Assembly (NCBI RefSeq): GCF_000143415.4
Contig: NW_003314283.1
Coordinates: forward strand, 1,478,330 to 1,542,329
DNA: 64,000 nt
Reading direction: 5' to 3'
Source: Selaginella moellendorffii
Taxonomy: Eukaryota > Plantae > Lycopodiophyta
Shown here: in pieces, positions 1 to 64,000 of the stretch
Position numbering within the stretch: position 1 is the first letter of the stretch
Layout of the letters: the number at the start of each line of letters is the position of its first letter
The notes under the pieces: model-generated
The model's input: only the letters and a program-made list of their open reading frames with translations
Told to the model about the DNA's origin: nothing
Databases searched by the model: none
Position numbers and translations under genes: made by a program

Positions 1-1099
1 AGACCACGCTAGCCAAAATTCGAACGACTGCATATTAGGTAAAGTCATACTGCTGCCAATGGCTGACCTGTCCATTCTTTTTCTTGGCCGTATATCATGT
101 ACCTCCTCCATGATTAACAATTTTATTCATAAACATTCACATGGTTTTGTTTGTGTGGCTTATATTAAATTATTATGAATATACCTTGAAAGCATACAAG
201 GCCTGTGCCAAACACCCATGTGGAAATAGCAGACATTTTGTGTCATCAAGATGTATGTGAAGCATTCAGTGTGGAATCAAAAGTGAAATAGGGCTTCCCA
301 GGGACATGAGGAGTGGCCTCGTTTGCATTGAGGACTTGGGGCCCCAGTATTCTCAACCTCATGCCACAGACAACACTTTCAATGCTGTTGGAGAAAAACT
401 TTTGTCCTTCTGCGATGCAGTATAGGAATGTCAGTGGCCTGGACACACACTGGGAGGCTACACTTGTGAGGCATGGATCCTTGCAAGGCTTACATAGTCT
501 CATACTGTGTGCTGCCTCAGAAACTCTGGATGAGGAGCTCAGCACAGCCTGGATCAGGGTGCGAGGATTCTCAATGTGAGTGGTGTTGTTGCTGAGATCT
601 TAGGCAATTGCACTGCATACAATGGCAAATCCAGCATGAGCTAGAGCAGACTTGCTGCAAGCTGCAGCTCGTCTCACTGTGGGTTCCAGCTTTGGAGCGT
701 TGCCTCCTGTGAGCTGCACTGCTCAGGGCAGGAATGCTGTGCCTTTATAGAGATTCATGAGTGTGGTTAGCTCTAGTAGATCCAACAACGAGGTATCCTT
801 GGAACATGGCATATGTCCACATGCCAGGTCCACTCAAACTTCTAGCACACCCAAGAGCTGTCTTGAGATGGGATTAGTTCCCCAGGACCTTTAGAGTGAG
901 GCCAACCAAGGGGTTTCCCACCACCTCTCTACCTATGCAAAACAGAAGAAATTCATCTACCCTTTGGCAGAAAAACATATATTATTATTCATTATACTAT
1001 TTATAACATTATAATATCCAAACAATAGATCTCTAAGAAGAATATGATGCCATTAGCAACTGTGGGATTCTGAAGTTAGCTCTATTTTTTGTGGCTAAA

Positions 1100-2510
1100 T
1101 GTAAGTGACTAATTTTTCCATTTTACTTTAATCATTTAACCACACCTCTGACCATTTGGAGGAGTCTCATTCACAACCTCCATAACTTCAATCTAGGACT
1201 TGGGCTTGATAGCCCCAAGAATGGCATCCATGCCACTAAACCTTTGCATTTGGTTCAAGTGCTCCATGTGTCCAATTCCATGACCCGACACCCCAAGGTA
1301 CCACCAACATATTAACCTATTACGCTAAGGCCTTGCCCATTCACCTTAGTCACACCGATGGTTCAACGCCACCTACATCGCAATCCTATCTCTCAAAGAC
1401 TGGGGCATTCGTCCATGAGTGATTATTCGAGATCCACTCTTTAGCATCCTTAAGATACCTGCAGGTATGGAGAACAACCTTCCCCAATATCCCTTTTACA
1501 GTCCCCACTAAGTCCTTTTTTTGTCCATGGCCGTGTTCGCCAACATTGCCACTGGGACAAGGCCTACAGACCCGACCACTAAGTCTCACTGTCCTCTGGG
1601 ACTTCCTCCTCACATGACTGTATCTTTGGTCATTACACCAAAGGACCACTCGTATTCCTTTCTATAGTCTGGGACTTTAGTACAACATTTTGGAACACTG
1701 TGGCCCTACGCAAGCCTCATAGGTACTCTCCCCACCTTCCGCTTTTGGGTGTTCTAACCATGGGCTTAGAGCAAGGTTTTGTTGAGTTACGCCAGGTATC
1801 CGAGTAAGTAGTGCCACCCACGCTTGGACTGGGAGCATCAACCATTCGATCTCCCGGGGGAACTAAAGCTGGCTCTTGAACATTTCACCAAGCTGCCCCA
1901 CTTGTCGATCCGTATTCACTCTAGTCTTGGACTTCCCAGTGGTCAGTTCATCACCCAACACCTGGGTACAGCCTTCCTGGGCCAAACTCGCCTTTCCTAG
2001 CCAAACTAACTCCACTAGGCTCCAACCCCTACACTTTCTCTATTATACTTTTGGAACCCTTTGCAACCCCCCCCCCCGGAGGGACGATTGCTTTGGACTT
2101 TTACCCAACTGCATGTATTAGTATTCAGACTCGGACTCAGACTCGGACTTGAACTCGGTCTCGGACTTGGTCTCGGTCTCGGTCTCGAACTCGGACTTGG
2201 ACTCGGTCTTGGTTTCGGTCTCCATCTCGGGTCCAACTCGGACTTTACCTTGGATTCCATCTTGGGTCCATCTCAAACACTTCCACGTGTCACGTGTTAG
2301 TCCTTTTGTATCCCCTTTTTAGAGGCTCACTTATTGCTCACTTTGTTCTTGTTCTTCGAACACTTCGTTGGGAGTTCCACTCGTGCTCTCGACTTTTCAA
2401 GTTCGAGCTTTTAGTCCAAACGTGTTACGCTCGTTTGGCTTTCACTTCGGCCACTACCACATGGCACCCTTTCGGCTCCACTTTGGGGCCTAAGGATTTT
2501 ATGTCTCACA
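1100..2510 (-). mobile_element. Solo LTR (family A) with internal 6- and 12-bp repeat arrays
   Basis: TGT...ACA termini and homology to the LTRs at 6457-8069 and 10487-12516. Flanks CTAAA/TTGAA fit a transition-decayed 5-bp TSD. Confidence 0.8.
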
Positions 2511-2699
2511 TTGAATCCACTACTCAACTTCGGCCATTCTAGGCCATTGGAGCTCCAAAACATCCCTGATCTTCCACTAGAGTATAGATTAAAATTTAAA
2601 TTAAAGGTGTTGTGAGTGTGTGGAAAATGAAAATAGAATATAGAAATATACATATCAATTAACCCAAAAACCCTAATTCATATACACGAGCAGGTGGTC

Positions 2700-5600
2700 A
2701 AGATTGAAACTAATTTGATAGCTATCAAAATCCCAATATACTAATAATAGTATATGGCATTGTACCCATACACTTGGACCTCAAAGCATCACCTCTTCTT
2801 AGAAAGATAGAAGACAACCAAGGTTTTATGGTGGATAGGCCGAGATTTGGAGGAACACCAAAAGCAAGCATTTGTGGATCTATAGGTGGTGTCAATTATT
2901 TTTGATCTCTTTATATAAAGAATTTTAATCGCTGCATATACATAATTTTTAAAGGATTAACTTGTTTGACGTTATGTCAAACCTCATAAACTTGTGGTTC
3001 AATTTGCCACAACACCTGATACAGTCCTTTCCATTGAGTAAGGAGCGCTTTATACAAACTGTATATCATAAGATTGAAAATAGACTAATATCAAAACATC
3101 CACTTTGTAATTTGCAGGTTGATGGGAGTTATATCACCATTGTTATCCCACTTATATATAGCCCAAGTCTTTGGTAAACTCTACTTGAACCAGTGGAAGA
3201 ATGCTCATTAAATATTAATCCTAAAATCTAATATCAACAGCTCATGGCAATTGCAAAGGTAAACTCAACTTCGTTAACAGTATTAGATTATGACTATATA
3301 AGAGTTTATATGGTGAAACACTAATAAAACTTTACACTCTTGTAACATATGCATACCAAAGAGATGGCATATAACCATCTCAATTCGAATGATAAAAGTT
3401 GATGTATTTCGCAATTATCCCTTTGAAGGTTCATATAAGCCATTCCACCAAACCATCTGACTATAGATGATAAGCACTTGTGAATGTGTAGTGTATCCTC
3501 AACTAAGACATTAAAATGTGAAATGTTTAATCCATAAATGCAAGATTATTATCTGGAGAACCTAGAATGACAAAGTCCAACCTAGCCCAAACCTCCATTA
3601 TTGTCTCCCACAAGATCCACGTCCAGGCCATAGTAAAGATCTCCAAAAGAATCCACTCTGGACAATAATGCTGGAACACCACTCAATTAAGGAGGAAGTA
3701 TTTAACAGCAATTGCAAACGCACTAGCAAAAACACTAACTTCCACTTAGTGAGTTAATTAGTTAGAAGCAATAATGATATATTTATTGCCAACAATCAAC
3801 TGTGAAAAAGGCCTTATTAAGTTAAACACCACCAACTCAAATGGATAGGAAACTACAATTGACTATAACTGTCCTTTTGTAGGACAAAGGGTAGTATTAT
3901 GAGCTTAGTACCAAATACAACTATACACATACTAGATAACATCACGTCATATATCCAGCTAATAGAAAAACTTGTGCAGCTTTTCAGTCACATGATGATG
4001 TCCCATATGCCTACTAGAATAAGAAAATCATGGTAGGCATGGAAAAAGTGTGGAATAATGATTAAAGGTATCACGAACCATAAATGATCATTAAGATTTG
4101 TCTCTACAAAATAAAGGAGGTCATTTTTAAGGCAATATTGATGACATAGCAAGTCATTAACAAGTGATATAGAATTCTTAAACCTATTGTGAAGTTTTCA
4201 GATTCACAACTCAATCTTTTGATCCTCACAAATTTTGTCAAGAGAAGGTAAATCTAGCTTCGCACCTTGTGGACAGTAAACATCAAATACAACAACTACC
4301 AACAGCATTGAATCCTTGTCCAAAAAATTCACAAATGCTGGAATAATAAACTTGTAAAAATATGAGAAGAGAATGAAAAAGGAAGAGGAGCTTAAGAAAG
4401 GGCATTCGCATTAATCATATAACTCATTGAGTGATGAACAATATCAAAATTATATGTTTGAAGCTTTAATGCCCACCAAGCAATATGACCAATCAAGTTT
4501 TTCCACTTTAATAACAAAGTAATTGCAATATGATCACTTTGTAGTAATGTTCAAGAACTATGTAGATATGTATGAAGTTTCTTGAAACCCCAAACTACTA
4601 GTAAACACTCCTCTATTGTGGAGTAATTCACCTCTACTAGTTGTAATGTACGGTTGATATATGTAATAAAATGGTATTGACCAAACACACTTAGGCTCTC
4701 TTGCATCAACATACCTTTAAGACCAATATTAGAAGTATCCACATGCAAAATAGTGTAGTTAATATATGCCAAAACTAAAGGAGTTGTTAACAACTCTTTG
4801 AGATATGTAAATGCTTGCTCACAGTTTACAAACCAAATGAAAGATGATGTTGATAAATTCAACAATACTCACAGTGGTTTTATACAATAAAAAAAATGAT
4901 TAATGAAACAGTTGAGATATTGCACCTTGCCTAAAAAGCATCGCACATCATTCACATACTTTAGAATAGGAAACTAGAGAATAGCTACAAATGTTTCAAG
5001 ATCAACTTGCAAACCTTCACAAAAAATACGGTACCCAAGATAAATAGTGTTCTTGGACCCACCATACAATTTGACCATTTGAACTTTAAACTAACTTCTT
5101 GCAGCTGATTCAACACCTTACAAATATCACAAATGTGTTCCTCCTATATCCCCTCTGAGTGGATGAAGACATCATTGATGAAGTCAGTAGTTACCTCCAG
5201 CATATCATAAAAAACATCATCCATCATCCATTGGAAAGTCGTTGAAGCATTATTCAAACCAAATGGCATGACCAAGAACTCGTACAAATTAAATGGTGTA
5301 CAAAAGAAATCTTAGGAATATCTTCCTCGGCCATTGACATTTGCTAGTACCCAAAAGCAAAATTTAACTTGGTGAACCAATAACTTCTCCCCAAGCGATC
5401 CAAGAGATCGGTAGTGTGAGAAAGAGGGTATACATTTGGGATCATTACTCCATTTAACAAATGATAATCAATGTAGAAATAAATATTTTTATCAAACTTT
5501 GTCACAAGATGAAGTTCACACTCCCAATAACTATATGACTTTTGGATAACACCCTTTTTCAACCTCCTTGACATTTATATATAAAATTTTGATTTGATTG

Positions 5601-6451
5601 GTGATCAATGATAAATAGAAATTATGATTGGACAAACATCCCCAATTGAAATAGAATGACGTGTTGTAATTTTGGCCCCAGACAACAAGTCAAATTCAAA
5701 GAGATTGGCATACTCCTTCATAAGCCGGTCAACCACTGCAACACAAAAGTCATTGAAGGAATCTAAAAAGGGAATAGAAGAACAAAACAAAAACATAGGA
5801 GGAAGTAATAAAACAATAAAAGTGATGAAGGCAAAAGGATGAAAAAAATATAGAAATGAGAGCAATATAAAAAATATAAGGAAGTATAAGATAATGGGGA
5901 AAAGCTGTAAAGTCACACTTGATATGATTGTGTTGCAACCAATTCATATAAAGGATTAGGGCAAAATCTTAACTCGACAGCACTTGCAACAACTACAGCC
6001 TAAGCTTGAGAGTGTACTTTATTTTATGCACATATATATGTATAACTATTGCCATAAAGAATGAAAATTGACTCTGCCACATGACATAAATGTAGATAGC
6101 AACATGTGACCATAGGCTGAGCAATAGAAGATAAACTCAAACCTGTATTAACTAATACAAATAGAATAATAGGAGACATCTTATTAAGAAAATGAGTTTA
6201 GAAAGTAATACTAGATGAACTTGTGCCAAATAAACCCCTTGATAATACTCCAGAAAGAAAAATGAAAGGGTCACAGACTTATTCATGCAAGAACCCTCTA
6301 CTACTTGTACGACTCTTTATTTCTCAAAAACATCTCGGTGTCCTAACCTTCCACTACAACAGCACCAACAGGTTGTTGTTGACACTAAGGTCTCCACCCA
6401 GGAAATGGAGGTTGCTAATCCAGAAAATGTTAACATAACCAATTTCATCAC
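2700..6451 (-). mobile_element. Highly degenerate Ty3/Gypsy pol remnant (RT-RNase H-integrase); boundaries approximate
   Basis: Fragments YFYIDYHLLN...YPL (RT), LHVDTSNIGL...NYSTIEECLLVVW (RNase H) and FTSAYH.SDGLVE (integrase), with many stops. Confidence 0.8.
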
Positions 6452-6689
6452 ACGTTTGTGAGACATAAATCCCTAAGCCCTAAAGTGGAGCCGAAAGGGT
6501 GCCACATGGTAGTGGCCAAAGTAGAAGCTAAATGAGCATAACACGTTTGGACTAAAAGCTTCAACTTAGACGGTTGAGAGTGGGAGTGGAACTCCCAACG
6601 AAGTGCTTGAGAAACGAACACAAAGCAAGCAGTAAGTGAGTCTTTAGAAAAGGGACACAAAAGGACCAATACATGACATATGAAAGTGT

Positions 6690-7085
6690 TGAGATGGAAT
6701 CTGAGATAGAGTGTAATATAAACCCAAAACGGAGTTCGAGATGGAGTCCGAGAAGAAATTCGAAATGGACCCAAGATGGAGTCCGATATGGACCTGAGAT
6801 GAAGTCTAATATGGACCTGAGATGGACTTGAGATGGAGTCTGATATAGACCCGAGATGGAGTCTGAGATGGACCCAAGATGGAGTCCAAGATGGAGTTCG
6901 AGATGGATCTGAGATGGAACCGAGATGGAGTCCAAGGTCAAGTCTGAGATGGACTTGAGATAGAGTCTAAGGTTGAGGCTGAGAAAGAAACTGAGACCAA
7001 GACTAAGACTAAGACCGAGACTGAGATCGAGACCAAAACCAAAACTAAGACCGATTCTAAGTCCAAGTCCAAATTCAAGTTCAAG
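6690..7085 (+). repeat. Degenerate 12-bp (GAGATGGAGTCC / AAGATGGACCC) and 6-bp (GAGACC/AAGACT) minisatellite inside the LTR; also at 10720-11213, 23340-23735, 27450-27970, 2120-2275 and 18775-18925
   Basis: Periodicity is directly visible, and copy number varies between LTRs. Confidence 0.85.
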
Positions 7086-10000
7086 GGTGACAACCCAAAG
7101 CATTCACCTCCTAAACCCTAAAGGGTTTAGTGAGCTCCAAAAGTATAGTGAGGGGAGGACTTTAGTGGAACCAGTTTGGCCAGGAAAGGCTAGTGTGACT
7201 AAGGAAGGCTATACTCATGTGTTAGGTGATAGTATATCCACTGAGGAGTCCAAACCTTGAGTGAATACAAACAAACAAATGGGGTAATTTAATAAAGTGT
7301 TCAAGAGCCGACTCTAGCTCCTTTGAGAATCAAATGGTCAATACTCCCAATCTAAGTGTGAGTGGCACTACTTACTTAGATATTTGGCGTGGCTTATTAG
7401 AACCTCGCTTGAGCCATATAGTGAGGCACTTAATAATGGAAGGTGGAGAGGGTACCCATGAGGCTTGTGTAGGGTTGCAGTATTTTGAAATATCATCCCA
7501 AAGTCCTATACTATAAAAAGGAAGAGGAGCAATCCTTTAGTGTAGTGACTAAAGACACAATCATATGGTGAGGAAGTCCCAGAGGACAGTGGGACTTAAT
7601 GGTTAGGCCTTTAGGCCTTGACCTAGTGGTAGGGTTGGTGAGCATAACCCTAGATGAAAAGGGACTTGGTGGGGACAGAAGAAGGGATATTGGGGAAAGA
7701 TGTTTCACATGTCTCTGGGCATTTTAAGGGTGCTAAGGTGTGGTCAAGGGATGACCACTCATGGATGGATGGCCCAATGTTTGAAAGATGGGATTGTGAT
7801 GCAAGTGGTTTTGGACTATTAATGTGACAAAGATGAATAGGTATGGCTTTAGTATAACGAGCTGATATATCAAAAGTACCTTTGGATGGGGATCGGACAC
7901 GTAAAGCACTTAGACCAAGTGCAAATGCTAAGTGGCATAGATACCATTTATGGGGGTAGCATGTCCCGAAGTCCTAAATAGGACTTATGGAGGTTGTGAG
8001 TGAGACTCTTTTAAATAGTTAAAGTGTGGTTAAATGACTAAAGTAAAATGGAAAAATTAATTGCTTACAATTTGGTATCAAAGTTGTTTTTTAGTCCAAC
8101 TCTTATTAGTGGTCAAGTGTATCACCACTTGATATTAGCATTGGAAGGTTCTAAGAGTGGATCTTCCTTGAGGAGTAGCATATTAAGAGGGCATGACTCT
8201 CCACCTTTGTTCATATGTAAACATGTTAATAATGTGGTGAATAAAAAGGGGCCAATAAGGGAATGATTTTGGGATCTTAGGAATAGTATAAAATTTTCCT
8301 CAAAGAGTTGAGGATGTGATCTATAAAAGCGTTTGATTTTGCAAGCTGGATAATGTTGTTGTGGTAAACAAGTATAGTTGAGATTACAGGAATGATGGAA
8401 ACTCCTGAACAATAAAAGAGTCATAAAATTATCCTTATATAATTGAGGATGGTGCTCAAGAATTTGAGATTGGAGTTAATGACCGTGGGATAGATAAAGA
8501 CACAAGTCTTTGAAATGGTAGCCAAAGTTACCTTAAATAAATGTTGGAACAACCCAAGGAGTTAGGGGTGTATTTAAAAGATAAGTTGATATTCTCATTA
8601 TATGGACAAATAGTTCTAAAAAGCAAAGATAGCCCATATAGAACAAAGGATAATTAAATGTTAGAGTAACACTTGCCAAAATGGTCTTTGAAAGTAGGAC
8701 ATGAATACAAAAAGTTATATTCTAATGAGTTAACACCTTAAAAGTAGCTATGATGTTAGGACTTTACAGGTCATCGGATTAGCAAAGTCCAAAGCCTGGA
8801 TGATTTAGTGGAGTCAAGGGATGGTCCTAAAAGGATGGTGAAAGCTGTTAGACTAAGGTGGGTTTTACATTACAAAGGACTATAAAAATCATGAGATTTA
8901 AGTATGAGAACAATAGGTATTTTATTGATAGTAAAATATGCCATACTAAAGTTGTGGGAAAGGTGTTCCTAGAAGAAAACAACTTTGGTATAAAGTTGTA
9001 TATAAACACCATAGTGTAGTACTAACTGATAGTTGGCATGAGAAATAACTACTTTGGTCTTGGCAAAAACCTAAACACAAGTGAAAAGTGTCGTAAAAGT
9101 AGGCTCATGGAATTGATGGGGTGGAGACCCCAAATGTTTCAAGAGATGAGGCTTTGAAGTCAAGTTTGCTAATTCATGAGGACCCTTTGTCAAAGGAATT
9201 CCACTGGAAATGAGATTAGCATAGCCTAAACTAAAAAGCATGCAATTCAAATGTATGGACCCAAATAATAATGAAAGTGTGAAAGCATTAACAATGAGTT
9301 GTAGGATTTGATGACTATGAAGCAGCTAAATAAATATGTGGCATAATTGATTGGATTGATAGAGGTTAATTTGTCAAGATTTCTTATTGGGATAAGAAGG
9401 TTAGATATGTCCCATAGGGGGATAAATTGCTTATATTACAATATAGTAAGTTAATATCATAAAGGGAAATGCTCATTGTTAAAGAAGGTCATCATTGGGA
9501 CACCTAAAGAAATGCTATCTAATGTTGTAGAGACAGGAGAAATCCGTCTATCTGAATTGGACAAATCCAAAAGGGATTTTGGCAAGGTTAGTCACGGGCA
9601 TATAAAAGCCCATAAGTAGCAATATTAATCCTGGTATATGGGATTATAAGGTGAGTATATCTAAATTGAAGAACCACTCCCTAGGCTATTAAGTAGGTTC
9701 ATTCCTAAGATTACTTGCTAAGACATAATAAAAAGCGCAAAGCTATCCTTCTAGCATGAAGGAAAATAACCAAAAAAAACATGTGAGGCCAAAAGCAAGT
9801 AGTAAAATAAGAGGACCGAACTATAGTAATCAAAAAGCATAACCGAGAGTAATTATCCAAGTTGGGATTGGAAAATTAAGTAGATACTCAAAGGTGTTGT
9901 TACTGGCAATTGTGATGCCATGGAGAGTCTAGAGTATGGAATTATCTATGTTAGAACATATGACAATTAGAAAGTTTGTGAAAAAAGAGGTTTTAGCAAT

Positions 10001-11213
10001 AAAGTCCCTTCAAAATTCCCAAAAACAATTCTAAATAAGTTAGTACCTAAAAAGATAAGTGTAAATGGTTCATAAAATACATGAAATTAAAGTGGCACAA
10101 GTGGCAGAAGTGTAGTTTTGAAGCTTGCCATAAGGCGAGGCTATCAAAGTTGGGGAAGTAGTTCCTGAGTGTTTAAAGAGATGGTTTTGAACAAAACTTG
10201 ATGGTTAAGAATTTTCATGCTTATGCATGAAACTATGTTACACTAGTTGAATGACTTGTAAGAGAGATTGGCAAGTCGGGGGAACAAAAACCCTAGTTGA
10301 AGGTGTTGACTTCAAAAAGAAGTGGCCCATGGGGCTAAGTATGGAAGAATCTATGCATAATCACAAACTTGTCAAGTGAGAGGATTTGACAATTCAGAGA
10401 AACTAGGTTTTTAAGCGTGATCCGTAACATACTTTATGTATAAATTGGTGCACCGACATGGGGAGTCACGCTAGGCATCTTGGAGTTGTGAGACACAAAT
10501 CCCTAAACCCTAAAGTGGAGCTAAAAAGGTGCCATGTGGTAGTGGCTAAAGCAGAAGCGAAATAAACATAATACATTTGGACTAAAAGTTTTGACTTGGA
10601 CAATCGAGAGTGGGAGTGGAATTCCCAACAAAGTGGTCAAGGAATGAGCATGAAATAAGTAGTAAGTGAATCTCTAGAAAAGGGACACAAGAGGATCAAT
10701 ACATGACATGTGGAAGTGTCGAGATAGAGTCCGAGATGGAGTCCAAGAAGGAGTTTAACATGGACCCAAGACGAAGTCTGAGATGGAGTTCAAGATGGAG
10801 TCCAAGAAGGAGTTTAAGATGGACCCAAGACAAAGTCTGAGATGGAGTCTGAAATAAACATGAGATGGAGTTCGATATGGACCCAAGATAGAGTCTAAGA
10901 TGGAGTCTGATATGGACCCAAGATGGACCCAAAATAGAGTCTGAGATGGAGTCTAAAATGAATCTAAGATGGACCCAAGATAAAGTCTGAGATGGACCTA
11001 AGATGGAATCCAAGATAGACCCGAGATGGACTCCGAGATGGACCCAAGATGGAGTTCGAGATGGAGTCCGAGATGGAATAATGACGGAGTCAAAGGTCAA
11101 ATCCGAGATGGACCTAAAATAGAGTTCGAGGTTGAGGCCGAGAAAGAGACCAATATCGAGACAAAGATTGAGAAAGAGACCAAGACCGAAACCAAGACTA
11201 AGATTAAGACCAA

Positions 11214-11313
11214 NNNNNNNNNNNNNNNNNNNNNNNNNNNNNNNNNNNNNNNNNNNNNNNNNNNNNNNNNNNNNNNNNNNNNNNNNNNNNNNNNNNNNNN
11301 NNNNNNNNNNNNN
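11214..11313. other. Assembly gap (100 N)
   Basis: Run of N. The matching unit-2 position has only 23 bp. Confidence 0.99.
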
Positions 11314-11683
11314 AGGATGAAAGCCCAAAGCATTTGTCTCCCAAACCCTAGGGGGTTTGGTGAACTCTAAAAGTATAATAGGGGGAAGACTTTAGTGGAG
11401 CCAGTTTGGTCAGGAAAAGCCAATGTGACCAAAGAAGGCTATACCCATGTGTTAGGTGATGGTATATTCACTAAGGGGTCTAAAACTAAAGTAAATATAG
11501 ATAAACAAACTAGGTAGCTTGGTGAAGTGTTCAAGAATTAGCTCTAGCTCCTTTGGGAAATTGAATGGTAGATGTTCCCAATCCAAGTGTGGGTAACACT
11601 ACCTACTTAGATACCTAGCATGGCTCATCAAAACCTCACTCTAGCCATATAGCTAGGGCACCTAAGGGCAAAAGGTGTAAAGA

Positions 11684-11884
11684 TGTTGCGAATGTGACTT
11701 TGGGTATCGAAAGATACTTGTCAACTAATCCTTACGGACACTCTTTTTTTACTACTATGACGGCAAGAGGTCAATATAGTTGGATGGTAGTCTCTTTTGT
11801 GCTAGTAGAGTTAATTAAGCATTTAAAGTGTACTTAGACCAGACAAGTAAGTACTTTTTGATACTTAAAATCACATTTGCAATA
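11684..11884. mobile_element. 201-bp fold-back mini-element with ~40-bp TIRs derived from a chromovirus LTR end
   Basis: Starts TGTTGCGAATGTGACTTTGGGTATCGAAAG and ends with the degenerate reverse complement. 5-bp flanks are AAAGA/AAAAA. Absent from sister family A LTRs. Confidence 0.7.
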
Positions 11885-13113
11885 AAAAAGTACCTATAAA
11901 ACTTGTGTAGAGCCACAGTGTTTCGAAATGTCATGTTAAAGTCCTAAACCGTGGAAAGGAAGTAGAAGAGTTCTCTAGTGTAGTGACCAAAGACACAATC
12001 ATATGATGAGGAAATCCCAGAGGATAGTGGGATTTAATGGTTGAGCCTTTGGGCCTTGACCCAATGGCAAGGTTAACGAGCATGGCCCTAGATGAAAAGG
12101 GACTTAATAGGGATAAAAGAAGGAATATTAGGGAAAAATGTTTCCCATGTCTTTAGGCATCCTAAGGGTGTTAAGGTGTGGTCAAAAGGTGACCACTCAT
12201 GGATGGATGACCTAGTCTTTGATAGATGGGATTATGATGTAGGTGGTTTTAGATTACGAATATGACAATGGTGAATGAGCATGGTTTTAATGTAATAGGC
12301 TAATATGTCAATGGTACATTTGGGTGTCAATTATAAAATTGGACACATAAAGCATTTGGACCAAGTGCAAAGGTTAAATTTTATAAATCCCATTTATGGG
12401 GCTAGCATATCCCCAAGTCTTGAATAAGACTTATAGAAATTGTGAGTGAGACTCTTCTAAATAATCAAAAGTGTGTTTAAGTGATTAAAATAGAATGGAA
12501 AAATTAATTGCTTACAATGCCCAATAGTAAACATCACGACCATGATTACATCCTTGCTCTTGTCTATAAACTTGGGAAGCAACAACATCAACCTCCATTC
12601 AAATAAAACTATCTCCCACAAAAAGATAAAAAGAGGTGATGTTTTATAACATTGTGCCAGGCAAAGAGCATTATTTGGCTCTGCAGAAACCAAGAGGCTC
12701 AGAAATAAACACTAATTTACATTATTAACTTAGATGCTCCTTGATGAATACAAACCAATTGCTAAATTACATCATCACAATCATCAACATGTTCAAATGT
12801 GCATTTGAAAATGTTTGAGAGAATGCTCCAATCTGCATATGTGTCACAAATTTTTGGGATCATATTTAGCATTTATATGAGTTTCCCACGTGTCTCCAAA
12901 AGATGATGTTCCAATGGTATAATAATTTGAGTGCCAAAGATGATTGCTATCTTTGTTGGGAAGTGTATGATTATCTCAAGTGATTTGCCAAAATATAAAG
13001 AATATTAGCAGAAAGAAGGGGGCAATCCACTTAAGTAATTAAACCTCCAAGGATTAGACCATTCTCTAGTACAAAAATTCTAGATAAAACGGTTAGCATC
13101 TGTCTCTCTGCAG

Positions 13114-13726
13114 TTGCAATCATGCAACTCTTTTGAGTGCCAAGAGGCCTGCTTGTTGACCAGTTTGATTCCAAGGACGATCTGATGAACGTGTTGCTTG
13201 CGTCGTGTTTCAGAGCAGTTTGCTCTTGCATTCCATTCAGATGGGAGCCTGACTGGTTTTTAGTTATCTAGCACCACAATCTGTTACCGTCTTTAACAAC
13301 AGACTGTGCATCCACGGCAGGTTCACGCTCTTCATGCCCCCTTCAGCTGCTGAAACAACGGTTCTTTCGTGTCACTCACTAAGATTTTAGTTTTGGCTTC
13401 TGAAGCTTTTGTTTTGCTCTTACACGGGTAAGAGTATGTGCCTTTTCTGCCAAGGACCTCGGTCTTCAAGACACAGTGGGTATCAGCCCGGACTGTAATC
13501 CCGACAACCGAGCCTCTCCAAATAATAAGAAGTTAAAAGGTACATACCTAAGTTCTTGACTGTTTCGCAGCTTTTAAACAGGAAGTCGCCCTCTTGAAGA
13601 TGGTAAGAAACCCGCAGATTTTTCTTTGATGAGCTCTATGTGTTGGGCTACAAGGATGCTGCAGTGTGGGCAAATACAAATCCTTTGATCAATTTTAGAG
13701 GCAAGGCAGCAGCTGCTCCAGTTTGA
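13114..13726 (+). pseudogene. 3' fragment of a plant patatin-like phospholipase (PNPLA/adiponutrin-type), multi-exon and decayed
   Basis: Spliced translation gives VAIMQLF*VPRGLLVDQFDSKDDLMNVLLASCF / YLAPQSVTVFNNRLCIHGRFTLFMPPSAAETT / VRVCAFSAKDLGLQDTVGISPDCNPDNRASPN / ...FDELYVLGYKDAAVWANTNPL. It has an in-frame stop, damaged splice sites and a lost DGG motif. I found no 5' exons. Confidence 0.8.
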
Positions 13727-13899
13727 AGATGCAACAAACGATTGCTGTATCATACTAGAGGCATTCATGCGAAGGTAAAAGAATCTGGAACCGAATTATA
13801 GAGATTCTTTGGGACACCATTCTCTAGAGACTAGCATTTGTACACAAAGAAGAAGAGAAGACTGACAAAGTTCCGTGTTCTACATGGTTGTCAAAAGAA

Positions 13900-14157
13900 T
13901 CAAAAGTTGTCAAAAGAAACAAACAAGAAATTACATGTGAAGCTTCATGATCAGTTGTGTGACTTTGTCAATAGCGTTCTATTTTCCCAGCCCACGTTTG
14001 AGAATTTTCCAGTCAAGCGCGTAGGTACCGGGAAGGCAGGCGGCTTCCTGGTATAAAAGCCCAACCAGGGAAACCCAGGCAATTCATCGATCCCAGTCTA
14101 CAATCTTCCATCCTCTAGCCTGAAATTTGAGATTTTTCTCTTTTTCTCATAACACCC
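13900..14157 (+). promoter_or_regulatory. ICS proximal promoter (also upstream of copies 2 and 3)
   Basis: TATAAAA at 14052-14058, AGTCAA W-box, several TGAC/GTCA cores, CACGTT and GCGCGT. Confidence 0.5.
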
Positions 14158-15723
14158 ATGGCAAGTTCATATCCAAAGGACAAGATTGCATTCCTGTACA
14201 TCCACAGAGAGAGTGGTGAGATTGGCTTCGTCTCACAATCTGCGTCCAGGCATGTCCCAGTACTAGCAGCCAAGTGCGATTTCTTGTTCTCCTCCATGGT
14301 CGCGAGCGACAAGGCGGAAGATTTAGAGGCGGCAAAGCAGGCCACACGCTCAGTTGCTCCAGATATGAACAAGTACACCATTTCCATGCTTGGAGCAGCA
14401 GCTGACCAGGAGTGGACAGCCACCGTCTACGAGAGATACATTGGGAACGGGTTCGAGGGCGTGGTTTTCATCCAGGATCCCAATCTCCAGGAGGAGGACA
14501 GCGAGAGCATGAGCTATCTGGCCTCTCTGCTGCTGGACAACGGCGTCATGACCAGAGATTGCCTTCTGGAGCCCTTCAGCTCGCACACACCTCAAGAGGT
14601 GGACGACATCACCTCCCAAGTTGTGGACATCATCGAGAAGAATTACATCCACTTCCCAAAGCACGACCAGTGGTTCACAAGTGGGGGCAAGCAGAGGTTT
14701 GCGGACAAGGTGAGGTACCACGTCGCAAGAAACATTCCACTCGAGTTCGTCTTGCCCGCATTTCCAGTCAAGTCGTGCAATCCCGACAAGACTCTGGGAA
14801 AGTGCCCGGACAAGGCCGAGGAGCTGGCCATCCATTCCATGAAGATTGTTGCGGATCTCATCAAGGCCGTGTATGCTCCAGGCGTGCACTACAACGTCGC
14901 CTCGGATGGCCATGTCTTCTCTGATCTCGTCGGCTCGGACGACGCTGCTGTGGATTCTTACGGCGAGATGTTTTGGGAGATGGCACACAATCTGTATCCC
15001 GGCCTTGTCAATTTCTTTCGCCTGGATGAGTTTCTGCTGGACAACCACAGTGACAAAGACATTGCAAAGCTTATCTCCAACACCACCGTGGAGCATCCCG
15101 TTGCGACTGAGCTCACCGCCAATGCAGAGAATGCCAGGCGAGCTCTCATGTGCTTGTTTGGATGTGACGAGTCCACCGTCACCAAGGAGATCAAGGAGGA
15201 GCCGGAGACACGCAATCTATATCGTGGCTTCTCCAGGTTCATGCTCGAGGACTTGTACGAACACAAGAGCTGCAAGAATCTCCCGTCAAAGTCGGCCAAG
15301 AAGAAGCTGTGCAGCCAGGTTGCCTTCCTCATGATCCTCAGGAACCGTGCATACTCGGCCATGGTGGAGTGGCTCTTCCCTTTGCAGCTGCGCATTTCCA
15401 TCCACCCGCATCCAAACAGAGGTCCCAAGTATGGCATCAACATCATCCATTCCTCTCTAGTGGCAGCGCAGCGTTCTTCCGAGGAGAAGAACTTCCACAT
15501 CCCAACACCATGGCACAACGCGGTGGTGGAGCTGGCAGATGGCAAGTTCATGCTGCTGCACTCCAAAGTCATCCGAGGTTCGAGTATGCAGGCCAGAGAA
15601 ATGGCCTGTGAGCAGCTCGACTTGAGTCAACAGTTGCTTCTCAAGCGTCAAGGCTACAGAATGACGCTGGTGACATATCCAGACGGCAGACCCAGCCACT
15701 ACAGGCAGGTCAGTGTCTGCTAA
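14158..15723 (+). CDS. DIT1-like: Isocyanide (isonitrile) synthase, Dit1/PvcA family (pyoverdine/dityrosine biosynthesis protein), copy 1; intronless, 521 aa
   Basis: Motifs DQW-x3-GG, LPAFPVKSCNPDKTLGKCPDKAEELA, SDGHVFSDLVG, LYRGFSRFMLEDL, AFLMILRNRAYS, LRISIHPHPNRGPKYGI and HIPTPWHNAVV match yeast Dit1 and fungal ICS domains as recalled. It also has the long fungal-type N-terminal region. TATAAAA lies ~100 bp upstream. Confidence 0.93.
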   Translation: MASSYPKDKIAFLYIHRESGEIGFVSQSASRHVPVLAAKCDFLFSSMVASDKAEDLEAAKQATRSVAPDMNKYTISMLGAAADQEWTATVYERYIGNGFEGVVFIQDPNLQEEDSESMSYLASLLLDNGVMTRDCLLEPFSSHTPQEVDDITSQVVDIIEKNYIHFPKHDQWFTSGGKQRFADKVRYHVARNIPLEFVLPAFPVKSCNPDKTLGKCPDKAEELAIHSMKIVADLIKAVYAPGVHYNVASDGHVFSDLVGSDDAAVDSYGEMFWEMAHNLYPGLVNFFRLDEFLLDNHSDKDIAKLISNTTVEHPVATELTANAENARRALMCLFGCDESTVTKEIKEEPETRNLYRGFSRFMLEDLYEHKSCKNLPSKSAKKKLCSQVAFLMILRNRAYSAMVEWLFPLQLRISIHPHPNRGPKYGINIIHSSLVAAQRSSEEKNFHIPTPWHNAVVELADGKFMLLHSKVIRGSSMQAREMACEQLDLSQQLLLKRQGYRMTLVTYPDGRPSHYRQVSVC

Positions 15724-17752
15724 TATGTGATAGACGGTTTTGATTCTGGGTAAATTCCCTCAGGCCCATTTTTTTGTAAATTTTAAAAAGAGTAAATACC
15801 ATTTTTTCTCTCACTTCTTTGTCTCCATCTGGGATTCTAAAAATGAACCGTACAAACAGAAGAAATAGAGAACATATTGTTGACTGTATAGTGCTTCCTC
15901 TGTTACTACAAATATATGAATACCATTACAGCAGTATAGGAGTCACTACTAACTTTGACAATCTTTTACTTCTGCTCCTTCTCTGGATCAATGTTGTGAA
16001 GAAGAAGCCCTGGATTGAAAATTCCTCAATACCGACACTATTCACCGCCTAAGTTTTACGCTGTGTATTTTTCAGTCCAATTTTGTAAGCGGCTCAAGCT
16101 GCACAACACGTTACATGCTTCGCTCCAGCGTAGGCCATCCTGTCTCCAAAAGGACGAGACGTGGTCTTTGGCAACTTGAGAACTTTAGGATGTGTTTGAC
16201 AAGCCTTCTTTTTGAAACAAAGGTTTTTGCAAGACAATGTCATACGTCAAGTGGAATTTGTGGTCAAAGAATGTTTGCTACTTGTTTTGCGTTATACTGT
16301 ATTTATGCATCATTTTAAACACGTGTTTTAAGAGCAGGAAAGCAGCAAGAAGCTACCTTCTTTCTTTATGCAAAGTCTCAACCGCCTGATATATAAAATG
16401 TAACTATAGTTCTTGTCAGAATTAGATGGCCTGACTTTCTATGGCAAGTTTGGATTCACATCAGATTCTCTTCTTTTTATGGAACTTGCTTCCCTGGTAT
16501 TTGTTTTCTTCTTTGTTGACTTACATAGTTCACGTGTAAGTTCCAGTGCAAACTATCAGAGCGAGATATGTACTGTAGGCCCGTGCTTTGCCACCATCGC
16601 CTCCATCATACCAGTGCTTCACCCCTGCATTCAGCTCCATCGTCATACGACTCAGACCACGCTAGCCAAAATTCGAACGACTGCATATTAGGTAAAGTCA
16701 TACTGCTGCCAATGGCTGACCTGTCCATTCTTTTTCTTGGCCGTATATCATGTACCTCCTCCATGATTAACAATTTTATTCATAAACATTCACATGGTTT
16801 TGTTTGTGTGGCTTATATTAAATTATTATGAATATACCTTGAAAGCATACAAGGCCTGTGCCAAACACCCATGTGGAAATAGCAGACATTTTGTGTCATC
16901 AAGATGTATGTGAAGCATTCAGTGTGGAATCAAAAGTGAAATAGGGCTTCCCAGGGACATGAGGAGTGGCCTCGTTTGCATTGAGGACTTGGGGCCCCAG
17001 TATTCTCAACCTCATGCCACAGACAACACTTTCAATGCTGTTGGAGAAAAACTTTTGTCCTTCTGCGATGCAGTATAGGAATGTCAGTGGCCTGGACACA
17101 CACTGGGAGGCTACACTTGTGAGGCATGGATCCTTGCAAGGCTTACATAGTCTCATACTGTGTGCTGCCTCAGAAACTCTGGATGAGGAGCTCAGCACAG
17201 CCTGGATCAGGGTGCGAGGATTCTCAATGTGAGTGGTGTTGTTGCTGAGATCTTAGGCAATTGCACTGCATACAATGGCAAATCCAGCATGAGCTAGAGC
17301 AGACTTGCTGCAAGCTGCAGCTCGTCTCACTGTGGGTTCCAGCTTTGGAGCGTTGCCTCCTGTGAGCTGCACTGCTCAGGGCAGGAATGCTGTGCCTTTA
17401 TAGAGATTCATGAGTGTGGTTAGCTCTAGTAGATCCAACAACGAGGTATCCTTGGAACATGGCATATGTCCACATGCCAGGTCCACTCAAACTTCTAGCA
17501 CACCCAAGAGCTGTCTTGAGATGGGATTAGTTCCCCAGGACCTTTAGAGTGAGGCCAACCAAGGGGTTTCCCACCACCTCTCTACCTATGCAAAACAGAA
17601 GAAATTCATCTACCCTTTGGCAGAAAAACATATATTATTATTCATTATACTATTTATAACATTATAATATCCAAACAATAGATCTCTAAGAAGAATATGA
17701 TGCCATTAGCAACTGTGGGATTCTGAAGTTAGCTCTATTTTTTGTGGCTAAA

Positions 17753-19161
17753 TGTAAGCGACTAATTTTTCCATTTTACTTTAATCATTTAACCACACCT
17801 CTGACCATTTGGAGGAGTCTCATTCACAACCTCCATAACTTCAATCTAGGACTTGGGCTTAATAGCCCCAAGAATGGCATCCATGCCACTAAACCTTTGC
17901 ATTTGGTTCAAGTGCTCCATGTGTCCAATTCCATGACCCGACACCCCAAGGTACCACCAACATATTAACCTATTACGCTAAGGCCTTGCCCATTCACCTT
18001 AGTCACACCGATGGTTCAACGCCACCTACATCGCAATCCTATCTCTCAAAGACTGGGGCATTCGTCCATGAGTGATTATTCGAGATCCACTCTTTAGCAT
18101 CCTTAAGATACCTGCAGGTATGGAGAACAACCTTCCCCAATATCCCTTTTACAGTCCCCACTAAGTCCTTTTTTTGTCCATGGCCGTGTTCGCCAACATT
18201 GCCACTGGGACAAGGCCTACAGACCCGACCACTAAGTCTCACTGTCCTCTGGGACTTCCTCCTCACATGACTGTATCTTTGGTCATTACACCAAAGGACC
18301 ACTCGTATTCCTTTCTATAGTCTGGGACTTTAGTACAACATTTTGGAACACTGTGGCCCTACGCAAGCCTCATAGGTACTCTCCCCACCTTCCGCTTTTG
18401 GGTGTTCTAACCATGGGCTTAGAGCAAGGTTTTGTTGAGTTACGCCAGGTATCCGAGTAAGTAGTGCCACCCACGCTTGGACTGGGAGCATCAACCATTC
18501 GATCTCCCGGGGGAACTAAAGCTGGCCCTTGAACATTTCACCAAGCTGCCCCACTTGTCGATCCGTATTCACTTTAGTTTTGGACTTCCCAGTGGTCAGT
18601 TCATCACCCAACACCTGGGTACAGCCTTCCTGGGCCAAACTCGCCTTTCCTAGCAAAACTAACTCCACTAGGCTCCAACCCCTACACTTTCCCTATTATA
18701 CTTTTGGAACCCTTTGCAACCCCCCCCCGGAGGGACGATTGCTTTGGACTTTTACCCAACTGCATGTATTAGTATTCAGACTCGGACTCAGACTCGGACT
18801 TGAACTCGGTCTCGGACTTGGTCTCGGTCTCGGTCTCGAACTCGGACTTGGACTCGGTCTTGGTTTCGGTCTCCATCTCGGGTCCATCTCGGACTTTACC
18901 TTGGATTCCATCTTGGGTCCATCTCGAACACTTCCACGTGTCACGTGTTAGTCCTTTTGTATCCCCTTTTTAGAGGCTCACTTATTGCTCACTTTGTTCT
19001 TGTTCTTCGAACACTTCGTTGGGAGTTCCACTCGTGCTCTCGACTTTTCAAGTTCGAGCTTTTAGTCCAAACGTGTTACGCTCGTTTGGCTTTCACTTCG
19101 GCCACTACCACATGGCACCCTTTCGGCTCCACTTTGGGGCCTAAGGATTTTATGTCTCACA
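17753..19161 (-). mobile_element. Solo LTR (family A), unit-2 copy
   Basis: Duplicate of 1100-2510. Confidence 0.8.
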
Positions 19162-19349
19162 TTGAATCCACTGCTCAACTTCGGCCATTCTAGGCCATTG
19201 GAGCTCCAAAACATCCCTGATCTTCCACTAGAGTATAGATTAAAATTTAAATTAAAGGTGTTGTGAGTGTGTGGAAAATGAAAATAGAATATAGAAATAT
19301 ACATATCAATTAACCCAAAAACCCTAATTCATATACACGAGCAGGTGGT

Positions 19350-22300
19350 CAAGATTGAAACTAATTTGATAGCTATCAAAATCCCAATATACTAATAATA
19401 GTATATGGCATTGTACCCATACACTTGGACCTCAAAGCATCACCTCTTCTTAGAAAGATAGAAGACAACCAAGGTTTTATGGTGGATAGGCCGAGATTTG
19501 GAGGAACACCAAAAGCAAGCATTTGTGGATCTATAGGTGGTGTCAATTATTTTTGATCTCTTTATATAAAGAATTTTAATCGCTGCATATACATAATTTT
19601 TAAAGGATTAACTTGTTTGACGTTATGTCAAACCTCATAAACTTGTGGTTCAATTTGCCACAACACCTGATACAGTCCTTTCCATTGAGTAAGGAGCGCT
19701 TTATACAAACTGTATATCATAAGATTGAAAATAGACTAATATCAAAACATCCACTTTGTAATTTGCAGGTTGATGGGAGTTATATCACCATTGTTATCCC
19801 ACTTATATATAGCCCAAGTCTTTGGTAAACTTTACTTGAACCAGTGGAAGAATGCTCATTAAATATTAATCCTAAAACCTAATATCAACAGCTCATGGCA
19901 ATTGCAAAGGTAAACTCAACTTCGTTAACAGTATTAGATTATGACTATATAAGAGTTTATATGGTGAAACACTAATAGAACTTTACACTCTTGTAATATA
20001 TGCATACCAAAGAGATGGCATATAACCATCTCAATTCGAATGATAAAAGTTGATGTATTTCGCAATTATCCCTTTGAAGGTTCATATAAGCCATTCCACC
20101 AAACCATCTGACTATAGATGATAAGCACTTGTGAATGTGTAGTGTATCCTCAACTAAGACATTAAAATGTGAAATGTTTAATCCATAAATGCAAGATTAT
20201 TATCTGGAGAACCTAGAATGACAAAGTCCAACCTAGCCCAAACCTCCATTATTGTTTCCCACAAGATCCACGTCCAGGCCATAGTAAAGATCTCCAAAAG
20301 AATCCACTCTGGACAATAATGCTGGAACACCACTCAATTAAGGAGGAAGTATTTAACAGCAATTGCAAACGCACTAGCAAAAACACTAACTTCCACTTAG
20401 TGAGTTAATTAGTTAGAAGCAATAATGATATATTTATTGCCAACAATCAACTGTGAAAAAGGCCTTATTAAGTTAAACACCACCAACTCAAATGGATAGG
20501 AAACTACAATTGACTATAACTGTCCTTTTGTAGGACAAAGGGTAGTATTATGAGCTTAGTACCAAATACAACTATACACATACTAGATAACATCACGTCA
20601 TATATCCAGCTAATAGAAAAACTTGTGCAGCTTTTCAGTCACATGATGATGTCCCATATGCCTACTAGAATAAGAAAATCATGGTAGGCATGGAAAAAGT
20701 GTGGAATAATGATTAAAGGTATCACGAACCATAAATGATCATTAAGATTTGTCTCTACAAAATAAAGGAGGTCATTTTTAAGGCAATATTGATGACATAG
20801 CAAGTCATTAACAAGTGATATAGAATTCTTAAACCTATTGTGAAGTTTTCAGATTCACAACTCAATCTTTTGATCCTCACAAATTTTGTCAAGAGAAGGT
20901 AAATCTAGCTTCGCACCTTGTGGACAGTAAACATCAAATACAACAACTACCAACAGCATTGAATCCTTGTCCAAAAAATTCACAAATGCTGGAATAATAA
21001 ACTTGTAAAAATATGAGAAGAGAATGAAAAAGGAAGAGGAGCTTAAGAAAGGGCATTCGCATTAATCATATAACTCATTGAGTGATGAACAATATCAAAA
21101 TTATATGTTTGAAGCTTTAATGCCCACCAAGCAATATGACCAATCAAGTTTTTCCACTTTAATAACAAAGTAATTGCAATATGATCACTTTGTAGTAATG
21201 TTCAAGAACTATGTAGATATGTATGAAGTTTCTTGAAACCCCAAACTACTAGTAAACACTCCTCTATTGTGGAGTAATTCACCTCTACTAGTTGTAATGT
21301 ACGGTTGATATATGTAATAAAATGGTATTGACCAAACACACTTAGGCTCTCTTGCATCAACATACCTTTAAGACCAATATTAGAAGTATCCACATGCAAA
21401 ATAGTGTAGTTAATATATGCCAAAACTAAAGGAGTTGTTAACAACTCTTTGAGATATGTAAATGCTTGCTCACAGTTTACAAACCAAATGAAAGATGATG
21501 TTGATAAATTCAACAATACTCACAGTGGTTTTATACAATAAAAAAAATGATTAATGAAACAGTTGAGATATTGCACCTTGCCTAAAAAGCATCGCACATC
21601 ATTCACATACTTTAGAATAGGAAACTAGAGAATAGCTACAAATGTTTCAAGATCAACTTGCAAACCTTCACAAAAAATACGGTACCCAAGATAAATAGTG
21701 TTCTTGGACCCACCATACAATTTGACCATTTGAACTTTAAACTAACTTCTTGCAGCTGATTCAACACCTTACAAATATCACAAATGTGTTCCTCCTATAT
21801 CCCCTCTGAGTGGATGAAGACATCATTGATGAAGTCAGTAGTTACCTCCAGCATATCATAAAAAACATCATCCATCATCCATTGGAAAGTCGTTGAAGCA
21901 TTATTCAAACCAAATGGCATGACCAAGAACTCGTACAAATTAAATGGTGTACAAAAGAAATCTTAGGAATATCTTCCTCGGCCATTGACATTTGCTAGTA
22001 CCCAAAAGCAAAATTTAACTTGGTGAACCAATAACTTCTCCCCAAGCGATCCAAGAGATCGGTAGTGTGAGAAAGAGGGTATACATTTGGGATCATTACT
22101 CCATTTAACAAATGATAATCAATGTAGAAATAAATATTTTTATCAAACTTTGTCACAAGATGAAGTTCACACTCCCAATAACTATATGACTTTTGGATAA
22201 CACCCTTTTTCAACCTCCTTGACATTTATATATAAAATTTTGATTTGATTGGTGATCAATGATAAATAGAAATTATGATTGGACAAACATCCCCAATTGA

Positions 22301-23100
22301 AATAGAATGACGTGTTGTAATTTTGGCCCCAGACAACAAGTCAAATTCAAAGAGATTGGCATACTCCTTCATAAGCCGGTCAACCACTGCAACAAAAGTC
22401 ATTGAAGGAATCTAAAAAGGGAATAGAAGAACAAAACAAAAACATAGGAGGAAGTAATAAAACAATAAAAGTGATGAAGGCAAAAGGATGAAAAAAATAT
22501 AGAAATGAGAGCAATATAAAAAATATAAGGAAGTATAAGATAATGGGGAAAAGCTGTAAAGTCACACTTGATATGATTGTGTTGCAACCAATTCATATAA
22601 AGGATTAGGGCAAAATCTTAACTCGACAGCACTTGCAACAACTACAGCCTAAGCTTGAGAGTGTACTTTATTTTATGCACATATATATGTATAACTATTG
22701 CCATAAAGAATGAAAATTGACTCTGCCACATGACATAAATGTAGATAGCAACATGTGACCATAGGCTGAGCAATAGAAGATAAACTCAAACCTGTATTAA
22801 CTAATACAAATAGAATAATAGGAGACATCTTATTAAGAAAATGAGTTTAGAAAGTAATACTAGATGAACTTGTGCCAAATAAACCCCTTGATAATACTCC
22901 AGAAAGAAAAATGAAAGGGTCACAGACTTATTCATGCAAGAACCCTCTACTACTTGTACGACTCTTTATTTCTCAAAAACATCTCGGTGTCCTAACCTTC
23001 CACTACAACAGCACCAACAGGTTGTTGTTGACACTAAGGTCTCCACCCAGGAAATGGAGGTTGCTAATCCAGAAAATGTTAACATAACCAATTTCATCAC
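19350..23100 (-). mobile_element. Degenerate Gypsy pol remnant, unit-2 copy
   Basis: Duplicate of 2700-6451. Confidence 0.8.
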
Positions 23101-23105
23101 ACGTT

Positions 23106-26100
23106 TGTGAGACATAAATCCCTAAGCCCTAAAGTGGAGCCGAAAGGGTGCCACATGGTAGTGGCCAAAGTAGAAGCTAAATGAGCATAACACGTTTGGA
23201 CTAAAAGCTTCAACTTAGACGGTTGAGAGTGGGAGTGGAACTCCCAACGAAGTGCTTGAGAAACGAACACAAAGCAAGCAGTAAGTGAGTCTTTAGAAAA
23301 GGGACACAAAAGGACCAATACATGACATATGAAAGTGTTGAGATGGAATCTGAGATAGAGTGTAATATAAACCCAAAACGGAGTTCGAGATGGAGTCCGA
23401 GAAGAAATTCGAAATGGACCCAAGATGGAGTCCGATATGGACCTGAGATGAAGTCTAATATGGACCTGAGATGGACTTGAGATGGAGTCTGATATAGACC
23501 CGAGATGGAGTCTGAGATGGACCCAAGATGGAGTCCAAGATGGAGTTCGAGATGGATCTGAGATGGAACCGAGATGGAGTCCAAGGTCAAGTCTGAGATG
23601 GACTTGAGATAGAGTCTAAGGTTGAGGCTGAGAAAGAAACTGAGACCAAGACTAAGACTAAGACCGAGACTGAGATCGAGACCAAAACCAAAACTAAGAC
23701 CGATTCTAAGTCCAAGTCCAAATTCAAGTTCAAGGGTGACAACCCAAAGCATTCACCTCCTAAACCCTAAAGGGTTTAGTGAGCTCCAAAAGTATAGTGA
23801 GGGGAGGACTTTAGTGGAACCAGTTTGGCCAGGAAAGGCTAGTGTGACTAAGGAAGGCTATACTCATGTGTTAGGTGATAGTATATCCACTGAGGAGTCC
23901 AAACCTTGAGTGAATACAAACAAACAAATGGGGTAATTTAATAAAGTGTTCAAGAGCCGACTCTAGCTCCTTTGAGAATCAAATGGTCAATACTCCCAAT
24001 CTAAGTGTGAGTGGCACTACTTACTTAGATATTTGGCGTGGCTTATTAGAACCTCGCTTGAGCCATATAGTGAGGCACTTAATAATGGAAGGTGGAGAGG
24101 GTACCCATGAGGCTTGTGTAGGGTTGCAGTATTTTGAAATATCATCCCAAAGTCCTATACTATAAAAAGGAAGAGGAGCAATCCTTTAGTGTAGTGACTA
24201 AAGACACAATCATATGGTGAGGAAGTCCCAGAGGACAGTGGGACTTAATGGTTAGGCCTTTAGGCCTTGACCTAGTGGTAGGGTTGGTGAGCATAACCCT
24301 AGATGAAAAGGGACTTGGTGGGGACAGAAGAAGGGATATTGGGGAAAGATGTTTCACATGTCTCTGGGCATTTTAAGGGTGCTAAGGTGTGGTCAAGGGA
24401 TGACCACTCATGGATGGATGGCCCAATGTTTGAAAGATGGGATTGTGATGCAAGTGGTTTTGGACTATTAATGTGACAAAGATGAATAGGTATGGCTTTA
24501 GTATAACGAGCTGATATATCAAAAGTACCTTTGGATGGGGATCGGACACGTAAAGCACTTAGACCAAGTGCAAATGCTAAGTGGCATAGATACCATTTAT
24601 GGGGGTAGCATGTCCCGAAGTCCTAAATAGGACTTATGGAGGTTGTGAGTGAGACTCTTTTAAATAGTTAAAGTGTGGTTAAATGACTAAAGTAAAATGG
24701 AAAAATTAATTGCTTACAATTTGGTATCAAAGTTGTTTTTTAGTCCAACTCTTATTAGTGGTCAAGTGTATCACCACTTGATATTAGCATTGGAAGGTTC
24801 TAAGAGTGGATCTTCCTTGAGGAGTAGCATATTAAGAGGGCATGACTCTCCACCTTTGTTCATATGTAAACATGTTAATAATGTGGTGAATAAAAAGGGG
24901 CCAATAAGGGAATGATTTTGGGATCTTAGGAATAGTATAAAATTTTCCTCAAAGAGTTGAGGATGTGATCTATAAAAGCGTTTGATTTTGCAAGCTGGAT
25001 AATGTTGTTGTGGTAAACAAGTATAGTTGAGATTACAGGAATGATGGAAACTCCTGAACAATAAAAGAGTCATAAAATTATCCTTATATAATTGAGGATG
25101 GTGCTCAAGAATTTGAGATTGGAGTTAATGACCGTGGGATAGATAAAGACACAAGTCTTTGAAATGGTAGCCAAAGTTACCTTAAATAAATGTTGGAACA
25201 ACCCAAGGAGTTAGGGGTGTATTTAAAAGATAAGTTGATATTCTCATTATATGGACAAATAGTTCTAAAAAGCAAAGATAGCCCATATAGAACAAAGGAT
25301 AATTAAATGTTAGAGTAACACTTGCCAAAATGGTCTTTGAAAGTAGGACATGAATACAAAAAGTTATATTCTAATGAGTTAACACCTTAAAAGTAGCTAT
25401 GATGTTAGGACTTTACAGGTCATCGGATTAGCAAAGTCCAAAGCCTGGATGATTTAGTGGAGTCAAGGGATGGTCCTAAAAGGATGGTGAAAGCTGTTAG
25501 ACTAAGGTGGGTTTTACATTACAAAGGACTATAAGGATTATGAGATTTAAGTATGAGAACAATAGGTATTTTATTGATAGTAAAATATGCCATACTAAAG
25601 TTGTGGGAAAGGTGTCCTAGAAGAAAACAACTTTGGCATAAAGTTGTATATAAACACCATGGTGTAGTACTAACTGATAGTTGGCATGAGAAATAACTAC
25701 TTTGGTCTTGGCAAAAACCTAAACACGAGTGAAAAGTGTCGTAAAAGTAGGCTCATGGAATTGATGGGGTGGAGACCCCAAATGTTTCAAGAGATGAGGC
25801 TTTGAAGTCAAGTTTGCTAATTCATGAGGACCCTTTGTCAAAGGAATTCCACTGGAAATGAGATTAGCATAGCCTAAACTAAAAAGCATGCAATTCAAAT
25901 GTATGGACCCAAATAATAATGAAAGTGTGAAAGCATTAACAATGAGTTGTAGGATTTGATGACTATGAAGCAGCTAAACAAATATGTGGCATAATTGATT
26001 CGATTGATAGAGGTTAACTTGTCAAGATTTCTTATTAGGATAAGAAGGTTAGATATGTCCCATAGGGGGATAAATTGCTTATGTTACAAAATAATAAGTT

Positions 26101-29100
26101 AATATCATAAAGGGAAATGCTCATTGTTAAAGAAGGTCATCATTGGGACACCTAAACACTCTAAAACATCAGAAAGTTGTGTTTAATATTATAAGGGTAT
26201 TAGATAAGGCATAAGGGACTAAATCCTTAGTGAATAATGGATAGGAAATGTTATCTAAGGTTGCAGAGACAAGAGAAATCCGTCTATCTGAATTGAACAA
26301 AGCCAAAAGGGATTTTGGCAAGATTAGTGGTGGGCATATAAAAGCTCATAAGTAGCAATATTAATCTTGATATATGGGATTATAAGGTGAGTATATCTAA
26401 ATTGAGGAACCACTCCCTAGGCTATCGAGTATGTTCATTCCTAAGATTACTTGCTAAGGCATAGTAGAAAGTGCAAATCTATCCTCCTAGCATGAAGGAA
26501 AATAACCAAAAAAAACATGTGAGGCCAAAAGCAAGTAGTAAAATAAGAGGACCGAACTATAGTAATCAAAGAGCATAACCGAGAGTAATTATCCAAGTTG
26601 GGATTGGAAAATTAAGTAGGTACTCAAAGGTGTTGTTACTGACAATTATGATGCCATGGAGAGTCTAGAGTATGGAATTATCTATGTTAGACCATATGAC
26701 AATTAGAAAGCTTGTGAAAAGAGAAGTTTTAGCTAGTTAAAGGATAAAGTCCCTTCAAAATTCCCAAAAACAATTCTAAATAAGCTAGTACCTAAAAAGA
26801 TAAGTGTAAATACATGAAATTAAAGTGGCACAAGTGGCAGAAGTGTAGTTTTGAAGCTTGTTATAAGGCGAAGCTATCAAAGTTGGGGAAGTAGTTCCTG
26901 AGTGTTTAAAGAGATGGTTTTGAACAAAAATTGATGGTTAAGAATTTTCATGCTTATGCATGAAACTATGTTACACTAGTTGAATGACTTGTAAGAGAGA
27001 TTGGCAAGTCGGGGGAACAAAAACCCTAGTTGAAGGTGTTGACTTCAAAAAGAAGTGGCCTATGGGGCTAAGCATGGAAGAATCTATGCATAATCACAAA
27101 CTTGTCAAGTGAGAGGATTTGACAATTCAGAGAAACTAGGTTTTTAAGCGTGATCCGTAACATACTTTATGTATAAATTGGTGCACCGACATGGGGAGTC
27201 ACGCTAGGCATCTTGGAGTTGTGAGACACAAATCCCTAAACCCTAAAGTGGAGCTAAAAAGATGCCATGTGGTAGTGGCTAAAGCAGAAGCGAAATAAAC
27301 ATAATACATTTGGACTAAAAGTTTTGACTTGGACAATCGAGAGTGGGAGTGGAATTCCCAACAAAGTGGTCAAGGAACGAGCATGAAATAAGTAGTAAGT
27401 GAATCTCTAGAAAAGGGACACAAGAGGATCAATACATGACATGTGGAAGTGTCGAGATAGAGTCCGAGATGGAGTCCAAGAAGGAGTTTAACATGGACCC
27501 AAGACGAAGTCTGAGATGGAGTTCAAGATGGAGTCCAAGAAGGAGTTTAAGATGGACCCAAGACAAAGTCTGAGATGGAGTCTGAAATAAACATGAGATG
27601 GAGTTCGATATGGACCCAAGATAGAGTCTAAGATGGAGTCTGATATGGACCCAAGATGGACCCAAAATAGAGTCTGAGATGGAGTCTAAAATGGATCTAA
27701 GATGGACCCAAGATAAAGTCTGAGATGGACCTAAGATGGAATCCAAGATAGACCCGAGATGGACTCCGAGATGGACCCAAGATGGAGTTCGAGATGGAGT
27801 CCGAGATGGAATAATGACGGAGTCAAAGGTCAAATCCAAGATGGACCTAAAATAGAGTTCGAGGTTGAGGCCGAGAAAGAGACCAATATCGAGACAAAGA
27901 TTGAGAAAGAGACCAAGACCGAAACCAAGACTAAGATTAAGACCAAGTTTGAGTTCGAGTCCAAGTCCGAGGATGAAAGCCCAAAGCATTTGTCTCCCAA
28001 ACCCTAGGGGGTTTGGTGAACTCTAAAAGTATAATAGGGGGAAGACTTTAGTGGAGCCAGTTTGGTCAGGAAAGGCCAATATGACCAAAGAAGGCTATAC
28101 CCATGTGTTAGGTGATGGTATATTTACTAAGGGGTCTAAAGCTAAAGTAAATATAGATAAACAAACTAGGTAGCTTGGTGAAGTGTTCAAGAATTAGCTC
28201 TAGCTCCTTTGGGAGATTGAATGGTAGATGTTCCCAATCCAAGTGTGGGTAACACTACCTACTTAGATACCTAGCATGGCTCATCAAAACCTCGCTCTAG
28301 CCATATGGCTAGGGCACCTAAGGGCAAAAGGTGTAAAGATGTTGCGAATGTGACTTTGGGTATCGAAAGATACTTGTCAACTAATCTTTACGGATACTCT
28401 TTTTTTACTACTATGACGGCAAGAGGTCAATATAGTTGGATGGTAGTCTCTTTTGTGCTAGTAGAGTTAATTAAGCATTTAAAGTGTACTTAGACCAGAC
28501 AAGTAAGTACTTTTTGATACTTAAAATCACATTTGCAATAAAAAAGTACCTATAAAACTTGTGTAGAGCCACAGTGTTTCGAAATGTCATATTAAAGTCC
28601 TAAACCGTGGAAAGGAAGTAGAAGAGTTCTCTAGTGTAGTGACCAAAGACACAATCATATGATGAGGAAATCCCAGAGGATAGTGGGATTTAATGGTTGA
28701 GCCTTTGGGCCTTGACCCAATGGCAAGGTTAACGAGCATGGCCCTAGATGAAAAGGGACTTAATAGGGATAAAAGAAGGAATATTAGGGAAAAATGTTTC
28801 CCATGTCTTTAGGCATCCTAAGGGTGTTAAGGTGTGGTCAAAAGGTGACCACTCATGGATGGATGGCTTAGTCTTTGATAGATGGGATTATGATGTAGGT
28901 GGTTTTAGATTACGAATATGACAATGGTGAATGAGCATGGTTTTAATGTAATAGGCTAATATGTCAATGGTACATTTGGGTGTCAATTATAAAATTGGAC
29001 ACATAGAGCATTTGGACCAAGTGCAAAGGTTAAATTTTATAAATCCCATTTATGGGGCTAGCATATCCCCAAGTCTTGAATAAGACTTATAGAAATTGTG

Positions 29101-29172
29101 AGTGAGACTCTTCTAAATAATCAAAAGTGTGTTTAAGTGATTAAAATAGAATGGAAAAATTAATTGCTTACA
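23106..29172 (+). mobile_element. Family A LTR element, unit-2 copy (LTRs 23106-24718 and 27220-29172)
   Basis: Duplicate of 6457-12516. Confidence 0.85.
28340..28540. mobile_element. Fold-back mini-element, unit-2 copy
   Basis: Duplicate of 11684-11884. Confidence 0.7.
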
Positions 29173-29769
29173 ATGCCCAATAGTAAACATCACGACCATG
29201 ATTACATCCTTGCTCTTGTCTATAAACTTGGGAAGCAACAACATCAACCTCCATTCAAATAAAACTATCTCCCACAAAAAGATAAAAAGAGGTGATGTTT
29301 TATAACATTGTGCCAGGCAAAGAGCATTATTTGGCTCTGCAGAAACCAAGAGGCTCAGAAATAAACACTAATTTACATCATTAACTTAGATGCTCCTTGA
29401 TGAATACAAACCAATTGCTAAATTACATCATCACAATCATCAACATGTTCAAATGTGCATTTGAAAATGTTTGAGAGAATGCTCCAATCTGCATATGTGT
29501 CACAAATTTTTGGGATCATATTTAGCATTTATATGAGTTTCCCACGTGTCTCCAAAAGATGATGTTCCAATGGTATAATAATTTGAGTGCCAAAGATGAT
29601 TGCTATCTTTGTTGGGAAGTGTATGATTATCTCAAGTGATTTGCCAAAATATAAAGAATATTAGCAGAAAGAAGGGGGCAATCCACTTAAGTAATTAAAC
29701 CTCCAAGGATTAGACCATTCTCTAGTACAAAAATTCTAGATGAAACGGTTAGCATCTGTCTCTCTGCAG

Positions 29770-30382
29770 TTGCAATCATGCAACTCTTTTGAGTGCCAAG
29801 AGGCCTGCTTGTTGACCAGTTTGATTCCAAGGATGATCTGATGAACGTGTTGCTTGCGTCGTGTTTCAGAGCAGTTTGCTCTTGCATTCCATTCAGATGG
29901 GAGCCTGACTGGTTTTTAGTTATCTAGCACCACAATCTGTTACCGTCTTTAACAACAGACTGTGCATCCACAGCAGGTTCACGCTCTTCATGCCCCCTTC
30001 AGCTGCTGAAACAACGGTTCTTTCGTGTCACTCACTAAGATTTTAGTTTTGGCTTCTGAAGCTTTTGTTTTGCTCTTACACGGGTAAGAGTATGTGCCTT
30101 TTCTGCCAAGGACCTCGGTCTTCAAGACACAGTGGGTATCAGCCCGGACTGTAATCCCGACAACCGAGCCTCTCCAAATAATAAGAAGTTAAAAGGTACA
30201 TACCTAAGTTCTTGACTGTTTCGCAGCTTTTAAACAGGAAGTCGCCCTCTTGAAGATGGTAAGAAACCCGCAGATTTTTCTTTGATGAGCTCTATGTGTT
30301 GGGCTACAAGGATGCTGCAGTGTGGGCAAATACAAATCCTTTGATCAATTTTAGAGGCAAGGCAGCAGCTGCTCCAGTTTGA
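29770..30382 (+). pseudogene. Patatin-like pseudogene fragment, copy 2
   Basis: Near-identical to 13114-13726. Confidence 0.8.
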
Positions 30383-30806
30383 AGATGCAACAAACGATTG
30401 CTGTATCATACTAGAGGCATTCATGCGAAGGTAAAAGAATCTGGAACCGAATTATAGAGATTCTTTGGGACACTAGAGACTAGCATTTGTACACAAAGAA
30501 GAAGAGAAGATTGACAAAGTTCCGTGTTCTACATGGTTGTCAAAAGAATCAAAAGTTGTCAAAAGAAACAAACAAGAAATTACGTGTGAAGCTTCATGAT
30601 CAGTTGTGTGACTTTGTCAATAGCGTTCTATTTTCCCAGCCCACGTTTGAGAATTTTCCAGTCAAGCGCGTAGGTACCGGGAAGGCGGGCGGCTTCCTGG
30701 TATAAAAGCCCAACCAGGAAAACCCAGGCAATTCATCGATCCCAGTCTACAATCTTCCATCCTCTAGCCTGAAATTTGAGATTTTTCTCTTTTTCTCATA
30801 ACACCC

Positions 30807-32372
30807 ATGGCAAGTTCATATCCAAAGGACAAGATTGCATTCCTGTACATCCACAGAGAGAGTGGTGAGATTGGCTTCGTCTCACAATCTGCGTCTAGGC
30901 ATGTCCCAGTACTAGCAGCCAAGTGCGATTTCTTGTTCTCCTCCATGGTCGCGAGCGACAAGGCGGAAGATTTAGAGGCGGCAAAGCAGGCCACACGCTC
31001 AGTTGCTCCAGATATGAACAAGTACACCATTTCCATGCTTGGAGCAGCAGCTGACCAGGAGTGGACAGCCACCGTCTACGAGAGATACATTGGGAACGGG
31101 TTCGAGGGCGTGGTTTTCATCCAGGATCCCAATCTCCAGGAGGAGGACAGCGAGAGCATGAGCTATCTGGCCTCTCTGCTGCTGGACAACGGCGTCATGA
31201 CCAGAGATTGCCTTCTGGAGCCCTTCAGCTCGCACACACCTCAAGAGGTGGACGACATCACCTCCCAAGTTGTGGACATCATCGAGAAGAATTACATCCA
31301 CTTCCCAAAGCACGACCAGTGGTTCACAAGTGGGGGCAAGCAGAGGTTTGCGGACAAGGTGAGGTACCACGTCGCAAGAAACATTCCACTCGAGTTCGTC
31401 TTGCCCGCATTTCCAGTCAAGTCGTGCAATCCCGACAAGACTCTGGGAAAGTGCCCGGACAAGGCCGAGGAGCTGGCCATCCATTCCATGAAGATTGTTG
31501 CGGATCTCATCAAGGCCGTGTATGCTCCAGGCGTGCACTACAACGTCGCCTCGGATGGCCATGTCTTCTCTGATCTCGTCGGCTCGGACGACGCTGCTGT
31601 GGATTCTTACGGCGAGATGTTTTGGGAGATGGCACACAATCTGTATCCCGGCCTTGTCAATTTCTTTCGCCTGGATGAGTTTCTGCTGGACAACCACAGT
31701 GACAAAGACATTGCAAAGCTTATCTCCAACACCACCGTGGAGCATCCCGTTGCGACTGAGCTCACCGCCAATGCAGAGAATGCCAGGCGAGCTCTCATGT
31801 GCTTGTTTGGATGTGACGAGTCCACCGTCACCAAGGAGATCAAGGAGGAGCCGGAGACACGCAATCTATATCGTGGCTTCTCCAGGTTCATGCTCGAGGA
31901 CTTGTACGAACACAAGAGCTGCAAGAATCTCCCGTCAAAGTCGGCCAAGAAGAAGCTGTGCAGCCAGGTTGCCTTCCTCATGATCCTCAGGAACCGTGCA
32001 TACTCGGCCATGGTGGAGTGGCTCTTCCCTTTGCAGCTGCGCATTTCCATCCACCCGCATCCAAACAGAGGTCCCAAGTATGGCATCAACATCATCCATT
32101 CCTCTCTAGTGGCAGCGCAGCGTTCTTCCGAGGAGAAGAACTTCCACATCCCAACACCATGGCACAACGCGGTGGTGGAGCTGGCAGATGGCAAGTTCAT
32201 GCTGCTGCACTCCAAAGTCATCCGAGGTTCGAGTATGCAGGCCAGAGAAATGGCCTGTGAGCAGCTCGACTTGAGTCAACAGTTGCTTCTCAAGCGTCAA
32301 GGCTACAGAATGACGCTGGTGACATATCCAGACGGCAGACCCAGCCACTACAGGCAGGTCAGTGTCTGCTAA
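30807..32372 (+). CDS. DIT1-like: Isocyanide synthase Dit1/PvcA family, copy 2
   Basis: Protein identical to copy 1. A synonymous SNP is visible (TCC at 14247, TCT at 30896). Confidence 0.93.
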   Translation: MASSYPKDKIAFLYIHRESGEIGFVSQSASRHVPVLAAKCDFLFSSMVASDKAEDLEAAKQATRSVAPDMNKYTISMLGAAADQEWTATVYERYIGNGFEGVVFIQDPNLQEEDSESMSYLASLLLDNGVMTRDCLLEPFSSHTPQEVDDITSQVVDIIEKNYIHFPKHDQWFTSGGKQRFADKVRYHVARNIPLEFVLPAFPVKSCNPDKTLGKCPDKAEELAIHSMKIVADLIKAVYAPGVHYNVASDGHVFSDLVGSDDAAVDSYGEMFWEMAHNLYPGLVNFFRLDEFLLDNHSDKDIAKLISNTTVEHPVATELTANAENARRALMCLFGCDESTVTKEIKEEPETRNLYRGFSRFMLEDLYEHKSCKNLPSKSAKKKLCSQVAFLMILRNRAYSAMVEWLFPLQLRISIHPHPNRGPKYGINIIHSSLVAAQRSSEEKNFHIPTPWHNAVVELADGKFMLLHSKVIRGSSMQAREMACEQLDLSQQLLLKRQGYRMTLVTYPDGRPSHYRQVSVC

Positions 32373-35289
32373 TATGTGATAGACGGTTTTGATTCTGGGT
32401 AAATTCCCTCAGGCCCATTTTTTTGTAAATTTTAAAAAGAGTAAATACCATTTTTTCTCTCACTTCTTTGTCTCCATCTGGGATTCTAAAAATGAACCGT
32501 ACAAACAGAAGAAATAGAGAACATATTGTTGACTGTATAGTGCTTCCTCTGTTACTACAAATATATGAATACCATTACAGCAGTATAGGAGTCACTACTA
32601 ACTTTGACAATCTTTTACTTCTGCTCCTTCTCTGGATCAATGTTGTGAAGAAGAAGCCCTGGATCGAAAATTCCTCAATACCGACACTATTCACCGCCTA
32701 AGTTTTACGCTGTGTATTTTTCAGTCCAATTTTGTAAGCGGCTCAAGCTGCACAACACGTTACATGCTTCGCTCCAGCGTAGGCCATCCTGTCTCCAAAA
32801 GGACGAGACGTGGTCTTTGGCAACTTGAGAACTTTAGGATGTGTTTGACAAGCCTTCTTTTTGAAACAAAGGTTTTTGCAAGACAATGTCATACGTCAAG
32901 TGGAATTTGTGGTCAAAGAATGTTTGCTACTTGTTTTGCGTTATACTGTATTTATGCATCATTTTAAACACGTGTTTTAAGAGCAGGAAAGCAGCAAGAA
33001 GCTACACCGCCTGATATATAAAATGTAACTATAGTTCTTGTCAGAATTAGATGGCCTGACTTTCTATGGCAAGTTTGGATTCACATCAGATTCTCTTCTT
33101 TTTATGGAACTTGCTTCCCTGGTATTTGTTTTCTTCTTTGTTGACTTACATAGTTCACGTGTAAGTTCCAGTGCAAACTATCAGAGCGAGATATGTACTG
33201 TAGGCCCGTGCTTTGCCACCATCGCCTCCATCATACCAGTGTTGCTAATGGCATCATATTCTTCTTAGAGATCTATTGTTTGGATATTATACTGTTGTTA
33301 CTGTAGGCCCGTGCTTTGCCACCATCGCCTCCATCATACCAGTGCTTCACCCCTGCATTCAGCTCCATTGTCATACGACTCAGACCACGCTAGCCAAAAT
33401 TCGAACGACTGCATATTAGGTAAAGTCATACTGCTGCCAATGGCTGACCTGTCCATTCTTTTTCTTGGCCATACATCATGTACCTCCTCCATGATTAACA
33501 ATTTTATTCATAAACATTCACATGGTTTTGTTTGTGTGGCTTATATTAAATTATTATGAATATACCTTGAAAGCATACAAGGCCTGTGCCAAACACCCAT
33601 GTGGAAATAGCAGACATTTTGTGTCATCAAGATGCCAGGTATGTGAAGCATTCAGTGTGGAATCAAAAGTGAAATAGGGCTTCCCAGGGACATGAGGAGT
33701 GGCCTCGTTTGCATTGAGGACTTGGGGCCCCAGTATGCTCAACCTCATGCCACAGACAACACTTTCAATGCTGTTGGAGAAAAACTTTTGTCCTTCTGCG
33801 ATGCAGTATAGGAATGTCAGTGGCCTGGACACACACTGGGAGGCTACACTTGTGAGGCATGGATCCTTGCAAGGCTTACATAGTCTCATACTGTGTGCTG
33901 CCTCAGAAACTCTGGATGAGGAGCTCAGCACAGCCTGGATCAGGGTGCGAGGATTCTCAATGTGAGTGGTGTTGTTGCTGAGATCTTAGGCAATTGCACT
34001 GCATACAATGGCAAATCCAGCATGAGCTAGAGCAGACTTGCTGCAAGCTGCAGCTCGTCTCACTGTGGGTTCCAGCTTTGGAGCGTTGCCTCCTGTGAGC
34101 TGCACTGCTCAGGGCAGGAATGCTGTGCCTTTATAGAGATTCATGAGTGTGGTTAGCTCTAGTAGATCCAACAACGAGGTATCCTTGGAACATGGCATAT
34201 GTCCACATGCCAGGTCCACTCAAACTTCTAGCACACCCAAGAGCTGTCTTGAGATGGGATTAGTTCCCCAGGACCTTTAGAGTGAGGCCAACCAAGGGGT
34301 TTCCCACCACCTCTCTACCTATGCAAAACAGAAGAAATTCATCTACCCTTTGGCAGAAAAACATATATTATTATTCATTATACTATTTATAACATTATAA
34401 TATCCAAACAATAGATCTCTAAGAAGAATATGATGCCATTAGCAACTGTGGGATTCTGATGGCGATGGTGGCAAAGCACGGGCCTACAGTACATATCTCG
34501 CTCTGATAGTTTGCACTGGAACTTACACGTGAACTATGTAAGTCAACAAAGAAGAAAACAAATACCAGGGAAGCAAGTTCTATAAAAAGAAGAGAATCTG
34601 ATGTGAATCCAAACTTGCCATAGAAAGTCAGGCCATCTAATTCTGACAAGAACTATAGTTACATTTTATATATCAGGCGGTGTAGCTTCTTGCTGCTTTC
34701 CTGCTCTTAAAACACGTGTTTAAAATGATGCATAAATACAGTATAACGCAAAACAAGTAGCAAACATTCTTTGACCACAAATTCCACTTGACGTATGACA
34801 TTGTCTTGCAAAAACCTTTGTTTCAAAAAGAAGGCTTGTCAAACACATCCTAAAGTTCTCAAGTTGCCAAAGACCACGTCTCGTCCTTTTGGAGACAGGA
34901 TGGCCTACGCTGGAGCGAAGCATGTAACGTGTTGTGCAGCTTGAGCCGCTTACAAAATTGGACTGAAAAATACACAGCGTAAAACTTAGGCGGTGAATAG
35001 TGTCGGTATTGAGGAATTTTCGATCCAGGGCTTCTTCTTCACAACATTGATCCAGAGAAGGAGCAGAAGTAAAAGATTGTCAAAGTTAGTAGTGACTCCT
35101 ATACTGCTGTAATGGTATTCATATATTTGTAGTAACAGAGGAAGCACTATACAGTCAACAATATGTTCTGTATTTCTTCTGTTTGTACGGTTCATTTTTA
35201 GAATCCCAGATGGAGACAAAGAAGTGAGAGAAAAAATGGTATTTACTCTTTTTAAAATTTACAAAAAAATGGGCCTGAGGGAATTTACC

Positions 35290-35349
35290 CAGAATCAAAA
35301 CCGTCTATCACATATTAGCCAGAATCAAAACCGTCTATCACATATTAGC
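35290..35349. repeat. Perfect 2x30-bp tandem duplication spanning the stop codon and start of the 3' UTR of ICS copy 3
   Basis: CAGAATCAAAACCGTCTATCACATATTAGC appears twice here and once in the other copies. Confidence 0.95.
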
Positions 35350-36910
35350 AGACACTGACCTGCCTGTAGTGGCTGGGTCTGCCGTCTGGATATGTCACCA
35401 GCGTCATTCTGTAGCCTTGACGCTTGAGAAGCAACTGTTGACTCAAGTCGAGTTGCTCACAGGCCATTTCTCTGGCCTGCATACTCGAACCTCGGATGAC
35501 TTTGGAGTGCAGCAGCATGAACTTGCCATCTGCCAGCTCCACCACCGCGTTGTGCCATGGTGTTGGGATGTGGAAGTTCTTCTCCTCGGAAGAACGCTGC
35601 GCTGCCACTAGAGAGGAATGGATGATGTTGATGCCATACTTGGGACCTCTGTTTGGATGCGGGTGGATGGAAATGCGCAGCTGCAAAGGGAAGAGCCACT
35701 CCACCATGGCCGAGTATGCACGGTTCCTGAGGATCATGAGGAAGGCAACCTGGCTGCACAGCTTCTTCTTGGCCGACTTTGACGGGAGATTCTTGCAGCT
35801 CTTGTGTTCGTACAAGTCCTCGAGCATGAACCTGGAGAAGCCACGATATAGATTGCGTGTCTCCGGCTCCTCCTTGATCTCCTTGGTGACGGTGGACTCG
35901 TCACATCCAAACAAGCACATGAGAGCTCGCCTGGCATTCTCTGCATTGGCGGTGAGCTCAGTCGCAACGGGATGCTCCACGGTGGTGTTGGAGATAAGCT
36001 TTGCAATGTCTTTGTCACTGTGGTTGTCCAGCAGAAACTCATCCAGGCGAAAGAAATTGACAAGGCCGGGATACAGATTGTGTGCCATCTCCCAAAACAT
36101 CTCGCCGTAAGAATCCACAGCAGCGTCGTCCGAGCCGACGAGATCAGAGAAGACATGGCCATCCGAGGCGACGTTGTAGTGCACGCCTGGAGCATACACG
36201 GCCTTGATGAGATCCGCAACAATCTTCATGGAATGGATGGCCAGCTCCTCGGCCTTGTCCGGGCACTTTCCCAGAGTCTTGTCGGGATTGCACGACTTGA
36301 CTGGAAATGCGGGCAAGACGAACTCGAGTGGAATGTTTCTTGCGACGTGGTACCTCACCTTGTCCGCAAACCTCTGCTTGCCCCCACTTGTGAACCACTG
36401 GTCGTGCTTTGGGAAGTGGATGTAATTCTTCTCGATGATGTCCACAACTTGGGAGGTGATGTCGTCCACCTCTTGAGGTGTGTGCGAGCTGAAGGGCTCC
36501 AGAAGGCAATCTCTGGTCATGACGCCGTTGTCCAGCAGCAGAGAGGCCAGATAGCTCATGCTCTCGCTGTCCTCCTCCTGGAGATTGGGATCCTGGATGA
36601 AAACCACGCCCTCGAACCCGTTCCCAATGTATCTCTCGTAGACGGTGGCTGTCCACTCCTGGTCAGCTGCTGCTCCAAGCATGGAAATGGTGTACTTGTT
36701 CATATCTGGAGCAACTGAGCGTGTGGCCTGCTTTGCCGCCTCTAAATCTTCCGCCTTGTCGCTCGCGACCATGGAGGAGAACAAGAAATCGCACTTGGCT
36801 GCTAGTACTGGGACATGCCTAGACGCAGATTGTGAGACGAAGCCAATCTCACCACTCTCTCTGTGGATGTACAGGAATGCAATCTTGTCCTTTGGATATG
36901 AACTTGCCAT
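35345..36910 (-). CDS. DIT1-like: Isocyanide synthase Dit1/PvcA family, copy 3 (inverted)
   Basis: Protein identical to copies 1 and 2. Synonymous CAG>CAA at 35453. Lies in the right arm of the palindrome. Confidence 0.93.
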   Translation of the reverse strand: MASSYPKDKIAFLYIHRESGEIGFVSQSASRHVPVLAAKCDFLFSSMVASDKAEDLEAAKQATRSVAPDMNKYTISMLGAAADQEWTATVYERYIGNGFEGVVFIQDPNLQEEDSESMSYLASLLLDNGVMTRDCLLEPFSSHTPQEVDDITSQVVDIIEKNYIHFPKHDQWFTSGGKQRFADKVRYHVARNIPLEFVLPAFPVKSCNPDKTLGKCPDKAEELAIHSMKIVADLIKAVYAPGVHYNVASDGHVFSDLVGSDDAAVDSYGEMFWEMAHNLYPGLVNFFRLDEFLLDNHSDKDIAKLISNTTVEHPVATELTANAENARRALMCLFGCDESTVTKEIKEEPETRNLYRGFSRFMLEDLYEHKSCKNLPSKSAKKKLCSQVAFLMILRNRAYSAMVEWLFPLQLRISIHPHPNRGPKYGINIIHSSLVAAQRSSEEKNFHIPTPWHNAVVELADGKFMLLHSKVIRGSSMQAREMACEQLDLSQQLLLKRQGYRMTLVTYPDGRPSHYRQVSVC

Positions 36911-37334
36911 GGGTGTTATGAGAAAAAGAGAAAAATCTCAAATTTCAGGCTAGAGGATGGAAGATTGTAGACTGGGATCGATGAATTGCCTGGGTTTTCC
37001 TGGTTGGGCTTTTATACCAGGAAGCCGCCCGCCTTCCCGGTACCTACGCGCTTGACTGGAAAATTCTCAAACGTGGGCTGGGAAAATAGAACGCTATTGA
37101 CAAAGTCACACAACTGATCATGAAGCTTCACACGTAATTTCTTGTTTGTTTCTTTTGACAACTTTTGATTCTTTTGACAACCATGTAGAACACGGAACTT
37201 TGTCAATCTTCTCTTCTTCTTTGTGTACAAATGCTAGTCTCTAGTGTCCCAAAGAATCTCTATAATTCGGTTCCAGATTCTTTTACCTTCGCATGAATGC
37301 CTCTAGTATGATACAGCAATCGTTTGTTGCATCT

Positions 37335-37947
37335 TCAAACTGGAGCAGCTGCTGCCTTGCCTCTAAAATTGATCAAAGGATTTGTATTTGCCCACACTGC
37401 AGCATCCTTGTAGCCCAACACATAGAGCTCATCAAAGAAAAATCTGCGGGTTTCTTACCATCTTCAAGAGGGCGACTTCCTGTTTAAAAGCTGCGAAACA
37501 GTCAAGAACTTAGGTATGTACCTTTTAACTTCTTATTATTTGGAGAGGCTCGGTTGTCGGGATTACAGTCCGGGCTGATACCCACTGTGTCTTGAAGACC
37601 GAGGTCCTTGGCAGAAAAGGCACATACTCTTACCCGTGTAAGAGCAAAACAAAAGCTTCAGAAGCCAAAACTAAAATCTTAGTGAGTGACACGAAAGAAC
37701 CGTTGTTTCAGCAGCTGAAGGGGGCATGAAGAGCGTGAACCTGCTGTGGATGCACAGTCTGTTGTTAAAGACGGTAACAGATTGTGGTGCTAGATAACTA
37801 AAAACCAGTCAGGCTCCCATCTGAATGGAATGCAAGAGCAAACTGCTCTGAAACATGACGCAAGCAACACGTTCATCAGATCATCCTTGGAATCAAACTG
37901 GTCAACAAGCAGGCCTCTTGGCACTCAAAAGAGTTGCATGATTGCAA
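37335..37947 (-). pseudogene. Patatin-like pseudogene fragment, copy 3
   Basis: Reverse complement of 29770-30382. Confidence 0.8.
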
Positions 37948-38562
37948 CTGCAGAGAGACAGATGCTAACCGTTTCATCTAGAATTTTTGTACTAGAGAAT
38001 GGTCTAATCCTTGGAGGTTTAATTACTTAAGTGGATTGCCCCCTTCTTTCTGCTAATATTCTTTATATTTTGGCAAATCACTTGAGATAATCATACACTT
38101 CCCAACAAAGATAGCAATCATCTTTAGTGCTCAAATTATTATACCATTGCAACATCGTCCTTTGGAGACATGTGGGAAACTCATATGAATGCCGAACATC
38201 ATCTCAAGAATTAGCCACACACATGCAGATTGGAGCATTTTCTCAAACATTTTCAAACACATATTTGAACAATTGTAATGATGCATTCTAACAATTGCAT
38301 CATTTCCATCAAAAACCATTTAAGTTAGTGATGTAATTTAGTATTCATTTTCGAACCTTTTGCTTTGTGTAAAGCTAAATAATGTTCTTTGCTTAGCACA
38401 ATGCTATGAGATATTGCCTTTTTCACTTTTTACTGTATATGTTTCAACTCCATTTTTTGTGAGAGATGGTTTTGTTTTAATGGAGGTTGATACTACTTCT
38501 TTTCGAGTTCATGGACATAGGCAAGGACATGGTCATGGCCATGATGTCCATTATTAGATATG

Positions 38563-41500
38563 TGATAAAATTGGTCATGTTAGCATTGGTATCCTCCATT
38601 TCATGAGTGGACATTTTAGTGTCAGCATTAATCTATTGGTGTTGTTGTAGTGGAAGGTTAAGACATTATGATGCTTCTGAGAAACAAAGAATCGCACGAG
38701 TAGTACAGGGTCTTTGTGTGAATAAGTCTGCGACCCTTCCATTTTTCTTTCAAGAGTATTATTAAGGGGTTCATTTGGCACAAGTTCATTTAGTATTTAC
38801 TTTCCAAACTCATTTTTATAATAAGATGTCTCCTATTATTCTATCTATGTTAGTTAATATAGGCTTGAGTTTATCTTTTATTGCTCAGTTTGTAGCCATA
38901 TATTGCTATCTACATTTGCATCGTGTGGCAGAGCTAGTTTTCATTCTTCATGGCAACAATCATACATATGCACGTGCATAGAATGAAGTAAACTTAATTG
39001 TGTGTTTGGGCAATCTCAAACTTAGGCTATAGTCATTACTAGTGCTACCAAATCAAGTTTTTGTCTTCATCTTTTGTATGGATTGATTACGACACAATTA
39101 TACTAAATATGACTTTAAGGCTTCTCCCCCTTGTTTCATACTTCTTTATATTTATTTTATTCCTCTCATTTTTGTTCTTTTTCGTCCTTCTCCCCCTTGT
39201 CTCATACTTTTTTATATTTCTTTTATTCCTCTCACTTTTGTTCCTTTTCATCCTTTTACCTTCATCAATTTTGTCGTTCTATTACTTCCTTTTATGTTTC
39301 TGTTTTATTCCTTTATTCCCTCTTTAGATCCCTTCGATGATCTTTGTGTTGCAACGGTTGATTGGCTCATAAAGAAGTATGTCAATCTTTTTAAATTTAA
39401 TCTGTCGTCTGGGGCCAAAATTGCAATATATCATTCTATTCTAATTGGGGATGTTTGTCCAATCATAATTCCTACTTATCATTGATCACCAATCAGATCA
39501 AAATTTTACATATAAATGTCAAGGAGGTTGGAAAAGGGTGTTATCTGAAAGTCATACAGTCCATAGGCATGTGAATCTCATCTTGTGACAAAACTTGATG
39601 GGAGTATTTATTTTTGCATCGACTATCATCCGTTAAATGAAGTGATGATCCCGAATGTATACCCTCTTTCTCACATTGCTCTTGGATCGTTTGGGGAGAA
39701 GTTGTTAGTTCACCAAATTAAATTTTACTTCTGAGTACTAACAAATGCCAATGGCTAAGGAAAATATTCCCAAGATTATTTTTGTATACCATTTGATTTA
39801 TACAAGTTCTTGGTAATGTCATTTGGTTTGAACAATGCTCTAGTGATTTTCCAATTGATGATGTACGATATTTTTTATGATATATTTGAGGTAACTACTG
39901 ACTTCATCAATGATATCTTGATCCACTTGAAGGGGATATGGGAGGAACATGTTCATGATATTTGTAAAGTGTTGAATTGGCTACAAAAATTAGTTTAAAA
40001 TTGAAGTGGTCAAATTACATATTTGGGTCCAAGAACACTATTTATTTTGGATACCGTATTTCTTATGAAGGTTTGTAAGTTGATCATAAAAAATTTGTAG
40101 TTATTCTCTAAGTTCCTTATTCCAAAGTGTGTGAATGATGTGCAATGTTTTTAAAGCAAAGTGCAATATCTCAGCCATTTCATTGATCATCTTTTTTATT
40201 GTACAACACTGCTGTAAGTATTGTTGAACTTGTCAACATCATCTTTCATTTGATCTATAGACTGTGAACAGGCATTTACAAATCTCAAAGAGTTATTAAC
40301 AACTCCTCTAGTTTTAGCATATATTGAATACACAATTTTGCACGTGATGTTTCTGATATTAGTTTTAAAGATACATTAATGCAAGAGAGTCTGAGTGTGC
40401 CTAGTCAATACTATCCTATTATATATATCAACCATACATTACAACTAGTGGAAATGAACTACTCCACAATAAAGAAGAAGTGTTTAGCAGTAGTTTAGGG
40501 TTTTAAAAAACTTCATACATATTTACATGGTTCTTGGACATTACTACAAGGTGATCATGTTGCAATTACTTTATTATTGAAGTGGAAGAACTTGGTTGGT
40601 CATACTGTTTGGTGGGCATTAAAGCTTAAGACATATAATTTCGATATTATTGTCGCGAATATGACTTTGGGTATCGAAAGATATTTGTCGGCTAATCCTT
40701 ACGGACACTCTTTCCTTACTGCCATGACAGCAAGAGGTCGGTACTACTAGTTCCCATCATTGGCCCCTTTTGTCCAAGTGTTAGTAAACTGGGCTTAGCA
40801 TCTGTACTTAGCCAGATGGACATAAGGTAGGAACTCCTATGTGTTTCTAGCTGAGCATTATCGGCCTAGCTTTTAGTTCTCTTTTGCTCTGTCTTGCACT
40901 AGCTTGGTAAGAACTTTCGCGTATTGAGACTAGTCCCTCAATATTGCTGGATGATAGTTTATCGTGTCTGCCAAACACCCTCGCTATCATGCCCTTTGTG
41001 TTAGTCTCATTTCGGTCCCAAATACTATTTATGGAAAGTGTCTAGAGTTGCTTATTTGGCATATCTACGGAATGTAGAGGTCGGTCTAAACACAATGGTA
41101 TTCGTCTCGTGTCCAAATTTGCAATCTAAGGCCATTCCATATTTAGTAAATTTCGAGCTTGTCCTAGAGATTAACTCTTGGTACTAAGGGCAGCTTGGGG
41201 TGAAAGCCCAAAGCGTGTGTTCCTCAAGGGGGGCGGGGGGGCTGTGGGGGGTTCCAAATGTATAGTAAAGATAGTGGTTGGAATGCATGTCCAACCACCT
41301 GAGACATTAGTTTGGCTGCTACTGGGTTGTGTCGCTCTTTGTTTTGTGTCGGGCTTGGGTCTAAGCCCAAGTTCCACGCTGCTTTAGTTGGTGGGGTACC
41401 CTCCTCTTTGTGTTAGGCCACCGGTATGCCAAAATTGTGCTAGACTCCATTTGACACCATTTTGCGTGCAGGTGCTGGATACGGGGAGCTGGTGCTCGTG

Positions 41501-44500
41501 GGATTATACCAGACCCTCATTTCATAGTGCAACGGGCTTGGAGCTTTTCTCCAAATTCATGTGCACTACATTTGGTATCAAAGGGATTGTCTTAGCAATT
41601 CCTATCCAACTTTTGTCAGATTTTCTGACTCAAGTTGCATATGCAAAGACTTTCCTAGTAGATCCCAAGCGACCTGTGTAGGATTAGTTGGATTGCACCA
41701 TTCGGTAAGAACGTTGTATGCATGTTCAGTTACTGATAGAGGCATGTATGTAGCTAGTGAGATGGTAAAACGGAACCGTGTTGATGATGCTGAAACCTCT
41801 AGATGGGCGAATCAAGAGGAGGAAACTCCTGCTAGAGATGCTGTGGAAGAGGCTGAGGCCGAGTCAGAAGAGGAAGAGCCAGATGCTGTGGCATTGCAGC
41901 GTACGGCTCAGGAAGTTGAGATCGAGAATTTGCGAAGGGAGATTCACAAATTGAAGGAGAACAAGAAGAGGAAGAAAGAAGCTGAGGCAGCTAAACCAAT
42001 TAAGCCTAAGCAACCGGACTCCTCTTCGAGTTCTGAGGACAATGAAGTTCTGCAGCCGCCCCCGGTTGCATGAGTTTCAAAGTTCAAGCCTCCGAAACCA
42101 CCCAACTTTAGAGGCATGCGGGACTATCAAGTTTTGGAGGATTGGGTCTACAATATGGAAAACTATTTCATAGCGGCAGACGTAGATGATCGTACCAAAG
42201 TTGCGTGCGCACAATCTTTTCTCACTGATCATACCAAAACTTGGTGGCACCAGGTGTGTGCTGAAAAAGGGCAGATTAAAAGTTGGACCAAAATGCGGTC
42301 TCGTATCCATAAGGAATACTTGGTTTGAGACTTCATGCGGAGCTACAGCGATTAAAGCAGCGAGGGGACCTCATGCATTATGTTAATATGTTTGCTCAGA
42401 AGCATATTATGATTGCAAATATGAGTGACGAAGATACTCAGAGTTATTTTCTAAAGGGTTTAAATTCACTTTCTCATAATGAGATTTTGAAGTTTAAGTT
42501 GAAGACGTACCTAGAGTGTAAGGAGGCAGCATAGCAAGTTGCCTTTAGCCATTCACTCATAGAACAATATCAACAGTCGTATGCTGATACCTCAAACAAG
42601 AATAAGAATTCTGGGAATAAACAAGGTGATCGGAAATAAAGAGTGGAAGGTAGGTTCCGCTCTAGGGGCTCACAAGCAACGGTTAACAAAGGTGGTGGTG
42701 GTGGTTGGAGACCACCAGTAGCTTCTTCTGGTCCTAGGCCCACTGTTCCTCCTCCTAGTGGGTACAAGCAGCAGCAACTTGTAAAACCTGCTCCTAGCGG
42801 AACAGATAGTGTGGGTCATTGCTTCTATTGTGGAGAGTCAAGACATAGGTCCTTAGAATGTCCCAACAAGCATAAGACAAGGTCTCGTGTTAATGTCATG
42901 AGGGAAGACGGTGGTGGTGAAGCTAAAGGGGTTGACGAGTTGGTCAATGCAGACTATGAGGAAGGGGAGGTGAGTTACTTTTATTGCTTTCCTCAAGCTT
43001 TTTTCACAGTCAATGCAAACATTGATCCATTGATGTATTTGGTAGGCTTTGTCTGCGAACACCGAATCCGAGTGATGATTGACACGGGAGCTACGCACAG
43101 CATGATATCCGAAGACTTCGTTAAGTTGTTAGGATTGAATGTTGAGCAAATGTCGCCCATGCACTTCCAGTTTGTAAAAGGTGGGCAAGTAGCCAGAAAG
43201 TTTGCGAATGATATTCCAATAAAGATATCTAAATGGAAAGAAAGAGTGGACTTGGTAGTGTTGAAGATACCAAATTTTCAAATGGTGTTTAGTATGGACT
43301 TCTTCAACAAATATATAAAAGGGATTTATAGTGCTGGACAAAGTCATATCACATTGAAGTTCAAAGGACATCCTAATGTGTCCTTCCAATTGCAAAAGCG
43401 TTCCTCAAAGGATTGGGATGCAAAGTTCCTAATTGTGAAGGCCGCTCAAAAAACAGCTAAGAGGGGATGTTGGACCTTTTGGATTCAAGTGATGGAAGCT
43501 GAGGGTGTTGGTGACTCAATTTGAATTGGCGACGGGGTTGATTCTGTACCAAAGAAAATACTAGAGTTATTGGCAAGGAATCAAGATATCTTTCCAAAAG
43601 ATTTGCCACCAGGGCTACCTCCTAGCCATGAGGTTGATCATCAAATTGAGGTTATTTTGGGTTTTAAACCACCTACGAAGGCTCCATATCAATTGAACAT
43701 CAAGGAGATGGCTGAACTCAAGAAGAAATTCACAGAGCTTTTTGACAAAGGTCATATCCGACCAAACAAGTTACTTTATAGAGCGTTAGTCCTTTTTGTT
43801 ATGAAAAAGGATGGAACCATGAGGATGTGTATTGACTATCAGGCACTCAACAAGATCACAATTAAGAACAGTTATCCTTTGCCTCGTATTAATGACTTGT
43901 TTGACCAACTCTTAAAGGCTAAGTATTTTACGTGACTTGCTTTGCGGTCCGGGTATCATCAAATACGGGTGGCAGATTAGGATGTGGACAAGATAGCCTT
44001 TAAGACTCGGTACGGATCCTATGAGTTCCTTGTCATGCCGTTTGGGTTATGCAATGCTCCGGCAACGTTCACTACTATGATGGATAGAATTTTCAGAGAT
44101 TATTTGGATGCATTTGTTGTCCTATATATCGATGATGTTCTAGTCTTTAGTGAAACGTTGGAGGATCATTTGAAACACTTGGAGCTAGTGTTTCAGAAGT
44201 TGTGTGAACACAAACTGTATGCTAAGGAAAGTAAATGCACTTTTAGTCAATTGTGCATAAACTTTCTTGAACATATAGTTGGTGGTGGTGTGATTGAAGT
44301 CAATCCAAAGAAGGTGGAAGCGGTGAAGTCCTGGGAAGTCCCAACCACTGTATCAGATGTTCGTTCCTTTCTCGGTTTGGTGGGATACTATTGCAAGTTT
44401 GTCCGCAATTTTGCAAGAATTGCTCTTCCGTTGACTAAGTTGACAAAGAGTAGTATTCCGTTTCATTGGACACCAACTTGCTAGTGTGCTTTTATACGGT

Positions 44501-47500
44501 TGAAGGAAATGTTGACTACAGTTCTTGTTCTCAAGATCCCAGATCTTGATAAACCCTTCAAAGTGCATTGTGATGCGTTTGGATATGCTATTGGTGCTGT
44601 GTTACAACAAGATTGTGACAAAGCAGTTGGTGTTACTCTAAAGCGACATGGTTGTTCCGTTGTGTTTTATTTCAAAAAATTGGATGAAACCCAACGAAGA
44701 TGGCCAACGCATGAGAAAGAGATGTTTGCTATAGTGTCGGCCCTAGAACATTGGAGATACTACCTGGGTGGACATACCAAGGTTTATACAGATAGTAACA
44801 TACTAAGCTACTTTGCTACGCAGCCTAAGCTTATGCCGAAGCAGGCTCATTGGTAAGAGAAGCTTACTAGATATAATATTGAAATCATATATAAACCTAG
44901 TAAAGACAATATTGTTCCGGATGCGTTGAGTCGTCAAGCTCAATTCCGGGCAATATCGGCAATCAATTTGGACTGATTAGAGGACGTTTGGGCTTCATAT
45001 GGAAGTGATCCATTGGCAAAGGCAATCTTATGTCATGCAGGGTTGTTGAAGCAGAGCCCTAGTAACGAAGCAGCAAAAGTTGCTAGTCGCACTAATGCGA
45101 AGGTTCACTTCTCAGTTCGGGATGGGCTTATATTCTATAAATAAGAAAGATTGTATCTTCCCTTTAAGGATTTGCAGTAGTTATTTTTGTGGGAACATCA
45201 TGATGTTCCAGCAGCGGGACATGGTGGGAGGCAAAAGACTCTGGCTTCGTTGAAAAAGGGATTTTTTTGGTTTGGTATAGAAGGTGATATAGTGGATTAT
45301 GTCCGTTCCTGCCCTATATGCCAGCAATGTAAGCGCAGAACTGAGAAGTAGGCTGGAAAGTTGCAGTGCATTCTAGTACTAGCATGGCCATTTCAGAGTG
45401 TGACACTTGATTTCATCACTTGCTTGCCGAAGTCTAAGGGTTATGATACTTTGATGGTGGTTGTGGATCGGTTGTCAAAGATTGCACACTTCATTCCAAC
45501 TGTGGGAACCGTGAATGCAAAACAAGCAGCAAAGCTCTTTTTCCATGAAGTAGTGCGGGTTCGTGGTCTTCCCGAAAAGATGATCTCGGATAGGGATTCG
45601 AGGTTTACGGGGAAGTTTTGGGGCACACTGTTCCAGTGGTTCAGTACCAAGTTGAAGTTTAGTACGGCCTATCATCCTTAGACTGATGGGCAGACCAAAC
45701 GTGTGAATGTTCAAGTTGAGGATTATCTACAGTACTATGTTGTGGCAGACCAATGCGATTGGGTTGAGCATTTGGATACAACAGAAATTTGTTATAACAA
45801 CACATTTCACAACACTATTGGCTGTTCTCCATGGGAGATGCTGCAAGGAAATGCTTGCGGAGTGCCTCAACAGATTGTTGTCGAAACTAATGTCCGAAGT
45901 GTTGGTCTCGACCATTGAGACTTATGCAAAGCAGCTACGCCAAGGTTTGTCTAGAGCTACTGAGGCGATGGGCAAAGCTTAGGATAGGTATCAACATGAT
46001 AAGGATCAACATCGTCAAGATGTATCTTATCAAGTGGGAGATCAGGTATGGCTATCTTCCCGGAATCTCAGTGTTAAGAGATCTTTATCTTGGAAACTGC
46101 TACCAAGATATGTTGGACCCTATCGAGTGTTGAGACGAGTTAGTGTTGTATCTTATAAGTTGGATCTTCCAGATGAGTTCTCATGTACATAATGTGTTTC
46201 ATGTCAGTTTACTGGCACCATATTATGCTGCTGAGGAATGTTTTATGGAAATTCATCCTCCACCAACGATTATTGAGGGTGAACCTGAGTATGAGGCTGA
46301 AGCTATTTTGGACACTCATTGGCTTAAACATGCCAAATGTCGAGAGTATCTAGTTAAGTGGAAAGGTTATCCAACTTGTGAATCAACTTGGGAGCCTTTT
46401 AGGAATCTTACACATGCTCGTGAGCTTGTCATGGAGTATGAAAATTGTAATAAAGATTTGTTTTTGTAAATCTTGTAATAAATCTTGCAAATTAATAAAG
46501 TAATATATTTCTATAAATCAAAGTGTCGTTTCTCTCATTTATTAGTACTTGGGTCAGTTTGGCAGACTGATTTCAGCACTTCGGTGCATGGATGCAATCC
46601 ATAACCATGGGGATAACTATTATAGACTGATCACAAGTCCCCACCTCTCAATCAATGACTCACTTTTGAAAAGGGGCGTGGTCGTATAAACAACTTAATC
46701 TACCAGTTTATAATAGTTGTCTAAATCTTCCCGACAGGGTTGATTTCTTGCTCAGGGGAAGTTGGGCCTCTAGCCTTCTTCCTATGTCCCTGCGGGCAGG
46801 GATGTATCATTCCTTTGTAAGATGAGTGGTACTCAGAGCAGCAAGGGTGGCTAACTTTGTTAGTCATTTCCTTGTCGGTGACGGTCGGAGGGTGTCTGAG
46901 TCTTAACGTCTTTAGACGTAGAAGAGAGGTCGTTCCATAACTCATTTAAGTTGATGTGTTTCCCACATAGTGTGCTTTCCGTTAACTTTCAGAGTTGTTT
47001 CCTTGACGATTTGCTAAACTCGGGTATGCATCGACGAGGACGTCGATCTTCCCAAAGGGGGAGAGTGTTGCAAATGTGACTTCGGGTATCGAAAGATACT
47101 TGTCGGCTAGTCCTTACGGACTCTCTTTCTTTACTACCATGACGGCAGGAGGTCGGTACTGCTAGTTCCCATCATTGTTCCCTTTTGTCCAAGTGTTAGT
47201 AAATTGGGCTTAGCATCTGTACTTAGCCAGATGGGCATAAGGTAGGAACTCATATATGTTTCTAGCTAAGCATTCTCGGCCTGGCTTTTAGTTCTCTTTT
47301 GCTCTATCTTGCACTGGCTTGGCAAGAACCCTCGCATATTGAAATTTGTCCCTCAATATCGCAAGATGATAGCTTACCGTATCTGCCAAACACCTTCGCT
47401 ATCACACCCTTTGTGTTAGTCTCATTTTAGTCCCAAATATTATTTATGGAAAGTGTCTAAATTTGCTCATTTGGCATGTCTATGGAATGTAAAGGTTGAT

Positions 47501-48648
47501 TTAAATACAATGGTGTTTGTCCTGTGTCCAAATTCGCAATTTAAGGCCATTCCATTGGAGCTTGGGCTTAGACCCAAGCCCGATGCAGAACAAGGAGCTA
47601 TACAACCTAGCAGGAGCCAAACTAATATCTCAAGTAGTCAGACATGCGTTCTAACCACTATCTCTACTATATATTTGGAACCCCCCACAGCCCCCCACCC
47701 TGAGGAACACATGCTTTGGGCTTTCACCCCAACCCGCCCCCTTAGTACCAGGAGTTAGTCTCTGGGACAAGCTCGAAACTTACTAAATCGCTGCTCTAGT
47801 CGGTAGGGTACCCTCCTCTTCGCGTTAAGCCATCGGTATGCCAAAATTGTGCCAGACTTCGTCTGACACCATTTTCCATGCAAGTGCTAGATACGGGGAA
47901 CTAGTGCTCATGGGATTGTACTGGACCCTTATTTCGTAGTGCAATAGGCTTGGAGTTTTGCTCCAAATTCAGGTGCACTATAATTATTCATCGCTTAAGG
48001 AGTTTTATGATTAATGTTAATGCTTTTTCTTGAGCTCCTCTTCCTTTTAACTCTCTTCTCATAGTTTTGGCGAGCCTGTTATTCCAATATTTATGGATTT
48101 TTTGGACAAGGATTCAATATTATTAGTGATTGTTATAATTAATGTTCAGTGTCCATAAGGTGCGAAGCTAGATTTACTTTCTTTTGACAAGGTTTGTGAG
48201 GCTCAAAAGATTGAGCTGTGGATTTGAAAACTTTACAATAGGTTTGAGAAATCTTACATCACTTACTAATGACTTGTCATATCAGTATTTACATTCTCAA
48301 TATTGCCTTAAAAATTACCTTTATTTTGTAAGGACAGATCCTGATGATCATTTATGGCTGGTGGTGCCTTCAATCATTATTCCACACTTTCTCCATACCT
48401 ACCATGATTCTCCTATTCTAGGTGGGCATATAGAACATCGTTGTGTGATTGAGAAGATGCATAGGTTTTTCTATTAGTTAAAAATGTGATGTGATATTTC
48501 TAGTATAAGCGTAGTTGTATTTGGTGCTAAACTCATAATACTACCCTTCGTGCTACAAAAGGACAATTATAGTCAATTGCAGTTTCCTGTCCATTTGAGG
48601 TGGTGGCATTTAATTTGATAGGGCCTTTTCCATAGTAGACTGTTGGCA
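38563..48648 (+). mobile_element. Diverged paralog of the degenerate Gypsy remnant, split by the chromovirus (38563-40650 and 47988-48648)
   Basis: Reverse-complement homolog of ~3785-6451 with many substitutions. The halves rejoin at the ATTAT site. Confidence 0.85.
40651..47982 (+). mobile_element. Full-length but inactivated Ty3/Gypsy chromovirus (LTRs 40651-41570 and 47066-47982)
   Basis: Perfect TSD ATTAT (40646-40650 and 47983-47987), PBS TGGTATCA at 41573, PPT AAAGGGGGAGAG at 47054-47065. Domains: Gag with CFYCGESRHRSLEC knuckle, protease IDTGATHS, RT YIDD, RNase H, integrase, and chromodomain EYLVKWKGYPTCESTWEP. Multiple in-frame stops. Confidence 0.95.
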
Positions 48649-51318
48649 TGAAGAGGTGTGAAAACTCCTCTTCGCTGGAAATCTATTGTTAGTAAGAAAA
48701 CAAAAGAGAAAAGGGCTCGATCTCCAAGGGCAGAGAAGAAGCACGAGTAAAAGAATGCTGTCTATTGATAAGAAAAACAATGGAATAGAGATAGGGATCC
48801 ACAATTCAAATTCCCCTCTTTGAAAGGCTAGCGGTTCTAACTGCTAGTATATACTATATGTTGTGCATGATTTAATCTATGGCTCCAATGTAGCCCTGGG
48901 TTCAAAGTCGGAGTCCCCTGAACCTTGGTTTTTGGTTGATACACTTTGATCCCCTGACAGAACTAGACACTGTCCTCGGTGCGAACGTAGTCAGCCTCGA
49001 TTGCTTAATCCAACGGTAGCTTGGGACTTATAGATTTTTGCTGCTGTTTAGAAATTGTGGTTTCAGGGTGTTGGTTGGTTCAGGTTGGAAACTTGCTGAG
49101 GTGGTGATGCTGAATATGTCAATGTGATATGGTCAAAGCTTGTTGAGGTTGACAATCTCAATGAAGTCTTCAGCTAGTGTGCTGACTTTGGCTGTGCCAT
49201 TGGGGTATAGTTCAATGATTTTGAAAGGTCCTTGCCAGTTGGTGTGGAGTTTTCGGCCAAGTTTGCCGATGGGTCCTTGGTACCAGAGAACATGATCGTC
49301 GATGCTGTAATTGGGAATGTTATGCCAGGATGCTTGTCGGTCGTGCCGAGCTTTTCTTTGTTTTTGGATGGCATGAAGTGTCCAGAGGGCGTTGAGTCAG
49401 AGTTCGTTGAGATGTTCGAGTTGCTGAAGCCTTTCTCGAACTGCATGTCGGGTGTCGAGATTATACTTGACGGTGACTCGCATGCTTGGGACGATGAATT
49501 CAATTGGCGTGATGGCTTCTGTTCCGAATGCCAGTTTGAATGGCATCATGTCAGTGGTGACTTTATACGCAGTGCGATAGGCCCAAAGTATGTCCAGAAG
49601 TTTGTCGTCCCAGTCTTTGCCGGAATCGTTGATGACTTTTTTGAGGATGGTCTTTAGTGTTTTGTTCGTTGCTTCTGCTTGACCGTTGCTTTGAGGATAG
49701 TATGGTGTTGACATTTTGTGTCGGATTTTGAACTCGGTGGCGAGATGTTTGATTGTTTGGTTGATGAAGTGGGTACCTCTGTCAGTGACGAGTTTGAGTG
49801 GTATGCCGAAACGAGTGATGATATTTTCGTAGATAAAGGTTGCTGTTGCTTTCGCTGTGGCATGTCAGAGAGGTATTGCTTCGGCCTGTAATCAGTGGCG
49901 ATGATGATGTATTGATTTCATCGACGGGTGCTGACTTGGGGTCTGACGAAGTCGAGTCCCCATTTCTGAAATGGTGCCATTGGGAATGTTGGGTTGAGTT
50001 GTTGAGTCTAAGTTTTCGGTGGTAATCGGTGTCTTTGACATGTGTTGCAGCATTTGCAGAATTCTTCAGTGTCATGCTAGAGTGTCGGCCACCAGAGGCC
50101 GGCTTGAAGAATCTTCCGAGTTGTGGTGTCAGCGGCAAAGTGTCCACCAGAAGGTCCATCGTGAGCTTCCTTGATGATTTGAGTTGTGTGTGGCTGCTTG
50201 ATGCATCGGCGAAGAATGTTGTCAATTCCGAGTTTGTAGAGAGTGCCTCCGATAACCGAGTATCGTCGGGTTTTAGCAACAAAAGTCTTCTTTTGGTCGG
50301 ACGTAGTGTACTGATCTGGAACTTTTGCTGAGTTCAGGTAACTGAAGACGTCGTCGAGCCAGGTTGCCAGTATTGAAACTCGGAATAGGTTTGAGTCGGG
50401 TAAGTCATCGGTAAGTCTTTCGGGTTTGTCGCCGGTGGTGATCCGGCTGAGATAATCTGCTTGCTTGTGATTTTTGCCGGGTTTGTGGACGATCTCGAAG
50501 TTGTATTCTTGTAGTAAAAGGAACCATCTTGATATTCGACCAGATAGTATTGGCTTGTTGATGAGGTAAAGGAGTGCCTTGTGGTCGACGAAAATTATGA
50601 CTTTGGTTGACAGTATGTAGTGGTGGAACTTCTGAAGTGAGTAGATCATGCCAAGAGCTTCTTTCTCAGTGGTGGTGTAATTTCGTTCAGCTGGGTTGAG
50701 TAGTCGGCTGGCGTAGTAGATCAGTTGATCTCGGTTGTCGTGTTGAATTTGGCTCAGAATTGCACCAGTGGCGACGTTGGAAGTGTCGACATGAATGTGG
50801 AACTCTTGTGTCCAGTCGGGCTTGGCAAGGATCGGTGCTGTTGTTAGTTTGAGTCGGAGATTGTCGAATGCTTGTTGCTGTTCGGACATCCATGTCCATT
50901 GGGCATCTTGTTTCAGTCCATCGGTGAGTGGTTTGGCAATGTGAGCGTACTTGTGGATGAATCGTCGGTGATATCCGACTTTGCCGAGGAAGCGCCGAAG
51001 TTCTTTCTGGTTCTTCGGCGGTTCGAGTTTGGAGATGACGTTGACTTTGTCCTTGTCGATAAGAATGCCGTCTTTGCAGACAACGTGGCCGAGAAGTACT
51101 CCAGATTTGACAAAGAAAGTGCATTTATCGGGGTTGAGTGCTATGTTGTTCTCCTCGCACTTGTTGAGGCATTTCTCCAGGCATTCAAGATGTTGATCTT
51201 CCGAGCTGAAAACGTTGAAGTCGTTCATGAAGACTCTCATGAAGTCGGTGAGGTAGTCTTGAAAAGTGTTGGTGACAAGCCTTTGGAAGGTGAATGGGGC
51301 GTTGCAGAGGGAAACCAC
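48649..51318 (-). mobile_element. 5'-truncated Ty3/Gypsy element (RT C-terminal half, RNase H, integrase, probable 3' LTR ~48649-48943)
   Basis: 413-aa ORF CNAPFTFQR...RNYTTTEKEAL...GGHF, integrase STPYYPQSNGQAE, and a purine tract followed by TGT...TCA on the minus strand. Confidence 0.85.
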
Positions 51319-54300
51319 TTGGTTGGCAGGGAAATCTCTCTCACTCCAAGGGTCCTAGGGAACTGGTCCCATCTCAAGACAGCTCTTGGGTGCATTAGAA
51401 GTTTGAGTGGACCTGGCGTGTGGACATAGGCCATGTTCCAAAGATACCTCATTGTTGGATCTACTAGAGCTTGTAGCCACATTCATGAATCTCTATGAAG
51501 GCACAGCACTCCTGCCCCAAGCAGTGCAGCTCGCAGGAGGCAGCGCTCCAAAGCTGGAGCCCACAATGAGATGAGTTGCAGCTTGCAGCAAGTCTGCTCC
51601 AGCTCATGCTGGATTTGCCATTGTATGCAACACAATTGCCTAAGATCTCAGCAACAACACCACTCACATTGAGAATCCTTGCACCCTTATCCAGGCCGTG
51701 CTGAGCTCCTCATCCAGAGTTTCTGAGGCAGCATATAGTATGAGACCATGTAAGCCTTGCAAGGATCCATGCCTCACAAGTGCAGCCTCCCAATGTGTGT
51801 CCAAGCCACTGACATTCCTATACTGCATCGCAGAAGGACAAAAGTTTTTCTCCAACAGCATTGAAAGTGTTGTCTGTGGCATGAGGTTGAGCATACTGGG
51901 GCCCCAAGTCCTCAATGCAAACGAGGCCACTCCTCATGTCCCTGGGAAGCCCTATTTCACTTTTGATTCCACACTGAATGCTTCACATACATCTTGATGA
52001 CACAAAATGTCTGCTATTTCCACATGGGTGTTTGGCACAGGCCTTGTATGCTTTCAAGGTATATTCATAATAATTTAATATAAGCCACACAAACAAAACC
52101 ATGTGAATGTTTATGAATAAAATTGTTAATCATGGAGGAGGTACATGATATACGGCCAAGAAAAAGAATGGACAGGTCAGCCATTGGCAGCAGTATGACT
52201 TTACCTAATATGCAGTCGTTCGAATTTTGGCTAGCGTGGTCTGAGTCGTATTACGATGAATGCAAGGGTGAAGCACTGGTATGATGGAGGCAATGGTGGC
52301 AAAGCACGGGCCTACAGTACATATCTTGCTCTGATAGTTTGCGCTGGAACTTACACGTGAACTATGTAAGTCAACAAAGAAGAAAACAAATACCAGGGAA
52401 GCAAGTTCCATAAAAAGAAGAGAATCTGATGTGAATCCAAACTTGCCATAGAAAGTCAGGCCATCTAATTCTGACAAGAACTATAGTTACATTTTATATA
52501 TCAGGCGGTTGAGACTTTGCATAAAGAAAGAAGGTAGCTTCTTGCTGCTTTCCTGCTCTTAAAACACGTGTTTAAAATGATGCATAAATACAGTATAACG
52601 CAAAACAAGTAGCAAACATTCTTTGACCACAAATTCCACTTGACGTATGACATTGTCTTGCAAAAACCTTTGTTTCAAAAAGAAGGCTTGTCAAACACAT
52701 CCTAAAGTTCTCAAGTTGCCAAAGACCACGTCTCGTCCTTTTGGAGACAGGATGGCCTACGCTGGAGCGAAGCATGTAACGTGTTGTGCAGCTTGAGCCG
52801 CTTACAAAATTGGACTGAAAAATACACAGCGTAAAACTTAGGCGGTGAATAGTGTCGGTATTGAGGAATTTTCGATCCAGGGCTTCTTCTTCACAACATT
52901 GATCCAGAGAAGGAGCAGAAGTAAAAGATTGTCAAAGTTAGTAGTGACTCCTATACTGCTGTAATGGTATTCATATATTTGTAGTAACAGAGGAAGCACT
53001 ATACAGTCAACAATATGTTCTCTATTTCTTCTGTTTGTACGGTTCATTTTTAGAATCCCAGATGGAGACAAAGAAGTGAGAGAAAAAATGGTATTTACTC
53101 TTTTTAAAATTTACAAAAAAATGGGCCTGAGGGAATTTACCCAGAATCAAAACCGTCTATCACATATTAGCAGACACTGACCTGCCTGTAGTGGCTGGGT
53201 CTGCCGTCTGGATATGTCACCAGCGTCATTCTGTAGCCTTGACGCTTGAGAAGCAACTGTTGACTCAAGTCGAGCTGCTCACAGGCCATTTCTCTGGCCT
53301 GCATACTCGAACCTCGGATGACTTTGGAGTGCAGCAGCATGAACTTGCCATCTGCCAGCTCCACCACCGCGTTGTGCCATGGTGTTGGGATGTGGAAGTT
53401 CTTCTCCTCGGAAGAACGCTGCGCTGCCACTAGAGAGGAATGGATGATGTTGATGCCATACTTGGGACCTCTGTTTGGATGCGGGTGGATGGAAATGCGC
53501 AGCTGCAAAGGGAAGAGCCACTCCACCATGGCCGAGTATGCACGGTTCCTGAGGATCATGAGGAAGGCAACCTGGCTGCACAGCTTCTTCTTGGCCGACT
53601 TTGACGGGAGATTCTTGCAGCTCTTGTGTTCGTACAAGTCCTCGAGCATGAACCTGGAGAAGCCACGATATAGATTGCGTGTCTCCGGCTCCTCCTTGAT
53701 CTCCTTGGTGACGGTGGACTCGTCACATCCAAACAAGCACATGAGAGCTCGCCTGGCATTCTCTGCATTGGCGGTGAGCTCAGTCGCAACGGGATGCTCC
53801 ACGGTGGTGTTGGAGATAAGCTTTGCAATGTCTTTGTCACTGTGGTTGTCCAGCAGAAACTCATCCAGGCGAAAGAAATTGACAAGGCCGGGATACAGAT
53901 TGTGTGCCATCTCCCAAAACATCTCGCCGTAAGAATCCACAGCAGCGTCGTCCGAGCCGACGAGATCAGAGAAGACATGGCCATCCGAGGCGACGTTGTA
54001 GTGCACGCCTGGAGCATACACGGCCTTGATGAGATCCGCAACAATCTTCATGGAATGGATGGCCAGCTCCTCGGCCTTGTCCGGGCACTTTCCCAGAGTC
54101 TTGTCGGGATTGCACGACTTGACTGGAAATGCGGGCAAGACGAACTCGAGTGGAATGTTTCTTGCGACGTGGTACCTCACCTTGTCCGCAAACCTCTGCT
54201 TGCCCCCACTTGTGAACCACTGGTCGTGCTTTGGGAAGTGGATGTAATTCTTCTCGATGATGTCCACAACTTGGGAGGTGATGTCGTCCACCTCTTGAGG

Positions 54301-54886
54301 TGTGTGCGAGCTGAAGGGCTCCAGAAGGCAATCTCTGGTCATGACGCCGTTGTCCAGCAGCAGAGAGGCCAGATAGCTCATGCTCTCGCTGTCCTCCTCC
54401 TGGAGATTGGGATCCTGGATGAAAACCACGCCCTCGAACCCGTTCCCAATGTATCTCTCGTAGACGGTGGCTGTCCACTCCTGGTCAGCTGCTGCTCCAA
54501 GCATGGAAATGGTGTACTTGTTCATATCTGGAGCAACTGAGCGTGTGGCCTGCTTTGCCGCCTCTAAATCTTCCGCCTTGTCGCTCGCGACCATGGAGGA
54601 GAACAAGAAATCGCACTTGGCTGCTAGTACTGGGACATGCCTAGACGCAGATTGTGAGACGAAGCCAATCTCACCACTCTCTCTGTGGATGTACAGGAAT
54701 GCAATCTTGTCCTTTGGATATGAACTTGCCATGGGTGTTATGAAGAAAAAGAGAAAATCTCAAATTTCAGGCTAGAGGATGGAAGATTGTAGACTGGGAT
54801 CGATGAATTGTCTGGGTTTCTCTGGTTGGGCTTTTATACCAGGAAGCCGCCCGACGCGCTTGACTGGAAAATTATCAAACGTGGGC
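51310..54886 (-). repeat. Inverted copy of ICS plus its downstream flank
   Basis: Reverse complement of ~13990-17570. Near-identical from ~51805 to ~54840 and visibly more diverged at 51310-51805. Confidence 0.9.
53167..54732 (-). CDS. DIT1-like: Isocyanide synthase Dit1/PvcA family, copy 4, divergent from the ABCG gene
   Basis: Protein identical to the other copies. Upstream homology to copies 1-3 ends at ~54886. Confidence 0.93.
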   Translation of the reverse strand: MASSYPKDKIAFLYIHRESGEIGFVSQSASRHVPVLAAKCDFLFSSMVASDKAEDLEAAKQATRSVAPDMNKYTISMLGAAADQEWTATVYERYIGNGFEGVVFIQDPNLQEEDSESMSYLASLLLDNGVMTRDCLLEPFSSHTPQEVDDITSQVVDIIEKNYIHFPKHDQWFTSGGKQRFADKVRYHVARNIPLEFVLPAFPVKSCNPDKTLGKCPDKAEELAIHSMKIVADLIKAVYAPGVHYNVASDGHVFSDLVGSDDAAVDSYGEMFWEMAHNLYPGLVNFFRLDEFLLDNHSDKDIAKLISNTTVEHPVATELTANAENARRALMCLFGCDESTVTKEIKEEPETRNLYRGFSRFMLEDLYEHKSCKNLPSKSAKKKLCSQVAFLMILRNRAYSAMVEWLFPLQLRISIHPHPNRGPKYGINIIHSSLVAAQRSSEEKNFHIPTPWHNAVVELADGKFMLLHSKVIRGSSMQAREMACEQLDLSQQLLLKRQGYRMTLVTYPDGRPSHYRQVSVC

Positions 54887-55186
54887 GATTGCCTTTGGGA
54901 AAAAAACGTGATTAGATTTTAACTGATATCATCGGAAAGGAAGTTTGATATGTAATTTCCTCTCGTGACCTTCCTACCAAGTTCCGCTTGACAACCACGG
55001 AAAACAAGATCTTTGATATCGTCAACATTTTCTATACATTTTTCTACAGTGTCGCCTACCAGCGTTGATTGTCGGGTCAAAGCTTTTCTCTTTGGCGGTA
55101 CTGTGATAGTAAATGGGTGAGAGCATAAGAACCTCTTCTTTGTGAGCTCTGCGTTTTGTGGAAAGTGGAAACACCATTGATCGACC
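54733..55186. promoter_or_regulatory. Shared divergent (bidirectional) promoter region between ICS copy 4 and ABCG
   Basis: 454 bp between the two ATGs. TATAAAA on the minus strand at 54832-54838, W-boxes TTGACT (54860-54865) and GGTCAA (55075-55080), CGCG box ACGCGC (54854-54859), T/G-box AACGTG (54878-54883). Function is inferred from the motifs. Confidence 0.6.
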
Positions 55187-58100
55187 ATGGAGGCTGCAAT
55201 GACGGGTGACCATTTTTCCGAGAGTGGATCGCTTCGTGTCGACGACGAGGAGGCTCTCAAATGGGTTGCGTTGGAAAAGCTTCCCACGCACAATCGTCTC
55301 AGGACAGCCCTCCTCCAGAATCTCGGGGAGGATGGACAGGAAATTGCTTATCAGGATGTCAAGAAGCTCGGATTCCAAGAGAAGAGGGGCCTCATCGAAA
55401 AGCTGCTGGGCGTCCAGGAATCAGAGGACGAGATCTTCGTCAAGAGGCTCCGCGAAAGAATCGATAGGCAAGTTCCAAGTTCTTACAACTTGTCAATCTC
55501 TTTGGAAGGGTTTTTTTCTTAGTTCTTTAGTTCTTTGTTTGCAGGGTTGGAGTCGAGCTTCCCAAAATCGAAGTCCGGTTTGAGGGTCTCACTGTTGAGG
55601 CTCAAACTCATGTGGGAAAGAGAGCTCTTCCCACGCTCTACAACTTTGTTGTCAATGGGGTGGAGAGAATTCTCGGCTTGCTTCATCTCATTTCATCAAA
55701 CAAGCATCCACTCAAAGTCTTGCGCAATATCAGTGGCATCATCAAGCCCTCCAGGTTTGTAGTGCTTCCTTCAATTCGCAAGAACTCCAATGAACTAGAA
55801 CTCATCTTACTTTCTTTCATTGAGACAGGATGACTTTGCTCTTGGGTCCTCCCAGTGCGGGCAAAACTACACTCCTTCTTGCACTCGCTGGGAAACTAGA
55901 CAAGTCACTTAAGGCAAGAACAAGCTCTCAGAAGTTCTCATCCTCGAAAAAATATGAAGAATTTTCTCTACAGTTTTTATTTATCTTCTTTTTTCTTTTC
56001 ATACAGGTTTCGGGTCGCATCACCTACAATGGCTCTGATATGACAGAGTTTGTGCCGCAAAGAACTTCTGCCTACATTAGCCAGCATGACTTGCATATGG
56101 GAGAACTGACCGTGAGAGAGACCTTTGATTTTTCTTCCCGGTGCCAAGGTGTTGGAAGCAGACATGGTAATATAATCTTCATCGCTATTGCATCACAGCT
56201 ACTGACTATCGCCAGCTCTTTGTTCTCTAAAACAGAAATGGTTATGGAGCTGGCAAGAAGAGAAAAGAATGCCAAAATCAAACCCGACCTTGCTATTGAT
56301 GCTTACATGAAGGCAAGGAACTTAACAAAAATGAATCAACTTTCTTATGTTTTCTGTGGAAACAGGCTTCTGCTATCAAAGGTCAGGCAACCACCATTGT
56401 CACAGATTACATCTTGAAGGTATGAGTGCCATTTTCTTAGCTAGTACCTTAGTTTAATATCATTGATTTTCTTTCTTTTCTTTCTTTTCGTCCTGTAGAT
56501 CCTAGGATTGGATATCTGCGCTGATACAGTTATTGGAGATGCAATGCGCAGAGGTATCTCCGGTGGACAAAAGAAGCGTGTTACTACTGGTTAGTCCTAA
56601 AACAATTGGATTGCAGAATTGCTTACAAGTTCTTTCCTAAACTTTCAGGGGAGATGCTGGTCGGGCCAGCCAAATCTCTTTTTATGGACGAGATTTCAAC
56701 TGGTCTTGACACCTCCACCACGTACCAAATCGTGAAAAGCTTGAGGCAGTCGGTTCATGTCTTGGATGCTACTGTGATTGTGTCTCTGCTACAACCAGCC
56801 CCGGAAACTTACGAGCTCTTCGACGACTTGATCCTCCTGGCCGAAGGCCAGATTGTTTATCAGGGCCCGCGGGATCTTGTGCTCGATTTCTTCGACTCCC
56901 AGGGATTCAAGTGTCCTGCAAGGAAAGGAGTCGCGGATTTCCTACAAGAAGTCACGTCGAGAAAAGACCAAGAGCAGTACTGGGCTGACGAGGAGAAGCC
57001 TTACGAATACGTATCCGTAGAGAAATTCTCAAGCGCATTCCGGCAGTTTCATGTTGGTCAGAACTTAGCCGAGGAGTTTTCGACGCCTTTTGACACGACT
57101 AAATCTCATCCAGCGGCACTTGTGACGAAGAAATACGGCCTCGGCAAGTGGGACATTTTCAAAGCAGTCCTGGCGAGGCAGATGCTCCTGATGAAAAGGG
57201 ACTCTTTTGTCTACGTCTTCAAGTGTACACAGGTACGTAGATGTTGATAATCTCGAGTCACTAAAGCAGAATTCGACTTTGCAGCTCTTTATCATGGCCG
57301 CGATCACGATGACAGTTTTCTTACGGACAAATATTCATGCCAACAACGTAAATGATGCGACACTGTACATGGGAGCATTGTTTTTTGGTCTGGCTACTAT
57401 CATGTTCAGTGGTTTCGCTGAGGTCTCCATGACAATCCAACGCCTCCCAGTGTTTTTCAAGCAAAGGGACCAAAAGCTATTTCCTGCCTGGGCATACTCA
57501 ATCTCTACAATAATCACAAGGCTTCCACTCTCGCTGCTGGAATCAGCAATCTGGGTGTTCATGACATACTACGTTATCGGCTTCGCTCCCAGCGCTTCAA
57601 GGTTTGTAAAACTTCTTACAAGGCTTGTTGATATCTCTAAGACATTTGTTAACTTTTTGACAGACTCTTTCGCCAGTTCTTGCTTCTGTTCTTGGTCCAT
57701 CAGATGGCAGGAGGACTTTTCCGATTTATCGCTGCACTCTCACAGAAAATCGTCATAGCAAACACGTTTGGCTCGTTCGCGCTCTTGGTCATCTTTGCGC
57801 TGGGTGGCTTTGTTCTCTCAAGAGGTAAAAGACTTGTTTCTCGCTGTTTATAGCATCTAATTTTCTTCCTTTTCATTTGGTTCCAGATAGCATACATCCT
57901 TGGTGGATCTGGGGCTATTGGTCGTCTCCAATGATGTATGGGCAAAACGCACTTGCTGTCAATGAGTTTAGTGCAACAAGGTGGCAGCGGGTGAGTCTTA
58001 TTTAAAAACTAGCTCAGAAGTTTGATCACCTTCTCTCTTTCCTGTAGATGGATGGGAATGCCACGATTGCGAGGAACTTCTTACAGTCCCGAGGACTCTT

Positions 58101-60841
58101 TGCTGATGGATACTGGTATTGGATTGGAGCTGGTGCTCAGCTTGGTTACATTATCTTTTTCAATGTTGGCTTCACGTTGGCTTTGACCTATCTCCGCGGT
58201 AAGTGATCACTCTTAAAGCTTTTCTCACAAACTTACGAAGTGTGCTCTTCTTATCTCTGGCAGCTCCAAGTAAATCCAATCAAGCAATAGCATCTGTGGA
58301 AACGACCAAAACGTACAAAAACCAGTTCAAAGCTTCTGATAGAGGTAAATTTACTATTTTCACGACCACGAGCGAGATCTGATTTCCATACCTTAATGCA
58401 GCTAACGAGATCGAGCTGAGCCAACCAGCTGAAAAGAAGAAGGGAATGGTTCTTCCTTTCAAGCCTCTGGCGTTGTCGTTCAGCAATGTCAACTATTACG
58501 TAGACATGCCTCCGGTTGGTTTGCAAAACTGAGCTCTTTCTCATGCGAAGTTCTCACATTGCTCATTTGATCACTTCCAGGAGATGCTAAAACAAGGCGT
58601 CACAGAGAGTAGACTCCAGCTTCTTCACGACATAAGCAGCAGCTTCAGGCCTGGAGTTCTCACGGCTCTGATGGGCGTAAGTGGAGCTGGAAAAACTACA
58701 CTCATGGATGTTTTGGCTGGACGTAAAACTGGTGGCCACATCGAGGGTGAGATCTCCATCTCGGGATATCCAAAGAGGCAGGAAACTTTCACCAGAGTCT
58801 CTGGCTATTGCGAGCAAAACGATATCCACTCGCCAAATGTGACTGTCTACGAATCGCTCGTCTTTTCTGCTTGGCTTCGACTGTCAGAGGATGTATCAAA
58901 AGAGACCAGACTGGTGAGTGCTTTTTCACAGGTTTCAGAGGTTTCAGAGGTTTCTCACTCTGTCGTTATTTCTTGTTTTCGTTGGCTTTCAAGTTTCTCA
59001 CGATTCTTGGTTGTTTTCTTGTGTAGATGTTTGTAGAGGAGATCATGGAGCTTGTGGAGCTCACTCCTATCCGCGATGCTATCGTTGGTCGCCCTGGAAT
59101 GGACGGGCTCTCCACGGAGCAGCGAAAGAGACTGACTGTAGCAGTGGAACTCGTTGCAAATCCCTCCATCATTTTTATGGACGAGCCAACTTCGGGTCTG
59201 GACGCTCGGGCTGCCGCGATTGTCATGAGAACAGTACGCAATACCGTCAACACGGGACGCACCGTCGTTTGTACCATTCACCAGCCGAGCATTGACATCT
59301 TCGAATCCTTTGATGAGGTAAGATCTTCTGATCAACAGAGAGTTTCTCTTTTCCCACTTTTGTGCTGATTGTTATGTTTGTGGTGTTTAGCTGCTGCTCA
59401 TGCAACGAGGTGGCCGAGTGATTTACTCTGGTCCTCTTGGAAAACATTCGAGCAGACTCATCGAATACTTCGAAGTAAGTTTCATATAGTTTTTCTCCAA
59501 CACTGCATTGTTAACGAGAGACTTTGTTTGCACAGGCTGTTCCTGGGGTTCCTCGTATCCACGACGGCTACAATCCAGCAACTTGGATGCTCGAGGTGAC
59601 GAATCCGGATGTAGAATACCGGCTCAATGTGAACTACACTGAGATCTACAAGTCGTCAACTCTCTACCAGTGAGTTTTAATATTCTTTTGCTGAGAGTTT
59701 TGGGACTGATCAATGCATTACCAGCCACAACCAAGCTGTGATTGCTGATCTACGCACACCTCCTCCAGGCTCGGTCGACTTGTCTTTTCCTTCGGAATTT
59801 CCTCTCTCGTTTGGGGGACAAGTAATGGCCTGCTTGTGGAAGCAGCATCGATCTTACTGGAAGAATCCTTACTATGTTTTGGGACGCCTGTTCTTCACGC
59901 TCACTGCTGCTCTCATGTTTGGCACCATGTTTTGGGACGTTGGCTCAAAGAGGTGGGCAAGCTTTAATCCTGATCTTTTCACAAAGTTTATGTTTACTTT
60001 GCAGGGAAAGGCAGCAAGACCTCTTTAACCTCATGGGATCCATGTATTCTGCCGTGTATTTTATTGGAGTTTGCAACGCAGCGGGGATTCAACCAGTTGT
60101 TTCAGTAGAGCGAGCTGTATACTATCGAGAAAAAGCTGCTGGAATGTATTCAGCTCTCCCCTATGCCTTTGCTCAGGTAAAGTTACATAGCGTTGGCTAT
60201 GGTGGCAAGAATCTTACTTGAAAGCGTCCTTTTCAGGTGATCATCGAGCTATTCTACGTTTTGGTTCAGGCAGTTTCATACGCGGGCATTGTTTACTCAA
60301 TGATGAAACTCGAGTGGACGGCCGCAAAGTTTTTGTGGTTCGTTTTCTTCTCCTACTTCTCCTTCCTCTTTTTCACGCTCTACGGGATGATGGCCGTGGC
60401 AATCACGCCCAACGAGAGGGTGGCGGCAATTTCTTCCACTGGATTCTACGCGCTGTGGAACCTCTTCTCGGGCTTCCTCATCCCTCGACCGGTGCGTATA
60501 TGATCAATCTTTTTTCGCGTTTGCCCGATCGAGGAGACTCATTTTTTTTCTCTTGCACGATGCAGAGCATGCCAATATGGTGGAGATGGTGCTACTGGCT
60601 TTCGCCACCCGCGTGGACTCTGTATGGAATCATCACTTCTCAGCTCGGGGATATCACTGCGCCACTGAGGCTCACAGACGAGACGAGGCTGCCAGTGCCA
60701 GTGCAAGAGTTTTTGAGAGACTACTTCGGCTACGAGCGCGATTTCCTGGGTGTGGTCGCAGGCGTGCATGTTGCGCTCGTCGTTACAATCGCGATCGTCT
60801 TCGGCCTGTGCATCAAGTTCTTGAACTTCCAGAGACGATAA
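55187..60841 (+). CDS. ABCG/PDR: Full-size plant ABC transporter, subfamily G (PDR type), ~22 exons
   Basis: N-terminal [19 protein letters not shown]1 has [24 protein letters not shown] and [13 protein letters not shown]2 has GVSGAGKT and [12 protein letters not shown]. Two TMD blocks; ends LNFQRR*. About 21 short introns traced by eye with no evident disruption. Confidence 0.95.
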
Positions 60842-61049
60842 AGCATCGCCAACACATTTTTGCTCCAGTTTTGATAAATGTAAATATTAAACAGGGATGT
60901 AATCCTACTCTGATTAATTAATATTTAATTCCAATGGTCAATGTTTGGTGCTCCCAATCCGGATCAGAACCGCAGAGCAATGGAAGCACGTAATCATATA
61001 ACAGGTCAGAGAAATCTACTGTAATGACATAACGCTTTTGTGCTTGCAG

Positions 61050-61477
61050 GGCTTGTTCCCAGCGCAGCTGCGAAATTGTCTACACTCTTTTACGTTCGGA
61101 GCATTTCCCTCCGGAGCACAACAATGGGCGTTACATGATCCGAGAGGCGAGCAGCACCCTGATGCAGTATGGCCAAGCAGCTTTACAAAGCGTGCTCGGA
61201 GAAGACGGAACAAAAAAGTATCCAGAAGAGTTTCACGCGCGATCATCGTCACAGGCGGTGCAGCTACAGGTTCTTTCATTCTCTTCGTTTAAGTTTTCCC
61301 TTGACGCGCTCCCTTTTGCTCCAGGCTTACTGTGTAGGTGAAGGAAACGACCGAGTTTCATCCTGCTTTTCAATTATAGCTGCCGAGCCAGAGCTGTGGC
61401 CCCGCACTCACGCAGCCTCATATCGCCGGTTGTGGGATTTGGTGAGGCAGATTGCAGCTATCGACAAGGAGACATGA
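61050..61477 (+). CDS. Possible small spliced gene or gene fragment of unknown function
   Basis: GC-richer open exon ACSQRSCEIV...AVQLQ, then a GT..AG intron (~61270-61324), then AYCVGEG...DKET*. No start or family recognised. Confidence 0.25.
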
Positions 61478-62451
61478 ACTTGTCCTGGAGAGCTCTTGGA
61501 AGAAGCCAGCAAGCTTGAATACCGTTGTTAAGTTACTCTTGGTTGAGAGTCTATTGTTGTGCATAGCATCATTCTTGAGCCTTTTTGTTGTTATGAGCCA
61601 TAGATAAAACTCGTCCTGTGCTTTCCATTATATTGTCACAGTTCCTTGTTTGGAAAAACTACAAGTCATCAAGGGACATTGTCTTTCTTCCACTCTAGAT
61701 TCTCATACCATTCATGGATGGATGGTGGAGCTCCTTCGAAGCCCAGGATTTCTTGTTCTTGTCAAACATTTCAGCTTGGAACTTCCATTCCTTTTTCCCG
61801 CCTCCAACATCCGATTTGATTTCGGTCCGGGCATTGTTTTCCGCTGGAGTGGTGGTCGTTTGCGGGGCCGCCACAGCTGCTTGGTACTTTCTGATAGGCC
61901 GTGATCATTGATTTGATGCCTAGCTCGAATGAATCCAGTCCCTCGGGCAGTTTTACCGGGCAGGAATCCATGGCAGCCACACTTCCCTCGCCGATGGCAC
62001 GGTTTCAACTTCAATGTTGCCTAACGGGTGTAGCTTGATGGTAGAGGCAGAAATCGTCTTTTTGTTCACCACCATAAACTCTCTTCCTTCCCCTAGGTCC
62101 TTGGTGAGTCGTTGAAGGGTATCTACTTTCCAATATCATCCAGAAGTTCCTTACCTATGTTTTTTCTAGAAAATCATCCACAACCTATGTAACTGTGTCA
62201 ATTAAAGCCCACAAAGAAGTGATAAGAGCCTGGTCCACTTTGAGTGAGCAATTTATAGCTTGTTCATGAATGATCGATCATACCTTGAGCACTACCTGAA
62301 ACGTACTTTGACAATCGTTTTCATGTTAATCAAGCCAGAGTTTGTAGCACCATCTACAACTAAAGAGAACAATGTAGGCATCTTTTCCTAAAAATTCTAC
62401 AGAAAAACAGAGAATGCCGACTGCCAGCTTCCCCGATCGTCATCATCCTGG

Positions 62452-63223
62452 TCATCCCCATGTTGTCAAATAAGCAAAGATGCATCTTACGGTGTGGGAG
62501 CCATGGCAAGGCAATAAGTGGTACTTGTCATGAGCTACTTTTTGTATGCTGGCGATGTCCGTGCAGGAATTCATATGCTCCACGAAGCCCTCGAGATCAA
62601 TCTCAAAAGCAGTTCCCTGCCTCTCCAGAACAAAATCTTCCAGAGCAGGATGCTTGAACACCTCTTCAGCGGGGAAAGTCATCTTGGTTGGGCTTGCTGA
62701 AGCTCCTGATCGTGTCCTTGCCCCATGACCGGCACCCCACAAAAAACTTGTAGCTCCCCTTTCGAGCCATCTCGTCGTACTCGAGAGAAAACCCAAACAC
62801 CAGATTCACAGACTCAAGCGCGAGAGAGTTCTTCTCCAAGATTGCATCATCCTCGCTGGTGAACGCAACTTCTCCCACCACGATCGGCTCCACAAACCCG
62901 TCGCTGCTCTTGGCTCCAAAATCCACCTTCTTGATCACGCCGGAGGAAAGGATCAAATGAGGGAACCCAAAACATACCCTCCTCATGCCGGTCTCGGGTA
63001 TGAGGGTGGCCGCCATCCACATCCGAGCTTGGCCATGGAAATGAGTGTTGTCCCCGCACACCAACAAGCTGCCATTCTCGTATTGCACGCCATAACTCGT
63101 GATCTCTTCGTAGTTTAGTAGCGCCTTGGCTTCCTCCCCGGACACGCCATCGCACACAAGAAACGGCCCTTGCCTCAAGCGTCTCCGGCGAGTAACATCA
63201 TCCAGCACGAGCTTAGCCTTCTT
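62452..63223 (-). pseudogene. Uma2/DUF820-like PD-(D/E)XK-fold (Crinkler C-terminal-like) gene with a probable 1-nt frameshift
   Basis: The pattern H...KKVD...PIVVGEVAFTSE resembles the H...PD...P.lVvEV..S motif. ORF 62666-63208 stops just after a C4 run, and the neighbouring frame continues AEEVFKHPALEDFVLERQGTAFEIDL. There is a possible splice acceptor at ~63224. Confidence 0.5.
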
Positions 63224-63772
63224 CTACAAGAGACTTTACACGCCTAGACTTTAAATCGCTACTCATTTATAAATTTAACCCTAGTCATCATGCACACATT
63301 TAGAGATGGTTGATATTAACAATGGTTCTCCTGAGCCCTGTTTATAAAGGCATGATCACGTACAAATAAACTATGTAACTACTACAAATACTTTCTAGGT
63401 GCAGAATTTCACGCGCTTAACCGGAATGAAGCCACTGATCTTAGAAAGTGTTATCTCGGAAACAAGATAACGTACCTCGGCGTGGGAATGTTTTGACTAT
63501 TGAAACGCGGACCACGATTTAAACAATACAAAGTCATGAAAGGAAGCCTCGTATGAAACTTTTTGCGATGAGCTTCCTCGTTTGACAGCTGACAAAGAGA
63601 AAAACTCTGCTTCAACGCATAACATTTTACCAGTGTATTATAATTGTCAAGTAGAGCCTACCAACTTTGATCTCGCGCTCAAGAGACTTGTATTGTAAAA
63701 TCAGAGAAGACTGGAGCATAAAAACCCGAGCATTTGCTTCCCTTGGTATCTAAACACATTCATCGATCGATC

Positions 63773-64000
63773 ATGGAGGTGGCAATGTCGGGTGATTGTT
63801 TTTCCGAGAGTGGATCGATTCGTTTCGATGATGAAGAGGCTCTCAAGTGGGTTGCGTTGGAAAAGCTTCCAACCCACAATCGTCTCAGGACAGCACTCCT
63901 CCAAAATCTTGGGGAGAATGGGGGGCAGCAAATTACTTATCAGGATGTGAAGAAGCTCGGATCACAAGAAAAGAGGGGCCTCATCCAGAAGCTGCTGGGC
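63773..64000 (+). CDS. ABCG/PDR: Second PDR/ABCG paralog, first exon, runs off the window
   Basis: [47 protein letters not shown]... closely parallels the gene at 55187. Confidence 0.9.
   Translation, partial: MEVAMSGDCFSESGSIRFDDEEALKWVALEKLPTHNRLRTALLQNLGENGGQQITYQDVKKLGSQEKRGLIQKLLG

Follow-up and report, generated by a model that had tools for sequence, protein, structure and literature searches.

An isocyanide synthase gene head-to-head with a PDR transporter gene in Selaginella moellendorffii: a probably ordinary neighbourhood at the end of an amplified array

Introduction

Export of Dit1-type products by dedicated transporters is a real theme in fungi. MFS genes are present in 60% of fungal isocyanide synthase (ICS) clusters, and ABC transporters are absent from the main text of the paper reporting this (Nickles et al. 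2023, PMC10153163); in a chytrid relative (P0009), the DIT1_PvcA domain is itself fused to MFS_1. The S. moellendorffii locus described here resembles yeast DIT1-DIT2/Dtr1 and the fungal ICS clusters (PMC10153163) in combining a DIT1_PvcA backbone enzyme, a divergent neighbour and a membrane exporter nearby. Unlike in yeast, the divergent partner is a transporter and not the P450 Dit2, and that transporter is a plant ABCG/PDR, whereas Dtr1 belongs to the MFS class. The locus also differs from fungal ICS clusters in that the ICS gene belongs to a multi-copy array, and no P450, isocyanide hydratase, transcription factor or dioxygenase is found in the 64-kb stretch of DNA that was analysed (the window). 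Bacterial PvcA-PvcB and IsnA-IsnB share the homologous ICS domain (3e59, 9dhm), although here no Fe/2OG dioxygenase partner lies in the window, and the Selaginella ICS has ~184 additional residues at its N terminus, as does fungal Dit1 and unlike bacterial PvcA/IsnA.

Plant PDRs export defence metabolites, which is established for the family (e.g. PMC8359288). As in plant biosynthetic gene clusters that include transporters, a gene for an enzyme of specialised metabolism here adjoins a transporter gene; such clusters, however, comprise several co-expressed, non-homologous enzymes, whereas this locus has one enzyme type and its pairing does not recur.

Results

Copy 4 of the ICS genes in the window (Table 1) encodes a DIT1_PvcA catalytic domain at residues 185-475 (Pfam PF05141, E=1.4e-82), and the protein matches solved isonitrile synthases (9dhm/9dh4, E~3e-28; PvcA 3e59, E=1e-25). 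Its best relatives outside the Selaginella paralogues are Dit1 proteins of chytrids and other fungi, at no more than 44-45% identity; judged by homology, the ICS is thus of a foreign, fungus-like type, with chytrids nearest outside plants, as the sequence-only reading had proposed. RNA contigs over this gene reach from about 53023 to 54784. Public gene models for these ICS copies begin at Met131, so that an exact look-up with the 521-aa protein returned no match, and a literature search for Selaginella and isocyanide synthase together found no paper.

Table 1 Features of the window around the ICS copies and the PDR genes.
Feature	Position	Strand	Description
ICS copy 1	14158-15723	plus	protein identical to copy 4; no adjoining transporter
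ICS copy 2	30807-32372	plus	same protein; copies 1 and 2 are tandem units of a 16.65-kb repeat
ICS copy 3	35345-36910	minus	same protein; orientation opposite to that of copies 1-2
Copy 4 3' flank	51340-53166	minus	matches the other copies' 3' flanks at 94-98% identity (self-BLAST)
ICS copy 4	53167-54732	minus	uninterrupted, intronless 521-aa ORF; DIT1/PvcA-type isocyanide synthase
ICS leader and proximal promoter	54733-54886	minus	common to other ICS copies (sequence, alignment)
Diverged ICS-family upstream remnant	54887-55015	minus	collinear with the upstream region of copies 1-3, ~65-70% identical, with indels
PDR1 proximal promoter and 5' UTR	55016-55186	plus	RNA contig begins at 55143
PDR1	55187-60841	plus	full-size ABCG/PDR; 22 exons, 1413 aa, no stop or frameshift
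Gene of unknown function, 360 aa	about 61636-63291	minus	public gene call, between PDR1 and PDR2
PDR2 start	63773-64000	plus	older tandem paralogue of PDR1; public product 1425 aa

Splice-site refinement of the PDR1 gene model gave 21 introns, which measure 52-113 bp and include three of the GC-AG type, and 14 introns (all those in the part compared) were confirmed by spliced contigs from three RNA-type runs; the public annotation gives 1436 aa for the same gene, against 1413 aa in our model. Taken exon by exon, the Pfam order is ABC_trans_N (weak), ABC_tran, ABC2_membrane, PDR_assoc, ABC_tran, ABC2_membrane, which is the reverse topology NBD-TMD-NBD-TMD. The weak ABC_trans_N domain, also marked as such in the public annotation, is split over two exons and scores 20.9 bits on exon 2 alone (PF14510, cut-off 25.4), while the plant-specific PDR_assoc domain is found after TMD1 in exon 12 (PF08370, E=9.5e-22, 76.9 bits, cut-off 24.9). 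The 1413-aa product is 50-51% identical, end to end, to full-length PDR representatives, and among solved structures it is closest to yeast Pdr5 (7p03) and Candida Cdr1 (9iuk). The reverse (NBD-TMD)x2 order, PDR_assoc, many short introns and a tandem paralogue are all shared with plant PDRs such as Arabidopsis ABCG36/PEN3 and Nicotiana PDR1. By these domain and identity comparisons PDR1 is a native plant-type PDR, which agrees with the earlier claim of a native plant exporter, its transport role being putative.

The second tandem PDR that had been reported at 63773 was recovered, and the public annotation gives it a product of 1425 aa. PDR2 exon 1 is 86.7% identical to PDR1 in DNA and 85% in protein (first 75 residues), and the two promoters do not align; with exon 1 identity at only 87%, this argues that the pump duplication is old and unrelated to ICS amplification. 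A literature search for PDR counts in Selaginella found none. Between the two PDR genes lies a gene that the sequence-only reading had passed over. It contains a 180-aa ORF at 62666-63208, and no Pfam family was found for it in the public annotation or by Pfam on its ORFs; a homologue search with the 180-aa ORF returned the ORF itself and no homologue of similar length. An Atlas feature search suggested, with a score of 0.94, a resemblance to oomycete and fungal restriction-endonuclease-like proteins, which we record as a lead only.

The coordinates confirm that ICS copy 4 and PDR1 are divergent, head-to-head genes whose start codons are separated by 454 bases (54733-55186), the PDR1 ATG lying at 55187. 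We compared this junction with an independent 2024 DNA run, in which a 547-nt contig covers 54824-55370 with one mismatch at a depth of 298, as against about 260 over the PDR body, that is, at single-copy depth. On this evidence the ICS-PDR junction is not an assembly artefact. The v1 assembly was rejected as independent support, the window being v1 scaffold GL377587.1 itself (100% identity over 20.8 kb).

Apart from ICS copies, the window contains retroelement fragments, the two PDRs and the one gene of unknown function, and nothing else. The ICS-rich region takes up about 170 kb of scaffold GL377587.1. The sub-array to which copy 4 belongs comprises four identical ICS ORFs in the window, a fifth just before it and a truncated sixth; a PDR adjoins one of the five identical full copies (copy 4), the other four having no pump beside them. 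On its 3' side, the copy 4 flank stops at a Ty3-type retroelement fragment, with an RT/RNase H/integrase ORF at 50077-51318.

We then aligned the region upstream of copy 4 with those of the other copies. The TATA box of the ICS gene, TATAAAAG, is located at 54831-54838, at -106 from the ICS ATG, and together with the ICS leader it falls within the segment common to all close copies. The self-BLAST match stops at 54853, where copy 4 has lost 14 bp that the other copies contain (54853/54854), and it resumes for another 33 bp at 54854-54886. Copy 4 is at least 98.8% identical to copies 2 and 3 up to -154, after which it remains collinear at ~65-70% identity to ~-285. This remnant aligns with a score of 60, against 24±7 for shuffled sequence, a score reached by none of 500 shuffles and none of 68 unrelated window segments. 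Where copy 4 diverges, beyond -154, the other close ICS copies, including those of the other scaffold, are more than 90% conserved. The alignment ruled out the reading that copy 4 arrived beside the PDR by a recent segmental duplication with its breakpoint at -121, because the extra 33-bp match is followed by significant, diverged collinear homology to about -285. Most likely, copy 4 is an old copy at the end of the array whose body gene conversion has homogenised, a process that would account for its mosaic structure better than fresh duplication; the age of its flank suggests that the adjacency of copy 4 and PDR1 has lasted some time.

The sequence of the PDR1 proximal promoter and 5' UTR occurs nowhere else in the window or at the other loci compared, and three runs show no RNA coverage over 54900-55099. 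For 13 divergent gene pairs at other loci of this genome, spacing ranges from 45 to 1281 bp with a median of 391; the 454-bp gap is close to this median and is therefore ordinary for this compact genome.

Contigs of both gene types, ICS and PDR, are present in the same RNA-type runs, which are bulk samples, and in at least nine runs, drawn from five studies, the sequence words of the stretch outnumber those that either gene could supply by itself. These RNA data are contigs, which drop minor variants, and ICS reads are not assignable to copy 4. The sole RNA contig reaching the copy-distinguishing leader (run X3, to -52) carries the two indels that mark the copy 1-3 leader and is not of the copy 4 form. 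In run X2, the ICS contig stops exactly at 54743, the divergence point of the two leader types, and the ICS contigs of run X5 show variants that belong to copies on the other scaffold, such as 54526 A>C (D69E, as in P0001). The ratio of ICS to PDR contig depth is 0.4-1.1 over three runs, contig depth being uninformative. Copy-4-specific leader variants are located at 54744-54753, 54811 and 54820-54821. Position 54643 was discarded as a copy marker: it is A in copies 2-4 and G in copy 1, but only G appears in all runs, the DNA run included.

To see whether the pairing recurs, we examined the surroundings of eleven further ICS places, spread over seven scaffolds of this genome (L001-L009, L012/L013, L015). 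None of the eleven has a called gene with an ABC-transporter family within 10 kb; their neighbours are kinases, PPR proteins, jacalin, BAHD transferases, 2OG oxygenases and additional ICS genes. When L001-L008 were compared with the window by BLAST, nothing matched the PDR region, and no PDR was found in the stretches of GL377593.1 that L001, L002, L009, L006 and L015 cover (1.650-1.672, 1.740-1.793 and 1.839-1.861 Mb). The recurrence expected of a plant biosynthetic gene cluster is therefore not seen at the eleven other ICS places of this genome.

Discussion

Taken together, this analysis suggests that copy 4 is probably the last ICS gene of an amplified array that abuts an older, ordinary PDR pair, the two being independent units whose adjacency carries no functional meaning; this lack of meaning we infer. 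Fungus-derived Dit1-type ICS genes would have been locally amplified into a large array with copy 4 as its last member, and the end of this array would meet two ordinary plant PDR/ABCG genes that form an older tandem pair. ICS and PDR1 would be independent transcription units, the ICS gene having its own TATA at -106 and a short leader, and PDR1 its own 5' end about 300 bp from the ICS core promoter. The far-upstream flank of copy 4 has diverged strongly while its proximal promoter, coding sequence and 3' flank were kept near-identical, most likely by gene conversion.

The sequence-only reading had proposed a synthesis-plus-export module. Its identification of the ICS and PDR genes and of their physical pairing holds, whereas a functional cluster gains no support, given the absence of recurrence at all eleven other places and the ordinary spacing. 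That the ~300 bp between the core promoters contains shared elements, and that PDR1 exports, or shields the cell from, an isonitrile or N-formyl amino acid produced by the ICS, we consider unlikely. Such a functional synthase-exporter pair would fit the head-to-head arrangement at 454 bp, the intactness of both genes and their transcription in the same samples, the old flank of copy 4, by which the adjacency is not a fresh accident, the synthase-transporter coupling of fungal relatives (P0009; PMC10153163) and the export of defence metabolites by plant PDRs. Against it stand the lack of recurrence, the four of five identical copies with no adjoining pump, the ordinary spacing, the ICS gene's own TATA, the copy 1-3 type of the leader-bearing RNA contig and a fungal partner class that is MFS and not ABCG; the variable ICS:PDR depth ratio points the same way, although contig depth is uninformative. 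The window's gene content also counts against such a pair: its 64 kb holds no P450 or dioxygenase, as had already been noted, nor any other tailoring enzyme, isocyanide hydratase or transcription factor gene of the kind that accompanies ICS in fungal and bacterial clusters, and no second, non-homologous class of pathway enzyme, leaving one enzyme family and a transporter family. Still more doubtful is the fuller proposal that a horizontally acquired ICS and a native PDR, under a shared divergent control region, form a two-gene unit for synthesis and export or self-protection, acting on an isonitrile or N-formyl-tyrosine metabolite, with ABCG replacing the fungal MFS.

It is less probable again that copy 4 is weakly expressed or silent, its far-upstream regulatory DNA lost or replaced, with ICS mRNA coming from other copies. 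Beyond -154 copy 4 does lack a match to the region conserved among all other close copies on both scaffolds, and the contigs of runs X3 and X5 show, respectively, the copy 1-3 leader and variants of the other scaffold's copies; yet its ORF is undamaged and does not differ from those of its neighbours, the end of the run X2 contig at 54743 may mark a branch from a second leader type in the RNA, and contigs cannot show absence. That the assembly wrongly joined one of the repeated ICS units to the PDR locus is extremely improbable: the ICS units are near-identical repeats, the window contains an N run at 11214-11313, and the sole assembly compared is the window's own source, but the independent 2024 contig passes through 54824-55370 at single-copy depth with one mismatch, and copy-4-specific variants lie on both sides of the junction.

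The public annotation of the S. moellendorffii genome already includes both genes. To this we add an RNA-supported PDR1 gene model, evidence for copy 4 as an old end-of-array copy probably homogenised by gene conversion, and a concrete set of copy-specific markers for co-expression work. If functional, the pair would illustrate how a plant connects a foreign enzyme to its own export system, and would directly indicate the transporter for a plant isonitrile or formamide metabolite that has yet to be described. The interesting biology lies in the ICS genes themselves, an expressed, amplified fungal-type ICS family in a plant.

Isocyanide synthase copies and their array

The four ICS ORFs of the window (isocyanide synthases of DIT1/PvcA type) encode one and the same protein, which matches Pfam DIT1_PvcA (E = 1.4e-82) and, among solved isonitrile synthases, 9dhm/9dh4 (E ~3e-28) and PvcA (3e59). 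Its best relatives outside Selaginella are chytrid Dit1-like proteins (Blyttiomyces, Cladochytrium and Zopfochytrium; 44-45% identity), followed by those of other fungi, in agreement with the foreign origin proposed for the enzyme in the sequence-only reading. In the public record a fifth identical full copy lies immediately ahead of the window and a sixth is truncated, and further ICS genes are found ~100 kb upstream on scaffold GL377587.1 (locus L005), making the ICS-rich region ~170 kb long. The window belongs to v1 scaffold GL377587.1 of S. moellendorffii, and the locus taken from this record (L014) is 100% identical to window 43167-64000. Public ICS gene models begin at Met131 (391 aa) and are probably truncated, since RNA contigs span the whole ORF and ~50 nt of leader. 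Summed contig depth over ICS (53100-54700) in a DNA run, X1, was ~10-30x that over the adjoining pump gene PDR1, which fits a large genomic family of ICS copies with at least 95% identity. Ty3-type retroelement fragments separate copies 3 and 4, and low-complexity repeat ORFs recur in the window.

Features of the window (positions in nucleotides)
Feature	Position	Strand	Remarks
ICS copy 1	14158-15723	+	ORF, 521 aa
ICS copy 2	30807-32372	+	ORF, 521 aa
ICS copy 3	35345-36910	-	ORF, 521 aa
ICS copy 4	53167-54732	-	ORF, 521 aa
PDR1	55187-60841	+	22 exons, 1413 aa
Inter-PDR gene	61636-63291	-	public gene call, 360 aa; includes ORFs 62666-63208 and 62452-62796
PDR2	from 63773	+	tandem paralogue of PDR1
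Ty3-type fragments	41561-51318		between ICS copies 3 and 4
Ty3-type protease	42643-43524
Ty3-type RT	43984-44484
Ty3-type RT/RNase H/integrase	50077-51318	-
Low-complexity repeat ORFs	6561-7103, 23210-23752, 27429-27989
N run	11214-11313

PDR1, PDR2 and the gene between them

For PDR1, 14 exact exon junctions came from spliced contigs of three RNA-type runs and were refined to 11 GT-AG and 3 GC-AG introns; the rest of the model was completed by protein-guided prediction. The model contains no stop or frameshift, its introns measure 52-113 bp, and the public annotation at this locus is a PDR of 1436 aa. GC-AG splice sites occur in three of the first five introns (55468-55544, 55914-56006 and 56313-56365), all supported by spliced RNA contigs in the three runs. 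Exon-wise Pfam searches found ABC_tran and ABC2_membrane twice each, with the reversed domain order that characterises ABCG, together with the plant-specific PDR_assoc domain (E = 9.5e-22); the exporter is native, as first read. PDR1 aligns end to end with full-length PDR representatives at 50-51% identity; among solved structures, yeast Pdr5 and Candida Cdr1 come nearest to it. PDR2 is, as first read, a tandem ABCG paralogue, with an exon 1 that shares 86.7% DNA and 85% protein identity with that of PDR1. This divergence, and upstream regions that gave no alignment with each other, indicate an older tandem pair. The gene between them has no Pfam family, and a homologue search returned none of similar length; an Atlas feature search pointed to 'restriction endonuclease domain'/Uma2-like proteins of oomycetes and fungi (score 0.94), which serves as a lead only.

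ICS copy 4 and PDR1 as separate transcription units

The start codons of ICS copy 4 and PDR1 are divergent and 454 bp apart, exactly where they had been placed from sequence, and the join is real, since a 547-nt contig of single-copy depth from a 2024 DNA run crosses it (54824-55370) with one mismatch. ICS copy 4 carries TATAAAAG at -106 from its ATG (54831-54838), within the 154 bp common to all close copies. RNA contigs cover ICS at ~53023-54784 and PDR1 from 55143 on, with zero depth across 54900-55099 in all three RNA-type runs; introns are skipped in the PDR1 contigs, so that their source is RNA and not contaminating DNA. The ICS promoter element, the separate contigs and the gap between them thus establish two transcription units, with core promoters ~300 bp apart.

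Coding regions of the ICS copies differ by at most one base, and ICS reads are not assignable to copy 4. The only RNA contig reaching the copy-distinguishing leader (run X3, to 54784) has the two indels (54743 and 54753) that define the leader of copies 1-3. Contigs of run X5 show variants of the copies on the other scaffold (GL377593.1), such as D69E. A contig of run X2 breaks off at precisely the point of divergence between the leader types, and this end may reflect a second leader type in the RNA.

Copy 4 as a probable old end of the array

Self-BLAST aligned copy 4 with the other copies at 98.4-99.6% identity from the 3' flank (51340) to 54853, past which copy 4 has a 14-bp deletion and then 33 further matching bases. 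Identity to copies 2 and 3 is at least 98.8% up to -154; beyond this, copy 4 remains collinear with the other copies' upstream region to ~-285 at ~65-70% identity, with indels (window 54733-55015). The upstream alignment scored 60, against 24±7 for shuffles (0/500 reached 60) and 0/68 for unrelated window segments. The upstream region of every other close copy, on scaffold GL377593.1 too, is conserved at >90% identity, and the leader states of copy 4 match the GL377593.1 copies rather than copies 1-3. The diverged homology beyond -154 argues against a fresh duplication breakpoint, and the ~-154 boundary resembles one end of a gene-conversion tract. On the simplest reading, copy 4 would be an old member standing last in the array, and gene conversion would have homogenised its body with the neighbouring copies; its position beside PDR1 would then predate the recent amplification of copies 1-3.

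Neighbours of other ICS genes

The neighbours of eleven other ICS places, on seven scaffolds, include kinases, PPR proteins, BAHD transferases, 2OG oxygenases, jacalin and other ICS genes. A BAHD acyltransferase (PF02458) lies 2-3 kb upstream of ICS paralogues P0003 and P0006 on two scaffolds (L004:6346-8027; L008:5858-7239); this neighbour recurs, whereas the PDR does not. Two DIOX_N/2OG-FeII_Oxy genes, the partner class used by bacterial PvcA/IsnA enzymes, are found 3.7 and 8.2 kb downstream of P0005 (L007:15331-16510 and 19821-20999; GL377601.1). Directly downstream of P0002 (L003:11806-12781) is a Glyco_transf_22 fragment, which model P0021 joins to an ICS domain and which probably represents a duplication scar.

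Functional pair or incidental neighbours

The sequence-only reading had posited that ICS copy 4 and PDR1 form a minimal synthesis-plus-export cluster. A synthase with an exporter is a real theme in fungi: in yeast, DIT1 has the P450 DIT2 as its partner gene and the MFS protein Dtr1 as its exporter, and in the chytrid Cladochytrium tenue a single gene model (P0009, 881 aa), one of the nearest relatives outside plants, has DIT1_PvcA (213-505) ahead of MFS_1 (550-876), either as a synthase-exporter fusion or as two merged neighbouring genes. The exporter class differs, however, from the ABCG/PDR pump of the window: in fungal ICS clusters MFS transporters are commonest (~60%), with P450s (35%), zinc-finger regulators and isocyanide hydratases, and the main text of that survey leaves ABC transporters unmentioned (PMC10153163). 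Across the 64 kb (ORFs, Pfam and public gene calls) every other usual component is absent, including a tailoring enzyme, as the sequence-only reading had noted; the inter-PDR gene is not one either.

Nine or more RNA-type runs, drawn from five studies, contained 0.59-0.67 of the sampled words of this stretch, more than the share that PDR exons (~0.50) or ICS (~0.27) could each supply, as counted from the model, so the same bulk samples commonly hold transcripts of both genes. This amounts to co-occurrence rather than co-regulation. Against a functional pair, no ABC-transporter family was called within 10 kb of the eleven other ICS places, only one of the five identical full copies in the sub-array adjoins a pump, and loci L001-L008 left the PDR region unmatched when BLASTed against the window. 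The 454-bp spacing is ordinary for the genome, lying near the median of 391 bp among 13 other divergent pairs in fetched loci (45-1281 bp). No test run supports the proposed cluster, and the lack of recurrence, the spacing and the copy 1-3 leader in the RNA lean against it; we consider a functional pair unlikely. With many array edges, one notable neighbour (transporter, P450, dioxygenase or transferase) would be expected by chance, and lasting adjacency is typical of any neighbouring gene pair and not evidence of coupling. Where the ICS array ends, copy 4 and PDR1 are therefore probably incidental, though not brand-new, neighbours.
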